From positions 2,084 through 66,083 of the forward strand of contig CAZSDK010000007.1 of assembly GCA_964605655.1 (NCBI GenBank): a stretch of 64,000 bases of DNA, written 5' to 3'. The position numbers and the translations under genes are program-made. Below, piece after piece: positions 1-64,000 of this stretch. Position 1 is the first letter of the stretch; the number at the start of each line of letters is the position of its first letter. The notes beneath the pieces are model-generated. The model saw nothing but the letters and a program-made list of their open reading frames with translations. It was not told the origin of the DNA and ran no database searches. The stretch is from an uncultured Bacteroidales bacterium. Its GTDB lineage: Bacteria; Bacteroidota; Bacteroidia; Bacteroidales; CAIXZF01.

Positions 1-1199
1 TCAACCAGGCTGGTATCGAGAGAGATCGTGACCACGTTGAGCTTCATCTCTTTGAACTTCGGGGCAAGATCAGGCAACCTGGCCATCATTTGCTGGCAAT
101 GCGGGCACCAGCTGGCCCAAAAGACGAGCAGATAATAATCGGCCTCCATGGAACTGACCTTTATCTCCTTATTGTCAGCATCATGAACAACAAACTCAGG
201 AGCGGTCTTACCCACAGCGAGTTGTTCATAAGCTTTCAACCTCCTGGCCAGTTCATCTTTATGACCTCCCTCATCACAGGCCAGGTCAGAAAGATACTTT
301 TCATAAAGATGGGTAAGGACCTGTTCCATTTTATACTTCTCAAAGCCACCGACGAGGTAAGAAAGCAAAAACTCAAAGACGGTGCGGTCATCCTCCACGG
401 TTTTCATGACCACATCAATGCCTTTGATAAACGCCTGCTCAGCCTCTGACTGGTTCATCTGGGGTCCGGCATACAGCGAAAGATAATCGATCAGTTTGGA
501 TGTCAGAAGGTTGGTCCTGATCAGGCAGGAGTCTTTCAAGGTAAAACGATCGTAATAGTGTTCCAGGAGTTGCTCCTTCCTGTCCTGCTCATTCAGGGTC
601 CAGTCCAGATCAGGTTCCTGATAAAGCTTCAGAATTCTTGAAACAAACATAGACTGATGGTTACTGATCAGGTTCTTCAGTAACTGGTTTCTTTCCCTGA
701 GCAAGTCGTCATAATGTTCTTTGGCATTTTTATAGAAGGCATCCTTTTCAGGGTATTCAGAACCTACGACCTGGAGAACATTCAATTTTCTATTGAAGTC
801 TGCCTCTTTGGTCAGAAAATCATAGAAAATCTCATTTTCTTTTGATTTCTTTACCGCAGGAGCCTTATCACCCTTATTGATATCCATCTCGATATCAACA
901 TCTTCCTTATTATATATGAACTCCAGGAAATGCTGGCGGTCGGTGAAAACCCGGTAGATGCCCGTGGGCCTTTTTTGAGAAAACAGGAAAGAGATCTCTC
1001 CTGATTTCCGGGTCACACCGGAATCGATCAAGGCCATCTTTTCACCATAATAAGATGCAAGGAACACTTTTAAATCAGGCGTCTTCAGGTTGAAATCCGC
1101 CGTAAAAGGCTGTGCCTGAACAGGTATGCTGGCCATACCGCAGAGCAGTAATATCATGATCCGGAATACCGGCAACAGCATCTTCTTTTCCAACAGCAT
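1..1199 (-). CDS. TlpA/ResA-like thioredoxin-fold protein, secreted, long N-terminal domain; C-terminus lies outside the window
   Basis: Absent from the ORF track because it runs off the left edge. My hand translation of the minus strand from ATG (complement of 1197-1199) stays open to nt 1: MLLEKKMLLPVFRIMILLLCGMASIPVQAQPFTADFNLK...SSMEADYYLLVFWASWCPHCQQMMARLPDLAPKFKEMKLNVVTISLD. The WCPHC thioredoxin CxxC motif is encoded at about 96-110. The N-terminus is a hydrophobic signal peptide. Confidence 0.8.
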   Translation of the reverse strand, partial: MLLEKKMLLPVFRIMILLLCGMASIPVQAQPFTADFNLKTPDLKVFLASYYGEKMALIDSGVTRKSGEISFLFSQKRPTGIYRVFTDRQHFLEFIYNKEDVDIEMDINKGDKAPAVKKSKENEIFYDFLTKEADFNRKLNVLQVVGSEYPEKDAFYKNAKEHYDDLLRERNQLLKNLISNHQSMFVSRILKLYQEPDLDWTLNEQDRKEQLLEHYYDRFTLKDSCLIRTNLLTSKLIDYLSLYAGPQMNQSEAEQAFIKGIDVVMKTVEDDRTVFEFLLSYLVGGFEKYKMEQVLTHLYEKYLSDLACDEGGHKDELARRLKAYEQLAVGKTAPEFVVHDADNKEIKVSSMEADYYLLVFWASWCPHCQQMMARLPDLAPKFKEMKLNVVTISLDTSLV

Positions 1200-1212
1200 G
1201 TAAACCGGGAGA

Positions 1213-2493
1213 TCAGTATGCAAACAGGGGAAACTCAGCCATGAGTTCGTTCACTTTTTTCCTCACTCCGTCAATGACCTCATCTTTTTCGATGTTAGCG
1301 ATGACTTCGTCGATGAGGTGTACGATGGGTCCCATGTGTTGTTCCTTCAATCCGCGGGTGGTGATGGCGGGTGTGCCGACCCTGATGCCTGAGGTAAGGA
1401 AAGGGGAACGGCTGTCGAAAGGCACCATGTTCTTGTTAACAGTGATATCTGCCCTGACGAGGGTATTCTCCACCATTTTCCCTGTAATTTCGGGGAATTT
1501 GGATCTGAGGTCAATGAGCATCAGGTGGTTATCCGTACCTCCGCTGATCACATGATACCCCAGGCTGGTGAACACTTCGGCCATGACCGTAGCGTTTTTC
1601 TTTACCTGGATCACATATTCTTTAAAGTCGTCGGAGAGTGCTTCACCAAAGGCCACTGCTTTGGACGCGATCACATGCTCCAGGGGTCCTCCCTGTATAC
1701 CCGGGAATACTGCGGAATCGAGCAATGCCGACATCTTCTTTATCTCTCCCTTGGGTGTTTTCAATCCCCAGGGATTTTCGAAATCCTTTCCCATGAGAAT
1801 CATACCCCCTCTGGGTCCTCTCAGGGTTTTATGGGTAGTGGTGGTGACCACATGACAATATTTGATGGGATCGTTCAGTAATCCTTTGGCTATCAGTCCT
1901 GCGGGATGGGCAATGTCGGCCAGCAGGATGGCATTCACCTGGTCGGCAATAGCCCTCATTTTTGCATAATCCCAGTCGCGGCTGTAGGCAGAGGCCCCGG
2001 CTAAAATGAGTTTGGGTCTTTCTCGTAAAGCGATCTCCTCCATTTTTTCATAGTTGACCCTTCCTGTTTCCGGTTCAACACCGTATGCAACAGGTCTGTA
2101 CAGAATACCTGAAGAGTTGACCGGTGATCCGTGGGAGAGGTGTCCGCCATGGGCCAGGTCGAGTCCGAGAAAGGTGTCACCAGGTTTCAGGACGGTCATC
2201 AGCACGGCCATGTTAGCCTGTGCTCCGGAATGTGGCTGGACATTGGCCCAGACCGCACCGAAAAGTTCTTTTGCACGGTCAATGGCGAGCTGTTCTGTTT
2301 GGTCAACTACCTGGCAACCACCATAATACCTTTTTCCCGGATATCCTTCTGCATATTTATTGGTCATGACGGACCCCATTGCTTCCAGGACCTGTTCGCT
2401 GACAAAATTTTCGGAGGCAATTAATTCGATGCCATGCATCTGCCTTTCTTTTTCCTTGGTAATCAATTGAAAAACCTGTTCATCTCTCTTCAT
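1213..2493 (-). CDS. glyA: serine hydroxymethyltransferase
   Basis: 426-aa ORF with full-length SHMT signatures: [18 protein letters not shown] and the PLP-lysine region [16 protein letters not shown]. Confidence 0.97.
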
Positions 2494-2520
2494 TGTAACT
2501 CAGTTTTGAAAATAGTGGTG

Positions 2521-2528
2521 CAAAGGTA
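2521..2528 (-). promoter_or_regulatory. Bacteroidota-type -7 promoter box (TAnnTTTG) for glyA
   Basis: The minus strand reads TACCTTTG about 27 nt upstream of the glyA ATG. This matches the established Bacteroidetes primary-sigma -7 consensus. Confidence 0.45.
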
Positions 2529-2559
2529 GAAATTATTTGTAGAGGGCTTGTGAAGAAAG

Positions 2560-2567
2560 TAATTTTG
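2560..2567 (+). promoter_or_regulatory. Bacteroidota-type -7 promoter box for the M16 peptidase cluster
   Basis: TAATTTTG lies about 28 nt upstream of ATG 2596, divergent from the glyA box. Confidence 0.45.
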
Positions 2568-2595
2568 TCGGCCACTGTATACCTTAGTTTTACTT

Positions 2596-3843
2596 ATGAT
2601 CCCATACGAAAAGTTCACCCTGCCGAACGGTTTGAAGGTGATGATTCACCAGGATAAATCCACGCCCATTGTAGCGATGAACATCCTCTACCATGTAGGG
2701 GCAAAGGATGAAGACCCGGAACGGACTGGTTTTGCCCATCTTTTTGAACATCTGATGTTTGAAGGCTCGGTCAACATTCCGGTGTATGATGAGCCGCTCG
2801 AGAAGGCAGGCGGGCAAAACAATGCTTTTACCAACAACGACTTCACGAACTACTACCTGAGCATTCCAAAGCCAAACCTGGAGACAGCTTTCTGGCTGGA
2901 ATCCGACCGTATGCTGGGCCTTGACCTGAGTGAAGAAAAGGTCCGGATCCAGAAACAGGTGGTCATGGAGGAATACAAACAACGATACCTGAACCAGCCT
3001 TACGGAGATTTGTGGCTGCTTCTCAGGCCGCTGGCTTTTAAAGTACATCCTTACCGCTGGCCGACGATCGGGATGGACCTGGAGCATATCAGGAACGCGA
3101 AGCATCCGGATGTCCTCCAATTCTTCGACACGCATTATGCCCCGGGTAATGCCATTCTCACGCTGGCAGGGGATGTTGATCCTGATCAGGTTTATCATCT
3201 TGCAGAAAAGTGGTTCGGCCCCATTCAACGTCCTTATCTTTACCGCAGGAGTCTCACCCCTGAACCTCCCCAGACAGAGAAGAGAGAGGAGTGGGCAAGG
3301 CGGGATGTCCCTCTCGACGGTATCTATAAATGTTTTCATACTTACAAGCGGTATCATGAGGATTATGCAGTGACTGAGGTCATTGCAGATCTGTTCAGCC
3401 AGGGTGATTCCAGTATTCTCTATCAGGAGCTGGTTAAAAAGAAACAAATATTCGCGGATGTCAATGCTTTCGTGACCGGAGAAATGGAAAACGGGCTCAT
3501 GATCTTCGGAGGCAGGGTAAACCAGGGAGTCTCACCCGAGGAAGCCGACCGTCTGTTAACAGAGCAGATCGAGCGCCTGGCTTCAGAATTGGTTGATGAC
3601 CCTTCATTGGAAAAAGTGAGGAACCAGATGGTGACCACCTTATCTTTCTCAGAATTGAAAGCCCTTGAAAAAGCGATGAACCTCGCTTTCTACGAGTGCC
3701 TTGGTGACGCCGCACTTTGGGAGAGAGAAACCTGCTGTTATCTCAACACCAGCAAAGAGAAAATAAGAGAGGTCTGTCAGAAATTCCTGACCGGAAGCAA
3801 CTCTTCCACTCTTTACTACATCTGTGATCATACTAAAACCTGA
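2596..3843 (+). CDS. M16 family zinc peptidase, catalytic-type subunit, no signal peptide
   Basis: 415 aa. The inverted zinc motif HxxEH is present (FAHLFEHLMFEG) and the two-domain insulinase-like length fits. The N-terminus MIPYEKFTLPNGLKV is not hydrophobic, so it is probably cytoplasmic. Confidence 0.9.
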   Translation: MIPYEKFTLPNGLKVMIHQDKSTPIVAMNILYHVGAKDEDPERTGFAHLFEHLMFEGSVNIPVYDEPLEKAGGQNNAFTNNDFTNYYLSIPKPNLETAFWLESDRMLGLDLSEEKVRIQKQVVMEEYKQRYLNQPYGDLWLLLRPLAFKVHPYRWPTIGMDLEHIRNAKHPDVLQFFDTHYAPGNAILTLAGDVDPDQVYHLAEKWFGPIQRPYLYRRSLTPEPPQTEKREEWARRDVPLDGIYKCFHTYKRYHEDYAVTEVIADLFSQGDSSILYQELVKKKQIFADVNAFVTGEMENGLMIFGGRVNQGVSPEEADRLLTEQIERLASELVDDPSLEKVRNQMVTTLSFSELKALEKAMNLAFYECLGDAALWERETCCYLNTSKEKIREVCQKFLTGSNSSTLYYICDHTKT

Positions 3844-3943
3844 TAATACCTGCGTTATCTGTTTGAAAAAATTAATTCACAAGGCATACACTTCGGACAA
3901 CCATTGGAAATCCGCTTGTGTCTTGACAAGGTACTAGGAACTG

Positions 3944-4504
3944 ATGATCTCAGAGGCAGAACTAATAAAAGGGTGTCTTGAAGGCAACAAAGAGATCCAG
4001 AAAATGCTGTACCAGAGATATGCTTCAACGATGCTTGGAGTATGTTTCCGGTATTTTAATGACCGGGATGAAGCAGAGGATGCTTTACAGGAAGGCTTTA
4101 TTAAAGTCTTCACCAACCTGGGGTCATTTCGCAATGAAGGATCACTGGAAGGCTGGATCAGAAGGATCATTGTTAACACTTCGCTTAATATGATCCGTAA
4201 CCATTTGAAATTTCAGTTCCATACAGATATTGATGAAGCAGACTATCTTATAAAAGATGATGCTGATGTAATAAGTGATCTGACAAGGGAAGAGATGCTC
4301 AGGATGCTGAGAGAACTTCCCCCGGGATATAAGCTGGTTTTCAACCTGTATGAGATCGAAGGATACAGCCATAAAGAAATTGCCGATATGATGGGCATAT
4401 CCGTGAGCACCTCAAAAACTCAGCTGCTGAAAGCCAGAAAATGGTTACAAAAAAGATTGTTCCTGATGAACAAGGAAAAAATATCGGCCTTACGCAACGA
4501 ATGA
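3944..4504 (+). CDS. ECF-type RNA polymerase sigma-70 family factor
   Basis: 186 aa. Region 2 (DALQEGFIKVFTNLGSFRNEGSLEGWIRRIIVNTSLNMIRN) and a region 4 HTH (GYSHKEIADMMGISVSTSKTQLLKARKWL) are both present. Confidence 0.93.
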   Translation: MISEAELIKGCLEGNKEIQKMLYQRYASTMLGVCFRYFNDRDEAEDALQEGFIKVFTNLGSFRNEGSLEGWIRRIIVNTSLNMIRNHLKFQFHTDIDEADYLIKDDADVISDLTREEMLRMLRELPPGYKLVFNLYEIEGYSHKEIADMMGISVSTSKTQLLKARKWLQKRLFLMNKEKISALRNE

Positions 4505-5613
4505 ACATGGAAAACGAACGCAGTCCTTTAGGAGAACTCTTCCGGAAATCGTTTGATGATTTTCAACCGGAACCTTCACCGGCAGTTTGGGAGAAGATCA
4601 GTTCCCACCCCAAACTGAACATACCTGCAAAAAAATCATCCTGGTCTACAGCCAGGTATGTTTACTTATCAGGAGTGACGCTGGTAGTGATTGTTGGCAC
4701 TTATTTCATTTTCCAGCAATTCAGGCCTCATGAACAGCCCCGGCCCCAAAATCCGACCAGCGCCGTTCAGCCAGATGCTAAAACTGTTGGAGCCCTTCCT
4801 GAGATTATCTCCCAGCCGAAACCCATCAATCCGGTCCAACAGTCTCATAATCAGCAAGAAAATGCTGTTCAGGCTTCATCAAAACCTGAGCTCGAAGGGG
4901 CCAAGTCCAAAAACAACCCATCAATCGCGATGACCCAGCAGAGCAGGGAAAATGCAGGCAACATTCCCGGAGCCATTACCCAGAATGCAAAGATGGCCGG
5001 GGAGAACAGCAGCAAACCAGCCGGCAACCCTGTGGCCCAGGTGAAAAACAATCCCTCCTCCAACAACAAGCCCGTACCGACAGCTTCCGGTCATTCCGGG
5101 GTTATCCCTGACAACAAACCCATTGGCAATGTGGAAACTATTGAAAACCAGAAGATCTGTCGCGGAGAAGCGGTTACCCTCTGGGCCTCGGGTGGAACGA
5201 CTTATGAGTGGAGTACGGGTGAAACGACCAGTAACATCACCGTTAACCCTTCCAATACTACGACTTATTACCTGACCATCACTGATCATACCGGCCAGCC
5301 TTCGGAAAGTTCCGTCCTGGTAGAGGTATTTGAATGCAAGTCGATTTATATTCCCAATGCCTTCAATCCATACAGCGATGTAAACAGCAACTCCAGGTTC
5401 AGGGCTTACGGGACCGACATCAGCCAGTTCACGATGAGGATCTTCAGCCGTTCCGGGCAGATCGTTTACGAAAGCAACGACATCAATGAGGGATGGGACG
5501 GGCGCATCAAGGGGAAACCTGCAGAAATGGGTGTTTATGTTTACCAGGTCATTTATACGGATGTCGTTGGAAAGAAACAAACAGTAACTGGTCAGCTGAC
5601 ACTGATCAAATAA
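4501..5613 (+). CDS. anti-sigma-like single-pass membrane protein ending in a T9SS type-B (gliding-motility-associated) C-terminal sorting domain
   Basis: I moved the start to ATG 4501 (MNMENERSPL), which overlaps the sigma stop as ATGA. There is one TM segment (YVYLSGVTLVVIVGTYFIF) and a long P/Q/N/S-rich linker. An Ig-like module follows (CRGEAVTLWASGGTTYEWSTGETTSNITVNPSNTTTYYLTITD). The C-terminal domain reads IYIPNAFNPY...EGWDGRIKGKPAEMGVYVYQVIY...LTLIK. Confidence 0.8.
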   Translation: MNMENERSPLGELFRKSFDDFQPEPSPAVWEKISSHPKLNIPAKKSSWSTARYVYLSGVTLVVIVGTYFIFQQFRPHEQPRPQNPTSAVQPDAKTVGALPEIISQPKPINPVQQSHNQQENAVQASSKPELEGAKSKNNPSIAMTQQSRENAGNIPGAITQNAKMAGENSSKPAGNPVAQVKNNPSSNNKPVPTASGHSGVIPDNKPIGNVETIENQKICRGEAVTLWASGGTTYEWSTGETTSNITVNPSNTTTYYLTITDHTGQPSESSVLVEVFECKSIYIPNAFNPYSDVNSNSRFRAYGTDISQFTMRIFSRSGQIVYESNDINEGWDGRIKGKPAEMGVYVYQVIYTDVVGKKQTVTGQLTLIK

Positions 5614-5621
5614 GGAAGAAT

Positions 5622-6959
5622 TTGACTACAGATACCTTAGAAAGAAAGGTGGCCCCAAGGCCGGTCAACCTGACCGGCCTTTCCTCCGAAGATCCGATTT
5701 TCGGACTCGACAGGCTGAATGCTGTCCGTTTCCGATTGTCTAACGGTATCCCTGTCCATTGGATCCAGTCAGGCATAGCCGACCTGTATAAGATTGAAGT
5801 GATCTTCCATGCAGGATACATTTTTCAGAACAAGAACCTGCAGGCATCTTTTACCAATCAGTTGCTGAAAGAAGGCACCCTGAAGCACAGTTCCGGGCAG
5901 ATTGCCGGTTTGCTCGACCAATACGGTGCTTACCTGAGCAACGATACTGACAAGGACCGGGCCGGCATCACACTGTTTGTCAGGTCGGAACATTTCAATA
6001 AGGTGATGCCCCTGCTCGGAGAAATTCTCTGTGAACCCACCTTTCCTGAGGAGGAATTACAGCACCTGGCTATCAATAAGCAACAGCAGTATCTTGTCGA
6101 TATTCAGAAAGTCAGTTACCTGGCCACCAGAAAGTTCCATGAGAAGATCTTTGGTAACGACCATCCCTACGGAAGTGTGGTTGACTTTGATGATTATACA
6201 AATCTTACGCGGAATGATATAGGTGCGTTTTTTCAGGACCATTATACAGCGGCTCGATGTCTCATCCTACTTGCCGGACCGGAGCACGCCGACCTCATCC
6301 CCATGCTCGAAAATGCGCTGGGCGGGATGAAACAGGGTTCCATTGTCCAAACACCTGAGGTTGAAAAATATAGACCCAGGCCTGAAGATCTATTTTGTTA
6401 TATTGACAAGCCGGATGCCGTACAAAACGCCCTTCGCATCGGGATGCGGAGCATTCTTCCAGCACATCCGGACTATAACGGGTTGAAGGTGTTGAACACT
6501 TTGCTGGGAGGATATTTTGGTTCCAGGTTGATGAAAAACATCCGGGAGCGGAAAGGATACACCTATGGAATAGGTTCCGCCCTACTATCTTACGAAAAAG
6601 CAGGTGCCCTGGTGATCTATTCTGAGGTAGCCTCGGAAGTAGCTTCCCTGGCGATGCAGGAGATCCTCCATGAGGTGAGGGTCTTGTCAGAAAAAAAAGT
6701 GGATGAGTCTGAACTTGACCTGGTCAGGAATTATCTGCTGGGATCCTTTTTAAGGAGCATGGATGGGACCTTTGAAGTTGCATCACGACTAAAAAACCTG
6801 CTCATCTTCGGACTCAATGACCATTATTATTCCAAGTATATTAATGATATCCAGACAATAACATCCGGACAAATCCTTCAGCTTGCCGGGAAATATCTTT
6901 CTGCCGAGAATATGATTCAACTGATGGCCGGAAAAAAAAAGGATCCAGAAAATAATTAA
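5622..6959 (+). CDS. M16 family peptidase, non-catalytic-type partner subunit (HxxEH absent)
   Basis: Insulinase-like two-domain protein (RERKGYTYGIGSAL region) with no HxxEH where it would be expected (FHAGYIFQNKN). The track start at 5493 overlaps the upstream gene by 120 nt. There is no in-frame ATG just after the upstream stop, so I propose TTG 5622 (or GTG 5649). The start is uncertain. Confidence 0.8.
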   Translation: MTTDTLERKVAPRPVNLTGLSSEDPIFGLDRLNAVRFRLSNGIPVHWIQSGIADLYKIEVIFHAGYIFQNKNLQASFTNQLLKEGTLKHSSGQIAGLLDQYGAYLSNDTDKDRAGITLFVRSEHFNKVMPLLGEILCEPTFPEEELQHLAINKQQQYLVDIQKVSYLATRKFHEKIFGNDHPYGSVVDFDDYTNLTRNDIGAFFQDHYTAARCLILLAGPEHADLIPMLENALGGMKQGSIVQTPEVEKYRPRPEDLFCYIDKPDAVQNALRIGMRSILPAHPDYNGLKVLNTLLGGYFGSRLMKNIRERKGYTYGIGSALLSYEKAGALVIYSEVASEVASLAMQEILHEVRVLSEKKVDESELDLVRNYLLGSFLRSMDGTFEVASRLKNLLIFGLNDHYYSKYINDIQTITSGQILQLAGKYLSAENMIQLMAGKKKDPENN

Positions 6960-6988
6960 TACATTTATACATTGATAGCAATACCACA

Positions 6989-9900
6989 ATGATTATGATT
7001 AAAAAGCTATTTATTTCCATCGCGCTTCTTCTGGGACTCCTGGGATCCGCTTCCGCCTCCCATTACATGGGTGGTGAGATATACTGGAAGTGCCAGCCCA
7101 ACGGACAATATAAATTTTACATGCGTGTTTACCAGGAATGTGCCGGTATCTTGTACAGCACTGGTTCAGAGCAGTTAAGCACCAACGTGCCTGGGTTAAC
7201 TACCATCACGTTGTATTATGTGGATTCCACCGATATCTCGCCCAATTGCTACCCGGGTACAGGTCCGTTGTTCCCCCACCTGAATTGTGAAACCACGACC
7301 GTATCCAATACGGGAGGTGTCAGGGAATGGATATACGAATCCAATCCGGTCAGCCTTCCGGCGGGACCTCCCCCTGCCACGGGATGGGTATTCTCTTATA
7401 CCGGGTGTTGCAGGAACCCGTGCACCAATATTTCAAACACTTCATCGATGGACTGGTTCCTGAGAGCTATCATGTATCCCTATCCCTCAGCCACATACAA
7501 TACGTGCTGGGATAATTCACCCAGTTTTTTGGAGAGACCCTCCACCGTCATTTGCACGGGTTACCCTTTCTCCTATAACCCCAACGCCTACGACATAGAG
7601 CTGGATTCTCTCGCCTATGAATGGGCACAACCCTGGACAGGTAACAACACTCCGATTCCTGCAGGTAGTTATAACGGCACCTATTCATGGAACTCACCGC
7701 TGCCCGGTCCCGGGTTAAATCCGAACAATGTTGCCGCCACGGTGAACCCCAACACAGGAGAGGTTTCATTTACCTCATTTACCTCAGGGGCTTTCGTGAC
7801 TGTCAATAAAGTATCCGCATTCCGTTGCGGAGTGAAGGTCGCTGAGATCTTTCGCGAAATGCAGGTCGTGTTGCTCCCCTGCCCCGGTAACGATCCTCCG
7901 ACGGTCATCATCCAGTATCCCAATGGAGACACCCTTTCCAATTATGTCGACACCGTTTTTGCAGGAGCTATGGTATCCTACAATATGTGGGCCTTTGACG
8001 GTCAAATGCTCAATGACACTTTCACTCCCCAGACTATCAAGGTTACAGCCACCGGCACGCAGCTGGGACTTAACGGTATCAGTACCACCACCGGTTGTCT
8101 TAACCCACCCTGTGCCATCATTTTCTGGGGTGACACTATCAACCCAATGCCACTTCCTGCCTTGGGAATATGGGCCCTGAACACCCAGTTCCGGTGGCAG
8201 ACATCCTGCTCCCACCTCGCCACCGATATAGGGTGTGGCGGGGTTTCCAACGTTTATAACTTTATTGTGGCGACTTCTGATGATTATTGTCCGGCGCCTG
8301 CGATCCGATGGACCACCATTACCATTGTGGTTAAAAATGCGATCATGCCGCCTCCCAGTCCGCGATGTATCACGACAGAGCCGAATGGTCATCTCAAACT
8401 CTCATGGGTCATACCGGACACCATCGTTATTCCCAATACCTGGAATGCCTATCTGATATACCGGTCGACAAACATCAACGGACCTTATACCCTTATCGAC
8501 AGCCTTAAGACAGCTAACAACTACTATGTCACTTCCACCAACTGGACCGACCTGACTGCCCATGGAAATGATACCGTTTACTATTACTATATGCAGACGC
8601 GGTCAGGATGCTACGGGAACTACTTTTCTGCCTACTCTGACACCCTGAGTAATATGCTTTTGAACTCGACAAACACTCTTGATGGTCATGTACTTAACCA
8701 ATGGAACCCGATTTCAAATCCGCTGCCTCCCACCAGCACGGGAAAATACTCAGTACTCTTCCGGTATAACAGTGTATGGTCGGAACTGGACACTTCCTAC
8801 GACTGTTCAGCCTATTCACTGGTGAATGGCTGCGGGTATATCAAATTCAGGATCAGCCTGGCCGATGCCAGTGGATGTTCTTCCATGTCGAACATTGACA
8901 GTGCGCTCTTCCAGACCGCCACACCTCCTTTTCCCCATTGCCTGGCAGTGGAGCCCAACGGAAGCGTCACAGTGACCTTTGAACCCCCTGCCGACACCAA
9001 CCTTACCTTTTTCAGTGCCTACCTATTCTATTCCTCAGACACACCGACTTCCGGTTATAATTTGGTCGACAGCATCACCAACCCGGCCCAGTTCGTCAAG
9101 AACATCAGCGCCATTAATGCCAACGATGCTCCTGAATATCTTTATATTATCAACAGGATCTATTGCGACGGCTATTTCTATTCCAATACTTCCGACACCC
9201 TCAAAACACTTTTCCTGTCGATCACCAGCCTTAATCCTCTGAACAGCCAGCTCTTCTGGAATGTGATGCATGTGCCTCCCATTCCCAGTGCCTCTAATCA
9301 ATACGACATCTACCGGGGCTTTCCGGTAGGGGACTGGAATCATCTGACCCAGACCCCCTTACTTACCGCCACCGACAACCTGGTCTTGTGCGACGATACC
9401 ATCCCTTACCGCATTGAAATGGCAGATGCCATTGGTTGTGTTTCTGTATCCAATGTTGCCAAGACGAGGTATTACGACAACATTCCGCCTCCCATTCCGC
9501 TGCTGGACACCGTTTCCATTGACTCCATCACCGGATTCACTCATATCAGCTGGCTGCCCAACAGTCCGGAGACGAGTGGGTACCTCATTTTCTGGGATAA
9601 CGGAGGTACGCTTACCTTGTTAGACACGGTCTGGGGTACCAATACCACTCATTATGTCGATAATACCAGTCCTGGTAACGGTTGTGACGCTCCCAAATCC
9701 TATGTTATCGCGGCTATTGATTCCTGCTGGCTGACCAGTGGCATGGGGATCGACAAACCTCACAACACCATCCATCTCGAGATTGCTCACATCGATCCCT
9801 GCGGAGCCAAGATCACATTAAGCTGGAATCCATATCAGAATATGGTTGACACCTTGGGAGGGTACAGAGTGTACGTCAGTGACAACGGCGCTCCCTGGAC

Positions 9901-10927
9901 CTTACTGGGGAATGTACTCCCTGCAGGGCCCGGGTTCCCGGTACCAACGACCTTTACTCATGAAGGATTTGTTCAGGACCGTTATTACTGCTATTCCGTG
10001 CAGGCATACAACAACAGCAATACAAGAACATCCAGTTCATGCAAGGCCTGTATCTTTGCCACCAAACCCAAACAGCCTCAGTTTATTTTCCTCAGGAATG
10101 CCACGGTTAAACCTGATAATACCATCGATCTGAAACTGCACACCGACACATCGGCCTATGTGACGGAATACCGCATCCTCAGGGCATACGACAAGCCAGG
10201 TCCTTACCAGCTTGCAGGTAAACTGCCATCAAGCTGGGAACCCGATTTGATCTACAACGATGAATCGGTTGATCCTGCTAATTTCAGCTACTACTATGCC
10301 GTTACAGTCATTGACAGTTGTGGCCTGGAGGTTCTTCATTCAGATACGGCACGAACGATACTGCTCACCGTTGAACCGAAGGCTAACTTTACCAACCGTC
10401 TCGACTGGAACGATTACGAGGGCTGGACATGGTCGTTTGTCAAGGGATACCAGTTATACCGAAGCATTGACGGCATGACGGATCCTATCCCCATCGCCAC
10501 GGTGCCTTACGGAAAGCAGTTTTATGTCGATGATGTTTCAGGATATTTCGACACCCAGGGCAAGTTCCAGTATTATCTGGAAGCTTTGGAAGGGCCCGGA
10601 TCACTGGCTTTCAATGACACTTCCTATTCTAATGCTGCGGCAGATGTCCAACCATCTCATACCTATATACCCAATGCCTTCTCTCCAAAGGGATATAACA
10701 ACATCTTCAAACCTATCAGCATCTATGCCGATACCAAGAATTATTACTTCGTCATCTATAACCGGATGGGTGAGATGCTTTTCGAGACCAGGGACCCGTC
10801 GGAAGGATGGGATGGTACTTACGAAGGAGACTATGTACCCCTGGGTGTTTATATATATTACGTCAAGTTCACCACCTCAGGAGGTGAGAAATTTGAAAAA
10901 CGTGCTACCGTGACGGTAATTAAATAG
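6989..10927 (+). CDS. 1312-aa cell-surface protein with FN3/Ig-like repeats and a T9SS type-B C-terminal sorting domain
   Basis: Signal peptide MIMIKKLFISIALLLGLLGSASA. Modules of the form xLxWxxxxxxxxxxYxIYRS recur. The C-terminus reads TYIPNAFSPKGYNNIFKP...EGWDGTYEGDYVPLGVYIYYVKF...VTVIK, typical of the gliding-motility-associated C-terminal domain. Confidence 0.9.
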   Translation: MIMIKKLFISIALLLGLLGSASASHYMGGEIYWKCQPNGQYKFYMRVYQECAGILYSTGSEQLSTNVPGLTTITLYYVDSTDISPNCYPGTGPLFPHLNCETTTVSNTGGVREWIYESNPVSLPAGPPPATGWVFSYTGCCRNPCTNISNTSSMDWFLRAIMYPYPSATYNTCWDNSPSFLERPSTVICTGYPFSYNPNAYDIELDSLAYEWAQPWTGNNTPIPAGSYNGTYSWNSPLPGPGLNPNNVAATVNPNTGEVSFTSFTSGAFVTVNKVSAFRCGVKVAEIFREMQVVLLPCPGNDPPTVIIQYPNGDTLSNYVDTVFAGAMVSYNMWAFDGQMLNDTFTPQTIKVTATGTQLGLNGISTTTGCLNPPCAIIFWGDTINPMPLPALGIWALNTQFRWQTSCSHLATDIGCGGVSNVYNFIVATSDDYCPAPAIRWTTITIVVKNAIMPPPSPRCITTEPNGHLKLSWVIPDTIVIPNTWNAYLIYRSTNINGPYTLIDSLKTANNYYVTSTNWTDLTAHGNDTVYYYYMQTRSGCYGNYFSAYSDTLSNMLLNSTNTLDGHVLNQWNPISNPLPPTSTGKYSVLFRYNSVWSELDTSYDCSAYSLVNGCGYIKFRISLADASGCSSMSNIDSALFQTATPPFPHCLAVEPNGSVTVTFEPPADTNLTFFSAYLFYSSDTPTSGYNLVDSITNPAQFVKNISAINANDAPEYLYIINRIYCDGYFYSNTSDTLKTLFLSITSLNPLNSQLFWNVMHVPPIPSASNQYDIYRGFPVGDWNHLTQTPLLTATDNLVLCDDTIPYRIEMADAIGCVSVSNVAKTRYYDNIPPPIPLLDTVSIDSITGFTHISWLPNSPETSGYLIFWDNGGTLTLLDTVWGTNTTHYVDNTSPGNGCDAPKSYVIAAIDSCWLTSGMGIDKPHNTIHLEIAHIDPCGAKITLSWNPYQNMVDTLGGYRVYVSDNGAPWTLLGNVLPAGPGFPVPTTFTHEGFVQDRYYCYSVQAYNNSNTRTSSSCKACIFATKPKQPQFIFLRNATVKPDNTIDLKLHTDTSAYVTEYRILRAYDKPGPYQLAGKLPSSWEPDLIYNDESVDPANFSYYYAVTVIDSCGLEVLHSDTARTILLTVEPKANFTNRLDWNDYEGWTWSFVKGYQLYRSIDGMTDPIPIATVPYGKQFYVDDVSGYFDTQGKFQYYLEALEGPGSLAFNDTSYSNAAADVQPSHTYIPNAFSPKGYNNIFKPISIYADTKNYYFVIYNRMGEMLFETRDPSEGWDGTYEGDYVPLGVYIYYVKFTTSGGEKFEKRATVTVIK

Positions 10928-10946
10928 CCGAAGTTGCATTTTGAAG

Positions 10947-10990
10947 AACCCCGGATGGATCACTTTTCCCCTTCCGGGGTTTTTCGTTTT
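10947..10990 (+). terminator. Rho-independent terminator after the 1312-aa gene
   Basis: AACCCCGGA (10947-10955) pairs with TCCGGGGTT (10973-10981) and is followed by TTTCGTTTTT. Confidence 0.6.
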
Positions 10991-11055
10991 TAATCAGAGT
11001 GTTGGTACTTGGCGTACAATAATTTTCTGTTATTTTGCAAAACTTTTTTTTGACC

Positions 11056-12537
11056 ATGGCACAGAAGAAATTCCCCTCATATAACGAGAAATTTACCGGT
11101 GAAGGACTGACTTATGATGACGTGCTTCTCATACCGGCCTATTCTGAGGTTCTCCCCAGGGATGTGGAGATCTCTACTTATTTCTCAAGGAACATCAGAC
11201 TGAACATCCCTATCGTTTCGGCAGCCATGGACACCGTAACCGAATCGACCATGGCTATTGCCATGGCCCAGGAAGGTGGTATCGGGGTGCTCCATAAAAA
11301 CATGTCGATTGAGGATCAGGGCAATGAAGTGAGAAAGGTGAAGCGAGCTGAGAACGGGATGATCCTTGACCCGATTACCCTTGTGGTGGATGCCAAAGTG
11401 GAGGATGCACTCAATATCATGCGTGAGTACAAGATTGGTGGCATACCGGTAATCAACAACCGCAAACAACTTGTTGGCATCGTCACCAACAGGGACCTGC
11501 GTTTCGAGAGGAACCTGGAAAGACCTATCCGGGAAGTAATGACCAGTAATGTCATTTCAACAACCGAATTCACTGATTTTGAGAAAGCAGCTGAGATCCT
11601 CCAGGAGTACAAGATCGAGAAACTCCCGGTCGTGGATTCCAAAAACAAGCTGATAGGGCTCATCACTTACAAGGATATCATCAAGATCAAGGCCAGGCCT
11701 AATGCCTGTAAGGACAGTCGTGGAAGGCTCCGGGTCGCAGCTGCCGTCGGGACCTCTCCTGATACCTTGGAACGGGTGGCAGAGCTGGTCAGAAACGAGG
11801 TGGATGCCATCGTAGTGGATACGGCTCATGGGCACTCCAAGAATGTGATAGAGACTGCCAAAAGAATCAAGAAAGCCTTTCCACAGGTCGATATGGTCCT
11901 TGGAAATATTGCCACGGCCGACGCTGCCAGAGACCTTATCCAGACAGACGCTGACGGGCTTAAAGTAGGCATAGGGCCCGGGTCCATCTGTACCACCCGT
12001 ATCATTGCAGGCATAGGATTGCCGCAACTTACCGCCATTTTCGAAGTCGCCAGAGTCACCCAGGAAGTCCAGATACCTATCATTGCTGATGGTGGTATCC
12101 GGTACACCGGCGATATCGTAAAAGCCATGGCTGCCGGTGCGTCAAGCATCATGGCCGGCTCTCTCTTTGCCGGCGTCGATGAGAGCCCGGGAGAGACCAT
12201 CATCTTTGAAGGAAGGAAATTTAAGACCTATCGCGGTATGGGATCCATTGAAGCCATGCAGAAAGGGTCTAAGGACCGGTATTTCCAGGATGATATCATG
12301 GAAGAAGGCAAACTGGTGCCTGAAGGTATCGTCGGCCGTGTACCTTACAAAGGAACCCTGTCGGAAGTGATCCACCAGCTTAAGGGCGGCCTCCGGTCGG
12401 GGATGGGCTATACTGGTGCCTCCAACATCCGCCAGCTCCAACAAGCCAAATTCATTAAAATCACCCAGGCAGGTGTGGTGGAAAGTCATCCCCACGACAT
12501 CACCATCACCAGAGAAGCCCCGAACTATAGTCGATAA
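11056..12537 (+). CDS. guaB: inosine-5'-monophosphate dehydrogenase
   Basis: Shows a tandem CBS insertion, the catalytic Cys loop GIGPGSICTTR and the GGIRYTGD segment. I moved the start to ATG 11056 (MAQKKFPSYNEKFTGEGLTYDDVLL). Confidence 0.96.
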   Translation: MAQKKFPSYNEKFTGEGLTYDDVLLIPAYSEVLPRDVEISTYFSRNIRLNIPIVSAAMDTVTESTMAIAMAQEGGIGVLHKNMSIEDQGNEVRKVKRAENGMILDPITLVVDAKVEDALNIMREYKIGGIPVINNRKQLVGIVTNRDLRFERNLERPIREVMTSNVISTTEFTDFEKAAEILQEYKIEKLPVVDSKNKLIGLITYKDIIKIKARPNACKDSRGRLRVAAAVGTSPDTLERVAELVRNEVDAIVVDTAHGHSKNVIETAKRIKKAFPQVDMVLGNIATADAARDLIQTDADGLKVGIGPGSICTTRIIAGIGLPQLTAIFEVARVTQEVQIPIIADGGIRYTGDIVKAMAAGASSIMAGSLFAGVDESPGETIIFEGRKFKTYRGMGSIEAMQKGSKDRYFQDDIMEEGKLVPEGIVGRVPYKGTLSEVIHQLKGGLRSGMGYTGASNIRQLQQAKFIKITQAGVVESHPHDITITREAPNYSR

Positions 12538-12575
12538 TATTTGTTTATCAAACAATCCAACAAATTCTAAAGGAA

Positions 12576-14576
12576 ATGAATGGTCTCAGAACATCTTTAA
12601 TTGCATTATTCGCATTTCTCTGCTTCACCGCAGCCGCCCAGACCCAGGATGATCCCGTCCTCATGCAGATCGCAGGATCCAAGGTCACTCGTTCGGAATT
12701 TCTGAATATCTACCAGAAAAACAACGTGAAGGGTGAGGTGATCGACAAAAAGTCACTCGATGAGTACGTGGAACTGTTCATTAACTTCAAGCTCAAGGTA
12801 AAGGAAGCTGAAGAACTCGGTATGGACACCATTACCTCGTTCGTAAATGAACTGGGTGGCTACCGGAAACAACTGGCTCAGAAATACCTTGTCGATGAGG
12901 AAGTTGACAGCCTTCTCATCAAGGAAGCTTATGACCGGATGCAAAAGGATATCAGGGCCAGTCATATCCTCATCAAGTGCGATGCCGGAGCCTCACCCAA
13001 AGATACTCTGGCGGCTTATAATAAAATTGTTGAATTACGTAACCGCATACTTAAAGGAGAAAAATTCGACAAAGTGGCCCGGAAAAGTTCCGATGACCTT
13101 TCAGCCCGAGACAGGGAAGCAGCTCAGAACAGGCCTTTTGTCAAAGGCAATGGCGGTGACCTGGGGTACTTTACTGTTTTTGATATGGTATATCCTTTTG
13201 AAACAGCTGCTTATAACACCAAGGCAGGAGAAGTATCCAAACCTATCAGAACCGAATACGGATATCATATCATTTATGTGACGGATGTCAGGAAAGCGAT
13301 GGGCAAGGCCAGGGTAGCCCATATCTTTACCAACCTGCAGCAGAAAGTGAATGCAGAGGACTCTGCTCTTGCCAAGACCCGGATCTTTGAAGCCTACGAA
13401 AAGATCAAACAAGGTGCTGACTGGGACACCATAGCCAAGCAGTATTCCGAGGACAAGGGTACGGCTGCCAAAGGCGGAATCTTACCCTGGTTTGGAGTTA
13501 ACCGCATGGTGCCGGAATTTATTCTTGCCGTGGCAAAATTGAAAAAAACAGGTGACATCTCGGAACCTATCACCACTCCATTCGGTTGGCACATCATCAA
13601 GCTGCTCGACAGAAAAGAAATCGGGAGCCTGGAGGACGTGAAAGCAGACATCAAACAAAAAGTGTCGCGTGATACCCGGTCGCAGCAAAGCAAGGAAGCC
13701 GTCGTGGCCAAGATCAAAGATCAGTATGGATTCCAGGAATTTCCGGCAAGGAAGACGGAAATCATCCCCTTCCTTGATTCGACGTATTTTCAGGCCACCT
13801 GGAAAGCCGGTAAAACAGATCACCTGAAAGGGACCTTGTTCACCATCGGTGACCGTTCTGCCACCACCGCCGATTTTGCCCGTTTCCTTGAAAAAGAACA
13901 AAAAGCAAAGACAGCAGAAGATTTTAATGTTCTTGTAAACCAGATGTACAAGAAATTCGTGGAAGAAACCTGCATGGCTTACAAAGACAGCAAACTGGAA
14001 TCTGAGTTTCCCGACTTTAAAAACCTGATGAAAGAATACAGGGACGGCATCCTTCTGTTCGACCTCACTGATAAAAAAGTCTGGTCGAAGGCAGTGAAAG
14101 ATACTGTCGGCCTCCAGTCATTCTATGATAAAAACAAGAACAACTATCTTTGGGGTGACAGGGCAGATGCCGTGATCTTTAAAGGGAAAGACCCATCGCT
14201 GATGGAAAAAGCTTTTGGTCTTATCAGCAAACAGCTCAAAAAAGACAAGCTCGACACGGCTGCATTCAATAAAAAAATAAATAAAGATCCCAAAAACATC
14301 GTCAAACCGGAATTTGGAAAATTCTCCAAAGGGGATAACAAATGGGTGGATGCCGTTACCTGGGAAAAAGGAATTTATCCCGTTACGGCAGCCGACGGCT
14401 CCTATTATTTCATCGTCATCCGCCAGAAACTGGCGCCCGAGCCCAAAACCCTGAATGAATCGAGAGGGCTCGTAACGGCCGACTATCAGAACTACCTTGA
14501 GAAGATCTGGATCAAGGAACTCAGGGATAAGTATCCTGTGTCGGTTAACAAAGATGTACTCTCTACCATAAAATAA
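12576..14576 (+). CDS. periplasmic peptidyl-prolyl isomerase/chaperone with two parvulin domains (PpiD/SurA-like)
   Basis: 666 aa with signal peptide MNGLRTSLIALFAFLCFTAAAQ. Two parvulin cores are present: GGDLGYF...GYHIIYVTDVR and GGILPWF...GWHIIKLLDRK. Confidence 0.88.
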   Translation: MNGLRTSLIALFAFLCFTAAAQTQDDPVLMQIAGSKVTRSEFLNIYQKNNVKGEVIDKKSLDEYVELFINFKLKVKEAEELGMDTITSFVNELGGYRKQLAQKYLVDEEVDSLLIKEAYDRMQKDIRASHILIKCDAGASPKDTLAAYNKIVELRNRILKGEKFDKVARKSSDDLSARDREAAQNRPFVKGNGGDLGYFTVFDMVYPFETAAYNTKAGEVSKPIRTEYGYHIIYVTDVRKAMGKARVAHIFTNLQQKVNAEDSALAKTRIFEAYEKIKQGADWDTIAKQYSEDKGTAAKGGILPWFGVNRMVPEFILAVAKLKKTGDISEPITTPFGWHIIKLLDRKEIGSLEDVKADIKQKVSRDTRSQQSKEAVVAKIKDQYGFQEFPARKTEIIPFLDSTYFQATWKAGKTDHLKGTLFTIGDRSATTADFARFLEKEQKAKTAEDFNVLVNQMYKKFVEETCMAYKDSKLESEFPDFKNLMKEYRDGILLFDLTDKKVWSKAVKDTVGLQSFYDKNKNNYLWGDRADAVIFKGKDPSLMEKAFGLISKQLKKDKLDTAAFNKKINKDPKNIVKPEFGKFSKGDNKWVDAVTWEKGIYPVTAADGSYYFIVIRQKLAPEPKTLNESRGLVTADYQNYLEKIWIKELRDKYPVSVNKDVLSTIK

Positions 14577-15424
14577 TGAGACTACCGGGCTTGTTTCTGT
14601 GCGTATTCCTCTTTCTGCTGGTCTCCTGTAACCGGCCTGGAAAGGATGCCAGCAACCCGGTTATTGCCAGGGTCTACAGTTCTTATCTTTACCAGAAAGA
14701 CCTGGTTGGAATGCTGCCACCCGGAACCTACGGCAAAGACAGCGTCGACTTTGTCAAACAATATATACAGAACTGGGTAAAGCAACAGTTGGTCCTTCAC
14801 CAGGCAGAAGATAACCTGAGCAAGAGTCAAAAAGACTTCACCAAGGAACTGGATGAATATAAGAACTCCCTGATTGTTTATGCTTATGAATCAGAGCTTA
14901 TCAGTCAAAAACTGGATACGGTTGTGACTGAAAAACAGATGGAAGAATATTACCGGTCCAATCCGGATGATTTTGAACTTAAAGATAATATTCTTAGAGT
15001 GTTATATGTGAAGATGAACAACGGCGATGCCCAGATCAGGAATATCAGGAACCTGATCAGATCGGGTAATCAGAACGACCGCCAGCGATTGGTTAAACTG
15101 TGCGCCACCTCTGCCGTAAATTCTTTTCTTGATGACTCTACATGGCTCTATTTCAACGACATGATCAAGGAGATTCCCATCACTACCTACAATCAGGAAG
15201 AATATCTTCAAAACCACCGTTACGTTGAGTTTTCGGATGAAGTTTACACCTACCTGATTAATATCCTCGATTTCAAGATCAAGGAAGGGAGTTCCCCTTA
15301 TGATCTTGAAAAAGACAACATCCGCCGGATTATCCTGAATAAGAGAAAAGTGAAGTTATTGAATGACCTGGAACAGGAAATCTATAACAAGGCCTTGAAT
15401 AATAAGGACTTTGAGGTTTATTAA
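14576..15424 (+). CDS. lipoprotein in the PPIase/chaperone cluster (no parvulin signature seen)
   Basis: 282 aa with a lipobox LLVSC after a hydrophobic leader. TAATG overlap with the upstream gene. Function is inferred only from its position between two SurA-like genes. Confidence 0.6.
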   Translation: MRLPGLFLCVFLFLLVSCNRPGKDASNPVIARVYSSYLYQKDLVGMLPPGTYGKDSVDFVKQYIQNWVKQQLVLHQAEDNLSKSQKDFTKELDEYKNSLIVYAYESELISQKLDTVVTEKQMEEYYRSNPDDFELKDNILRVLYVKMNNGDAQIRNIRNLIRSGNQNDRQRLVKLCATSAVNSFLDDSTWLYFNDMIKEIPITTYNQEEYLQNHRYVEFSDEVYTYLINILDFKIKEGSSPYDLEKDNIRRIILNKRKVKLLNDLEQEIYNKALNNKDFEVY

Positions 15425-15474
15425 TCCCCGTGTGATGCAATTTTTAAAGGCTTTTCCAGTTATCTGTTGATCCG

Positions 15475-16830
15475 ATGCATCAGTTTATGAGATATATAAA
15501 ATACGGGCTACTCTGTTTTGTTACGATTTTCATGACAGGCCGGACTTTCTCACAGGGAAAAGTCATCGACCAGGTGGTGGCAGTGGTGGCCGGCTATGCC
15601 ATTCTCCAATCCGACATTGAGAACCAATACTTGCAGTATAAAGCACAGGGACAGATTTCTGGCGGAGAAGAAATAAAATGCAAGATCCTTGAAAATCTTC
15701 TCTTTCAGAAACTCCTCCTTAACCAGGCTGAAATTGACAGCGTGGAAGTCACCGATGAACAAGTGGAAAACGAACTCAACCGCAAGCTAAGGTATTATAT
15801 TACCCAGTTTGGATCGGAGGAGAAATTTGTGGAATTCTATAAGAAACCCATCGTTGAGTTTAAAGAGGAGTTCAGGGATGTCATCCGGGACCAAAAAAAG
15901 ATAGAACAGGTTCAATACACCATTACGAAAGACGTAAAGGTGACCCCATCAGAGGTGAAGAGCTTTTTCAACAGCATGCCGACCGACAGCATTCCGCTCA
16001 TTAATGCTGAGGTGGAAATCGGTGTGATCGTGAAGAACCCGCCCGTAAGCCTGGAAGAAAAGGTCAGGGTAAGAGAAAAACTGCAGTCAATGAGGGACCG
16101 TATTCTCAAAGGAGAGGATTTTGCCACTCTGGCCATCATGTACTCTGAGGATCCGGGATCTGCCAGGAAAGGCGGTGAACTGGGATTTGTCGGGAGAGGA
16201 GAGTTGTACCCGGAATTTGAAGCCGTTGCCTTCAATCTGAAAAAAGGCGAAGTATCTGACATTCTGGAAACCAAGGCAGGATTTCATATCATACAGCTTA
16301 TTGAAAGGAAGGGAGAATACATTAATGTGAGGCATATACTCCTCATTCCGAAAGTCTCCTCAGAAGACCTGGTCAAGGCTAAACAAATCCTCGACAAAGC
16401 TTACAATCTGATCCAAAAAGATTCCCTCTCCTTTGAAAAAGCAGCACAGGAATACAGTGACGATCCCTCAAAGGTCAACGGTGGCCTCATGGTAAACCCA
16501 AACACGGGGACTACCCGTTATGAGATGGATGAAGTGGAACCTGCCGTTTCTTTTGCCATCGATAAAATGAATGTGGGAGACGTCTCGCAGCCGCTTCTGA
16601 TGAAGACAGATGACGGCAAACAAGCTTACCGTCTGGTGTATCTCAAATCGAGGACCGCACCCCATAAAGCCACGCTGAAGGAAGATTATGACCGTATCCA
16701 TCAGTGGGCCCTGGAAGAAAAAAACATGAAAACCATTGATAAATGGATCTCAGGAAAGGTAGACAAAACCTATATCAACATTATTGATTCATTTCAGCAA
16801 TGTCCATTTAACCATCATTGGATGAATTAA
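15475..16830 (+). CDS. SurA-like periplasmic chaperone/peptidyl-prolyl isomerase
   Basis: 451 aa with a signal peptide and a SurA N-terminal-like region. Parvulin cores: GGELGFVGRGELYPEF...GFHIIQLIERK, and a second GGLMVNPNTG...AYRLVYLK domain. Confidence 0.88.
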   Translation: MHQFMRYIKYGLLCFVTIFMTGRTFSQGKVIDQVVAVVAGYAILQSDIENQYLQYKAQGQISGGEEIKCKILENLLFQKLLLNQAEIDSVEVTDEQVENELNRKLRYYITQFGSEEKFVEFYKKPIVEFKEEFRDVIRDQKKIEQVQYTITKDVKVTPSEVKSFFNSMPTDSIPLINAEVEIGVIVKNPPVSLEEKVRVREKLQSMRDRILKGEDFATLAIMYSEDPGSARKGGELGFVGRGELYPEFEAVAFNLKKGEVSDILETKAGFHIIQLIERKGEYINVRHILLIPKVSSEDLVKAKQILDKAYNLIQKDSLSFEKAAQEYSDDPSKVNGGLMVNPNTGTTRYEMDEVEPAVSFAIDKMNVGDVSQPLLMKTDDGKQAYRLVYLKSRTAPHKATLKEDYDRIHQWALEEKNMKTIDKWISGKVDKTYINIIDSFQQCPFNHHWMN

Positions 16831-16855
16831 TTACACGAATCAAACCCAACTATCT

Positions 16856-17821
16856 ATGCAATATCAATCGGATGTAGAAGCGCTGGATGCTTTTGTCGGA
16901 AAATATCAAACCCTTAAGAAAGAAATAGGAAAGGTAATCGTTGGCCAGGATGAAGTGGTCAAGATGGTGCTTATCAATATTTTCAGTCGCGGACATGGTC
17001 TGCTGGTCGGGGTGCCCGGCTTGGCAAAGACGCTGCTGATCAACACTATATCTAAAGCATTAGGACTCACTTACAACAGGATACAGTTCACCCCTGACCT
17101 GATGCCCTCAGATATTGTTGGTACCGAGATCCTCGACGAGACCAGGAAATTCAGGTTTGTGAAAGGGCCGATTTTTGCCAATATCATTCTTGCAGACGAG
17201 ATCAACCGTACCCCTCCCAAGACCCAGTCGGCCCTTCTCGAGGCCATGCAGGAGAAGGCCGTGACCGTCGCCGGGGTCTCTTACAAGCTGGATGAGCCCT
17301 TTTTTGTACTCGCCACCCAGAACCCCATTGAGCAGGAAGGCACCTACCCCCTCCCTGAAGCCCAGCTCGACCGTTTTATGTTCAATATATGGCTCGATTA
17401 TCCATCCTTTAACGAAGAGATCGACATCGTAAAAACCACCACAGCCGACATCATCAACGACGTAAATGTGGTACTGGAAAAGGAAGAGATTAGATACTTC
17501 CAGTCGTTGATCCGTAAGATCCCGGTGCCCGATAACGTGTACCAGTATGCGGTGAACCTGGCCACCATCACCAGGCCCCACACAGCAAATGCCCATGCCT
17601 GGGCTAACGCCTACCTTACCTGGGGTGCCGGTCCCAGAGCCTCACAGTACCTGGTGATCGGTGCTAAATGCCACGCAGCACTGCACGGGAAATACTCTCC
17701 TGACATTGAAGACGTTAAAGCAGTGGCGGAAGCCATCCTCAGGCATCGTATCGTGAGAAACTACAAAGCGGAAGCTGAAGGCATGACTGAGAAAATCATC
17801 ATTGAAGAACTCCTGAAATAA
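16856..17821 (+). CDS. MoxR-family AAA+ ATPase
   Basis: 321 aa. Walker A GVPGLAKT, Walker B ILADEINR, and the MoxR-typical FVLATQNPIEQEGTYPLPEAQLDRF segment. Confidence 0.93.
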   Translation: MQYQSDVEALDAFVGKYQTLKKEIGKVIVGQDEVVKMVLINIFSRGHGLLVGVPGLAKTLLINTISKALGLTYNRIQFTPDLMPSDIVGTEILDETRKFRFVKGPIFANIILADEINRTPPKTQSALLEAMQEKAVTVAGVSYKLDEPFFVLATQNPIEQEGTYPLPEAQLDRFMFNIWLDYPSFNEEIDIVKTTTADIINDVNVVLEKEEIRYFQSLIRKIPVPDNVYQYAVNLATITRPHTANAHAWANAYLTWGAGPRASQYLVIGAKCHAALHGKYSPDIEDVKAVAEAILRHRIVRNYKAEAEGMTEKIIIEELLK

Positions 17822-17900
17822 AGGCACTCGATCATCTCTACTTCATATTTTTCTGTAACGCGTTCTTTCATTTCTGACTTCTCTCTCTAATATTTTATAC

Positions 17901-19163
17901 ATGAAGAAGAAGAAACTGTATTTCTACCTGGGTGGCCTTATCGTCCTTGTCATTTTGATTTGGTGGCTTACCAGTCTTAAAACGGGTAAAGAGGACACCA
18001 TCGTTGCCAAGGTGAGCTACGGTGATTTCAAGATCGCCGTTACCACCACCGGTGAACTGGAAGCTAAAAGCTCTGAGAAGATTTATGGCCCTGCCGGATT
18101 GAGAAGAGTCGGCATCTGGCAGGTGAAGATTGAAAATATGGTCACCGAAGGCACCGTGGTTGATTCAGGGCAGTTCGTAGCCAGCCTCGACCGTACAGAG
18201 ATCAGCAATAAGCTCAAAGACAAGCAGACCGAGCTTGAAAAGCTGCAGTCTCAATATACCAAGACAAGGCTGGATACCTCCCTGGAACTCCGAAGTGCCC
18301 GGGACGAGCTGGTAAACCTCAAATATGCCATGGAAGAGGCGAAGATCACCCTCGAACAGTCGAAGTTCGAACCTCCTGCCACCATCAGACAGGTGACCAT
18401 AGAAATGGAAAAACAGGAAAGAAACTACGAGCAGGCGCAAAAAAATTACAAGCTCAAACTCGAAAAAGCCAAGGCCAATATGGCGGAAGTCTCAGCCTCG
18501 CTTCAGCAGGTGGAACGTAACTACCAGGACCTGATCGAAGTAGTGGAGGAATTTACGGTGAACGCCCCGAAATCGGGAATGGTCATCTATAAAAGAAACT
18601 GGGACGGAGCCAAACAAGGCGTGGGCTCGACCCTCAGCGCCTGGGATAATGTGGTGGCCACCCTGCCTGACCTTTCGGAGATGATCTCCAAAACTTACGT
18701 TAACGAAATCGATATCAGCAAGATAAAAGTCAACCAGACCGTGGAAATCGGTGTTGACGCCTTCCCTGAAAAAAAATTCACGGGCAAAGTGATAGAGGTG
18801 GCCAACATCGGGGAACAAATGCGGACCACCAATGCCAAGGTATTTGAGGTAAAGATCAAGGTCAATGAATATGATTCCATCCTCAGGCCGGCCATGACAA
18901 CTAAAAACGCCATTCTTACCGCCATCGTCCCGAAGGTACTTTTTCTACCTATTGAAGCCATCCATAATGAAGACAGCCTGACCTTCGTGTACAAAAAAGA
19001 CGGAGGCAGGGTTCACAAGCAGGAGGTAATAGTGGGTCAAAGCAATGAAAATGAGATTATTATACAGGAAGGGCTGAAGCAGAACGATGAGGTGCTGATG
19101 AGCATTCCTGAAAATCATGAGAAGCTGAAAGTCAGCAAATTGCCAAAGAAAGCCAAAAAGTGA
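17901..19163 (+). CDS. efflux periplasmic adaptor (HlyD/MacA-type membrane fusion protein)
   Basis: 420 aa. N-terminal TM anchor, a long coiled-coil hairpin (TELEKLQSQY...KAKANMAEVSASLQQVE) and C-terminal barrel-like domains. Confidence 0.85.
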   Translation: MKKKKLYFYLGGLIVLVILIWWLTSLKTGKEDTIVAKVSYGDFKIAVTTTGELEAKSSEKIYGPAGLRRVGIWQVKIENMVTEGTVVDSGQFVASLDRTEISNKLKDKQTELEKLQSQYTKTRLDTSLELRSARDELVNLKYAMEEAKITLEQSKFEPPATIRQVTIEMEKQERNYEQAQKNYKLKLEKAKANMAEVSASLQQVERNYQDLIEVVEEFTVNAPKSGMVIYKRNWDGAKQGVGSTLSAWDNVVATLPDLSEMISKTYVNEIDISKIKVNQTVEIGVDAFPEKKFTGKVIEVANIGEQMRTTNAKVFEVKIKVNEYDSILRPAMTTKNAILTAIVPKVLFLPIEAIHNEDSLTFVYKKDGGRVHKQEVIVGQSNENEIIIQEGLKQNDEVLMSIPENHEKLKVSKLPKKAKK

Positions 19164-20512
19164 AGCGGTACCTCTACACCCTGAACATCTCACTGGAGGC
19201 GGTTTTCATCAACAAATCCAGGTCTCTGCTCACCGCTTTGGGTATCATCTTTGGAGTGGCTGCCGTCATCTCTATGATGGCTATTGGAAGCGGAGCGAAA
19301 CAGGAGATCCTCGAACAGATAAAGCTGGTGGGGGTGAACAACATCATCATCAAACCCAAGATCAAGGACAGCAAACAATCGCAGGAAGAAGAATCTCAGC
19401 AAGCGGACAAAGGGAACAAGGAGAGTTTCTCTCCGGGGCTCACCCTCAAAGATGCTGAGTCAATACGCAAGTATGTGCCCACAGTGACTAAGGTCAGTCC
19501 GGAGGTGAATTATGAGACCTTTACCATTAAAGACGGTGTCCGCAGCCCGGCCAAGCTATCGGGCGTGACGCCGGACTTCTTCGAGATGTTCGGACTGAGC
19601 CTTCAGCAGGGACAGATGTTCAACACAGAACACCTGGAAATGGGAAAACCTGTATGCATCATCGGGCCGGTGGTGAAGACCAAGCTCTTCAAGCAGCAGA
19701 ATCCTATCGGCCAGTTTATCAAATGCGGTCACGTCTGGCTACAGGTGATCGGTGTGCTCGACAACCGGAATGTGACAAAAAATGCCACCGAAAACCTCGA
19801 TATCAGCGATTATAACCAGACCATCTACGCACCCATACAGACCCTTCTCCTCCGGTTCCAGAACAGGGCAGCCATCAGTTCGGAAGACCTTGGCGGTTCA
19901 GAGCTGGTGGTAGGCGAAGACTTTATCTCATTTTCTTCGTCCGGTTCAGAGGAAGGGAATACCAATGAACTGGATAAAATCACAGTCCAGGTCACTGACA
20001 GTAAATGGATTACAACAACCACACAATTGCTGAACAGGATGATCAAACGTCGTCATTCCGATGTGGAAGACTTCGAGATCAAGATTCCCGAGCTTCTTCT
20101 TAAGCAGGAGCAACGTACCAAGGACATCTTCAATGTGGTTTTGGGCGTTATTGCGGGAATTTCCCTCCTGGTGGGCGGCATCGGCATCATGAACATCATG
20201 CTGGCCAGCGTTATGGAAAGAATCAAAGAGATTGGGGTGAGGATGGCAATGGGTGCAACCCGCAGGGACATCATCCTCCAGTTTCTGATGGAAGCCACCC
20301 TCATCAGCCTCACGGGAGGGGTCATCGGTGTGATCGTGGGGATCGTGCTTGCCAAGACCATCACCAGTGTCACTGACATCCTAACAATTATATCAGGGTT
20401 TTCCATCGTCATTTCCTTTGGAGTGGCTGCCACCATAGGGATTTTATTTGGTTATATGCCTGCTAGGCGCGCTGCTTCTCAGGACCCCGTTGAATCTTTA
20501 CGTCATGAATAA
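19160..20512 (+). CDS. MacB/FtsX-type ABC transporter permease (no fused ATPase)
   Basis: 450 aa with a GTG start overlapping the upstream stop. N-terminal TM (RSLLTALGIIFGVAAVISM), a large periplasmic domain and a C-terminal FtsX bundle (GGIGIMNIMLASVMERIKEIGVRMAMGATRRDI). Confidence 0.88.
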   Translation: MKRYLYTLNISLEAVFINKSRSLLTALGIIFGVAAVISMMAIGSGAKQEILEQIKLVGVNNIIIKPKIKDSKQSQEEESQQADKGNKESFSPGLTLKDAESIRKYVPTVTKVSPEVNYETFTIKDGVRSPAKLSGVTPDFFEMFGLSLQQGQMFNTEHLEMGKPVCIIGPVVKTKLFKQQNPIGQFIKCGHVWLQVIGVLDNRNVTKNATENLDISDYNQTIYAPIQTLLLRFQNRAAISSEDLGGSELVVGEDFISFSSSGSEEGNTNELDKITVQVTDSKWITTTTQLLNRMIKRRHSDVEDFEIKIPELLLKQEQRTKDIFNVVLGVIAGISLLVGGIGIMNIMLASVMERIKEIGVRMAMGATRRDIILQFLMEATLISLTGGVIGVIVGIVLAKTITSVTDILTIISGFSIVISFGVAATIGILFGYMPARRAASQDPVESLRHE

Positions 20513-22022
20513 GCTGGACTCAATAATGCTGAAGAACTCAAGAAAACTGAGGATATACCTTACCGGGATCATGATGTTGCTCCTTCTGCTACCATGCCAG
20601 GCCCAGGATAACAAACGCCCCCTTACCCTTGAGGATGCCCTGGTGCTTGCACGTCAGCAAAGCCGTGACGCGGTAGCCGCCAGGAACAGGTTCCTGGCCA
20701 GCTACTGGGAGTACCGGACCTTTAAGACCCAGTATCTCCCCATGCTCAACCTGAACACAACCCTGCCCTCCGTCAGAAGGTCTCTAATCAAATACACCAC
20801 CTCCGAAGGGAATGACATCTTTGTTGAGCAGAAAGTCTCCAGTTATTCGGCCGACTTCACCCTGTCGAAGATCCTGGGATATACAGGCGGACAGATCTTT
20901 GTACGGTCAGGACTTGAACAGATCGACAATTTCACCGACACCACTTTTTCCACTTTCCTGTCGAACCCCGTCACTATCGGTTTTTCACAGCCTGTGCTGG
21001 CTTATAATCCTTATCGCTGGGACAACAAGATCCAGCCGGTAAAATATGAAGAAGCAAAAAGAAAGTACCTGGAACAGGTGGAACAGATCAACATCAACGC
21101 TATCAATACCTATTTCAATCTTTTACAGGCACAGCTGGCTCTTAAGATTGCTGAGACCAACTTTGCCAATTACGATACCATATATAAAATTGCCCAGGGA
21201 AGGTATAACCTGGGCAAGATCGCAGAAAATGAGCTGCTTCAGCTCGAACTCAGCTATCTCAACTCCAGAGCTGATGTGGAGACCTCTCAACTCGATCTGG
21301 AAATGAATATCTCCAGCTTCAAATCCTACTTCAGGCTGCCTGAAAACTCCGTGCCGGAGGTGAGATTGCCTTCGGGTATACGGGAGTTGAAGGTCGATGT
21401 TCAGAAAGCACTGGCCCAATCAAAAAGCAACCGCTCCGATGTGTTCGGCTTTGAACGGACCCTGCTGGAGGCCGAAAGCGCCGTACACCAGGCAAGGCTT
21501 CAGAACCGTTTCAACGCCAACCTGTATGCAGAATATGGTCTTACACAAAGCGCCCGCGACCTGGAACATGTGTACCAAAATCCGCAGGACGGGCAGGTCT
21601 TTTCCTTTGGCATTCAAATACCGGTACTCGACTGGGGCCTGGCAAGGGGTAAGATAAAAATGGCCGAGTCAAACCGGGAACTCATACGAACCACCGTCGA
21701 ACAGCAACGTATCGACTTCGACCAGGAGATATACCTTAAAGTGATGCAGTTCAATATGCAACAAAACCAGCTCATGCTTGCAGCCAAAGCTGACACTGTC
21801 TCACAGAAACGTTATTATGTGACCAAACAAAGGTATCTGATCGGTCGCATCGATATCACTGATCTCAACATAGCCCAGACAGAGACCGATAATGCCCAGC
21901 TTTCCTATATCAACGCCTTGAGGAACTTCTGGAAGAGTTATTATGATCTCCGAAGACTTACCCTGTATGATTTCATGCAGGATCATACCATCGAGGTGGA
22001 TTTCAGGGAGTTGTATAAATAG
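20505..22022 (+). CDS. TolC-family outer membrane efflux protein
   Basis: I moved the start to ATG 20505 (MNKLDSIMLKNSRKLRIYLTGIMMLLLLLPCQAQ). Signal peptide and two OEP-type repeats of alternating helical and beta segments. It sits in an operon with the adaptor and permease. Confidence 0.85.
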   Translation: MNKLDSIMLKNSRKLRIYLTGIMMLLLLLPCQAQDNKRPLTLEDALVLARQQSRDAVAARNRFLASYWEYRTFKTQYLPMLNLNTTLPSVRRSLIKYTTSEGNDIFVEQKVSSYSADFTLSKILGYTGGQIFVRSGLEQIDNFTDTTFSTFLSNPVTIGFSQPVLAYNPYRWDNKIQPVKYEEAKRKYLEQVEQININAINTYFNLLQAQLALKIAETNFANYDTIYKIAQGRYNLGKIAENELLQLELSYLNSRADVETSQLDLEMNISSFKSYFRLPENSVPEVRLPSGIRELKVDVQKALAQSKSNRSDVFGFERTLLEAESAVHQARLQNRFNANLYAEYGLTQSARDLEHVYQNPQDGQVFSFGIQIPVLDWGLARGKIKMAESNRELIRTTVEQQRIDFDQEIYLKVMQFNMQQNQLMLAAKADTVSQKRYYVTKQRYLIGRIDITDLNIAQTETDNAQLSYINALRNFWKSYYDLRRLTLYDFMQDHTIEVDFRELYK

Positions 22023-22167
22023 CAACCTATCAGCACGTTCTGAAACATTTCCCCTTCCCGTTTGTTATTTAGGTGCCGGCAGGAAAACAGCCTTTGTGGC
22101 CGGCGACCATCGAGCATCCTTACATTGAATTTTCATTAATTTATACATTTCAACAACACAACGAATT

Positions 22168-22800
22168 ATGTCAGTACTTACAGGAAGAAAGGCCCCTCAT
22201 TTTGCAGCAGAGGCAGTAGTTAACGGAGGTGAATTTGCAGAAAATTTCAGCCTCGATCAGTATCTGGGAAAGAAATATGTGGTTTTCTTTTTCTATCCCC
22301 TTGATTTTACTTTTGTTTGCCCTACCGAGATCCTGGCTTTCCAGGAGAAGATAGATGAATTTGAGAAAAGGAATGTGGCAGTAGTGGGTTGTTCCATCGA
22401 CTCCAAATTTTCACACTGGGCCTGGTTGAATACCGAGCTGAAAGATGGCGGAATCAAGGGAGTCAAGTTTCCCCTGGTGTCGGATCTTTCGAAAACCATT
22501 TCCACTAATTATGACGTCCTTGCCGGCGACTATGATTACTCCGATGACGGCGAGATGTTGTTCAGAGGAGCCCCCGTGGCTTACCGCGGATTGTTCCTTA
22601 TCGACAAGGCCGGCGTTGTACGTCACCAGGTCGTGAATGACCTTCCCCTCGGAAGGAGCGTTTCTGAAACCCTTCGCATGATCGATGCCTTACAGCATTT
22701 CGAAGAGAACGGGGAAGTCTGCCCGGCCGACTGGCACAAAGGTGAGAAAGCCATGAAAGGCACCCACGAAGGAGTTTCCGAATACCTGGGTTCCAAATAA
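22168..22800 (+). CDS. typical 2-Cys peroxiredoxin (AhpC/TSA family)
   Basis: 210 aa. Peroxidatic Cys in FTFVCPTE and resolving Cys in GEVCPADW. Confidence 0.93.
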   Translation: MSVLTGRKAPHFAAEAVVNGGEFAENFSLDQYLGKKYVVFFFYPLDFTFVCPTEILAFQEKIDEFEKRNVAVVGCSIDSKFSHWAWLNTELKDGGIKGVKFPLVSDLSKTISTNYDVLAGDYDYSDDGEMLFRGAPVAYRGLFLIDKAGVVRHQVVNDLPLGRSVSETLRMIDALQHFEENGEVCPADWHKGEKAMKGTHEGVSEYLGSK

Positions 22801-22816
22801 GGACAAGGTTCGATTT

Positions 22817-23560
22817 TTATTCTTCCTGCTTCAATCCCTTCTTCTGCAGAATGCTCCAAAACATTTTGCGATAAGACTCACCGATGGGAATCCGGTGCTC
22901 CAGTATGCGAATATGATTTCTTTCTATGCTGATGATCTTATCGAGGGAAACGATAAAGGATTTATGGACCCTTACAAACAATTCGGGAGGAAGGATCTGT
23001 TCCATCCTGGTAAAGCTCATCAGGGTCATTATTCTCTTGTCGGGAAGGTGGATCCTGAGGTAATCCTTCATCCCTTCGATGAACAGTATTTCTTTGAAAT
23101 TCACCTTCTCCAGCCGGTATTCCGTCTTAACGAACATGAAATCATCCCTGGACTGTTGTGACTGGGGCACTGCCTCTGACGGGTAGACCGGATGTTGTCT
23201 CACCTGGATGATCTCGTAAACCTTGTCCACAGCCTTAAGAAAACGCTCAAATGAAATGGGTTTCAGGAGATAATCAGAGACGTCGAGTTCATAACCTTTC
23301 AGTGCAAACTGGTCGTAAGCCGTGGTGAGGATCACCTTGGGATGCACCTTCAGGGTCTCCAGCATCTGTATGCCACTGAGCCCCTCCATCTGAATATCCA
23401 GGAAGATCAGGTCTATTTCATGCTGTTTAAGGAATTCTATGGCAGAAAGGGCATTATCGAACCGGGCCTCCAGCTGCAGAAAAGGGACCCGGCTGATATA
23501 ATCCTCCATCTTATCCAGAGCCAGTGGCTCGTCATCAATGGCAATACAATGGATCTTCAT
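22817..23560 (-). CDS. LytTR-family two-component response regulator
   Basis: 247 aa. Receiver domain (IAIDDEPLAL...DLIFLDIQMEGLSG) plus a C-terminal LytTR DNA-binding domain. Confidence 0.92.
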   Translation of the reverse strand: MKIHCIAIDDEPLALDKMEDYISRVPFLQLEARFDNALSAIEFLKQHEIDLIFLDIQMEGLSGIQMLETLKVHPKVILTTAYDQFALKGYELDVSDYLLKPISFERFLKAVDKVYEIIQVRQHPVYPSEAVPQSQQSRDDFMFVKTEYRLEKVNFKEILFIEGMKDYLRIHLPDKRIMTLMSFTRMEQILPPELFVRVHKSFIVSLDKIISIERNHIRILEHRIPIGESYRKMFWSILQKKGLKQEE

Positions 23561-24588
23561 CGGATGAATAAAATAAGTTCCACATGAAATTTCCCGCTGT
23601 CGCTTCGGATTGTCAGCTCATGGGCATTGGGATACAGCAGTTCCAGACGGCGGGTCACATTCCTTAGTCCGATACCTCCCGTAGTATCTTTAACCGCTGA
23701 TTTATCATTCGGAATGAAATTGACGATATCAAAAGTGACTTTCAACTCCTCTATGATGAGATTGATCCCTATTCCCTTCTCCAGCGACCTCTTTTCGCCA
23801 TGCTTACATGCATTCTCAACAAAAGGGATCAGTAACATGGGTGAGATCACCTTACCATCCGGATCCCCTATCACCTTAAAACTACAGATGTCAGGTTCTT
23901 TCAGCCGGAGTTTCTGCAAGTCAATATAACTGTACAAATAATCAATTTCCTTCTGCAGCGGCACTTTCTCGGAGTTGGCGTCATACAGCATATATCTCAT
24001 GATCTCCGACAGTTTCACCACGGCATCGGTAGCTTTTCCGGCTTCCTTGGTGATGAGGGTGTGAATGTTATTGAGGGTGTTGAACAGGAAATGCGGACTG
24101 ATCTGGCTCCTTAATAAGGCCAACTCACTGGCTTTGTTCTGTATTTCCAGTTCATTTTTGATCTGTTGGGTCACATACCAGTGTTTTAACAGCTTGATGG
24201 AGGCAGCCAGGAACACAATGATGTTGATGTTGATGGCCAGCTCAAACATGGAAACATGCCAGAAGGGGTATTCTTTCACCTTTGAACCCCAGTCCAGCAT
24301 CTTATCGGCAATATACAGGTTGATGGTCCTTTCGAGAATCACGATCATAAAATCCGAGACCAGGAAGGTCATCAGGAAGGTCAGATATTTATTATTCAAC
24401 AAATACCTGGGGATCAGCACATAAAGAACAAAATAGGTAAATCCTATGTCTAACGGAAGGGTGGTCAACAGGGCCTGAAAGGTCTTGAAATACTGGTGCT
24501 GGTTGTACAGTCCGAAAATGAAGGTAAAGGATGATACCACGCAGACCCAGAAGAGCAGATGGAAGAGAAATTGATGTTTGAATTTCAA
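23557..24588 (-). CDS. LytS-type sensor histidine kinase
   Basis: 343 aa. Multi-TM N-terminus, a His_kinase core (SQISPHFLFNTLNNI) and an ATPase domain (ENACKHG...GGIGLRNV). TTG start at 24588, with a 4-nt overlap onto the regulator gene. Confidence 0.88.
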   Translation of the reverse strand: MKFKHQFLFHLLFWVCVVSSFTFIFGLYNQHQYFKTFQALLTTLPLDIGFTYFVLYVLIPRYLLNNKYLTFLMTFLVSDFMIVILERTINLYIADKMLDWGSKVKEYPFWHVSMFELAININIIVFLAASIKLLKHWYVTQQIKNELEIQNKASELALLRSQISPHFLFNTLNNIHTLITKEAGKATDAVVKLSEIMRYMLYDANSEKVPLQKEIDYLYSYIDLQKLRLKEPDICSFKVIGDPDGKVISPMLLIPFVENACKHGEKRSLEKGIGINLIIEELKVTFDIVNFIPNDKSAVKDTTGGIGLRNVTRRLELLYPNAHELTIRSDSGKFHVELILFIR

Positions 24589-24620
24589 GGCAGCAGGATA
24601 TTGGTTCGTTTCATTCCATA

Positions 24621-24628
24621 CAAAAATA
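24621..24628 (-). promoter_or_regulatory. -7 promoter box for the kinase/regulator operon
   Basis: The minus strand reads TATTTTTG about 32 nt upstream of the TTG start at 24588. Confidence 0.4.
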
Positions 24629-24727
24629 AGAAAGCGGGAATCAAATTAAAAGGCCTGAATCCCTGAAATATACCAATAGGCCTAAATCCGGTATCAAAGC
24701 CCGCGTATCGTCTATGATTTAAGTGGA

Positions 24728-25498
24728 TTATTCGAAGCGTTTGGCCTCATTCCAGAAGACATCCATCTCCTCCAGGCTCATGTCGTGCAGCGACCTGCCC
24801 ATCTCCCGGGCTTTTCCTTCAAGGTACTGAAACCTTTTGATGAATTTCCTGTTGGTCCGTTCCAGCGCATCTTCAGGGTTCACCCCTATGAAGCGGGAGT
24901 AGTTGACCAGGGCAAAGAGGATATCGCCAAACTCCGATTCAATGGTCTTCAGATCGGAATGGTCATGGACTTCCTGATCCAGTTCCGCCAACTCTTCTTT
25001 TACCTTATCGAAGACCTGGTGGGTTTCTTCCCAGTCGAAGCCCACGCCCCTGGCTTTCTCCTGTATGCGGTAGGCTTTGACCATGGCAGGCAGCGAGAGG
25101 GGAACCCCTTCGAGCACCGACTTTTTACCTTGTTTCAGCTTGATCTTTTCCCAGTTACCTTTCACGGCCTCAGCATCTTTCGCTACCACGTCTCCATAGA
25201 TGTGAGGGTGCCTGACCACCAGCTTCTGGTTAATGGCTTCCAGCACATCGGCGATGTCGAAGGAGCCAAGCTCTGAAGCGATCTTGGCATAAAATACGAT
25301 ATGAAGCAGGAGGTCCCCCAACTCTCCTTTCATTTCCTGGAGGTCATTCTCCAGGATGGAATCGGACAACTCGTAGGTCTCTTCTATGGTAAGATACCTG
25401 AGAGTATCGAAAGTCTGACTTTTATCCCAGGGACACTGAGCCCTGAGCTCATCCATGATCTCCAGCAGCCGGGCGAAACCTTCCAAACGTTTGTCCAT
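24728..25498 (-). CDS. mazG: nucleoside triphosphate pyrophosphohydrolase MazG
   Basis: 256 aa with tandem MazG domains. EETYELSDSI and EELAELDQEV motifs, and WEKIK in the first domain. Confidence 0.92.
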   Translation of the reverse strand: MDKRLEGFARLLEIMDELRAQCPWDKSQTFDTLRYLTIEETYELSDSILENDLQEMKGELGDLLLHIVFYAKIASELGSFDIADVLEAINQKLVVRHPHIYGDVVAKDAEAVKGNWEKIKLKQGKKSVLEGVPLSLPAMVKAYRIQEKARGVGFDWEETHQVFDKVKEELAELDQEVHDHSDLKTIESEFGDILFALVNYSRFIGVNPEDALERTNRKFIKRFQYLEGKAREMGRSLHDMSLEEMDVFWNEAKRFE

Positions 25499-25507
25499 GA
25501 TCCAGTA

Positions 25508-26983
25508 TTAATAAGCCCTGGCAAACACCACCCTTCCCTGAGAAGGTTTGCCTGAATAAATGCACTTGCCTTCTTCCTTCTTCTGATCGAAAGGGATAAG
25601 ACGGATGGTTGCTTTCGTCTCTTCCTTGATCTTTTGTTCGGTCTCGGCCGTACCATCCCAGTGGGCATAGATAAAACCTCCCGTACTGTCGAGCACCTTG
25701 TTGAATTCCTCCCAGGTGTCTATGACAAAAGTATTTGACTCCCTGAAAGTCAGGGCTTTGTTAAAGAGGTTGGTCTGGATGAGTTCCAGGAGGTGCGTCA
25801 CCTTATTTGCGATATCAGTGATTTGGTAGATCTCTTTTTCAAGGGTATCTCTTCGTGCCACCTCGATGGTACCGTTTTGAAGGTCCCTGGGACCAATGGC
25901 AAGGCGAAGGGGCACACCCCTGAACTCATGTTCTGCGAATTTAAAGCCGGGAGTAAAGGTATCCCTGTCGTCGAACCGAACCCGGATGCCTTTGGCTTCC
26001 ATATTTTTCTTCAAAGGTGTCACCACCTGGCGGATGGCGTCCAGTTCTTCAGGCTTCTTATAGATTGGAACGATGACCACCTGCACCGGAGCCAGCTTGG
26101 GTGGAAGCACCAGACCCTGGTCGTCGGAGTGGGTCATCACCAGGGCACCCATCAGGCGGGTCGACACCCCCCAGGAGGTAGCCCAGACAAAATCGAGCTT
26201 GTTCTCGCGGTTCAGGAATTTCACATCAAAAGCCCTGGCAAAATTCTGTCCCAGGAAATGTGAAGTTCCAGCCTGCAAGGCTTTCCCGTCCTGCATGAGT
26301 GCCTCGATACAATAAGTCTCCTCAGCACCGGCAAATCGTTCGTTGGGTGATTTAAAACCCTTGAGCACCGGCATGGCCATCCATTCCTGAGCAAAGTCGG
26401 CATAGACCTGTAACATCTTTTCGGTCTCTTCCACGGCTTCTTCACGGGTGGCATGTGCCGTATGCCCTTCCTGCCAAAGAAACTCGGTAGTGCGGAGAAA
26501 GAGACGGGTGCGCATCTCCCAGCGCACCACGTTGGCCCACTGGTTGACCAGGATGGGCAGGTCGCGGTACGACTGGATCCAGTTACGATAGGTGTCCCAG
26601 ATGATGGTCTCTGAGGTCGGCCTTACCACGTATTCTTCCTCCAGCCTGGCATCCTCGTCCACCACAACCCCTTTGCCGTCGGGTGAGTTCTTCAGCCGGT
26701 AATGCGTCACCACGGCACATTCCTTGGCAAAACCTTCCACATGACTGGCTTCACGGCTGAAAAAAGACTTGGGAATGAAGATGGGGAAATAAGCATTGGA
26801 GTGCCCGGTGTCCTTAAACATGCCGTCGAGGATCTGCTGCATTTTCTCCCAGATGGCATAACCATAAGGCTTAATTACCATACATCCCCTCACTGCCGAG
26901 TTCTCAGCCAGATCTGCCTTGATAACCAGATCGTTGTACCATTGAGAGTAATTTTCATTCCTTGTTGAAAAATTTTTAGCCAT
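25508..26983 (-). CDS. proS: proline--tRNA ligase (archaeal/eukaryote-type, no INS editing domain)
   Basis: I moved the start to ATG at the complement of 26983 ([20 protein letters not shown]), giving 491 aa. Class II motifs are present, and the C-terminal domain ends in ARAY. Confidence 0.96.
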
Positions 26984-27027
26984 GTCGCTTTGTGGTATAA
27001 TATTTGCTTTTAACGAATTGCGGTGTG

Positions 27028-27035
27028 CAAAATTA
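27028..27035 (-). promoter_or_regulatory. -7 promoter box for proS
   Basis: The minus strand reads TAATTTTG about 44 nt upstream of the proS ATG. Confidence 0.4.
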
Positions 27036-27074
27036 ACAAAAGACACCGTAACATTCATAAAGGAGGACCAAGCC

Positions 27075-28913
27075 ATGAAAACTTTAACCTACTTTTCCGT
27101 GATAGCAGCCTGCTTCCTTGCTTCATGCAGCGCCACATACAACGCCGGTATCCCATACGACGATGTGTATTACAGCAAGAATCAGACCCAAAAACCGCAA
27201 GCGGCCCCTCAAACCACACAAACCCCTGTATATCAGCCGGCTCAAGCGACCCAGCCGGCTCAAGCTGACCCGGTCCCGTCTACAGACCAGAACCAGGCAA
27301 ATTATACCGAATACTCCGGCAACGAATACGTCCCTCAGGATTACCAGGAACAGCCCGCCTATTCGAACAGCGAAACTTATGCCGATCCGGAAGGCAACAC
27401 CACCATCAACAATTATTACTACGGTGATTACAACCCCGACGACTATTACGACTATGGTTACTCTGCCCGGCTGAGAAGGTTTCACAATCCTTATTACTTC
27501 AACAACTACTGGGATGACTATTACACCAATTCATACTGGTATTCTTACGATCCTTTTGACTGGGGACTGAGCATCTATTTCGGATACAACTGGTTATGGC
27601 CTTCCTGGGGATTCCACTATGGTTTTAATTCCTGGTATAATCCTTACTCATACTGGGGATGGAATTATGGCTGGGGGTATCCCTACTATTCACCTTATTG
27701 CTGGGGGATGGGATATCCTTACTATTACGGTTATTATGGCGGATACTGGGACAATTACTGGTACGGCAGCTATGATTACTACTATAACAGTCATGACAAC
27801 AACACCTATTATGGCCCCCGGAAACCCCGTTCAAGCAACAGCGGTTCAGGTAAACCTTCAGGAGGCAGAGACTATGCCAGCAGAGACATGAGCTTCGGAG
27901 AAAGATATGAAAAAGCCATCGCTCTGAACACCTCTCCCACAGGAAGGAACACCAACCAAGACAACAACAATACCTACCAGACTACCCAAACCACCAGCCC
28001 TGTAACGACACAACCTTCATCCACCGGAAAGAACACCAACAATGACGGCAAAACCGCCGCTCCTTCGGTCAATAACGTCCAGAACCAGACCCGGCAGACC
28101 GACAACAACAACAATCAAAACAGCAAGTATAACTACGACACCCGGACCAACCAGAGCACCCCTTCCGACAACCAGAACACCCGGACCTACACCCCTGCCG
28201 GGACAGGCCGGACCACCAACGACAACCAGGTCGTGCAACCCGCACAGAATGACCGTCAAACAGCGCCTGCCGTAACCAGGAAACCTGTTGAAAACCGCAC
28301 CAACCCAGGCTACAGTGCCCCTCAAAAGACCCAGGAGCCCAGGGTGGTCAACGACCCGGGAAGAACAACCCAGGGTAACACTCCTGGCAAGACGAGCTAT
28401 GAACCACAGAACAACCCCTCCAGCCGCAGACCGGTGCAACAAACCCAGCCATCGACCCAAAACCCAAGGACTGACGGTAACAAACCGCAGTACAGCACCC
28501 CTCAGAAGGAATACAAAGCTCTGTCTCCCGAAAAATACAACAAGCCCAAGACCTATAACGCACCCAACTATACCAGGCCCAAATCCAGCCAGGAGTATGT
28601 AAGTCCTAAGACCGAAAATGCACCTTCTACGGGAAGGACCAGAGATAACAACAACATCAATTACAGCAGCCCTGACAGGTCGACGAAAAACCAGTACAAC
28701 CCTCCGGCAAGAAATGAAAACCATTATACGCCTGCCCCGCAAAATGATTCCAGAGGCAGCTATTCACCACCGGCAAGAAGCGAATCTTCCGGCAGAGGAA
28801 GTTATTCCGCACCCAGCTCCGGAGGAGGATCCAGATCCTCGGGAAGCTCCGGCAGTTCTGGCGGCAGCTCCGGTGGCAGCTCCGGTGGCGGCGGTTCCAG
28901 AGGCAGACGTTAA
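27075..28913 (+). CDS. lipoprotein with an extreme Tyr/Trp/Gly/Asn-rich block and a long N/Q/T/P-rich low-complexity tail
   Basis: I moved the start to ATG 27075 ([23 protein letters not shown]; lipobox LASC). AGGAGG lies 8 nt upstream. The aromatic block maps to about 27405-27827 and the rest is low complexity, ending in [33 protein letters not shown] do not recognise a family with confidence. Confidence 0.8.
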
Positions 28914-28947
28914 TTATTCCTTCTTTACTACTTAAAAGAACTCAACC

Positions 28948-30405
28948 ATGAAAAAGCTATATTTTCTCCTGACCGTCATTCTCCTGCTTCCCTTCACTCT
29001 TTCTGCACAAAATGAGGATGATGCCCTTCGTTACTCCTTTCTGACCTTCGGAGGGACAGCCCGCAGCCTGGGCCTTGCCGGTGCCTTCGGAGCCGTCGGG
29101 GCCGACTTCTCCACCCTCAGTACCAATCCCGCAGGTATTGGACTGTACAAGAGCTCTGAATTTACCTTCACGCCTTCTCTCTTCGCAGGCAAGTCGAGCA
29201 CCAACTTCGGAAAGACATACGAGGACCAGAGGTATAACTTTAATTTCAGCAATGTGGGCATGGTGCTGGCCTTTCCCGCCAATACCGAACTGACCCGTTC
29301 CGGATGGAAGTACTTCCAGTTTGGATTCGGTATCAACAGAAACCAGGATTACAACAACCGCATGGTCATCAACGGCGAGAACCACCAAAGCTCATTGCTC
29401 GATCAATGGGTGAAGCTGGCCAACGGGAAAGCCTGGGATGAGCTCGATGCTTTTGACGTGGACCTGGGATACTGGACCTACCTGATCAACCCGGATTCCG
29501 CTGCAGGTGAAAACCAGTGGTCGACGGCTGTTCCCGCGGGAGGACTGTTACAAAGAAAAGATATTGATGCCCGTGGTTCGATGAATGAATGGGTGTTTAC
29601 CCTGGGAGCCAACTATGACGACCGTCTGTATTTTGGCGCCACCCTGGGTTTCCCTTTTCTGAACTACCACGAGGAAAGCACCTACCAGGAAGAAGCCCTG
29701 GCAGACGTCATAGGAACAGACCAGTTCAGGAACTTCTCTTACCACCAGAACCTGGATGTCGACGGTTCCGGGGTCAACTTCAAGTTCGGGATGATTTTCA
29801 AACCCGTGGATTTCATCAGGATAGGTGCTGCCGTGCATACCCCCTCCTACTTTTACAATTTGCATGAGAACTATTCTTCCTCCGTCAATTCCGAATTTGA
29901 TGACGGAAAGACTTATACCAAGGACTCTCCGGAAGGAAAATACGATTACAAGCTGAACACCCCCATGAGAGCCATGGGTAATATAGCCTTCATTTTCGGG
30001 CAGTACGGACTGATCAGCGTGGACTATGAGTTTGTTGACTATTCTGAGTCCCGTTTTCGTTCATCCGATGCCGAGGTGTATTTCGATGTGAACGACGCCA
30101 TCAGGAACAAATATACCACGGCTTCCAACCTGAGGGTGGGAGGAGAATACCGCATCGACCAGTTCACCCTCAGGGGTGGCTATGCCTTGTATGGCAACCC
30201 CTTCAAATCGGGGATCAACGACTCTGAAAGGACTTCCTATTCTGGCGGCATTGGCATGAGGCAGGACAATTATTTTCTCGATTTTGCCTATGTGTACACC
30301 GGCTGGAAACAGGATTATTATATGTACAGCTCCAAGCTGGTGGGCCCCTCCAAAAACGAGTACAGCGCCCACAACTTCCTGATGACACTCGGGTTTAAAT
30401 TCTAA
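28948..30405 (+). CDS. FadL/TodX-like outer-membrane beta-barrel protein
   Basis: 485 aa with signal peptide MKKLYFLLTVILLLPFTLSAQ. The N-terminal segment GGTARSLGLAGAFGAVGADFSTLSTNPAGIG resembles FadL/PorV-type barrels. Alternating beta-strand pattern, with a C-terminal LMTLGFKF ending in Phe. Confidence 0.7.
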   Translation: MKKLYFLLTVILLLPFTLSAQNEDDALRYSFLTFGGTARSLGLAGAFGAVGADFSTLSTNPAGIGLYKSSEFTFTPSLFAGKSSTNFGKTYEDQRYNFNFSNVGMVLAFPANTELTRSGWKYFQFGFGINRNQDYNNRMVINGENHQSSLLDQWVKLANGKAWDELDAFDVDLGYWTYLINPDSAAGENQWSTAVPAGGLLQRKDIDARGSMNEWVFTLGANYDDRLYFGATLGFPFLNYHEESTYQEEALADVIGTDQFRNFSYHQNLDVDGSGVNFKFGMIFKPVDFIRIGAAVHTPSYFYNLHENYSSSVNSEFDDGKTYTKDSPEGKYDYKLNTPMRAMGNIAFIFGQYGLISVDYEFVDYSESRFRSSDAEVYFDVNDAIRNKYTTASNLRVGGEYRIDQFTLRGGYALYGNPFKSGINDSERTSYSGGIGMRQDNYFLDFAYVYTGWKQDYYMYSSKLVGPSKNEYSAHNFLMTLGFKF

Positions 30406-30428
30406 ATACGGGGACTTCATCCCTGAAA

Positions 30429-30466
30429 AGAGGGTGTCTCAAAACCGAGACACTCTCTTTTTTTTA
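30429..30466 (+). terminator. Rho-independent terminator after the barrel gene
   Basis: AGAGGGTGTCTC-AAAACC-GAGACACTCTCT hairpin followed by a T8 run. Confidence 0.8.
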
Positions 30467-30795
30467 GTTAAGCTTTTCCGATCACATTAGTTTTTGCTCA
30501 GGCCGCATGGCCTCGTCTTGGCGCCGCAAAGAGGGATTTCGCAGGCTCAACTTGCAGCGGGGTTCATACCTGTGATTTCGGCAAGATGCCGGTATTGATG
30601 AAGAGCGTAGCGGGACGCTACGCCCAACTTTTAGTGGCACAGAGCGCAGCTTGACGCTACGCCCAGCAGGGACTTCATCCACTTTCTTTATTTATTTTCT
30701 GTGTTAATAATTGATTCAAATCAAGACATGGGCTGGTTCACAATTAGCCTGATCGGTATTTGAACGGCAGCTTTTTTAATGATTCACAAAAAAAC

Positions 30796-30826
30796 TTGAC
30801 TTTAATAGAAAGAATCGTTATATTTG
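30796..30826 (+). promoter_or_regulatory. Bacteroidota-type promoter (-33 TTG plus -7 TATATTTG) for the Cys-rich small gene
   Basis: TATATTTG lies at 30819-30826, with TTG at 30796-30798 about 20 nt upstream. It is 55 nt upstream of ATG 30882. Confidence 0.5.
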
Positions 30827-30881
30827 ATGCATATTATTTTACAAGATACTTTTAAGAAATTGCATATTTAACATCTTGATT

Positions 30882-31274
30882 ATGAAAAGTTTTCAATAAT
30901 TAAGAATTGTATTTACAGCCGCATTTCTATTGATTTTTAATCAGTACATTTATTCTCAAGTACATTGTATTGGGATTGATGTTGAGGACGATTGCATAAC
31001 ATCATGTACAGCACCTATTAAATTTTGTGCACATGTATACTTAGGTGAGGGCGAAGATATTTGTATTGAGTATGCTTGTGACAGTGAGATACCAACAGGA
31101 ACCTTTTGGGTTTGTTTCCCAGTAGAGTGTAATCCAAGTTTTCCAAATGAGTACATTACTATTCTAATCTATACAAATGATGTTGATAGCGAAATATGTT
31201 GTATGGGAGAATATAATGGGCATGCACATTATTGGAATGAGGTATTTGATGTAACATTAGAAGATTGGCCATAA
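30882..31274 (+). pseudogene. small acidic Cys-rich secreted-protein gene with an in-frame TAA at codon 6 (or an intact gene using a non-ATG start such as TTG 30930)
   Basis: Reading from ATG 30882 gives MKSFQ-TAA-LRIVFTAAFLLIFNQYIYSQ|VHCIG..., a textbook signal peptide interrupted at 30897-30899. The track ORF (30930-31274) is the same frame. By my count the mature part has 10 Cys. Confidence 0.45.
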
Positions 31275-31275
31275 T

Positions 31276-33450
31276 GTGTTATTAATGAGTCTGTTGAAAA
31301 ATTGGCTTTTTCGAAATTTGGTTGTTTTCATTTTTAGTTTGTTTACTGGAACTTTGTTTTTCGGTACACTGCATTCCCAGACAGTCATTGAGTGGACCAA
31401 TCACACTGCGTATTCAAACATCACCTGCCTGCTGGAAACCAACACAGCTCTTCTGGCTGGCACCAACGGAGGAATCGTTGTCATCGACACCAGTTCTATC
31501 CAGGTTCAGTTTTACAACAAATCTATTTCAGGGCTCCCCACCAACGGGGTAAACTGCCTGGAAAAAGATCCGGCAGGAACCATCTGGATAGGGACTAAAT
31601 GCGGCCTCACCCAATGGCAGGGTAACAGTTGGTTCACTTTTACCCCACAGAACTCCATTCTGACAGTGAGCAACGTAAGTGCCTTAAAATACTCCTCAGT
31701 GCATAAAGCCTTGTTTGCCGGTCTTGAAGACGGTAATGTGCTGAAAATTGACAGCAACAATTGGAGCTACCTGGTCGATACTATTGGGAATAAGCCTCAG
31801 TCGCCTATTACTGATATAGAATCAGAACCAGACGGAAATATCTGGGCCGGTACCAGGTCAACGGGTGTTTACCTTTTTGATGGCATGGTTTGGCAGGTCT
31901 TTAACTCTTCCAACACCAGCATGTCAGATTTCATACGATCCATTGCAGTTGATCACAATGGAATCGTGTGGGTAGCCAATCCCATTATCTTGTGGAGTTT
32001 TGACGGAAATAACTGGACCAGTCATATTTCCGGTCCCTATATCAATGGTGGACTTGGTTATATGACGGTCGATTCATCAAACAACCTATGGATTTCCTCC
32101 TTAAACGGATTGAAAAAGTTTGACGGGAACTCCTGGAGCTATTATCAGGGAAATAACCTGTTTACCAGCCTTAAGGTGAACTGCCACCTGTTGCATGATC
32201 CCCAACATTTATGGGTTGCTATCTATCATAATGGATTGGAGAGGGTCGATGGTTCAACAATCTCCCATCTGCCACTTGAAAAAGGACTCATCTCGCAGGA
32301 GATCTGTGATATTGATTTTGATCCTATTGGACACACCACCTGGGTTGCGGTTAAATGGCAGGGTAAATTGGTTTACGCAAGCTTTTTCAACGACACAGTC
32401 TGGGATCATTTGACGGCATTGAATTCCCCATTGGCCACAGCCATTGTCAGTTCCATTGCCATCGATACCAATGCCACTCTTTACATAGGGACCACTGACC
32501 AAGGTCTGTACATACGACAGGGAAATGCCTGGTCCCATTATACCATGTCAAACAGCGGCCTTTGCAGTGATCAGATCACTACAGTATGCATAGACAAAAA
32601 TCAAAACCTGCTGATAGGTTCTTTGACAGGCAATGTACAATTACTACACAACCAGTTGTTTTTCAACCTAATACAAAGCCCATTGATTCATAACAAAATT
32701 AATCATTTCGAACCTGTTAACAGTAATGCATTTTGGGTGTCCACCGATTCAGCAGGACTAGTTTGGTGTGATTACAACTCCTTTTTAGTGTATAATACAG
32801 GGAATTCGGGGCTTCCGTCCGATCATGTGGAGCAATCCAGGACCGATACTGACGGAACCCTATGGATTGCAACTGACCAGGGCGTAGCAACTTATGACGG
32901 AATGAATTGGGTGATTTATAACACGCTTAACAGTGGCCTTCCGGACAATCAGACCACCTGTATCACTTTTGCTCCCGACTCAAGCGTTTGGATCGGTACC
33001 ATTCATGCAGGTGTTGCGGTGAAGGATGGTGCTACCTGGAGTAACTTCAGGGAATGTGAGACCGAGGTGAGCAGTGACTATATCCTGGCCATGGCTACCG
33101 GTCCTGACGGAAGAATCTACATTGGAACAACACATGGATTAAACATAGTGACGGTCGATAACATCACAATGGTCCCAACCAATACCTCTCCACAGGTCAA
33201 TGTCTTTCCAAATCCGTCCACTGGGCAGGTTACCATCACCGTTCGAGGAGCAGAGACAGAAACAGTGACCATGGATTTTTTCAACTCATTAGGCGGGTGT
33301 ATTCTTCATGAGGCTCTTGAATTGCATACCGACTCTGACGGGTTACAGAACGTTGAACTGAACATTAAAGCTCTTTCACCTGGATTGTACTTCTACAGGA
33401 TTTCCCGCCAGGAAAGCATCCACAATGGGAAACTGCTGTTGGTGAAGTGA
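31276..33450 (+). CDS. beta-propeller protein (two-component-regulator propeller-type repeats) with a T9SS type-A C-terminal sorting domain
   Basis: 724 aa with a signal peptide ending GTLHSQ. GLPxNxVxxIxxDxxGxIWIGT-type blades recur. The C-terminus VNVFPNPSTGQVTITV...GLYFYRISRQESIHNGKLLLVK fits the Por secretion tail. The start could instead be ATG 31285. Confidence 0.85.
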   Translation: MLLMSLLKNWLFRNLVVFIFSLFTGTLFFGTLHSQTVIEWTNHTAYSNITCLLETNTALLAGTNGGIVVIDTSSIQVQFYNKSISGLPTNGVNCLEKDPAGTIWIGTKCGLTQWQGNSWFTFTPQNSILTVSNVSALKYSSVHKALFAGLEDGNVLKIDSNNWSYLVDTIGNKPQSPITDIESEPDGNIWAGTRSTGVYLFDGMVWQVFNSSNTSMSDFIRSIAVDHNGIVWVANPIILWSFDGNNWTSHISGPYINGGLGYMTVDSSNNLWISSLNGLKKFDGNSWSYYQGNNLFTSLKVNCHLLHDPQHLWVAIYHNGLERVDGSTISHLPLEKGLISQEICDIDFDPIGHTTWVAVKWQGKLVYASFFNDTVWDHLTALNSPLATAIVSSIAIDTNATLYIGTTDQGLYIRQGNAWSHYTMSNSGLCSDQITTVCIDKNQNLLIGSLTGNVQLLHNQLFFNLIQSPLIHNKINHFEPVNSNAFWVSTDSAGLVWCDYNSFLVYNTGNSGLPSDHVEQSRTDTDGTLWIATDQGVATYDGMNWVIYNTLNSGLPDNQTTCITFAPDSSVWIGTIHAGVAVKDGATWSNFRECETEVSSDYILAMATGPDGRIYIGTTHGLNIVTVDNITMVPTNTSPQVNVFPNPSTGQVTITVRGAETETVTMDFFNSLGGCILHEALELHTDSDGLQNVELNIKALSPGLYFYRISRQESIHNGKLLLVK

Positions 33451-33471
33451 GAGGGAGTCTATAGTTTTCCC

Positions 33472-33479
33472 TATCTTTG
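33472..33479 (+). promoter_or_regulatory. -7 promoter box immediately upstream of ccmB
   Basis: TATCTTTG ends only 6 nt before ATG 33486, which implies a very short leader or none. Confidence 0.35.
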
Positions 33480-33485
33480 CCCGGT

Positions 33486-34139
33486 ATGAAGATCGTTCAA
33501 CACCTGGTAAAAAAAGATATCTTGCTCGAATGGAAGCAGAAGTATGCCATCAACGGTATTCTCCTGTATATCGTCTCCACTATCTTTTTATGTTCCCTTG
33601 CTTTTGAAGGACTGCTGGAACCACGCACCTGGAACGCCCTGTTCTGGGTAGTGCTGTTGTTTGCCGCGGTGAACGCCATCTCCAAAAGCTTTGTACAGGA
33701 AAGTCCGGGCCGGCAGATCTACTACTATTCCCTGGCCCGTCCGCAGGATATCATCCTGGCTAAGATCATTTACAACATCCTGTTAATGATCGTATTATCC
33801 ATCCTGTTCTTTGTCATCTTCACGCTTTTTCTCGGAAACTTCGTCAGCAACCCCGGCTTGTTCTTTCTTTCATTCCTCATCGGAAGCGCCGGCCTGGCTT
33901 CGCTGTTCACCATGATCTCAGCCATTGCCTCCCGCACCAGCAACAACTTCTCCCTCATGGCGATACTCGGGTTTCCCATCATCCTGCCCCTGCTCCTGCT
34001 GCTTATCAAGATCTCGAGGATTGCACTCAACACTTCGGGATGGGAAGGGACAGGCGGGCTGATCTTTGCCATGGCAGGCATCAATGTGGTCATCATTGTG
34101 CTGTCTTACCTGCTTTTTCCCTACCTCTGGAGAGATTAA
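33486..34139 (+). CDS. ccmB: heme exporter permease CcmB
   Basis: About 217 aa from ATG 33486 (MKIVQHLVKKDILLEWKQK). Polytopic membrane protein of the CcmB length and pattern, in a tight array with ccmC, ccmD and ccmE. Confidence 0.75.
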   Translation: MKIVQHLVKKDILLEWKQKYAINGILLYIVSTIFLCSLAFEGLLEPRTWNALFWVVLLFAAVNAISKSFVQESPGRQIYYYSLARPQDIILAKIIYNILLMIVLSILFFVIFTLFLGNFVSNPGLFFLSFLIGSAGLASLFTMISAIASRTSNNFSLMAILGFPIILPLLLLLIKISRIALNTSGWEGTGGLIFAMAGINVVIIVLSYLLFPYLWRD

Positions 34140-34171
34140 GGCAAAGAGTACCTGAATCCTGAAAATCTTTT

Positions 34172-34179
34172 TACCTTTG
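34172..34179 (+). promoter_or_regulatory. -7 promoter box upstream of ccmC
   Basis: TACCTTTG lies 17 nt upstream of ATG 34197. Confidence 0.35.
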
Positions 34180-34196
34180 CACCCCAATTTCAAGGT

Positions 34197-34883
34197 ATGG
34201 ATCCCTTTGTCAAGCTATTAAAAACGCACTGGTGGAAAGCGCTGGGAGTGCTTCTGCTGACCTATGTGATCATAGCCGGCTTCCTGATCCCTGTGCCACC
34301 CCTGGGCATCATCAGGGAAAGCATCCGTAACCTGTTCTTTCATGTGTGCATGTGGTTCAGCATGATCTTCTATTTCGGGACCTCCATGGTATACAGCATC
34401 AAGTTCCTTTCATCCTTCAGGGAAGAATACGATGATGTCGCCAACGAGGCCTCCCATGTGGGTTTGCTGTTTGGTGCCATGGGTATTGTCACCGGAATGA
34501 TCTGGGCCAACTTTACCTGGGGAAAACCCTGGGTGAACGACCCCCAGCTGAACGGTGCCGCCGTTTGTATGCTCGTTTACCTGGCCTACAGGGTATTAAG
34601 AAATTCACTCGATGAATCTCATAAAAGAGCCACTGTATCAGCCGTTTACAACATATTCGCCTTCGTCATCCTCATCATCTTTCTCTTTATCCTGCCGCGT
34701 ACTGCCGAAGGGTCGCTTCACCCCGGAAAAGGAGGCGATGAATCGATGACGGTAAAAGGCCTCGACAATACCATGAGGCTGGTTTTCTACCCGGCTATCA
34801 TCGGATGGATCCTTCTGGGAGGTTGGATATTGAACCTCAGGCTGAGAATAAGAAAAGTTAAGAATCATCTGCTATCAAGCTGA
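34197..34883 (+). CDS. ccmC: heme exporter/heme-handling protein CcmC
   Basis: 228 aa polytopic membrane protein with the Trp-rich WWD-type motif WANFTWGKPWVNDPQLNG and conserved His-containing loops. Confidence 0.85.
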   Translation: MDPFVKLLKTHWWKALGVLLLTYVIIAGFLIPVPPLGIIRESIRNLFFHVCMWFSMIFYFGTSMVYSIKFLSSFREEYDDVANEASHVGLLFGAMGIVTGMIWANFTWGKPWVNDPQLNGAAVCMLVYLAYRVLRNSLDESHKRATVSAVYNIFAFVILIIFLFILPRTAEGSLHPGKGGDESMTVKGLDNTMRLVFYPAIIGWILLGGWILNLRLRIRKVKNHLLSS

Positions 34884-34889
34884 CATATC

Positions 34890-35027
34890 ATGGAAAAGGA
34901 AAGTTTAATGTTTGTCGTGATCACCGTCCTACTGGTCATTTTTACAGGTATCGTCGTGTACCTGGCCACCATGGACCGGCGTATCCGCAGAATGGAGAAA
35001 GAACTGAAGAACAGGGAAAGAAAATAA
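34890..35027 (+). CDS. ccmD: CcmD-family small membrane protein (45 aa, below the ORF-track cutoff)
   Basis: Hand-translated as MEKESLMFVVITVLLVIFTGIVVYLATMDRRIRRMEKELKNRERK: one TM followed by a basic tail. It fits exactly between ccmC (ends 34883) and ccmE (starts 35029). Confidence 0.7.
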   Translation: MEKESLMFVVITVLLVIFTGIVVYLATMDRRIRRMEKELKNRERK

Positions 35028-35028
35028 C

Positions 35029-35460
35029 ATGAAAACAACTGTCATCCTGATCATCCTCGTCATTGCCGTGATCCTCGGCGTGATCATCAGCACCTTTACC
35101 AATACCAGCACCTATTCCGATTTCGCCGAAGCGAGGAAATATACCGGAAAAGAATTTCATATCATCGGCAAACTCGACACCACCGAACCCATCATCTACG
35201 ACACCAAGGTGAATGCCAACCAGTTTACTTTCTATATGACCGACAACAAAGGTGAAAAGAGAAGGGTGGTTTACAACAACAACAAACCTCAGGACTTCGA
35301 AAAATCAGAACAGGTGGTGGTGGTCGGCAAGATCGAAGGCAATGACTTTAAGGCCAGCAGCTTACTGCTCAAATGTCCTTCCAAATACAACAAGCAAAAC
35401 AAACCGGCCTCGTTCGGTGATACTGAATTCAAAGGCGGGCAGGCACCTGCTGCCCAATAA
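35029..35460 (+). CDS. ccmE: cytochrome c maturation heme chaperone CcmE, Cys-type (CxxxY) variant
   Basis: 143 aa. N-terminal membrane anchor and an OB-fold-length body. The heme-attachment position reads LLLKCPSKY (Cys codon at 35374-35376) rather than the classical HxxxY. Confidence 0.85.
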   Translation: MKTTVILIILVIAVILGVIISTFTNTSTYSDFAEARKYTGKEFHIIGKLDTTEPIIYDTKVNANQFTFYMTDNKGEKRRVVYNNNKPQDFEKSEQVVVVGKIEGNDFKASSLLLKCPSKYNKQNKPASFGDTEFKGGQAPAAQ

Positions 35461-35488
35461 AACTTAAAACCCGGGTAATTTTTTCCCC

Positions 35489-37879
35489 ATGTGGACCCTA
35501 CTTGTAAGATTTATCCTTCGTAACCGCCTCGGTATCCTCATTGCCATCGGGCTGATTACGATTGGTATGGGATATATGGCCACCAAGGTGGAATTGTCAT
35601 ATGAGATGGCCAGGGTGTTGCCTCAGACCGATTCGACGAGCATCAAGTACGAGCAGTTCAAGAAGCAGTTCGGAGAGGACGGGAGCGTTTTATTTATCGG
35701 AATACAGGATCCCAGGCTGTTTTCCCTGAAATTCTTCAACGACTGGTACGATCTGACTTACCAACTCAGGGAACAGGACGGGATAGAAGAGGTCGTCAGC
35801 ATCACCAGGCTCTACCAACTGGTTCGCAACGACAGCACCCATAAATTCGATTTCAAGCCCGTCATCGACCGGAAACCTGTCAACCAGACAGAACTCGACA
35901 GCATTAAAAGAAAAATTTATTCCCTTCCCTTCTATGAAGGGCTGGTCTTCAATAAAGAGACCCATGCCACCCTGATGGCGGTGACCCTCGACAAGACCAA
36001 ACTGAATTCCAAGAGCCGGGTAGGACTGATCCAGTCGATCAAAGAAAAGACGGATGCCTTTGCAAAAGCCAACCAGGTGACGGTCCATTATTCCGGGCTG
36101 CCCTACATCAGGACGCAGGTGTCGCAGAAAGTGCAGCATGAGCTGATCATCTTTGTGCTGCTGGCGCTGGTCGTCGCTTCCCTGGTGCTGTTCTTCTTCT
36201 TCAGGTCTTTCAAAGCCGTGATCTTCCCCATGTTCATCGTGCTGATCGCCCTGATCTGGGCTATGGGAATCATCGCCTTGTTCGGATACAAGATCACCAT
36301 TCTCACCGGCATCATCCCCCCTTTGATGATCATCATCGTAGTGGAGAACTGCATCTTCCTTCTCAACAAATTCCATTACGAATACAAGAGCCACCGCAAC
36401 AAGGTAAAGGCATTATCCAGGATCGTTCAGAGGGTAGGCTACGCCACACTGATGACCAACCTGGCAACTGCCACGGGGTTTGCCTCTTTTATTGAGACCC
36501 GTAACAAGCTGCTGGTGGAGTTCGGCATTGTGTCTTCCCTCAACATCATGGTGGTCTTTATTCTCACCCTTTTCCTCATCCCTATCTTTTTCAGTTATCT
36601 TGACCCACCCAAGACAAGACACACCCGTCACCTGGAAAACAAATACACCCTCGGGATTCTTGAAAAAGTGGTCACCCTCGTACAGCACCGCCGCCGCCCT
36701 ATTTATGTGATCTCTCTCCTGGTGACCGTCGTAGGCATCGTGGGAGTGCTCAAACTTAAAACCTCAGGAAATGTAGTGGATGACGTACCAAAACGGGACC
36801 CTCTGTATGTCGACCTGATGTTCTTTGAAAAACAATTCAAGGGTATCCTTCCTTTCGAGATCAGCATCGACACCCAAAAGAAGAAAGGGGTGCTTCAGCT
36901 TAGCACCATACAGAAAATCAATGATCTGCAGGACACACTTAGCAAGTACCCCGAATTTTCCCAGCCCTTGTCCGTAGCAGAGGTGGTCAAGTTCGCCAAG
37001 CAGGCCTATTATAATGGTAACGACAGCATGTACCTTCTCCCCAACAACCAGGAGAAGAACTTCATACTCAGTTATGTGCCTATTAAAAAGAACTCCAAAA
37101 AGACCCTGCTGAATTCTTTTATCGACACCAACCTGCAGATCACCCGTATCAGCGTTCAGATGGCCAACCTGGGCACCAATGAGATCCAGCGGATCAAAGA
37201 CCGGCTGAAACCCGCCATTGATTCCATTTTCCCAAAAGACAAATATAAGGTGGAGATGACAGGGACCAGCGTGGTATTCCTTCAGGGAACCAATTACCTG
37301 GTAAAGAACCTGATGACTTCACTCATCCTGGCCATCATCACCATCGCCCTTCTGCTCGCTTTGCTGCTCAATTCCACCAAGATGGTGATCATCTCACTGA
37401 TACCCAACCTATTACCACAACTACTTACCGCAGCACTGATGGGATACCTGGGTATCTTCATCAAACCATCCACCATCCTCATTTTCAGCATTGCCCTTGG
37501 AATCTCAGTTGATAACGCCATACAGTATCTCTCGAGATACCGGCTCCACCTGCATCAGACCAACTGGAACATCAGGGAGTCAGTGGTGGCTGCCCTGAGG
37601 GAGACGGGTTACAGCATGATCTATTCATCCACCGTTCTTTTCCTGGGTTTTGCCATGTTCTCGCTGAGTTCTTTCGGAGGCACCCAGGCCATGGGATTCC
37701 TGATATCCTTTACGTTGTTGGTGGCCGTACTTTCCAATCTCTTCCTGCTGCCGTCCCTGCTTCTATCGTTGGACAAGTTCACCACACGCGATTTCAACGA
37801 GCCCTTGCTGGATATACTGGAAGAGGAAGGGGAAGATCCCGAATTGTCACCCCGGGAATTAAAGAATAAATCTTCCTAG
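35489..37879 (+). CDS. RND-superfamily/MMPL-type exporter (two 6-TM bundles with two large periplasmic loops)
   Basis: 796 aa with a duplicated architecture of periplasmic domain plus TM bundle ([22 protein letters not shown] and [22 protein letters not shown]). The substrate is unknown. Confidence 0.8.
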
Positions 37880-37944
37880 AACGCCGACTGCTGCCGGGTA
37901 ACTTTATTTTTCTGTTACGTATAACCCGGTGTTACCCCAATGCT

Positions 37945-38811
37945 ATGAAAGGAATTATTTTAGCCGGAGGCGCCGGCACCAGGCTGCATCCCCTGACCCT
38001 GGCCGTGAGCAAGCAGCTGATGCCCATTTATGACAAACCTATGATCTATTACCCCCTGTCGGTGCTCCTGCAGGCAGGTATACGTGACATCCTGGTTATC
38101 AGCACTCCCCATGACCTGCCCCATTTTGAAAGGCTGCTGGGAGATGGTCGCCAGATAGGTTGTTCATTCCGGTATGAAGAACAGGCTGTCCCCAACGGGC
38201 TGGCCCAGGCCTTTGTCATTGGCGAGTCATTTATTGGAAATGACAAAGCGGCGCTGATCCTTGGTGACAATATTTTTTATGGCACAGGTTTACAGGAGTT
38301 ACTTCTGGCTAACAACGATCCGGATGGAGGCGTGGTGTTTGCCTATCATGTGAACGATCCCCAGCGCTATGGAGTGGTGGAATTCGATAAAGACATGAAT
38401 GCCATCTCCATAGAGGAGAAACCGGTCCAGCCTAAATCCAATTTTGCGGTCCCCGGACTCTATTTTTACGACAATTCTGTCATTGATATTGCGAAAAACA
38501 TCCAGCCCAGCAAGAGGGGAGAATATGAGATCACCGATGTGAACCGGATCTACCTGGAGATGCATAAGCTGAAGGTGGGGATATTAAGCAGGGGTACCGC
38601 ATGGCTCGACACGGGAACCTTTAATTCATTACTACAGGCATCACAGTTTGTACAAGTTATTGAAGAACGGCAGGGCCTGAAGATCGGTTGTATTGAAGAG
38701 ATTGCGTACCATATGGGTTTTATCACTGCCGATGAACTTATTAAGGCTGCTGAACCCCTGCGAAAAAGCGGCTATGGAGAATATCTGGTCAAACTCATTG
38801 AAAACCAATAA
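37945..38811 (+). CDS. rfbA: glucose-1-phosphate thymidylyltransferase
   Basis: 288 aa. [18 protein letters not shown] nucleotidyltransferase motif with RmlA-typical sequence throughout ([19 protein letters not shown]). Confidence 0.95.
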
Positions 38812-38813
38812 TA

Positions 38814-39803
38814 ATGGTCAATTTCAGCAACAACGAATACCGGCGTAAGATTCTGATCACCGGAGGGGCAGGATTCATTGGAAGTGCCCTGGCTGCCAAG
38901 CTCATCAGCGACCCGGAGAATTTTGTGGTGGTGGTCGATAACCTGGTCACCGGCTCCCTGAAGCGTCTACCCAGCTTCCCTAAAAACAACTGGAAGTTCA
39001 TACGCTGTGATGTGAACTATTATAACGACATCGCCGAGGTCATGCACCCCGTACCCTTCGATTATGTTTTTCACTATGCCGCTTTTGTCGGGGTTAAGAG
39101 GACTCAGGCACAACCGGTGAGAGTGCTACAGGACCTGCATGGGATTGAGAACATACTCAATCTGTGCAAGAATGCCGGGGTACGCAGGGTGTTCTTTGCC
39201 TCCTCCTCAGAAGTGTATGGCGAGCCCATCAACTTGCCACAAAATGAATATACCACACCTCTCAATTCAAAGATCCCCTATGCCGTAGTGAAAAATGCAG
39301 GTGAAGCCTACCTGAGGTCCTACCACAAAGAATACGACCTGGATTATACCATCTTCAGGTTTTTCAATACTTATGGCCCAATGCAAGACAAGGATTTTGT
39401 TATGTCCCGTTTCCTTTATCTTGCCATGATGAATGAACCCATCACCATCTATGGAGATGGTTCTCAAACCCGTACTTTTTTCCATATTGATGATAATATT
39501 GAATCGACGGTCAATGCCTTTTACAACGATTTGGTGGTGAATGATGTCATCAATATCGGGGGGGACAAGGAAATCAGCATGCTGGAACTTGCCAGTCTGA
39601 TCAAGGAGATGACCGGTTCCACATCGGAAATTGTCTTCTTACCTCCATTGGAGGAGGGAGATATGGCAAGGCGCTATCCTGATACCACACAATTGAAGGC
39701 CTTGCTGCAAGATCATAAGACACTTTCGCTGAAAGAAGGGATACAGTCTATCATTGACAATCCTGATTTCCTGCTTCAACAGTTCTCACCTACGAACCAG
39801 TAA
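38814..39803 (+). CDS. NAD-dependent sugar-nucleotide epimerase/dehydratase (extended SDR)
   Basis: 329 aa. Rossmann motif GGAGFIGS and a catalytic YxxxK (YAVVKNAGE). The exact substrate is not assignable by eye. Confidence 0.85.
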   Translation: MVNFSNNEYRRKILITGGAGFIGSALAAKLISDPENFVVVVDNLVTGSLKRLPSFPKNNWKFIRCDVNYYNDIAEVMHPVPFDYVFHYAAFVGVKRTQAQPVRVLQDLHGIENILNLCKNAGVRRVFFASSSEVYGEPINLPQNEYTTPLNSKIPYAVVKNAGEAYLRSYHKEYDLDYTIFRFFNTYGPMQDKDFVMSRFLYLAMMNEPITIYGDGSQTRTFFHIDDNIESTVNAFYNDLVVNDVINIGGDKEISMLELASLIKEMTGSTSEIVFLPPLEEGDMARRYPDTTQLKALLQDHKTLSLKEGIQSIIDNPDFLLQQFSPTNQ

Positions 39804-39811
39804 AAGAGACT

Positions 39812-40786
39812 ATGCATTCCGTTGCATACTTGCACGACAAGGTTAGGAATACGTTCGACGCCCTGAAGATTCACGGTCATCCGGCTGAACTCTATGAACC
39901 CATACAATACGGCCTTACCATGGGGGGAAAACGAATCAGGCCCTTTCTGACCCTGTTAGCCTGCGACCTTTTTGAAGGAGACCCGGATGCTGCCATACCC
40001 GCAGCCATAGGACTGGAGATGTTCCACAACTTTACACTGGTGCATGATGATATCATGGACCATGCCCTGCTTAGAAGAGGACACCTGCCAGTGTATCTTA
40101 AGTGGGACACCAATACTGCCATCCTGGCCGGTGACACCATATTTACGCTGGCTTGTGAATATCTGAACAAAACCAGGCATGGAAAAACCGGGGAGATGAT
40201 GTCTCTTTTTTACAGGACCGCCAGAGAAGTATGTGAAGGACAGCAGATGGACCTGATCTTTGAAAAGAAACCCAGCGTTCAGATTGAGGAATACCTCAAC
40301 ATGATACGATTAAAAACCGCCGTGCTGCTGGGATGTTGCCTGAAGACCGGCGGCCTGGTGGCCGGAGCCGGAGATGAGGACGCCGATCTCATCTACCAAT
40401 ACGGACAGAATCTGGGCATGGCCTTTCAATTGCAGGACGATCTGCTGGATACTTTTGGTACGGAAGCGACCTTCGGTAAGAAGACCGGAGGAGATATCGT
40501 GACCAATAAAAAAACCTACCTCTTTATCAAAGCATCAGAGCTTGCCAATGAAAGTCAGAGACAGGCATTGCTGGGTTATTACAGCACCACTGAAATGGAT
40601 AATGAAGTTAAGATCGAGAGGGTTAAAACCTTGTTCACGGAACTCCACATCCAGCAATATCTGAAGGAGGAGATGGAGAAGTATTATCAAATTGCACAGG
40701 TTTCACTCAGCCAATTATCACTGGGTCCCGATAAAAAAGAAATACTGCTGGCTTTTGGTGAGCAGTTGATGAACCGCACCTACTGA
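39812..40786 (+). CDS. polyprenyl diphosphate synthase (trans-isoprenyl diphosphate synthase family)
   Basis: 324 aa. First Asp-rich motif LVHDDIMD and second Asp-rich motif LQDDLLD. Confidence 0.92.
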   Translation: MHSVAYLHDKVRNTFDALKIHGHPAELYEPIQYGLTMGGKRIRPFLTLLACDLFEGDPDAAIPAAIGLEMFHNFTLVHDDIMDHALLRRGHLPVYLKWDTNTAILAGDTIFTLACEYLNKTRHGKTGEMMSLFYRTAREVCEGQQMDLIFEKKPSVQIEEYLNMIRLKTAVLLGCCLKTGGLVAGAGDEDADLIYQYGQNLGMAFQLQDDLLDTFGTEATFGKKTGGDIVTNKKTYLFIKASELANESQRQALLGYYSTTEMDNEVKIERVKTLFTELHIQQYLKEEMEKYYQIAQVSLSQLSLGPDKKEILLAFGEQLMNRTY

Positions 40787-42732
40787 TCCTGCTGATTATC
40801 AGCCTCCTTCAGCTGAATATGTAACATTTCCCATTCTTCCATGGAAGCATCCAATTGTTTTCTCAGGTCCTCGTACTTTTGAAACAGCCCATGGTCATTC
40901 ACGGCTTGAGGAAAACGGACCGGGTCTGAAAGCATCTCGTTGAGTTTTTGAATCTCACCCTCCATACGGCTGATCTCTTCCTCACAGCGACTTATCTGGT
41001 TTTCGATCTTTCTGACTTCCTTGTTTTGCTGCTTTTTCTTCAGGTAATTGATCTTATTACCGGAGTCAATGGTCTCTTTGGCAGCAGCCGTAGCTTTATT
41101 CTTTCTTTCAAGCTCAGACAAAGACTTTAGTTTCCTGGATTCCAGAAAATCATAGATATCTCCCAGGTACTGTCTCACCTGTTGGTGACGGAATTCGAAG
41201 ACCTTGTTGGTGAGTCCCTGCAAGAAATCCCTGTCATGGGACACGATGATCACGGTTCCCTTGAACTGCAGGATGGCATTTTTGAGAATGTCCTTGGAAG
41301 CCATGTCAAGGTGGTTGGTTGGCTCATCGAGGATGAGCAGGTTGGCCGGTGTGAGCAGCAGTCGGGCCAGGGCCAGCCTGGATTTCTCACCCCCCGAGAG
41401 TACCTTGACTTTCTTGTCGACAGTCTCTCCGCTGAAAAGAAACGACCCGAGAATGTTCCTGATCCTTGGTCTGATGTCGCCCACGGCGACTTCATCAATT
41501 GTCTGAAAAACAGTAAGTTCAGGATTTAACAACTCTGCCTGGTTCTGGGCAAAATAGCCGATGATCACCTGGTGACCCAGCTTGCACTGTCCCTGGTGGT
41601 CCAGCTCACCAACGATGATACGGCTCAAGGTAGTTTTCCCCATGCCGTTTTTTCCGACAAAAGCGACGAAATCTCCCTGAATTATACTGAATTCCAAATC
41701 TTTAAGAACTAAATGACTGCCATAGGATTTTGACAGATGCCTTGCTTCGACCACCACTTTACCTGAATGCGGAGCCGGAGGAAACTGAAAACGGATGGCA
41801 GAACGGTCCACCTCATCCACTTCAATGCGGTCCAGTTTCTCGAGGAGTTTTATCCTGCTTTGTACCTGACTGGCTTTATTGGCTTTATACCTGAATCTCT
41901 CAATAAACCTCTCAATCTGGGCGATCTGTCGCTGCTGGTTACCGAAAGCTGCCTGCTGCTGCTCCAGTTCCTCCTCCCTTTTGACTGCATAATCAGAATA
42001 AGACATGCGGTAGTCGTATATCTTTCCAAGGGAGATCTCGATGGTCCTTTTGGTGACATTATCGAGGAATGCACGGTCATGAGAAACCAGGACCACAGCC
42101 CCCGGATAATCTTCAAGGAAGGTCTCCATCCATTGAATGGATTCGATGTCGAGGTGGTTGGTCGGCTCATCGAGGAGCAGCAGATCAGGTTTCCGCAGAA
42201 GAATCTTTGCCAGCTCCACCCGCATCTGCCATCCTCCGCTGAATTCTCTCAGTGGCCGGGCAAAGTCGGAGGGTTCAAAGCCAAGTCCCGACAGCACCTG
42301 TTCTGCCTCGGCTTCCCTGGCATGGCCGCCCAGTATCTGGAAGCGTTCACTGGCTTCGTTCAGCCTGCTGATGAGCTTCAGGTATTCAGCGGAATGATAG
42401 TCGTGCCGGGCTGAGATCTGGTCTGTAAGGTGATGTATGGTCTTTTCCAGTTCCAGTACTTCATGAAAAGCAGTCATGGCATGCTCCAGGACCGTTCCGA
42501 CAGAGGTCAGCAGCATCTCCTGTTCCATAAAGCCCAGGGTAAGGGCATTGGGTTTGCTGACATACCCGGAGTCAGGGTTCATCATGGCTGCTATGATCCG
42601 AAGGATGGTGGTTTTACCGGCTCCATTTTTCCCAACCAGACCAATACGGTCTTTTGGATTAATGATGAAACTGATATTATCGAACAGGGGAACCCCCGAG
42701 AACTGGACCGATACGTTGTTAATCCCTACCAT
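40780..42732 (-). CDS. ABC-F family ATPase (two ABC domains, C-terminal coiled coil)
   Basis: 650 aa. Two Walker A motifs (GKNGAGKTT, GKNGMGKTT), two LSGG signatures and no TM domains. The tail is K/E-rich and helical. Confidence 0.93.
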   Translation of the reverse strand: MVGINNVSVQFSGVPLFDNISFIINPKDRIGLVGKNGAGKTTILRIIAAMMNPDSGYVSKPNALTLGFMEQEMLLTSVGTVLEHAMTAFHEVLELEKTIHHLTDQISARHDYHSAEYLKLISRLNEASERFQILGGHAREAEAEQVLSGLGFEPSDFARPLREFSGGWQMRVELAKILLRKPDLLLLDEPTNHLDIESIQWMETFLEDYPGAVVLVSHDRAFLDNVTKRTIEISLGKIYDYRMSYSDYAVKREEELEQQQAAFGNQQRQIAQIERFIERFRYKANKASQVQSRIKLLEKLDRIEVDEVDRSAIRFQFPPAPHSGKVVVEARHLSKSYGSHLVLKDLEFSIIQGDFVAFVGKNGMGKTTLSRIIVGELDHQGQCKLGHQVIIGYFAQNQAELLNPELTVFQTIDEVAVGDIRPRIRNILGSFLFSGETVDKKVKVLSGGEKSRLALARLLLTPANLLILDEPTNHLDMASKDILKNAILQFKGTVIIVSHDRDFLQGLTNKVFEFRHQQVRQYLGDIYDFLESRKLKSLSELERKNKATAAAKETIDSGNKINYLKKKQQNKEVRKIENQISRCEEEISRMEGEIQKLNEMLSDPVRFPQAVNDHGLFQKYEDLRKQLDASMEEWEMLHIQLKEADNQQDQ

Positions 42733-42787
42733 AATTTTAAGAACCGCGCAAAAATACTATTTTGGCCTGATCCGTAGTTGGTTTGGT

Positions 42788-42824
42788 CAAACAAAAAGGG
42801 GTGGCTTTTGCAAGTCACCCCTTT
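42788..42824 (-). terminator. Rho-independent terminator after the choice-of-anchor-J-like gene
   Basis: On the minus strand, AAAGGGGTG...CACCCCTTT forms a hairpin (plus-strand coordinates 42795-42803 and 42816-42824), followed by TTTTGTTTG. Confidence 0.65.
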
Positions 42825-42844
42825 CATGCAGAAGGAATTTCGTA

Positions 42845-43756
42845 TTATCTGCTCACGTTGATCTTCCTGGATGAAACCCCATTTTCGGTTTCAACCGTCA
42901 CGAAGTAAACGCCAGGCTGATAATCACTGGTATTCACCTGAGTTTTCTTACCGTCGACCACGAACTCTTCCATCACCTGGCCGAGAAGATTGGAGATCTT
43001 CACCCTCTGGATGTTGGAGTTAGCTTCGAGATACATGGTTTCTTTTACAGGGTTCGGATAGATATTGAAGGTCACGTTGTTGTGATTCTCAACACCCATA
43101 ACGCCTGCACCAACTTTCACCAGGTCAACGAAAAGAGCTGCTCCATTGGTTTGGTTGTCAGCAATTTTCTCACGGAAAGCGATATAGATGCTTTTTCCGC
43201 TGTAGGCTGAGAGGTTGAAAGCCTTGAAATACCAACCGGAGTCTGCTGCAGACCATCCCGTGGCATTCAGAGTAGCGGTGAAGGAGGGGATGGTGTTGCT
43301 GGTTTCAGAAACCAGGATGAAAAGTGAATCCAGATAGGATCCGAACTTCCTGACAAAGAATGACATACCATAGTTGGCGGTCACAGAGATCTGGGGAGTA
43401 ACCAGCCACTGGTCGTTAGAGGCTGTACCACCGGTTGTCCATGTGCAGAATGCCATCTTAGTTCCGCCGGTTCCACCGGGAGTAGGAGTTACAACGCCAC
43501 CGTTCCATCCGGGGATCGGGGTTGTTCCAACATTTTCCTGGTACCAGCCTGTTCCTCCGTCGGGGCTATATAATGCCCAGCCGGTGGGGGGGAAAGTGCC
43601 TTCGAAGCTTTCATTCACACTGGTAACCAGTGTTGCTTCGGTGTTTGAGGAAACAATGGGTTTGGGTTTGACCGCATTGGGATTCCTGGTTTGTTGTGCG
43701 AAAGCCACTGACATGGCAAACACAACCAATAAGAAAATTTGAGTAAATCTTTTCAT
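42845..43756 (-). CDS. secreted protein with a T9SS type-A C-terminal sorting domain (N-terminal domain resembles choice-of-anchor J)
   Basis: 303 aa with signal peptide MKRFTQIFLLVVFAMSVAFAQ. Contains an FEGTFPPTGWALYSPDGGTGW segment. The C-terminus is NIYPNPVKETMYLEA...GVYFVTVETENGVSSRKINVSR. Confidence 0.85.
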   Translation of the reverse strand: MKRFTQIFLLVVFAMSVAFAQQTRNPNAVKPKPIVSSNTEATLVTSVNESFEGTFPPTGWALYSPDGGTGWYQENVGTTPIPGWNGGVVTPTPGGTGGTKMAFCTWTTGGTASNDQWLVTPQISVTANYGMSFFVRKFGSYLDSLFILVSETSNTIPSFTATLNATGWSAADSGWYFKAFNLSAYSGKSIYIAFREKIADNQTNGAALFVDLVKVGAGVMGVENHNNVTFNIYPNPVKETMYLEANSNIQRVKISNLLGQVMEEFVVDGKKTQVNTSDYQPGVYFVTVETENGVSSRKINVSR

Positions 43757-43788
43757 GCTTTATAGGTTTTAGTTAATAATTCGTGGTT

Positions 43789-43796
43789 CAAAATTA
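43789..43796 (-). promoter_or_regulatory. -7 promoter box for the 42845-43756 gene
   Basis: The minus strand reads TAATTTTG about 32 nt upstream of the ATG at 43756. Confidence 0.4.
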
Positions 43797-43908
43797 TCAA
43801 ATTATTTGACAATGCCCAAAGATATTAAAATTTTCAATAAAAAAGTATTCCATGCCGTTCATTTTTCAACATCAGCAAATCCCTTTAACGACGCAGTCCT
43901 TATGCACA

Positions 43909-45330
43909 TCAGTCCATGTTTTTAACCATGAGTCTTGGTTCCATCATATCCAGAATGGCATACTTGATCCCTTCCCTTCCGAATCCAGAGTTCTTGACAC
44001 CGCCGTAAGGCATATGGTCTACCCTGAATGTAGGCACTTCATTGACCATGAGTCCGCCTACCTCTATTTCCCTGAATGCCGTGTTCATCTCATGGATACT
44101 GTCGGTAAAGATACCGGCCTGCAGTCCGTAGGCACTTTGATTGATCCAATCCACTGCCTGGTCGAAATCATGATAAGGCTCGATCACAACAACCGGACCA
44201 AAAACCTCAAGATGGCAGACTTTCATTTCGGCTTGTGTGTTGGTGAGGATGGTGGGCTCAAAAGCGCTTCCATTACGGTGGCCGCCCATGAGGACTTCAG
44301 CACCTCCCACCCGGGCTTCCTGTATCCAATTTTCTATCCTGATGGCATTCTCTTCATTGATCATGGAAGAGATATCGGTATCGTTTTCAAGCGGGTGCCC
44401 CTGTTTCAGGCAGGCAACCTGTTCCATCATGATGTCAGTAAATTCCTTAAAAACAGATTCATGAACATAAATCCTCTGGGTATGGATACACACCTGGCCT
44501 GCATAAGAGAACGCACCGGCAGTGCATTTCGCGGCAGCCATTTTCAGGTTGGCAGACGGAGCAACGATCACTCCTGCATTTCCGCCCAGCTCAAGGACTA
44601 CTCTTTTCCTGCCGGCTTCCTTTTTCATCTTCCATCCCACGGCAGGGCTTCCCGTAAAGGTGATCAGCTTGATGCGGTCATCCGTAACGAGCTGATTGCC
44701 AAGAGTCCGGTCAAAAGGGATGATAGAGACCATCCCTTTGGGAAGCGGTGACTGGTCGATGACCTTCGCCAGCTCAAGGGTTGACAAGGGCGTGGTGGAG
44801 GAAGGTTTAAGGATGATGGGGCAACCGGCGGCGATGGCCGGAGCGATCTTATGGACTGCCAGGTTGAGCGGAAAGTTAAAAGGAGAGATTCCTCCAACCA
44901 GTCCAACAGGAAAATACTTAACGATCCCTTCCTTGCCTGTGCCACCCGGAGTCCAGTCGAGGCTCAGCACTTCACCCGGAAGGCGTTTAGCTTCCTCGGC
45001 TGCCGCCACAAAGGTGGCGATCGCCCGGTCGACTTCACCCACCGCCAGTTTCCAGGGTTTGCAGGCTTCACTGGCAAGAATCCGGGTGAAGCGTTCCTTG
45101 TCCCTTTCAATTTCCTGTGCAATGAACATCAAAGCCGCGTACCTGACATGTGAGGGCAGATCTCTGGCAGTCTTCTCGAGGGCCAGCCCCTTCCGGACAG
45201 CAGCCTCAAAATCACAGGCCCGTCCCAGGGCTGCCTGGGCAAAGACTTCGTTATTAAATGAATTTTGAACTTCCAGATACTCACCTGTATCGATAAAATC
45301 TCCGGCAGCATAGATGAGAAACTTTTCCAT
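43909..45330 (-). CDS. NAD(P)-dependent aldehyde dehydrogenase family protein
   Basis: I moved the start to ATG at the complement of 45330 (MEKFLIYAAGDF), giving 473 aa. ELGGNA glutamate motif and a catalytic Cys in GQVCIHTQR. Confidence 0.92.
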   Translation of the reverse strand: MEKFLIYAAGDFIDTGEYLEVQNSFNNEVFAQAALGRACDFEAAVRKGLALEKTARDLPSHVRYAALMFIAQEIERDKERFTRILASEACKPWKLAVGEVDRAIATFVAAAEEAKRLPGEVLSLDWTPGGTGKEGIVKYFPVGLVGGISPFNFPLNLAVHKIAPAIAAGCPIILKPSSTTPLSTLELAKVIDQSPLPKGMVSIIPFDRTLGNQLVTDDRIKLITFTGSPAVGWKMKKEAGRKRVVLELGGNAGVIVAPSANLKMAAAKCTAGAFSYAGQVCIHTQRIYVHESVFKEFTDIMMEQVACLKQGHPLENDTDISSMINEENAIRIENWIQEARVGGAEVLMGGHRNGSAFEPTILTNTQAEMKVCHLEVFGPVVVIEPYHDFDQAVDWINQSAYGLQAGIFTDSIHEMNTAFREIEVGGLMVNEVPTFRVDHMPYGGVKNSGFGREGIKYAILDMMEPRLMVKNMD

Positions 45331-45363
45331 AGCAAGATCCTTGATGGTTTTGACTTCTTTCTC

Positions 45364-45371
45364 CAAAATTA
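45364..45371 (-). promoter_or_regulatory. -7 promoter box for the aldehyde dehydrogenase gene
   Basis: The minus strand reads TAATTTTG about 33 nt upstream of the ATG at 45330. Confidence 0.4.
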
Positions 45372-45426
45372 TTGATTCCTTGTAAATTTTATTGATAAAA
45401 TCTCTTGGGGTTAAAAAAATTATCTC

Positions 45427-45434
45427 TATCTTTG
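45427..45434 (+). promoter_or_regulatory. -7 promoter box for rplU-rpmA
   Basis: TATCTTTG lies 33 nt upstream of ATG 45468. Confidence 0.45.
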
Positions 45435-45467
45435 CCGTCCCAAAAATCGAAGGAAATAGATTCAGAA

Positions 45468-45878
45468 ATGTACGCAATAGTGGATATAGCCGGACAGCAG
45501 ATGAAGGTCGAAAAAGACCAGAAGCTGTATGTACACCGTCTTCAGGGTGAAGAAGGTAGCCAGGTTACATTTGAAAAGGTGCTGCTTCTTGACCAGGATG
45601 ATAAAATCTCTGTCGGACAGCCAATCGTTAATGGTGTGAGCATCACCGCCAAGATCATTGCCCACGTCAGTGGTGACAAGGTGTTGGTTTTCAAAAAGAA
45701 AAGAAGAAAAGGATATCAGAAACTGAATGGTCACCGTCAGCAATTCTCGCAGATCCAGATCGAAGACATTGTGACCGGTTCTGCCAGGAAAACCTCAAAA
45801 GCAAAAGCTGAAAAGCCTGTTGAGGCAGAAGCTCCTGTTATCGAGAACCCTGAAGTTGAACCCACTACAGAAAATTAA
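45468..45878 (+). CDS. rplU: 50S ribosomal protein L21 (with a K/A/E/P-rich C-terminal extension)
   Basis: I moved the start to ATG 45468 (MYAIVDIAGQQMKVEKDQKLYVHRL). Canonical L21 core including KKRRKGYQKLNGHRQ. Confidence 0.95.
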   Translation: MYAIVDIAGQQMKVEKDQKLYVHRLQGEEGSQVTFEKVLLLDQDDKISVGQPIVNGVSITAKIIAHVSGDKVLVFKKKRRKGYQKLNGHRQQFSQIQIEDIVTGSARKTSKAKAEKPVEAEAPVIENPEVEPTTEN

Positions 45879-45889
45879 TTATTTGAATT

Positions 45890-46159
45890 ATGGCTCATAA
45901 AAAAGGTGCCGGTAGTTCCAGTAACGGTCGCGAATCAGAAAGTAAGCGACTGGGAATTAAAATTTTTGGCGGACAGTTGGCCAAAGCCGGAAACATCATT
46001 TTACGTCAGAGGGGCACTGTTCATTTCCCCGGATTGAATGTAGGCATGGGTAAAGACCATACCCTTTTTGCACTGACCGACGGTATCGTTGAATTTAAAA
46101 AGAAAAAGGACGACAAATCTTTTGTTTCTGTCTCTCCTCTTGAAGGAGGTTCGAACTAA
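45890..46159 (+). CDS. rpmA: 50S ribosomal protein L27
   Basis: 89 aa: [29 protein letters not shown]...[10 protein letters not shown]. Confidence 0.97.
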
Positions 46160-46194
46160 AGCCGTCCGGCCTTTTAATATCGTCTTGTTGAAAA

Positions 46195-46219
46195 TCTCCC
46201 GGCATCCCGGGAGATTTTT
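46195..46219 (+). terminator. Rho-independent terminator after rpmA
   Basis: TCTCCCGG-CATC-CCGGGAGA hairpin followed by TTTTT. Confidence 0.8.
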
Positions 46220-46243
46220 CGTTTTTAGAAGCTATATTCCATA

Positions 46244-46251
46244 TATTTTTG
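46244..46251 (+). promoter_or_regulatory. -7 promoter box for serS
   Basis: TATTTTTG lies 17 nt upstream of ATG 46269. Confidence 0.4.
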
Positions 46252-46268
46252 CACTCTAATTATCAACT

Positions 46269-47540
46269 ATGTTACAGCTCAACATCCTCCGGGAAATTCC
46301 TGAACTGGTCATACAGCGACTGGCTGTTAAAAACATCGATGCCCGGGAAACGGTAAACCAGATCTTATCCCTCGACAAAAAAAGAAGGGAAATACAAAAG
46401 CAACTGGATGACCAGCTTGCTGAATCGAACCGCCTTGCAAAAGAGATCGGGAACCTCTTCAAACAAGGGAAACAGGACGAGGCCACTCAGGCAAAACAAA
46501 AGACCGCAGAGATTAAGGAGCAGTCGAGGCTTCTATCGGAAGCCCTGGAATCTGTTCAGATCCAATTGCAGGAATCACTGGTACAGCTTCCCAACATGCC
46601 CCATACGTCAGTCCCTCCCGGAAAACACAGCGAGGATAATGAGATCGTACTGACAGAAGGAGATCTGAACATGGGTGAAGTCCCGGCATTGCCCCACTGG
46701 GATATCTGTACGAAATATGACCTGATCGACTTTGAACTCGGAAGTAAGATAACAGGAGCAGGATTCCCGGTGTATAAAGGGAAAGGGGCACGCCTGCAAA
46801 GAGCCCTGATCAACTTCTTCCTGGATGAAGCACTGAAAAACGGATATGCCGAAGTTCAGCCCCCCTATATGGTCAATGAGGCCTCGGCGTTTGCCACCGG
46901 ACAATTACCCGACAAAGAGGGCCAAATGTATTACGCTCCCCTTGACAAATTCTATCTAATCCCCACTGCTGAAGTACCTGTTACAAACATATACCGTGAC
47001 CTGATCCTGAAAACGACTGATTTTCCCATAAAAAATGTGGCCTACTCTGCCTGTTTCAGGAGAGAAGCGGGTTCCTACGGTAAGGATGTGAGAGGGCTCA
47101 ACCGCCTGCACCAGTTCGATAAGGTGGAGATCGTCCAGATCGCGCATCCCGGAAAATCTTATGAAGTCCTTGAAGAGATGGTGCAATATGTTACAGGACT
47201 GCTGCGCAAGCTCGAACTGCCTTTCCGCATCGCTAAACTTTGCGGTGGTGACATGAGCTTTGCCTCGGCACTTACCTATGACATGGAAGTTTTTGCCAAG
47301 GGACAGCAAAAATGGCTGGAAGTGAGCTCTATCAGTAATTTTGAATCATTCCAGGCCAACAGGATGAAATTGCGTTATAAAAATGAAGACGGTAAAACCG
47401 AACTGGCTCATACACTAAATGGAAGTGCCCTGGCGTTACCCAGAATTGTGGCCGCACTTCTTGAAAACCATCAGACCTCCCAGGGTGTTTATATTCCAAA
47501 AGCTTTGGTACCTTATACCGGATTCGAAATCATCAACTGA
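46269..47540 (+). CDS. serS: serine--tRNA ligase
   Basis: 423 aa. N-terminal coiled-coil arm and class II motifs (FRREAGSYGKDVRGLNRLHQFDKVE; GSALALPR). Confidence 0.96.
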   Translation: MLQLNILREIPELVIQRLAVKNIDARETVNQILSLDKKRREIQKQLDDQLAESNRLAKEIGNLFKQGKQDEATQAKQKTAEIKEQSRLLSEALESVQIQLQESLVQLPNMPHTSVPPGKHSEDNEIVLTEGDLNMGEVPALPHWDICTKYDLIDFELGSKITGAGFPVYKGKGARLQRALINFFLDEALKNGYAEVQPPYMVNEASAFATGQLPDKEGQMYYAPLDKFYLIPTAEVPVTNIYRDLILKTTDFPIKNVAYSACFRREAGSYGKDVRGLNRLHQFDKVEIVQIAHPGKSYEVLEEMVQYVTGLLRKLELPFRIAKLCGGDMSFASALTYDMEVFAKGQQKWLEVSSISNFESFQANRMKLRYKNEDGKTELAHTLNGSALALPRIVAALLENHQTSQGVYIPKALVPYTGFEIIN

Positions 47541-47541
47541 T

Positions 47542-48087
47542 ATGTATAAATACCTGATTTACATCACATTAGCTTTCTCGGGGATGTTGATCCTCTTCTC
47601 TGGATGTGGTCGCTCTAAAGAAAAAGCTATGATGAACACCCGGCTCGACAGCCTGGAAAATGTCATCAAAACCCTGGAATCAGACTTACAACAGCTGGAT
47701 CCGGAAAACCTGAAGACGGTGTACCTGGGTTGTAAGGAGGACCTCGAGAAGCTTCACCAGGTCTTCCAGAAAAATCCTCTTCGGGTTAAAGAAAACACCC
47801 TCCTCCAGTATGAAGCGCTCAAAATAAGCCTGAACAAACTGGTCGTCGATGTCGAGTCCATTGACAAGGAAGTACAGCTATCTCATCAACAGCTCAACGA
47901 ATGGAGGATCAACCTGAACAAAAAGGGATATTCAGGCGACGATTTCAACCAATATCTCAAGACAGAATCAGGAGCCATGTACACCCTTGGAAAACTGCTC
48001 AACGGACATAAAGAGACCTGGGCTAAAGACCAGGAGTTGCTTAACCAGTTGAACCCGGAGGTCGGGTCCCTCATCGGGAAAAAATGA
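47542..48087 (+). CDS. coiled-coil lipoprotein, function unknown
   Basis: I moved the start to ATG 47542 (MYKYLIYITLAFSGMLILFSGCGRSKEK; lipobox FSGC). ATGA overlap with the downstream TPR gene. Confidence 0.7.
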   Translation: MYKYLIYITLAFSGMLILFSGCGRSKEKAMMNTRLDSLENVIKTLESDLQQLDPENLKTVYLGCKEDLEKLHQVFQKNPLRVKENTLLQYEALKISLNKLVVDVESIDKEVQLSHQQLNEWRINLNKKGYSGDDFNQYLKTESGAMYTLGKLLNGHKETWAKDQELLNQLNPEVGSLIGKK

Positions 48088-49943
48088 TCCTTCAGACTCG
48101 GTCATATCATCGGTTCAGATCTGTTAAATGGCCCCTGTTACTGGCCGGAGTCATGTTCTTTTTCCCTTTGTTACTCAGGGCACAGCAGAGCACAGACGAT
48201 CAGCTGGCCTCCATGTTTATGCAGGATAAGGATTATGAAAAAGCAGCAGGCATCTATGAGCGCCTTTTCGAACAAAAACGCAACTCGTACTATTATAACT
48301 ACCTCATATTCTGCTACCTGGAGCTCAATGACCTAAAAAAAGCAGAAAAACTAGTGCGATCGCAGATGCGGCAGGAACCCAATTCACTCCGTTATGCCGT
48401 CGACCTGGGCTATGTTTATAGCCGTCTTGATGAACCGGAAAAAGCGCAGAAACAATACGATGAGATACTCAAAGATCTTCCTGCGGAGAAGGCGCAAATC
48501 ATAGAGGTGGCCAACGCCTTTCTCTCCAGGAGAGAAACCGACTGGGCTATGAAGGTCTACCAGAAGGGGCGTCAACTGATGGCAGGGAGTTATCCGTTTT
48601 TCATGGAAATGGCTTTCCTTTACCAGTCGGCGGGCAACGTACCTGAAATGATAGAAGAGTATCTGAATTATGTCGATTTTGATGTTACCAAACTTGGGTT
48701 CGTTCAGGACAGGATGCAGGATGCCCTCTCCAATGATATCGACGGGGCTAAAAATGATATATTCCGAAAGGCCTTGCTGAGAAGGATCCAGAAGTATCCT
48801 GAAAGAACCTATTACAGTGAAATGATGATATGGTACTCCCTGCAAAACAGGGAGTTTGACCTGGCCCTCAGCCAGGCTAAATCATTGGATAAAAGGCTTG
48901 GAGAAGATGGCAAAGGAGTGTATGACCTCGCTAAGTTGTGCGTAGCCAACCAGGCTTACGACGTTGCCGAGGAGGCATTCAGATATGTGATCAGCAAGGG
49001 CCCTGAGAACTTCTATTATGCCAACAGCAAGATGGAATTGCTGAATGTCTCTTACATTAAGATTACCAGGAACTTCAAACATACAACCGAAGACATTCTG
49101 CGCCTTGAGAAAGATTATGAGGCCTGCATACTGGATATGGGGAAGACACCCGGGACCATCAACATGAGTGAAAACCTTGCCCACCTTTATGCCTTCTATT
49201 CTTCAAGGGTCGATGATGCGGTGAACCTTCTTCTCGACGGACTGACCACACCCGGATTGACGCCACAACAAATTGCCGGATGTAAACTGGAACTGGGTGA
49301 CATCTATCTCTTTAAAGGGGAAGTCTGGGAAGCTACCTTGTTATATTCCCAGGTGGATAAGACCTTTAAAAACGATCCCCTGGGTCATCAGGCCAAATTT
49401 AAGAACGCAAAACTCTCTTACTATATCGGTGAATTCAACTGGGCCAAGGCTCAGCTCGATGTGCTCAAAGCAGCCACTTCCAAACTCATCGCCAACGATG
49501 CAATGGAACTTTCACTGCTTCTGGGAGACAATTTGAGCGTTGACACCACGGGAGCAGGGTTGAAACTCCTTGCCAGAGCAGAACTGCTGGCATACCGGAA
49601 TCAGGATTCAAAGGCACTTCAGTGCCTCGACAGCATTCAGTTTGTACCGGACGGACTTAGTCTTTATGATGATGTCCTGTACCGCAAGGCTGACATTGCC
49701 ATGAAACACGGAGACTACCTCTTAGCCGACAGCCTGTACGGCAAGATTGTTGAATTTTACCCTGAGGATATTCTTGCTGATAATGCACTGTATCTCAGGG
49801 CTGAACTTAATGAGAACCATCTCTCCAACACCCCCAGGGCCATGGAACTGTACCAGGAACTGATGACCAAATACCCGGGCAGTCTCTTTACCACGGAAGC
49901 CAGAAAAAGGTTCAGACAGCTTCGTGGTGATCAGGTCAATTAA
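48084..49943 (+). CDS. tetratricopeptide-repeat (TPR) protein with N-terminal signal/anchor
   Basis: 619 aa. Hydrophobic N-terminus (WPLLLAGVMFFFPLLLRAQ) and many 34-residue TPR-like units (for example YEKAAGIYERLFEQ, LKKAEKLVRSQM, EKAQKQYDEIL). Confidence 0.8.
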   Translation: MILQTRSYHRFRSVKWPLLLAGVMFFFPLLLRAQQSTDDQLASMFMQDKDYEKAAGIYERLFEQKRNSYYYNYLIFCYLELNDLKKAEKLVRSQMRQEPNSLRYAVDLGYVYSRLDEPEKAQKQYDEILKDLPAEKAQIIEVANAFLSRRETDWAMKVYQKGRQLMAGSYPFFMEMAFLYQSAGNVPEMIEEYLNYVDFDVTKLGFVQDRMQDALSNDIDGAKNDIFRKALLRRIQKYPERTYYSEMMIWYSLQNREFDLALSQAKSLDKRLGEDGKGVYDLAKLCVANQAYDVAEEAFRYVISKGPENFYYANSKMELLNVSYIKITRNFKHTTEDILRLEKDYEACILDMGKTPGTINMSENLAHLYAFYSSRVDDAVNLLLDGLTTPGLTPQQIAGCKLELGDIYLFKGEVWEATLLYSQVDKTFKNDPLGHQAKFKNAKLSYYIGEFNWAKAQLDVLKAATSKLIANDAMELSLLLGDNLSVDTTGAGLKLLARAELLAYRNQDSKALQCLDSIQFVPDGLSLYDDVLYRKADIAMKHGDYLLADSLYGKIVEFYPEDILADNALYLRAELNENHLSNTPRAMELYQELMTKYPGSLFTTEARKRFRQLRGDQVN

Positions 49944-49954
49944 TACAGCCAGTT

Positions 49955-50719
49955 GTGGTCCGTCCCAAAAAACATCTTGGTCAACATTTTCTCACTGATC
50001 ATAATATTGCCCGAAAGATAGCGGGACAGTTATCCTACCGTTATCCTGTGCTGGAGATCGGACCAGGAAAAGGGATCCTGACCCACTATATTCTGGAACA
50101 CCCCTGTTCCCGGTTCTTACTCATGGAGATCGATACGGAGGCCGTTGATTTTCTGAAACATGTCTTCCCTGATCTGAAGGAGTCGGTTGTGGAAGCCGAC
50201 GTCCTGAAATCGGATCTCAGTTCATTGTTCGAGAGTGATTTTTCGGTCATTGGCAACTTTCCCTATAATATTTCCAGTCAGATCTTTTTCAGGATTCTGG
50301 AGTACCCTCATCAGGTGAAAGAAGTGGTCTGCATGCTCCAGAAAGAGGTGGCCCAGCGGATTGCTTCAATCCCGGGCACCAAAGAATATGGGATCCTCAG
50401 TGTGCTACTTCAGACCTTCTATACCGTTGAATACCTTTTCCAGGTTAATGAGACGGTTTTCTTTCCCCGGCCTAAGGTGAAATCGGCAGTTATCAGGCTT
50501 ATCAGAAATGACAGAAAGGTGCTTCCTGTGGCTGAGACTTTTTTCTTTCACCTTGTAAAAACTGCCTTTAACCAGAGGCGTAAAACCTTGCGCAACGCAT
50601 TAAAGAGTATTCTACCTGACAATCATACTGTTCCTGAAAGGTTCCTGGAGAAAAGGGCGGAACAGCTCAGCGTGGAGGATTTCATCGAGATTGCTGCCTT
50701 CTCAGGGACTCAATTATAA
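49955..50719 (+). CDS. rsmA: 16S rRNA (adenine1518/1519-N6)-dimethyltransferase
   Basis: 254 aa with a GTG start. LGQHFL motif, SAM site EIGPGKG and NFPYNISS. The last codons overlap a REP-like half-site. Confidence 0.93.
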   Translation: MVRPKKHLGQHFLTDHNIARKIAGQLSYRYPVLEIGPGKGILTHYILEHPCSRFLLMEIDTEAVDFLKHVFPDLKESVVEADVLKSDLSSLFESDFSVIGNFPYNISSQIFFRILEYPHQVKEVVCMLQKEVAQRIASIPGTKEYGILSVLLQTFYTVEYLFQVNETVFFPRPKVKSAVIRLIRNDRKVLPVAETFFFHLVKTAFNQRRKTLRNALKSILPDNHTVPERFLEKRAEQLSVEDFIEIAAFSGTQL

Positions 50720-50753
50720 AGGGACTCAATCCCGCTCACGGGATGGAGTCCCT
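50720..50753. repeat. REP hairpin 1
   Basis: AGGGACTCAATCCCG-CTCA-CGGGATGGAGTCCCT, a 14-bp stem with one mismatch, immediately after the rsmA stop. Confidence 0.85.
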
Positions 50754-50843
50754 GAATTTTCAGGCAAAGAAAGATTCTTCTTGAAGGGACTCAATCCTCC
50801 TCAAAGAGAGAAGACCATGGTTTTTAGACTGAGACAGATTAGT

Positions 50844-50877
50844 AGGGACTCCATCCCGTGAGCGGGATTGAGTCCCT
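50844..50877. repeat. REP hairpin 2
   Basis: AGGGACTCCATCCCG-TGAG-CGGGATTGAGTCCCT, in inverted orientation relative to hairpin 1. Confidence 0.85.
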
Positions 50878-50878
50878 A

Positions 50879-51030
50879 TTAATCTTCGAGACAAAGAGAT
50901 TTTGCCATCTCTTCTTGCCTCAAAAACATATGATAATCAACAAATTCACCAATCCCACCAAACCAATCCATCATCTCCTCTCTGTTAAAAATCGTATTTC
51001 CTGATTCGATTAAAATTTGATAAATGCTTC
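50879..51030 (-). pseudogene. duplicated 3' fragment of the RAYT gene (last ~49 codons)
   Basis: 50879-50990 is nearly identical to 51119-51230. The minus strand translates as SIYQILIESGNTIFNREEMMDWFGGIGEFVDYHMFLRQEEMAKSLCLED-stop, against the intact SSYTILTGSGNTILNREEVMDWFGG.... An upstream in-frame TGA follows and similarity is lost beyond about 51030. Confidence 0.8.
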
Positions 51031-51083
51031 ATTTATGGTAAGCAGAATATTCAACCATCTCATCTCTCAGGATTGACCTTAAA

Positions 51084-51117
51084 AGGGACTCCATCCCGTG
51101 AGCGGTATTGAGTCCCT
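51084..51117. repeat. REP hairpin 3
   Basis: AGGGACTCCATCCCG-TGAG-CGGTATTGAGTCCCT, ending 1 nt before the RAYT stop codon. Confidence 0.85.
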
Positions 51118-51118
51118 A

Positions 51119-51700
51119 TTAATCTTCGAGACAAAGAGATTTTGCCATCTCTTCTTGCCTCAAAAACATATGATAATCAACAAATTCACCAATCCCACCA
51201 AACCAATCCATCACCTCTTCTCTGTTAAGAATCGTATTCCCTGATCCGGTCAAAATTGTATAACTACTGTATTTGTAGCGGACAAAATTTGCAACAATCA
51301 TGTGTTTCTCTGGGTTGTGATGTATATAGTACACCAGCCTTTTCAGGTAGTCCATGTTGTTTATCTCGACCCTTTTAAAATATCTCAAAAACAAGCTACC
51401 TCTTTGACCTCGTTGCCAGTTGATTTTATTGGTAAAACTTAATAGAACCTTCCTGAATTCATTGCTTGCATCATGAGGATGCCTGTCAGTATCCTTGACC
51501 CTCATTAAAAGGTGGTAATGATTGGGGAGCAGACAAAATGCGTAAATATCAACACTATCAAGCATAAACTCTGCAAATATTTCAAGGAAAAGCAGGTAGT
51601 CGCCATCGTTGTAAAAAACCTTCTGACCAAGATTCCCCTGATTATAAATGTGATAATACTTTCCTGGTTCGAGGGGTGTCTTGACTTTCTTTGAAGGCAT
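51119..51700 (-). CDS. REP-associated tyrosine transposase (RAYT; IS200-like Y1 HUH family)
   Basis: 193 aa. HUH motif in LLPNHYHLLMRV and a catalytic-Tyr region VYYIHHNPEKH. Flanked on both sides by the same palindromic repeat. Confidence 0.85.
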   Translation of the reverse strand: MPSKKVKTPLEPGKYYHIYNQGNLGQKVFYNDGDYLLFLEIFAEFMLDSVDIYAFCLLPNHYHLLMRVKDTDRHPHDASNEFRKVLLSFTNKINWQRGQRGSLFLRYFKRVEINNMDYLKRLVYYIHHNPEKHMIVANFVRYKYSSYTILTGSGNTILNREEVMDWFGGIGEFVDYHMFLRQEEMAKSLCLED

Positions 51701-51740
51701 AGTATCAAAAACAATTCATTAACAAAAACATGTTATCCTC

Positions 51741-51774
51741 AGGGACTCCATCCCGTGAGCGGGATGGAGTCCCT
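51741..51774. repeat. REP hairpin 4 (perfect palindrome)
   Basis: AGGGACTCCATCCCG-TGAG-CGGGATGGAGTCCCT. It lies 13 nt beyond the stop of the convergent... more precisely the co-oriented upstream 1084-aa minus-strand gene, so it could also act as that gene's terminator hairpin. Confidence 0.85.
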
Positions 51775-51787
51775 GGGGATAGCAGCC

Positions 51788-54700
51788 CTATTTTTTCCAA
51801 TCCGGTAACCTCCCCGGGGTCCAGGGAACAGCAGCCTTGTCGAGGGCAGTCTCCAGATCCCTGATGGTAACATCACGGATCTTTTCGACCGATGACCTGA
51901 CTCTTCCATACTCATCAGCAATGACAGAGTAAGCATCCCTCATGGTCTGGGTAGGTGAAGAACTGATACTCCAGAGACTCCAGGTCAGGTCATTGATCCG
52001 GTCCATCAGAGCCGGAGGCTGTACCTGGTTTCGTGACGACAAGGTGGGATCCCCTTCCATCTGAAAAACAATAGCATTCAGCTGCTGATGCAGCTCCCTG
52101 GCCTTCATCTGTAACTCTGGAGGTGCGTTAATCGCATAATTCAGAGCCTCCCTCATGGCCTTCACCTTTTCTTTCATCAAATTCACCTCCCGGTTGGTCC
52201 CATAAACAACCCTGCCCAACTCGGAAACCTTTTGCTGAAAAGCAACGAGCGCCTGGCGATCGGTGGAGGGAAGGGTGGAATTATTGAGCAGGACCGTATT
52301 GAACGCAGCGGCCACGCCCAGATCTGTCTCCACACCATCGACCACTTTTGATAAACTAACCGTATACTTTCCCGGTAAGGCATAATAACCTGACTTTCCG
52401 TTATCGAATGGCAGGTTCCCTGAAGAAACGGGGAAGGTGGAAGCATATCTGAAATCCCAGGTGATACGATTCACACCTTCGGTGGCAGGAGCTTTCAATT
52501 TCCTCACCAACTGTCGTTGGGCATCCCTGATCGTAAAAAGCAGATAAGGAGCTTCCTCCCGGTCCTCGGCTCTGAGCTGATCCCAACCCGGATAGGCCAG
52601 GGTCTCTCCCTTTTTATCCATATCCTTTTCCTTTTTCTGACGCTCCTTCTTCAAGGTAGGAATGCTCTCCCTGAAATAATAGGTAAACGTAGCCCCTGCC
52701 GGCGGATTCGGTGCAGCATAGTAGGTCTCGCCCTGGGAATACTTACCGCCTGCTGGGTGAAACATCAGGGCATCTTTTACAGGAAATAGGGCAGCCTCCG
52801 CTTTCAACACACTGTCTGAAAGGTGCCTGAGAGGCGAATAATCATCCAAGATATAAAAGCCCCTCCCAAAAGTTGCCAATACCAGGTCATTCTCTCTCTT
52901 CTGGATGGTCATGTCTTTTATGGCATTGACGGGCAGTCCGGATTTCATGGGAATCCAGTGTTTCCCGCCATTGAGAGTGGTGTATGCACCAAATTCTGAA
53001 CCGAGAAACAACAGATCCGGTTTCACGTGGTCTTCAGCAAAAGCATACAGTGGTCCTCTTTCCGGCAGATCGGAAGAAACGGATTTCCAGGTCTTGCCTC
53101 TGTCGGTGCTCTTCAACGCATAGGGCTTAAAATCAGCATTCTTATGGTTGTCGAAAAGGGCATACACGGTATTCGGATCATTCTGGGAAGCAAAGAGACA
53201 ACTTATATAGGTCATCTCCGGTATGCCTGGGAATTTCTCTGTCCTTCTCCAGTTTTTTCCACCATCTTCTGTAACCTGGACCAGTCCGTCGTCGGTACCC
53301 ACATAAAGCAGACCTTCCACCAGGGGTGACTCGGAAAGTGAAACGATATTGCCGTAAAAAGAAGTCGATGCATTTTTGGCCACGGCATCTACACTCTGGA
53401 TCTTTCCCATTACCGGCAGGGTATTTCTGTCGATCTGACGGGTGAGATCCGGACTGATGACTTCCCAGGAATTGCCACGGTCCTCGCTTTTGAACAGGAC
53501 ATTGGCCGCAAAATACAGGCGGATATGGTTGTGAGGGCTGATGAGCAGGGGTGAATCCCAATTCCAGCGGTAGGAAACCCCACTGGGAGGTACCGGCTGT
53601 ATTGGGAGTTCCTCTCCGTTTTTGCGATCATACCTGACCAGGTCGCCATGTTGTGCCTGGGCATACACAATATCAGGATCTTCAGGATCAACCTGAGTCT
53701 CAAAGCCATCACCACCATGGGTGACGGTCCAGTCATCGTTGATAATTCCAATGGCACTAAGGGTCCTTGAAGGGCCGAACATACTGTTATTGTCCTGGGT
53801 ACCACCATAGACGTTATAAAAGGGCAGATCGTTGTCGACAGATACCCGGTAGAATTGCGTCACAGGCAGGTTGGGTTTGAACTGCCAGTTTTCGCTGGCA
53901 TCCCAGGTCTCATAGATACCCCCGTCGCCACCAATCATCAGGTGGCGTGTATTCCGGGGATCGATCCACAGCGCATGGTCATCCACATGGCGGTGGCTGA
54001 GACCAAGATTTTTCCATGTCCTTCCTCCATCAGTCGTCACTTTGCTGTATGTGTCCATGGAATACACCTTATTTTCGTCGGCCGGGTCACAGTAGATCCG
54101 GTTGTAATATTGGGGGCTGACCGTTACAAGTTTGCTTTGTTTTTCCCAGGTCATACCCCTGTTCACCGATCTGAAAAAACCACCTTGATCAGCCTGAGCC
54201 TCAACAATGGCGTACAATATATCAGGATTCACCGGGGAGATGGCAAGACCGATACGTCCCATTTCCCCTTCCGGCAGGCCTTTGTTGATCTTATTCCAGG
54301 AGGTGCCTCCGTCGTTAGATTTATAAATACCACATTCAGGGCCACCGTCGATAAGGGTATAGACATGGCGCCGGCGCTGATAGGCCGATGCATACATTAC
54401 ATCCGGGTTCCTGGGGTCCATGACCACGTCGGAGACACCGGTATTATCGCTGATGGTAAGGACCGCTTTCCAGGTTTTGCCCCCGTCGGTGGTTTTGTAC
54501 AAACCTCTTTCGCCTCCGGGACCCCACAACGGTCCCTGAGCCGCGACATAAACGACATTGGAGTTGCGGGGATCGACCAGGATCCTGCCGATGTGTTCCG
54601 ATTGCTTCAACCCCATATTGGTGAATGTTTGCCCACCGTCTTCCGACTTATAGACTCCATCACCAAAACCCACCGAGCGCTGACTATTGTATTCTCCGGT

Positions 54701-55042
54701 GCCCACCCACACCAGCTGGTGGTTGTTGGGATCCATCACCACCGGTCCAATGGAATAGGACCCATAACGATCGAACACAGGTGAGAAGGAGGTGCCGCTG
54801 TTCGTTGTTTTCCATACGTTACCGCAAGCCACTCCCACGTAATACTCTGACGGGTCAGCAGGATTGACAGCAAAATCGGAGATTCTACCTGAACTGAATG
54901 CTGGTCCGATAAGACGGAATGAGAGTCCTGAGATCGTTGAAGAAGACAGAGAATCAAGGTTTTTCTTTCCTTCACCCCTGGCATTACTGCCATGAAAGAA
55001 AGAGATGAGGAATAATACAAGACATAACTTTCTCATATTCAA
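51788..55042 (-). CDS. large secreted BNR/Asp-box repeat protein (sortilin/Vps10-like twin beta-propeller family, often annotated as glycosyl hydrolase)
   Basis: 1084 aa with a signal peptide. Many Asp-box motifs SxDxGxTW: SEDGGQTF, TTDGGKTWK, SNDGGTSWN, TTDGGRTWK, SEDRGNSWE, TEDGGKNWR, STDRGKTWK. Confidence 0.85.
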   Translation of the reverse strand: MNMRKLCLVLFLISFFHGSNARGEGKKNLDSLSSSTISGLSFRLIGPAFSSGRISDFAVNPADPSEYYVGVACGNVWKTTNSGTSFSPVFDRYGSYSIGPVVMDPNNHQLVWVGTGEYNSQRSVGFGDGVYKSEDGGQTFTNMGLKQSEHIGRILVDPRNSNVVYVAAQGPLWGPGGERGLYKTTDGGKTWKAVLTISDNTGVSDVVMDPRNPDVMYASAYQRRRHVYTLIDGGPECGIYKSNDGGTSWNKINKGLPEGEMGRIGLAISPVNPDILYAIVEAQADQGGFFRSVNRGMTWEKQSKLVTVSPQYYNRIYCDPADENKVYSMDTYSKVTTDGGRTWKNLGLSHRHVDDHALWIDPRNTRHLMIGGDGGIYETWDASENWQFKPNLPVTQFYRVSVDNDLPFYNVYGGTQDNNSMFGPSRTLSAIGIINDDWTVTHGGDGFETQVDPEDPDIVYAQAQHGDLVRYDRKNGEELPIQPVPPSGVSYRWNWDSPLLISPHNHIRLYFAANVLFKSEDRGNSWEVISPDLTRQIDRNTLPVMGKIQSVDAVAKNASTSFYGNIVSLSESPLVEGLLYVGTDDGLVQVTEDGGKNWRRTEKFPGIPEMTYISCLFASQNDPNTVYALFDNHKNADFKPYALKSTDRGKTWKSVSSDLPERGPLYAFAEDHVKPDLLFLGSEFGAYTTLNGGKHWIPMKSGLPVNAIKDMTIQKRENDLVLATFGRGFYILDDYSPLRHLSDSVLKAEAALFPVKDALMFHPAGGKYSQGETYYAAPNPPAGATFTYYFRESIPTLKKERQKKEKDMDKKGETLAYPGWDQLRAEDREEAPYLLFTIRDAQRQLVRKLKAPATEGVNRITWDFRYASTFPVSSGNLPFDNGKSGYYALPGKYTVSLSKVVDGVETDLGVAAAFNTVLLNNSTLPSTDRQALVAFQQKVSELGRVVYGTNREVNLMKEKVKAMREALNYAINAPPELQMKARELHQQLNAIVFQMEGDPTLSSRNQVQPPALMDRINDLTWSLWSISSSPTQTMRDAYSVIADEYGRVRSSVEKIRDVTIRDLETALDKAAVPWTPGRLPDWKK

Positions 55043-55237
55043 TTATTTTTTGAAATTAATAAGAAACAGTACCACTGAGAACCTCATCAACCTTATCAAT
55101 GCATGATCAAAGCGCCTGATTCATTCAGGGACATAAGGTAAAATTAGATAAAAGAAGGGAAACCCTGCATTGACAGCAAGAAAATCCAAAGGTCAGCCAA
55201 CCTGACCATGATAAGAAGAAGGAATTTATAAGTTGGG

Positions 55238-55783
55238 CTAAAAAGGGTTGAAGGATGCATTCACATCCCCCACGCATAATCCCCTGATATTCTGGACTAC
55301 CGGCTGGTCATTCGACTCAAGGGTGAATTCCTCAAAAACCCAGTCACCTGAAGGGAAGGTTGAAATCATACCCACAAAACGTTTTGCAATCATGAGGGCA
55401 TCCACAGGGTTGACGTAACTATTATTGTCAACATAAGCTGCTTTAAGCCTCAGACCAGTTAAAAGAGGTGGCATCCCCACAAAATGTCTCAGAATCAGCA
55501 AAGCATCCGTATTACCTCCCCCACCCCATGCTTTGTTGCATAACGTCACTTTCAACAGGTAGGTACCAGGATTCAGGTTCTCAAACAGATAATTACCCTG
55601 GCTGTCCGTATTCGCGACAGCAACAGGATTCCCATCGAGAAAGAGCGTCAGCTGGCAGCTGTCGATCCGGGCTGTAAAATTGGTCTTGTCATACATCACT
55701 TTTCCGCTGATGGACCCTGTTTGTGCCATATTTTGCGACGAAAGTAAAAAAACAGAAATACAGAGTAGAACAATGTTTTTCAT
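55238..55783 (-). CDS. small secreted protein: carboxypeptidase-regulatory-like Ig fold plus a dockerin-like C-terminal half
   Basis: 181 aa with signal peptide MKNIVLLCISVFLLSSQNMAQ. GSISGKV...DSQGNYLFENLNPGTYLLKV is typical of CarboxypepD_reg-like domains. Two helix segments, NTDALLILRHFVG and VNPVDALMIAKRFVG, resemble dockerin repeats. Confidence 0.6.
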   Translation of the reverse strand: MKNIVLLCISVFLLSSQNMAQTGSISGKVMYDKTNFTARIDSCQLTLFLDGNPVAVANTDSQGNYLFENLNPGTYLLKVTLCNKAWGGGGNTDALLILRHFVGMPPLLTGLRLKAAYVDNNSYVNPVDALMIAKRFVGMISTFPSGDWVFEEFTLESNDQPVVQNIRGLCVGDVNASFNPF

Positions 55784-55861
55784 AAAAATGGGATTAGGAT
55801 GGTTTACCGATTTGCGTGAGTAAAAGTGAATACAATGGTTGGAACCGGTGAAATTACGGAT

Positions 55862-57667
55862 TTATCTCTTCTTTTTCACGCTTCCAGGAATTATTCTTGT
55901 TTTCCTGCCCGGGGATGAGATCCCTTTATCCCAGAAAAAACAGTTCTTCTGTTGGTCCTTCTCCGCACGGCTTCTGGCCACATAAATAGTTTTACCGGTA
56001 TAAGGATCCATTCCGGTATAGAACATGACGGAGGAAAGGGTCATGGGTGTCGGGGTCAGGTCCTGCACCTGTTCGAGGTGAAGGCCCAGACTCCTGGCTT
56101 CCCTGGCAAGGTCCTGCATATCCTGAAGCGTGCACCCGGGATGACTGGAGATAAAATATGGAATCAGCTGCTGTCTTAATCCGAACTTCTGGTTGAGTTT
56201 TTCAAATGATCTTTTCAGCTCGTGATATAGTGAGAAAGAAGGTTTCCTCATGATTTTCAACACCTTATCAGAAGTGTGTTCCGGTGCCACCTTCAGGCGG
56301 CCACTGACATGAAACCTGACCAGACGTTCAAAATACGCCTCATGAGATCCCTTCTTCCGTTGATCTTCTCTTCCGAAAAACAGGTCGTACCTGACACCAC
56401 TTCCGATAAATATTTTTTTCACTCCTTTCCTGGCGGATGCCAGCTCGTACAATCGGAGCAGATCCGTATGGTCTGTGCTGAGGTTGTGGCAGATGGAAGG
56501 GAAGATACAGGATGGTCTTTTGCATTTGATACACAGATCTTGCCTGATCCCTTTCATACGGTACATATTGGCGGAAGGGCCTCCAAGATCTGATATATAT
56601 CCTTTAAAATCAGGCATCTGTGTGATATCATCCACTTCTTTTAGCACAGATACCTCCGACCTGCTGCTGACAAATTTACCCTGATGGGCAGAGATGGTAC
56701 AGAAGGAACAACCACCGAAACATCCCCTGTGGATGTTGACGGAGTGCCTGATCATTTCATAGGCAGGGATTTTCCCTCTTTTCAGGTATCTGGGATGAGG
56801 AAGCCGGGTAAAAGCCAAATCATAAAAAGAATCCAGGATGGACTCCTCCACAGGGGGAAAAGGCGGATTTACCACGATCCAAGATGCTCCGGTCTTCTCA
56901 GCAAGCCATTTGGGGTACATCCTGTTGGATTCGGTTTCTATCAGACAAAAGGCCTTCCCGAAAGTCTTGATGTCTTTTACACATTCCTCATGAGAGGGAA
57001 GTTGGATCATGTTGTTTCCCGACAAGGGCAGTTCTGTTGACAACCAGGCCACCTGAGTTAGAGTATGTTTCTCAACGATACCTTCTTTGGTGTCCAGTCG
57101 TCTGGTCAGTTCTACCACAGGCTGCTCTCCCATACCATAAATAAGGTAATCGGCTCCGCTGGAGATGAGGATACCTGGTCGAAGGCTGTCGTACCAATAG
57201 TCATAATGGGTGAGGCGGCGGAGAGAGGCTTCTATCCCTCCTAACACCACAGGGACATCAGGGAAACACTTTTTTAAAGCCTTGGTGTACACGATGGTAG
57301 GATAATCCGGTCTGAAACCGGAAACACCGCCCGGAGTATAGGCATCATCCGACCTCAGTCTCCTGGTAGCAGTGTAATGGTTCACCATGGAGTCCATATT
57401 CCCGGCCGTGACTCCGAAATAAAGCCTGGGCCTTCCCAGTTTCTTAAAATCACGTAAGTCGTCCCTCCAGTTAGGCTGAGGCACAATAGCCACTTTATAA
57501 CCCTGATGTTCAAGAACACGGCCGATCATCGCGGTACCAAAAGAAGGATGATCTACATAAGCATCTCCCGTGAACAGGATGACATCGGCCTGGTCCCATC
57601 CCAGACGATCCATCTCTTCCCTGGTGGTAGGTAAAAAACGGTCTGTTTTGGGATAAGGCAGGGTCAT
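55862..57667 (-). CDS. ygiQ: YgiQ-family radical SAM protein (UPF0313)
   Basis: 601 aa. N-terminal LPTTREEMDRLGWDQADVILFTGDAYVDHPSFG is typical of the family. Radical SAM cluster motif in GCFGGCSFCTI. Confidence 0.88.
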   Translation of the reverse strand: MTLPYPKTDRFLPTTREEMDRLGWDQADVILFTGDAYVDHPSFGTAMIGRVLEHQGYKVAIVPQPNWRDDLRDFKKLGRPRLYFGVTAGNMDSMVNHYTATRRLRSDDAYTPGGVSGFRPDYPTIVYTKALKKCFPDVPVVLGGIEASLRRLTHYDYWYDSLRPGILISSGADYLIYGMGEQPVVELTRRLDTKEGIVEKHTLTQVAWLSTELPLSGNNMIQLPSHEECVKDIKTFGKAFCLIETESNRMYPKWLAEKTGASWIVVNPPFPPVEESILDSFYDLAFTRLPHPRYLKRGKIPAYEMIRHSVNIHRGCFGGCSFCTISAHQGKFVSSRSEVSVLKEVDDITQMPDFKGYISDLGGPSANMYRMKGIRQDLCIKCKRPSCIFPSICHNLSTDHTDLLRLYELASARKGVKKIFIGSGVRYDLFFGREDQRKKGSHEAYFERLVRFHVSGRLKVAPEHTSDKVLKIMRKPSFSLYHELKRSFEKLNQKFGLRQQLIPYFISSHPGCTLQDMQDLAREARSLGLHLEQVQDLTPTPMTLSSVMFYTGMDPYTGKTIYVARSRAEKDQQKNCFFWDKGISSPGRKTRIIPGSVKKKR

Positions 57668-57671
57668 AGCT

Positions 57672-58730
57672 TCAGAGGAGGTTCAGGCATTCTTCCACCT
57701 TTGAAAAAACACCTCTTTCAGTGATGAAAGCAGTGATGAGGCGAGCCGGAGTCAGGTCAAAAGCCGGATTATAAACAGAAGAACCAGGGTTAAGAATCTG
57801 TATCTCCCTGACAGTTCCCTCTTTATCGATCCCTGATGCATGGGTTACTTCTTCCGCAGAACGTTCTTCAATAGGAATCCCTGCCCCGGTGGGACAGTGC
57901 TGGTCGAAAGTGGACCAGGGAGCAGCGACATAAAAAGGAATTCCAAATTCTCTGGCCAGCAGTGCTTTTTCAAAGGTCCCGATTTTGTTGGCTGTGTCAC
58001 CGTTGGCTGCAATCCTGTCGGCACCGGTTATGACCATGTCTACCGCTCCCTTTGCCATGAGAGAAGCTGCTGCATGATCAGGGATGATGGTATGAGGAAT
58101 TCCCTGATGGTAGAGTTCCCATGCTGTGAGCCTGCCTCCCTGGTTTCGGGGCCTGGTCTCATCGACCCATACATGAAGTCGTTTCCCCTCTTCAAATGCC
58201 CTGTAAACCGGTGAAAGAGCGCTCCCGTAATCGACCAGTGCCAGCCAGCCTGCATTACAGTGTGTGAGAATATTCATCCCATCCTTTATGAGAGATTTCC
58301 CATGTTCTCCTATGCTCCTGGCTGCCGTGATATAGCGGTCTGCCATTTTCAGAGCTTCCTTTTCAGCTGCCTCAAAGGCCTTATCAGGATCACCATCATT
58401 CCATGCTGCCATACCAGCTTGGTGAACCCTGTCAATGGCATGGAAGAGGTCGTGAGCGGTAGGTCTCGTATTACCGATATCTATTTTAGCAGATTCAATA
58501 AAGTCACGACGACCATGTGATTCCAGGAATGCCTGTGCCATGGCAAAACCTGCCGCAGCCCCGATGGTACCTGCACCCCTTACCGTCATATTCCTGATCG
58601 CCACGCAGGTTTGAAGATACCCTTCAGCAGTCGTTATTCTGAATTGAAAAGGCAACGACCGCTGGTCAATCATGTGAACTATGTGGTTCTCGAACCAGAC
58701 TGCCTTATAGTGTTTTCCGTTTACAACCAT
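57672..58730 (-). CDS. mtnA: S-methyl-5-thioribose-1-phosphate isomerase (eIF-2B alpha/beta/delta family)
   Basis: 352 aa. VRGAGTIGAAA, VDETRPRNQGGRLTAWEL and GADRIAANGDTANKIGT motifs. Confidence 0.9.
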   Translation of the reverse strand: MVVNGKHYKAVWFENHIVHMIDQRSLPFQFRITTAEGYLQTCVAIRNMTVRGAGTIGAAAGFAMAQAFLESHGRRDFIESAKIDIGNTRPTAHDLFHAIDRVHQAGMAAWNDGDPDKAFEAAEKEALKMADRYITAARSIGEHGKSLIKDGMNILTHCNAGWLALVDYGSALSPVYRAFEEGKRLHVWVDETRPRNQGGRLTAWELYHQGIPHTIIPDHAAASLMAKGAVDMVITGADRIAANGDTANKIGTFEKALLAREFGIPFYVAAPWSTFDQHCPTGAGIPIEERSAEEVTHASGIDKEGTVREIQILNPGSSVYNPAFDLTPARLITAFITERGVFSKVEECLNLL

Positions 58731-58763
58731 CTTTTTGAAATTACATGGAGGTTTAACAGATCA

Positions 58764-59951
58764 TCAATCTTTTAACTCCATGAGTGTGAGCCAGGTCATG
58801 AGACCTACGCCGGTCATCAATGACTTCTCATCCACGTCAAAATGGGAAGTATGCAAGTTGGTTATTACCCTGGTGGCCGGATCCATGGTTCCCAGGCGGA
58901 ACATACAGCCGGGTATGATCTGGCCGAAATAAGCGAAATCTTCAGCGGTCATTCTCATGTCGAGTTCAACGACATTCTGCTCACCGAGGAAAAACCTTGC
59001 CTGGTCCCAGGCCCTTTGAGTCAATTCTTCGTCATTATGAAGACTGGGATATCCTTTATGTATGTCAACCCGGCACCGGGCACCCATGCCTTCGGCGAGG
59101 GTAGTGGCGATGGTTTTAATTCTCTGATGCGCCTGTTCTCTCCACACCTCGTCGAAAGTACGGAAGGTACCGGCAAGGTGGACCTCATCAGGGATGATGT
59201 TCGTCCTGCCATCGGCGATGAACCTTCCGAAAGACAACAAGGTAGGAGTTGCATTCTTGGCATAACGGCTGGTAATCTGTTGCAGGGCCGTAACAATATG
59301 TGCCGAGATGACGACGGGATCAATATTCAGTTCAGGTGTGGCAGCATGACCGCCTTTTCCCTTTACCACAATATAGATCTCATCTGTCGAAGCCATATAT
59401 CTGCCTGGTCTCATCCCCACTTTCCCTGCTTCCAGTTCAGGAAGGGTATGCTGGGCAAAGATGGCTGCCGGGCGGGGATTATCGAGGGCCCCCTCCTGAA
59501 TCATGGGCAAGGCTCCACCCGGAAACGTTTCTTCAGAAGGTTGGAACAAACAACGCACGCTCCCTTGTAATTCAGGCTTAAGATCATTCAAGACCCTTAT
59601 GCTTCCCAGCAAAGCAGCCATGTGCACATCATGGCCACAGGCGTGCATAACGCCCGGGGTGATGCTTGAGTACTCTTTTTCAGAGGTCTCATGAATGGGT
59701 AAGGCATCCATATCTGCCCTGAGAGCAATGGTCTTACCCGGTCCCGCCATCCCCTCTATCGTGGCAACCAGACCGGTATTTGCGATCCCTTCCCTGAAAG
59801 GCACTCCCCATGACTGCAGCGTCTGGGCGATGAACTTTGCAGTATTGAATTCATGCAGCGACAGTTCCGGGTGCCTGTGAAAATGCCGGCGAAGCCGGAT
59901 GGTCTCTTCCTGGTACTGAAGGACCCTGTTCTTTATTTCCGTAACTTCCAT
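58764..59951 (-). CDS. M20/M40 family amidohydrolase (N-acyl-amino acid / hippurate hydrolase type)
   Basis: 395 aa. MHACGHDVH metal-binding motif, FQPSEE, and an M20D-type dimerisation insert. Confidence 0.88.
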   Translation of the reverse strand: MEVTEIKNRVLQYQEETIRLRRHFHRHPELSLHEFNTAKFIAQTLQSWGVPFREGIANTGLVATIEGMAGPGKTIALRADMDALPIHETSEKEYSSITPGVMHACGHDVHMAALLGSIRVLNDLKPELQGSVRCLFQPSEETFPGGALPMIQEGALDNPRPAAIFAQHTLPELEAGKVGMRPGRYMASTDEIYIVVKGKGGHAATPELNIDPVVISAHIVTALQQITSRYAKNATPTLLSFGRFIADGRTNIIPDEVHLAGTFRTFDEVWREQAHQRIKTIATTLAEGMGARCRVDIHKGYPSLHNDEELTQRAWDQARFFLGEQNVVELDMRMTAEDFAYFGQIIPGCMFRLGTMDPATRVITNLHTSHFDVDEKSLMTGVGLMTWLTLMELKD

Positions 59952-61333
59952 CAGGACTTTTTCAACATCTGTGTATAATACAGGTAGAAATAAGGGATGG
60001 TTTCTATCCCTTTGAAGAAGTTCTCCAGGCGGAAGTTCTCATTGGGAGAGTGAATAGCATCACTCTCAAGTCCAAAACCAAGGAGCAGCGATTTGATACC
60101 GAGGATCTCCTCAAAGGTGGAGATGATGGGAATGCTGCCGCCACTTCTGAATGGGATGGGCTTTTTACCGTATGTCTCTTCGAAAGCCTTGCTGGCAGCC
60201 TGATAAGCGATACTGTCGGTAGGGGCAGCATAGGGTTTTCCACTATGCATGGCCGTCACCTTCACCTTGATACCAGCAGGTGCTAATGATTTAAAATGAT
60301 CTTCAAAAAGCCGGGCAATTTTCTCGTGTTGCTGATTGGGGACCAGCCTCATGGAGATCTTGGCAGAGGCTTTGGACGGGATCACGGTCTTGCTCCCCTC
60401 GCCTGTATATCCCCCCCAGATCCCGTTGCAATCAAGCGAAGGCCTGATGCCAGTCCTCTCCATGGTGGTATACCCTTTTTCACCTGCCAATTCATTAATA
60501 TCCAAAGCCTTTTTATATGATTTCAGATCAAATGGTGCCCGCGCCATGTCATCCCTTTCCGCTTTGCTCAGTTCCACGACATCATCATAAAAACCAGGTA
60601 TGGTGATCTTTCCATCCTCATCGATGAGTGAGGCGATCATTTTCGCCAGCATGTTGATGGGATTGGCCACTGCCCCGCCAAATAATCCTGAATGAAGGTC
60701 TCGGTTCGGACCGGTGACCTCCACCTCCATATAGGCCAGTCCCCTGAGGCCGGTAGTAACGGAAGGGGTATCGGCAGCGATCATCCCGGTATCAGAGACC
60801 AGGATGATATCGGCTTTCAGCTTCTCTTTATTATCCTTCAGGAAGGCAGCCAGGTTGGGGGATCCAATTTCTTCCTCTCCCTCTATCATGAACTTGACAT
60901 TACAAGGCAGGGTGCCGGTGTTCACCATCATCTCGAAGGCCTTGGCATGCATAAAACCCTGTCCTTTGTCATCATCAGCGCCCCGTGCCCAGATCTTCCC
61001 GTCTTTGATGACCGGCTCAAAGGGAGGGGTCAGCCATTCCTCCAGAGGATCAGCCGGCATCACATCATAATGGGCATATACCAACACGGTGGGTTTTGTG
61101 GCATCCACCATTTTCTCTCCATAAACCACGGGATTTCCGGCTGTGGGGATTACCTCTGCGTGGTCGGCACCGGACCTGAGTAAAGATTCTTTCCAATAGG
61201 CAGCAGCCCGGTCCATGTCTTCCCGGTGGTCAGGCAGAGGGCTCACAGAAGGAATGCGCAATAATCCAAAAAGCTCCCGGATAAAAGGGTCTTTATTCTT
61301 TTCAAGATATTCTTTCCATTGTTTCATAAACAC
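59951..61333 (-). CDS. M20 family dipeptidase
   Basis: 460 aa. YAHYDVMPADP, ARGADDDKG and MIEGEEEIGS motifs. 1-nt TGATG overlap with the downstream M20 gene. Confidence 0.88.
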   Translation of the reverse strand: MFMKQWKEYLEKNKDPFIRELFGLLRIPSVSPLPDHREDMDRAAAYWKESLLRSGADHAEVIPTAGNPVVYGEKMVDATKPTVLVYAHYDVMPADPLEEWLTPPFEPVIKDGKIWARGADDDKGQGFMHAKAFEMMVNTGTLPCNVKFMIEGEEEIGSPNLAAFLKDNKEKLKADIILVSDTGMIAADTPSVTTGLRGLAYMEVEVTGPNRDLHSGLFGGAVANPINMLAKMIASLIDEDGKITIPGFYDDVVELSKAERDDMARAPFDLKSYKKALDINELAGEKGYTTMERTGIRPSLDCNGIWGGYTGEGSKTVIPSKASAKISMRLVPNQQHEKIARLFEDHFKSLAPAGIKVKVTAMHSGKPYAAPTDSIAYQAASKAFEETYGKKPIPFRSGGSIPIISTFEEILGIKSLLLGFGLESDAIHSPNENFRLENFFKGIETIPYFYLYYTQMLKKS

Positions 61334-61495
61334 TTCACGTTAATTCATTACTACTTTTTTGGTCTTCTCTGAAGGCAAATGTAATGGGTTTTATAACATA
61401 ATTGGCATTACAGACAACTCCTACATTTCGTTTTGAGTCTTATCTTTACCTGCTAAAGCGGGGTGAAAATCTATTATATTCTTCAATCCGGAAAT

Positions 61496-64000
61496 ATGAT
61501 CAAATCATTGATATTCAGGATTTTAATTACAGTATCATTCATTTTCAGTTTCCAGACGGAATGGGTGTTTGGTCAACTCCAGGTGACTCAAGGAGGAAAT
61601 CCAGTCGATTTGGTGAATGATGTGTTGATAGGGACCGGAGTTGTCGCCAGCAATATTACGATGACGGGAGGCAGTGTGATGTACGGTTCTTTTACCACCG
61701 GAGCTAATCCCACCAATCTGGGTCTGGCCAGTGGTCTGATACTGACCTCAGGCAGTGCCACCAATGCCATTGGTCCGAATATATCAGGAGGGATTACGAC
61801 CGACCTGCAACTTCCGGGAGACTCATTGCTGACCAGCCTTATTCCGGGTTACCAGACACGTGATGCCTGTGTTCTCGAGTTTGACTTTATTCCGCAGGGT
61901 GACACCATGCGTTTCCGTTATGTGTTTGGTTCTGACGAGTATCTCGAATGGGTGGGTTCCAGCTACAATGATGTTTTTGGATTCTTTGTTTCGGGTGTTG
62001 ATCCGATCACCTATAATTACTTCACCAATAAAAACATTGCCATTATCCCCCAAACGGTGAATACACCCGTATCGATCAACAATGTCAATAATGTCTCGAA
62101 TTCCACCTATTTTGTAAACAATCCTTCAGGGTCCCCGACGATTGAGTATGACGGCTTCACCGTGGTACTGACTGCCTGGTGTCATGTGGTCCCCTGTTTG
62201 AATTATCACATCAAGATCGCCGTCGCTGATGCCGGGGATTGGGTTCTCGACTCAGGAGTCTTTTTAGAAGCCGGCAGTTTTTCCAGCAACGGCATCACCA
62301 CGAACATCACCTACACCAATCCGAATATCCCTTTTCTTTCAGCTATTGAAGGATGCAATGATGCTATTGTGACCATAAAGTTGCCTCATCCGACACCTGA
62401 CGGCTATGTCATTCCATTCTCCATCCTTTCCACAGGAACAGCCCAGTATGGAGTGGATTATGATTCTATCGTGAGCCCTTTGATCATTCAACCCGGAGCT
62501 GATTCAGGCAACATTGTGGTCCATGCCTTTCTTGACGGACTCACCGAAGGGCCGGAAACGGTCGGACTGATCATCCCCAACACCATCTGCCTGAGTTCTT
62601 ATGATACCATATATTTTACTATTCTCGATTATACCCCTGTGGCATTGCATACCACCTTTGATGACACCCTGGTCCCTTGTGGTGACCAGGTAGACCTGGT
62701 GGCCCAGCAATCCGGGGGAATAGGACCTTACTCTTTCTTATGGAGTACCGGAATAAGCAATGATACCCTCATCATCAATCCGAATATCACGACACTTTTT
62801 CATGTCTCGGTGACGGATGCCTGCGGATACAGTTCATCCGACAGCACCCTCATCGAGATTTTCGGGCCGACTGCAGAGGCGGGGAGTGATACAAATATAT
62901 GCACGGGAGGAGCGGCGACCCTCACCGCCACCGGAGGGACCAGCTATGTTTGGAGCAATGGGATGACAACCTCCACTATTACCGTTTCTCCGACAGTTAC
63001 CACATCCTACATCGTCACCGTTACACAGGTCTGCTCCGACGTGGATACCGTCAGGGTCTTTGTCAATCCCCTGCCTACCCTGTTGATCAACGCTACCCAG
63101 GACTCCGTATGCCCGGGTGAAAGCACCACACTCGTAGCCTCGGGAGCACAGAATTACTCCTGGACCTCGAATATTCCGGACCCAAGCCTGACGCCTCAAT
63201 CCAATTCAGCGGCCCCTGTTGTCACACCACCTTCCAGTATCCTCTACACTCTCACTGGTACCGATACCAATACCTGTACCAGCACCACCTCTCAATTCAT
63301 CACCGTAAAACCTGTTCCCACTGCTGACTTTACTGTTTCCAACCTTTTCCCCTGCGATGGGAACAGTACCGTACTCACCTATATCGGGAACGCCCCCGCC
63401 ACCTCCACCTTCCTGTGGCAGTTCGACGGCGGTACGGCCTATGGTAACGGAAGCGGGCCCTACCAGGTGATCTGGGACCAGAGCGGTGATTATATCGTTC
63501 AGCTTCAGATCGACAGGAACGGATGTCTTAGTTTACCCTTCAGCGACACCATACATGTGATACAAACACCTGATGCCCAGTTTGATGTGGATCAGTATTC
63601 CGGATGTATCCCTCTTGAAATCCAGTTTACCGATTTTTCCTCCAACGTGATCGCAGGAAGCACTTATGAGTGGTCATTTGGCAATGGGGACCATATCATC
63701 ACACAGCATCCTTTCTATACATACAATAACAGCGGTATTTATACCGTGACCCTGGTGGTTTCCAACACGTACGGATGTAACGACACCCTCAAGAAGACCG
63801 CACTGATCCATGCCAATCCCATTCCAACTGCCTTGTTCGAAATACATCCCAGGAAGGTGAGCATACTGGACCCCATCGTAAATTTCTGGGACCGTTCCCT
63901 GGGCGGGGTGGTCGACTGGGACTGGGACCTGGGTGACGGTACCCTGTCAGATCTGCCAGACCTTACCCATACTTATGCTGATACCGGAACCTTTGATGTT
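61496..64000 (+). CDS. large surface protein: choice-of-anchor-L-like N-terminal domain, Ig-like CxGxxxxLxAxGGxxYxW modules and PKD-like domains; 3' end outside the window
   Basis: Absent from the ORF track because no stop occurs before the window end. Hand translation from ATG 61496: MIKSLIFRILITVSFIFSFQTEWVFGQLQVTQGGNPVDLVNDVLIGTGVVASNITMTGG...DACVLEFDFIPQGDTMRFRYVFGSDEYLEWVGSSYNDVFGFFVSG...YHIKIAVADAGDWVLDSGVFLEAGSF...ICTGGAATLTATGGTSYVWSNG...YEWSFGNGD...YTVTLVVSNTYGCND. It probably ends in a T9SS sorting domain beyond 64000, which I cannot verify. Confidence 0.8.
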   Translation, partial: MIKSLIFRILITVSFIFSFQTEWVFGQLQVTQGGNPVDLVNDVLIGTGVVASNITMTGGSVMYGSFTTGANPTNLGLASGLILTSGSATNAIGPNISGGITTDLQLPGDSLLTSLIPGYQTRDACVLEFDFIPQGDTMRFRYVFGSDEYLEWVGSSYNDVFGFFVSGVDPITYNYFTNKNIAIIPQTVNTPVSINNVNNVSNSTYFVNNPSGSPTIEYDGFTVVLTAWCHVVPCLNYHIKIAVADAGDWVLDSGVFLEAGSFSSNGITTNITYTNPNIPFLSAIEGCNDAIVTIKLPHPTPDGYVIPFSILSTGTAQYGVDYDSIVSPLIIQPGADSGNIVVHAFLDGLTEGPETVGLIIPNTICLSSYDTIYFTILDYTPVALHTTFDDTLVPCGDQVDLVAQQSGGIGPYSFLWSTGISNDTLIINPNITTLFHVSVTDACGYSSSDSTLIEIFGPTAEAGSDTNICTGGAATLTATGGTSYVWSNGMTTSTITVSPTVTTSYIVTVTQVCSDVDTVRVFVNPLPTLLINATQDSVCPGESTTLVASGAQNYSWTSNIPDPSLTPQSNSAAPVVTPPSSILYTLTGTDTNTCTSTTSQFITVKPVPTADFTVSNLFPCDGNSTVLTYIGNAPATSTFLWQFDGGTAYGNGSGPYQVIWDQSGDYIVQLQIDRNGCLSLPFSDTIHVIQTPDAQFDVDQYSGCIPLEIQFTDFSSNVIAGSTYEWSFGNGDHIITQHPFYTYNNSGIYTVTLVVSNTYGCNDTLKKTALIHANPIPTALFEIHPRKVSILDPIVNFWDRSLGGVVDWDWDLGDGTLSDLPDLTHTYADTGTFDV

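Follow-up and report, generated by a model that had tools for sequence, protein, structure and literature searches.

An ECF sigma factor gene of an uncultured Bacteroidales bacterium paired with a putative membrane-anchored anti-sigma factor that ends in a type B T9SS sorting domain

Envelope-spanning anti-sigma factors of the Dma type, which like the protein family described here are restricted to Bacteroidota, are paired with ECF sigma factors of the ECF21 phylogenetic group. Members of the family and their sigma factors include Dma1 (BT_4721) with Das1, Dma2 with Das2, and Reo with EcfO in B. fragilis (Pardue et al. 2024 PNAS, PMC10927553; PMC13088901). It is reported that residues 1-40 of Dma1 pull down the sigma factor Das1, that the C-terminal barrel of Dma1 is found in OMVs, and that proteolytic fragments appear (PMC10927553; PMC13088901). 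The gene of a Dma protein lies co-oriented directly after that of its ECF sigma factor, and the protein has four parts, namely an N-terminal cytoplasmic stretch, one transmembrane (TM) helix, a long tether that is disordered and periplasmic, and, as the C-terminus directed to the outer membrane, the defining 8-stranded beta-barrel, which is delivered via BAM.

[quoted passage not shown] According to one description, a Sec signal peptide that is cleaved off is common to all T9SS substrates, and functional type B signals are 150-235 aa long (PMC12618676). Type B CTD proteins are reported to remain bound to PorP-like outer-membrane proteins (PMC9143113). [quoted passage not shown] How the T9SS and its cargo are regulated is known in outline only; in Porphyromonas gingivalis, the T9SS-CTD protein PorA, acting with PorXY-SigP, signals from the surface to an ECF sigma factor over T9SS-related genes (PMC7712824).

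In this work, we describe a gene pair in the window, by which we mean the whole analysed stretch of 64,000 nucleotides (contig CAZSDK010000007.1 of assembly GCA_964605655.1). It shares its gene order and four-part layout with the Dma systems. The reading that we prefer, with a probability of roughly 55%, is that of a Dma-like ECF sigma/anti-sigma pair in which the outer-membrane beta-barrel is replaced by a minimal type B T9SS signal that engages the T9SS. The features of the locus are collected in Table 1.

Table 1. Features of the sigma/anti-sigma-like locus and its neighbours (window coordinates)
Feature	Position	Strand	Basis or remark
M16 peptidase, HxxEH present	2596..3843	+	Peptidase_M16 63.5 bits, Peptidase_M16_C 94.4 bits; upstream neighbour
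Candidate ECF-type promoter ACAAC-N17-TGTCT	3897..3923	+	Conserved in close loci
ECF (group 4) sigma-70 family sigma factor	3944..4504	+	186 aa; Sigma70_r2 and Sigma70_r4_2
Anti-sigma-like protein ORF, 370 aa	4501..5613	+	In frame, ATG 4501 to stop 5613
Conserved cytoplasmic motif S.IGELFKK.F.DY.PEPS..VW.KI, residues 1-36	4501..4608	+	Putative sigma-binding module
Predicted single TM helix, N-in signal anchor, residues 53-71	4657..4713	+	Hydrophobicity, AF2, family conservation
Predicted disordered periplasmic tether, residues 72-208	4714..5124	+	Rich in N/A/P/S/Q/K; pLDDT about 30
Ig-like beta-sandwich module, residues 209-279	5125..5337	+	C.GE..TLWASGG.TY.W..G motif of the CHU_C-associated Ig_7 type
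T9SS type B sorting domain (CHU_C / TIGR04131), residues 280-370 and stop	5338..5613	+	PF13585, TIGR04131
M16-family peptidase homologue, without signal peptide	5649..6959	+	Peptidase_M16_C 101 bits
1312-aa type B T9SS cargo	6989..10927	+	CHU_C 43.3 bits, TIGR04131 36.4 bits; classical signal peptide

The product of the first gene of the pair matches Pfam Sigma70_r2 (59.5 bits), Sigma70_r4_2 (64.9 bits) and TIGR02937 (106 bits, cut-off 42.9). It contains the sigma-2 and sigma-4 domains only and is of the size (about 180-200 aa) that characterizes group 4, and the nearest NCBIfam subfamily models, TIGR02985 (98.5 bits, cut-off 126.4) and NF058625 (85 bits, cut-off 130), stay below their thresholds. 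Its identity to the sigma factor of the related locus L003 is 82%. It shares 49% of residues with the sigma factor of locus L090, whose partner is a beta-barrel-type protein, and 35-43% with the partner sigma factors of some CHU_C-type proteins. Since the window sigma factor is thus nearer to a barrel-type partner than to some CHU_C-type partners, the sequences point to one sigma clade in which the distal module of the partner has been swapped.

Promoters autoregulated by ECF sigma factors have a -35 element of the AAC type and a -10 element of the GTC type. In the window and in loci L003-L009 (8/8 close loci), a motif of the form RCAAC-N17-TGTCW precedes the sigma start by about 20-50 nt, and its spacer is 17 nt in every one of them. 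The window contains one further match, which is intragenic (at 39523), where 0.53 are expected by chance; at the distant locus L091 the motif was not seen. The candidate promoter is presumably autoregulated.

The sigma stop and the following start overlap as ATGA at 4501-4504, as had been observed at first reading. The closest homologues begin with MENE..., and this start aligns with another in-frame ATG of the window ORF, at 4507; the corresponding sequence in L003 is GTGAacATG. The two genes therefore either overlap by 4 nt or lie 2 nt apart. A genuine ATGA overlap is present in L006, L007 and L008.

The first-pass annotation had taken this arrangement for a sigma/anti-sigma unit, and the adjacency on which that view depends proved to be conserved: an ECF sigma gene lies directly 5' of the gene for the protein with the N-terminal motif (N motif) in all 22 informative related loci. 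These include L003-L009, where the sigma gene is immediately upstream in 7/7, as well as L091, a distant CHU_C-type locus in a different neighbourhood, and the barrel-type locus L090. A metagenome scan with an N-motif DNA pattern, built from six close N-termini, independently found 12 informative loci, all of them with an ECF sigma gene upstream. Among the matches listed, a sigma homologue or an N motif occurred within 4 kb in 0/80 control loci, which are ordinary Ig and CHU_C cargo from the contig scan with full-length alignment and are dominated by a generic PNAFSPN pattern. Because both adjacency and architecture recur in every homologue examined, the pairing is more than chance.

The anti-sigma-like protein has a single hydrophobic segment, YVYLSGVTLVVIVGTYFIF (Kyte-Doolittle score 1.91 over 19 aa), and it is thus a protein with one TM segment, as proposed before; the soluble N-terminus in front of it is 52 aa long rather than the ~65 aa given at first. 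AF2 places a helix at residues 51-73, and 4 K/R occur within the 15 residues preceding the segment. Its position and length are the same in 27 family representatives, with a median start at residue 48 and a median uncharged run of 20 aa. The internal location, the late start and the conserved cytoplasmic motif and K/R residues before it argue for an anchor and not for a cleavable signal peptide, in agreement with the earlier assignment. The cleavable N-terminal Sec signal peptide of type B substrates is therefore replaced in this protein by a predicted anchor, in contrast to the neighbouring 1312-aa cargo, whose residues 1-24 form a classical signal peptide (MIMIKKLFISIALLLGLLGSASA, followed by S).

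Of the 52 cytoplasmic residues, the N motif is the part that defines a family. Its mean pairwise identity across 8 homologues is 42%, with P25, V29, W30 and I33 invariant, and AF2 predicts two short helices, at 9-17 and 27-34. This region gave no match to the ASD, zf-HC2, RskA or FecR models of known anti-sigma domains at E up to 10 in 8 members. The 52 residues contain no Cys or His motif of the HxxxCxxC type, and the N motif has no Pfam and no PDB match; a similarity to colicin E9 (PDB, E 0.15) was treated as chance. A word-indexed search with the alignment of the N-terminus and TM segment returned nothing at E<=0.01. An exhaustive profile search with the N motif retrieved 837 representative proteins from Bacteroidota, which have 1-6 tandem copies of the motif followed by one TM segment; one apparent member, P0037 (1007 aa, 13 'stretches'), was rejected as a repeat-driven false positive in which the motif was absent on re-scan. 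Pfam searches of 119 of the 837 representatives assigned OMP_b-brl_2 to 24, OMP_b-brl to 21 and CHU_C to 20 of them; any further family occurred at most once, and a type A tail was present in none. As judged from these matches, the recognisable C-termini of the family are outer-membrane beta-barrels or CHU_C. The N motif is predicted to bind the sigma factor.

The TM segment is followed by a linker rich in polar residues and proline, as had been noted, that runs from about residue 72 to 208-219 (~140 aa) and shows no secondary structure in AF2. Its sequence is poorly conserved (14% identity), yet its length is 117-137 aa in 7/8 homologues, and the distance from the TM end to the CTD is 180-213 aa in 25/27 representatives. 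The selection pattern is thus that of a conserved N motif and CTD joined by a linker that is free in sequence and fixed in length. The single Ig-like module recognised earlier, whose motif CRGEAVTLWASGGTTYEWSTG begins at residue 220, is supported by AF2 strands at 217-277 (pLDDT 76-92). The window protein did not reach E 0.1 against PF19081, which proteins matching this stretch carry in precomputed annotation, and in the PDB Foldseek found generic tandem Ig folds only, the best being the T9SS-secreted GhpA (E 2.5e-7).

At its C-terminus the protein has a true sorting domain of type B, as claimed at the outset: this domain scores 37.8 bits against CHU_C PF13585 (cut-off 27; residues 283-366) and 35.2 bits against TIGR04131, barely passing the cut-off of 35, while the relative P0101 scores 62.3 on the latter model. 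It is the best-conserved part of the protein (48% identity), with the consensus iP.AFtPn.Dg.ND, F.m.I.sr.g..vfes, GWDG, GvY.Y and G.ltLl across 27 representatives, and it matches ordinary cargo CTDs from other genomes with up to 85 bits. AF2 predicts two beta-sandwich domains, and the folded Ig and CTD region comprises ~160 aa.

Downstream, the anti-sigma-like gene is separated by 36 nt, without a terminator, from the gene of an M16 homologue, with which it is probably co-transcribed. This homologue is no obligatory part of the system, since it is absent from L003 and L094. Two M16 genes flank the pair in the window, L004, L005 and L093, and not in L003 or L094; they were considered as the site-1 protease and set aside, both being without a signal peptide and both missing in L003 and L094. 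A 30-nt gap with neither a terminator nor a second ECF promoter leads on to the 1312-aa cargo gene, probably the last of the sigma operon, and an IMPDH gene follows. In L003, L004, L005 and L094 an orthologue of the cargo is encoded downstream, and L006 has a CHU_C protein of 703 aa in that place; this linkage is confined to one syntenic clade, and the loci are non-independent observations. A separate promoter copy for the cargo gene was rejected, with no match before 6989 or before the L003-L006 cargo genes. We also rejected the idea that the anti-sigma CTD mimics that of the 1312-aa cargo, which ranked 71/104 by phmmer score in a set of CTDs chosen for similarity to the anti-sigma protein and therefore biased in its ranking. 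A T9SS is present in this genome, as the window encodes type A CTD proteins (31285-33450 and 42845-43756) besides the type B cargo. Among the 20 larger window ORFs scanned, there was a weak PorV/PorQ-like match at 28948-30405 (31.7 bits, cut-off 90) and no PorP/SprF gene, and none is adjacent to the pair.

The window protein is not a Dma member in the strict sense, because it lacks the C-terminal outer-membrane beta-barrel (no OMP_b-brl match) and has an Ig-like module and CHU_C instead. Its likeness to Dma1 and Reo is architectural, and the link between them is made by uncharacterised barrel-type proteins (OMP_b-brl_2) that share the N motif and also follow an ECF sigma gene. Whereas Dma proteins are delivered via BAM, delivery of the window protein would depend on the T9SS, and unlike them, its polypeptide cannot simply sit in the outer membrane. 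Compared with type B substrates, it passes both family models, keeps the conserved CTD positions, has an Ig and CTD region within the functional size range and is encoded in a genome with other T9SS cargo; it differs in having a cytoplasmic domain and a signal anchor in place of the signal peptide, in lacking a passenger domain and an adjacent PorP/SprF-like shuttle gene, and in being always coupled to a sigma gene.

Secreted anti-sigma factors serve as checkpoints in other bacteria, examples being FlgM with sigma-28 in flagellar type III export and Bordetella BtrA with the ECF sigma factor BtrS. In these systems, the secretion machine removes or inactivates the anti-sigma factor, and late or cargo genes are switched on only when the machine works. 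The logic is the one proposed in the first-pass annotation for the window pair, and there is no sequence relationship. FlgM and BtrA are soluble cytoplasmic proteins that are exported whole by a one-step system, whereas the membrane anchor of the window protein would leave only its periplasmic end within reach of a translocon in the outer membrane. PorA is similar in being a T9SS C-terminal domain protein that informs an ECF sigma factor, but it is secreted to the surface as a protein in its own right, carries a type A CTD and acts via the two-component system PorY/PorX, and it does not tether the sigma factor. In FecA-FecR-FecI and in the RsgI-SigI pairs of Clostridia, an anti-sigma factor relays the state of the cell surface or of the extracytoplasmic space to an ECF-type sigma factor, but FecR contacts a separate TonB-dependent receptor and has no secretion-system sorting signal. 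RsgI is laid out like the window protein, with an N-terminal anti-sigma segment, one TM segment and a long linker that leads to a surface module at the far end, but it belongs to monoderms and also lacks a secretion-system sorting signal.

Databases name members of this group 'gliding motility-associated C-terminal domain-containing' or 'T9SS type B sorting domain-containing protein', and one might accordingly regard the window protein as ordinary T9SS cargo that lies beside a sigma gene by chance, with a cleaved or unusual signal peptide and an N-terminal extension created by a mis-called start. This is highly improbable and looks already refuted by the conservation data, given that the stretch preceding the hydrophobic segment shows conservation at the protein level (42%) and is homologous to sigma-linked proteins without CHU_C, that a Met near the segment occurs in just 1/8 closest homologues, that most members have a hydrophobic run of 19-24 aa beginning near residue 48, and that the sigma gene is upstream in 22/22 loci against 0/80, among the matches listed, for real cargo. 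The long, disordered, protease-accessible linker and the large type B cargo gene in the same operon would also suit a precursor whose linker is cut constitutively or conditionally, so that the Ig-like module and CTD become a small T9SS surface protein and release of the sigma factor is a by-product that couples synthesis to export. Cleavage would remove the topological problem of tethered secretion, and stable C-terminal fragments of Dma1 occur in OMVs (PMC10927553). We consider this distinctly unlikely, as it is difficult to imagine what an Ig-like module and CTD without a passenger beyond the signal would do at the surface on their own, the conserved linker length suggests that an intact tether matters, and the linker, at 14% identity, has no conserved cleavage motif.

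A further alternative retains a true sigma/anti-sigma pair and sees in CHU_C and the Ig-like module a periplasmic beta-sandwich sensor or docking domain that is never handled by the T9SS and resembles a sorting signal through domain recruitment; its partner might be a ligand, peptidoglycan or the periplasmic face of an outer-membrane protein. Recruited periplasmic domains are common among anti-sigma factors, a substrate tethered to the inner membrane poses a topological problem, there is no adjacent PorP/SprF gene, TIGR04131 is passed marginally by the window protein, and every T9SS substrate described so far has a Sec signal peptide (PMC12618676). Against this stand the position of the CTD as the most conserved part, with the hallmark type B residues kept in 27 representatives, its matches of up to 85 bits to ordinary cargo CTDs of other genomes, and a periplasmic portion made of a tether and a signal-sized module and nothing else. 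The sole other recognisable C-terminus of the superfamily is also outer-membrane-directed, which argues that the architecture serves to reach the outer membrane. For these reasons, we judge the sensor or docking domain to be unlikely.

In the preferred reading, that of a Dma-like pair with a type B signal, the sigma factor would transcribe its own operon, comprising the genes for itself, the anti-sigma factor, the M16 homologue and the 1312-aa type B surface protein, from ACAAC-N17-TGTCT. The N-terminal ~36-aa motif would keep the sigma factor at the inner membrane, where the anti-sigma factor is anchored by its predicted single TM helix with the N-terminus inside, and the ~140-aa disordered tether would span the periplasm. 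The distal Ig-like module and CHU_C, which together approximate the size of a functional type B signal, may be recognised at the outer membrane by the T9SS or by a PorP/SprF-type shuttle. Altered engagement, that is, capture and pulling or a failure of capture, would expose the tether to proteolysis, and regulated intramembrane proteolysis would then free the sigma factor. The gene pair, its architecture and conservation, the promoter motif and the membership of a sigma-linked family with beta-barrel forms are observations, whereas sigma binding, T9SS engagement, the release of the sigma factor by proteolysis and the direction of the signal are inferred. Because the operon carries a T9SS cargo gene, we lean weakly towards a FlgM-like checkpoint, in which the operon is turned on once a working T9SS engages the protein, and away from a stress response to a block in secretion. 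More specifically, the anti-sigma factor could be a T9SS client, with capture of its type B signal, by pulling or stalling, triggering the cleavage that frees the sigma factor, so that a working T9SS licenses cargo transcription; this we put forward tentatively, as a possible though doubtful scheme. The 'secretion-capacity sensor' or 'pull-release' mechanism suggested in the first-pass annotation is conjecture. A counterpoint to the preferred reading is the nature of the substrate, which is tethered to the inner membrane and whose hydrophilic tether is unable to exit the SprA barrel sideways.

The earlier statement that no such circuit has been described holds in part. Tethered, envelope-spanning anti-sigma factors are known from the Dma systems (PMC10927553, PMC13088901), and a version with a T9SS signal appears in no paper that we found in the searchable literature; databases label the members only as T9SS cargo. 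The only new element is that a T9SS sorting domain stands where the barrel would be. If the link to the T9SS is true, the pair would provide type IX secretion with a transcriptional feedback device of its own and would be a FlgM-like secretion checkpoint of this system. The anti-sigma factor would be the first inner-membrane-anchored T9SS substrate and an exception to the rule that all T9SS substrates enter the periplasm via a cleaved Sec signal peptide. The link would also touch on the question raised by the discoverers of Dma, namely how the far end of an inner-membrane-tethered protein reaches the outer membrane. For at least 27 sequence clusters, the present label of plain T9SS cargo should give way to that of a probable anti-sigma factor, and the N-motif profile, with its 837 representatives, offers a handle for locating sigma partners across Bacteroidota. 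As the same N-terminal module is joined to either a beta-barrel or a T9SS signal, the family suggests a common principle, in which a sigma factor is tethered to a substrate that reports on a pathway of outer-membrane biogenesis or of secretion.

The stretch at 3944-5613 is occupied by two ORFs in the same orientation (see the table), and the first-pass annotation of them as an ECF sigma factor followed by an anti-sigma-like membrane protein was accurate overall, as judged from the ORFs, the domain matches, and an AlphaFold2 model; only the soluble N-terminus, given there as about 65 aa, is corrected to 52 aa. The proposed ATGA overlap at 4501-4504 is present in the sequence and is generated by the upstream ATG (4501), but a second in-frame ATG at 4507 aligns with the point where the closest homologues begin (MENE...), and the related locus L003 has GTGAacATG at the equivalent position. 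The two genes therefore overlap by 4 nt or are separated by 2 nt; unambiguous ATGA overlaps are found in the related loci L006, L007, and L008. A start at ATG 4441, taken from the ORF listing and giving a 64-nt overlap with the sigma gene, has no support from the homologues.

Positions of the probable sigma/anti-sigma pair and of other features in the window
Feature	Position	Strand	Remarks
M16-family peptidase gene	2596-3843		no signal peptide
Candidate ECF-type promoter	3897-3923	+	RCAAC-N17-TGTCW; just upstream of sigma; conserved in related loci L003-L009
ECF sigma factor, 186 aa	3944-4504	+	Sigma70_r2 59.5 bits; Sigma70_r4_2 64.9 bits; TIGR02937 106 bits (cut-off 42.9)
Anti-sigma-like protein, 370 aa	ATG 4501 to stop 5613	+	in-frame ORF after sigma
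M16-family peptidase gene	5649-6959		no signal peptide
Type B T9SS cargo, 1312 aa	6989-10927
Three consecutive periplasmic PPIase/SurA-like chaperone genes	12576-16830	+	right after IMPDH; sigma operon within a few kb
ORF, 643 aa	26982-28913		precedes 28948-30405; Gly/Ser-rich tail; no family match
ORF, 485 aa	28948-30405	+	signal peptide; OMP-like C-terminus (...LGFKF); no Pfam match
Two type A T9SS sorting-domain proteins	31285-33450; 42845-43756	+; -	Por_Secre_tail, 41 and 49 bits
Second promoter-pattern match	39523-39549	+	within coding region 38814-39803
Large secreted protein	61496-64000	+	'choice-of-anchor L' domain (255 bits); Calx-beta and PKD repeats; continues past window end

The C-terminal 90 aa of the anti-sigma match CHU_C (PF13585) with 37.8 bits, above the cut-off of 27, and the anticipated match to TIGR04131 holds narrowly (35.2 bits, barely over the cut-off of 35). 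In the AlphaFold2 model, based on eight homologues, residues 9-17 and 27-34 form two short helices and residues 51-73 the TM helix; the chain is unstructured between 74 and about 207 (pLDDT about 30), and two beta-sandwich domains are predicted with confidence, at about 210-277 and 280-370 (pLDDT about 90). Each of eight close homologues contains a single hydrophobic segment (Kyte-Doolittle 1.7-2.6 over 19 aa) with K/R-rich sequence ahead of it and, in only one of the eight, a Met close by. Medians for the uncharged run in 27 representatives are 20 aa for its length and residue 48 for its start. Mean pairwise identity reaches 42% in the pre-TM stretch, which only one other part of the protein exceeds, and falls to 21% in the TM and 14% in the linker. 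In contrast, the adjoining 1312-aa CHU_C cargo has a textbook signal peptide (residues 1-24). The position of the segment and the conservation ahead of it bear out a membrane anchor, and cleavage of this segment as a signal peptide appears very unlikely.

The adjacency of the two genes is conserved in relatives. An ECF sigma gene lies immediately upstream in all seven full-length homologues of the first search (24-42% identity), including L008 and L009, where the remaining neighbours differ, and also upstream of the distant CHU_C-type member P0101, whose otherwise unrelated neighbourhood contains Lon and a beta-CASP nuclease. Metagenome contigs were scanned independently with a DNA pattern built only from the N-terminal motif, which returned 13 loci; a homologue of the window sigma was directly upstream in 12, and the thirteenth locus begins 110 bases from a contig end. 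Around ordinary Ig+CHU_C cargo of species-representative genomes, neither a sigma homologue nor the N motif was found within 4 kb in any of 80 control loci, among the matches listed.

The spacer of the candidate promoter is invariably 17 nt in the window and in L003-L009. The pattern has only one other match in the window, which is probably due to chance, since 0.53 matches are expected, and no copy was found ahead of the large cargo gene. The gaps between anti-sigma and M16 gene (36 nt) and between M16 gene and cargo (30 nt) are short, and no terminator-like site was found in either. Given these gaps and the lack of a separate promoter copy, the simplest reading is that sigma, anti-sigma, M16 homologue, and type B cargo would form one autoregulated operon. 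This gene order is repeated in L004 and L005, and in L093 up to the second M16 gene, after which nothing is listed to the locus end; in L006 the cargo's place is taken by a 703-aa CHU_C protein. As these loci, together with L003 and L094, have wider synteny in common (SHMT ... IMPDH), they are not independent evidence for the cargo link. The pair is interposed between two M16-family peptidase genes that would ordinarily be adjacent partners. Both are absent from L003 and L094, where other synteny is retained and the cargo directly follows the anti-sigma.

The general design is that of Dma, a Bacteroidota anti-sigma family (Pardue et al. 2024, PMC10927553; follow-up PMC13088901). Its members have a sigma-binding region at the N-terminus, then a TM helix and a long intrinsically disordered tether, and end in an outer-membrane beta-barrel. 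For Dma1 it is reported that residues 1-40 pull down the ECF21 sigma Das1, that full-length protein occurs in membranes and C-terminal fragments in OMVs, and that proteolysis varies with growth phase; the authors propose that outer-membrane perturbation leads to proteolysis and sigma release. Barrel-type proteins with the window N motif have exactly this architecture and the Pfam annotation of Dma1, OMP_b-brl_2. The window protein would have every feature but the barrel, its N motif being a putative counterpart of the N-terminal segments of Dma1 and Reo (the B. fragilis member). The first-pass interpretation is supported in part. Sigma/anti-sigma pairing and anchor topology hold up well; the design is published; a T9SS sorting signal replacing the barrel is, as far as we found, undescribed; and coupling to secretion is a proposal. 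The first-pass remark that such a circuit was not known to have been described has to be narrowed. Our literature search returned no published description of an anti-sigma combined with a T9SS sorting domain. In public databases, 'gliding motility-associated C-terminal domain-containing protein' and 'T9SS type B sorting domain-containing protein' are the sole names given to family members, and every named member comes from an uncultured Bacteroidales or Bacteroidota MAG.

The two type A sorting-domain proteins and the type B cargo show that the organism uses the T9SS; the large protein at the window end is possibly another substrate. We estimate at about 0.5-0.6 the probability that the T9SS or a shuttle engages the distal module of the anti-sigma at the outer membrane. 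Its folded periplasmic part consists of the Ig-like module and CHU_C (about 160 aa) with no passenger domain ahead. Current reviews and primary work (PMC12618676; PMC9143113) give 150-235 aa as the length of functional type B signals and state that every T9SS effector has a Sec signal peptide. On account of this size and the missing passenger, we infer that the sorting signal itself may be the functional 'sensor'. Against this count the lack of any PorP/SprF gene found near the anti-sigma and the absence of special closeness between its CTD and that of the neighbouring cargo; that the distal domain is instead a T9SS-independent periplasmic sensor seems unlikely. The only hint of a shuttle is a weak PorV/PorQ-family match (31.7 bits against a cut-off of 90) of the 28948-30405 product, perhaps a divergent barrel of T9SS shuttle-like or FadL-like type.

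The hydrophilic tether also counts against a sorting signal acting as sensor: with no lateral exit from the SprA barrel open to it, complete translocation would either require cleavage or stall the pore. As further alternatives, a precursor that is cut to yield a small surface protein is decidedly improbable, and ordinary T9SS cargo is hardly credible. Judging by Dma1 and by ECF biology in general, the sigma would, with roughly even chances, be released through proteolysis. With a type B cargo gene apparently in the operon, it may be physiologically more sensible for a working T9SS to activate the system (checkpoint logic) than for blocked secretion to do so, although this argument is weak, since the cargo linkage is limited to one clade.

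An exhaustive profile search with soluble N-termini only as query yielded 837 representative proteins at E<=0.001 (46 at E<=1e-10). In the best 150 of the 837, the motif occurs singly or in 2-6 tandem copies at the N-terminus, after which come a single hydrophobic segment and a C-terminal region that varies. Pfam analysis of 119 of these assigned OMP_b-brl_2 to 24, OMP_b-brl to 21, CHU_C to 20, any other family to at most one member each, and type A Por_Secre_tail to none. Tandem copies of the ~32-aa motif (F..fe..P....W..I) before the TM are found in beta-barrel-type and other relatives (P0025-P0170; e.g., P0025, P0036, and P0029), and such repetition of a putative sigma-binding unit would be unusual among anti-sigma factors. 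Two multi-repeat members, P0030 and P0063, have sub-threshold NF052375 'anti-sigma factor' matches over the motif/TM region (29 and 36 bits, cut-off 100), a hint that an NCBI anti-sigma model already covers one branch of the superfamily.

The CHU_C subgroup (27 sequences after clustering at 50%) is strikingly uniform: the motif is invariably single-copy, the TM starts at residue 34-58, and in 25 of the 27 total length is 341-371 aa, with 180-213 aa from TM end to CTD, also in 25. The CTD consensus keeps iP.AFtPn.Dg.ND, F.m.I.sr.g..vfes, GWDG, GvY.Y, and G.ltLl. Downstream of the distant CHU_C-type pair, L091 encodes a large secreted protein (5500-7386; signal peptide, beta-helix-like repeats, truncated by the contig end) that may be a further surface protein following such a pair. 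An ECF sigma also precedes P0027, the one barrel-type member looked up. The window sigma shares 49% identity with the sigma that precedes P0027 but only 35-43% with the partners of distant CHU_C types, which points to a single sigma clade whose partner proteins have exchanged their distal module.
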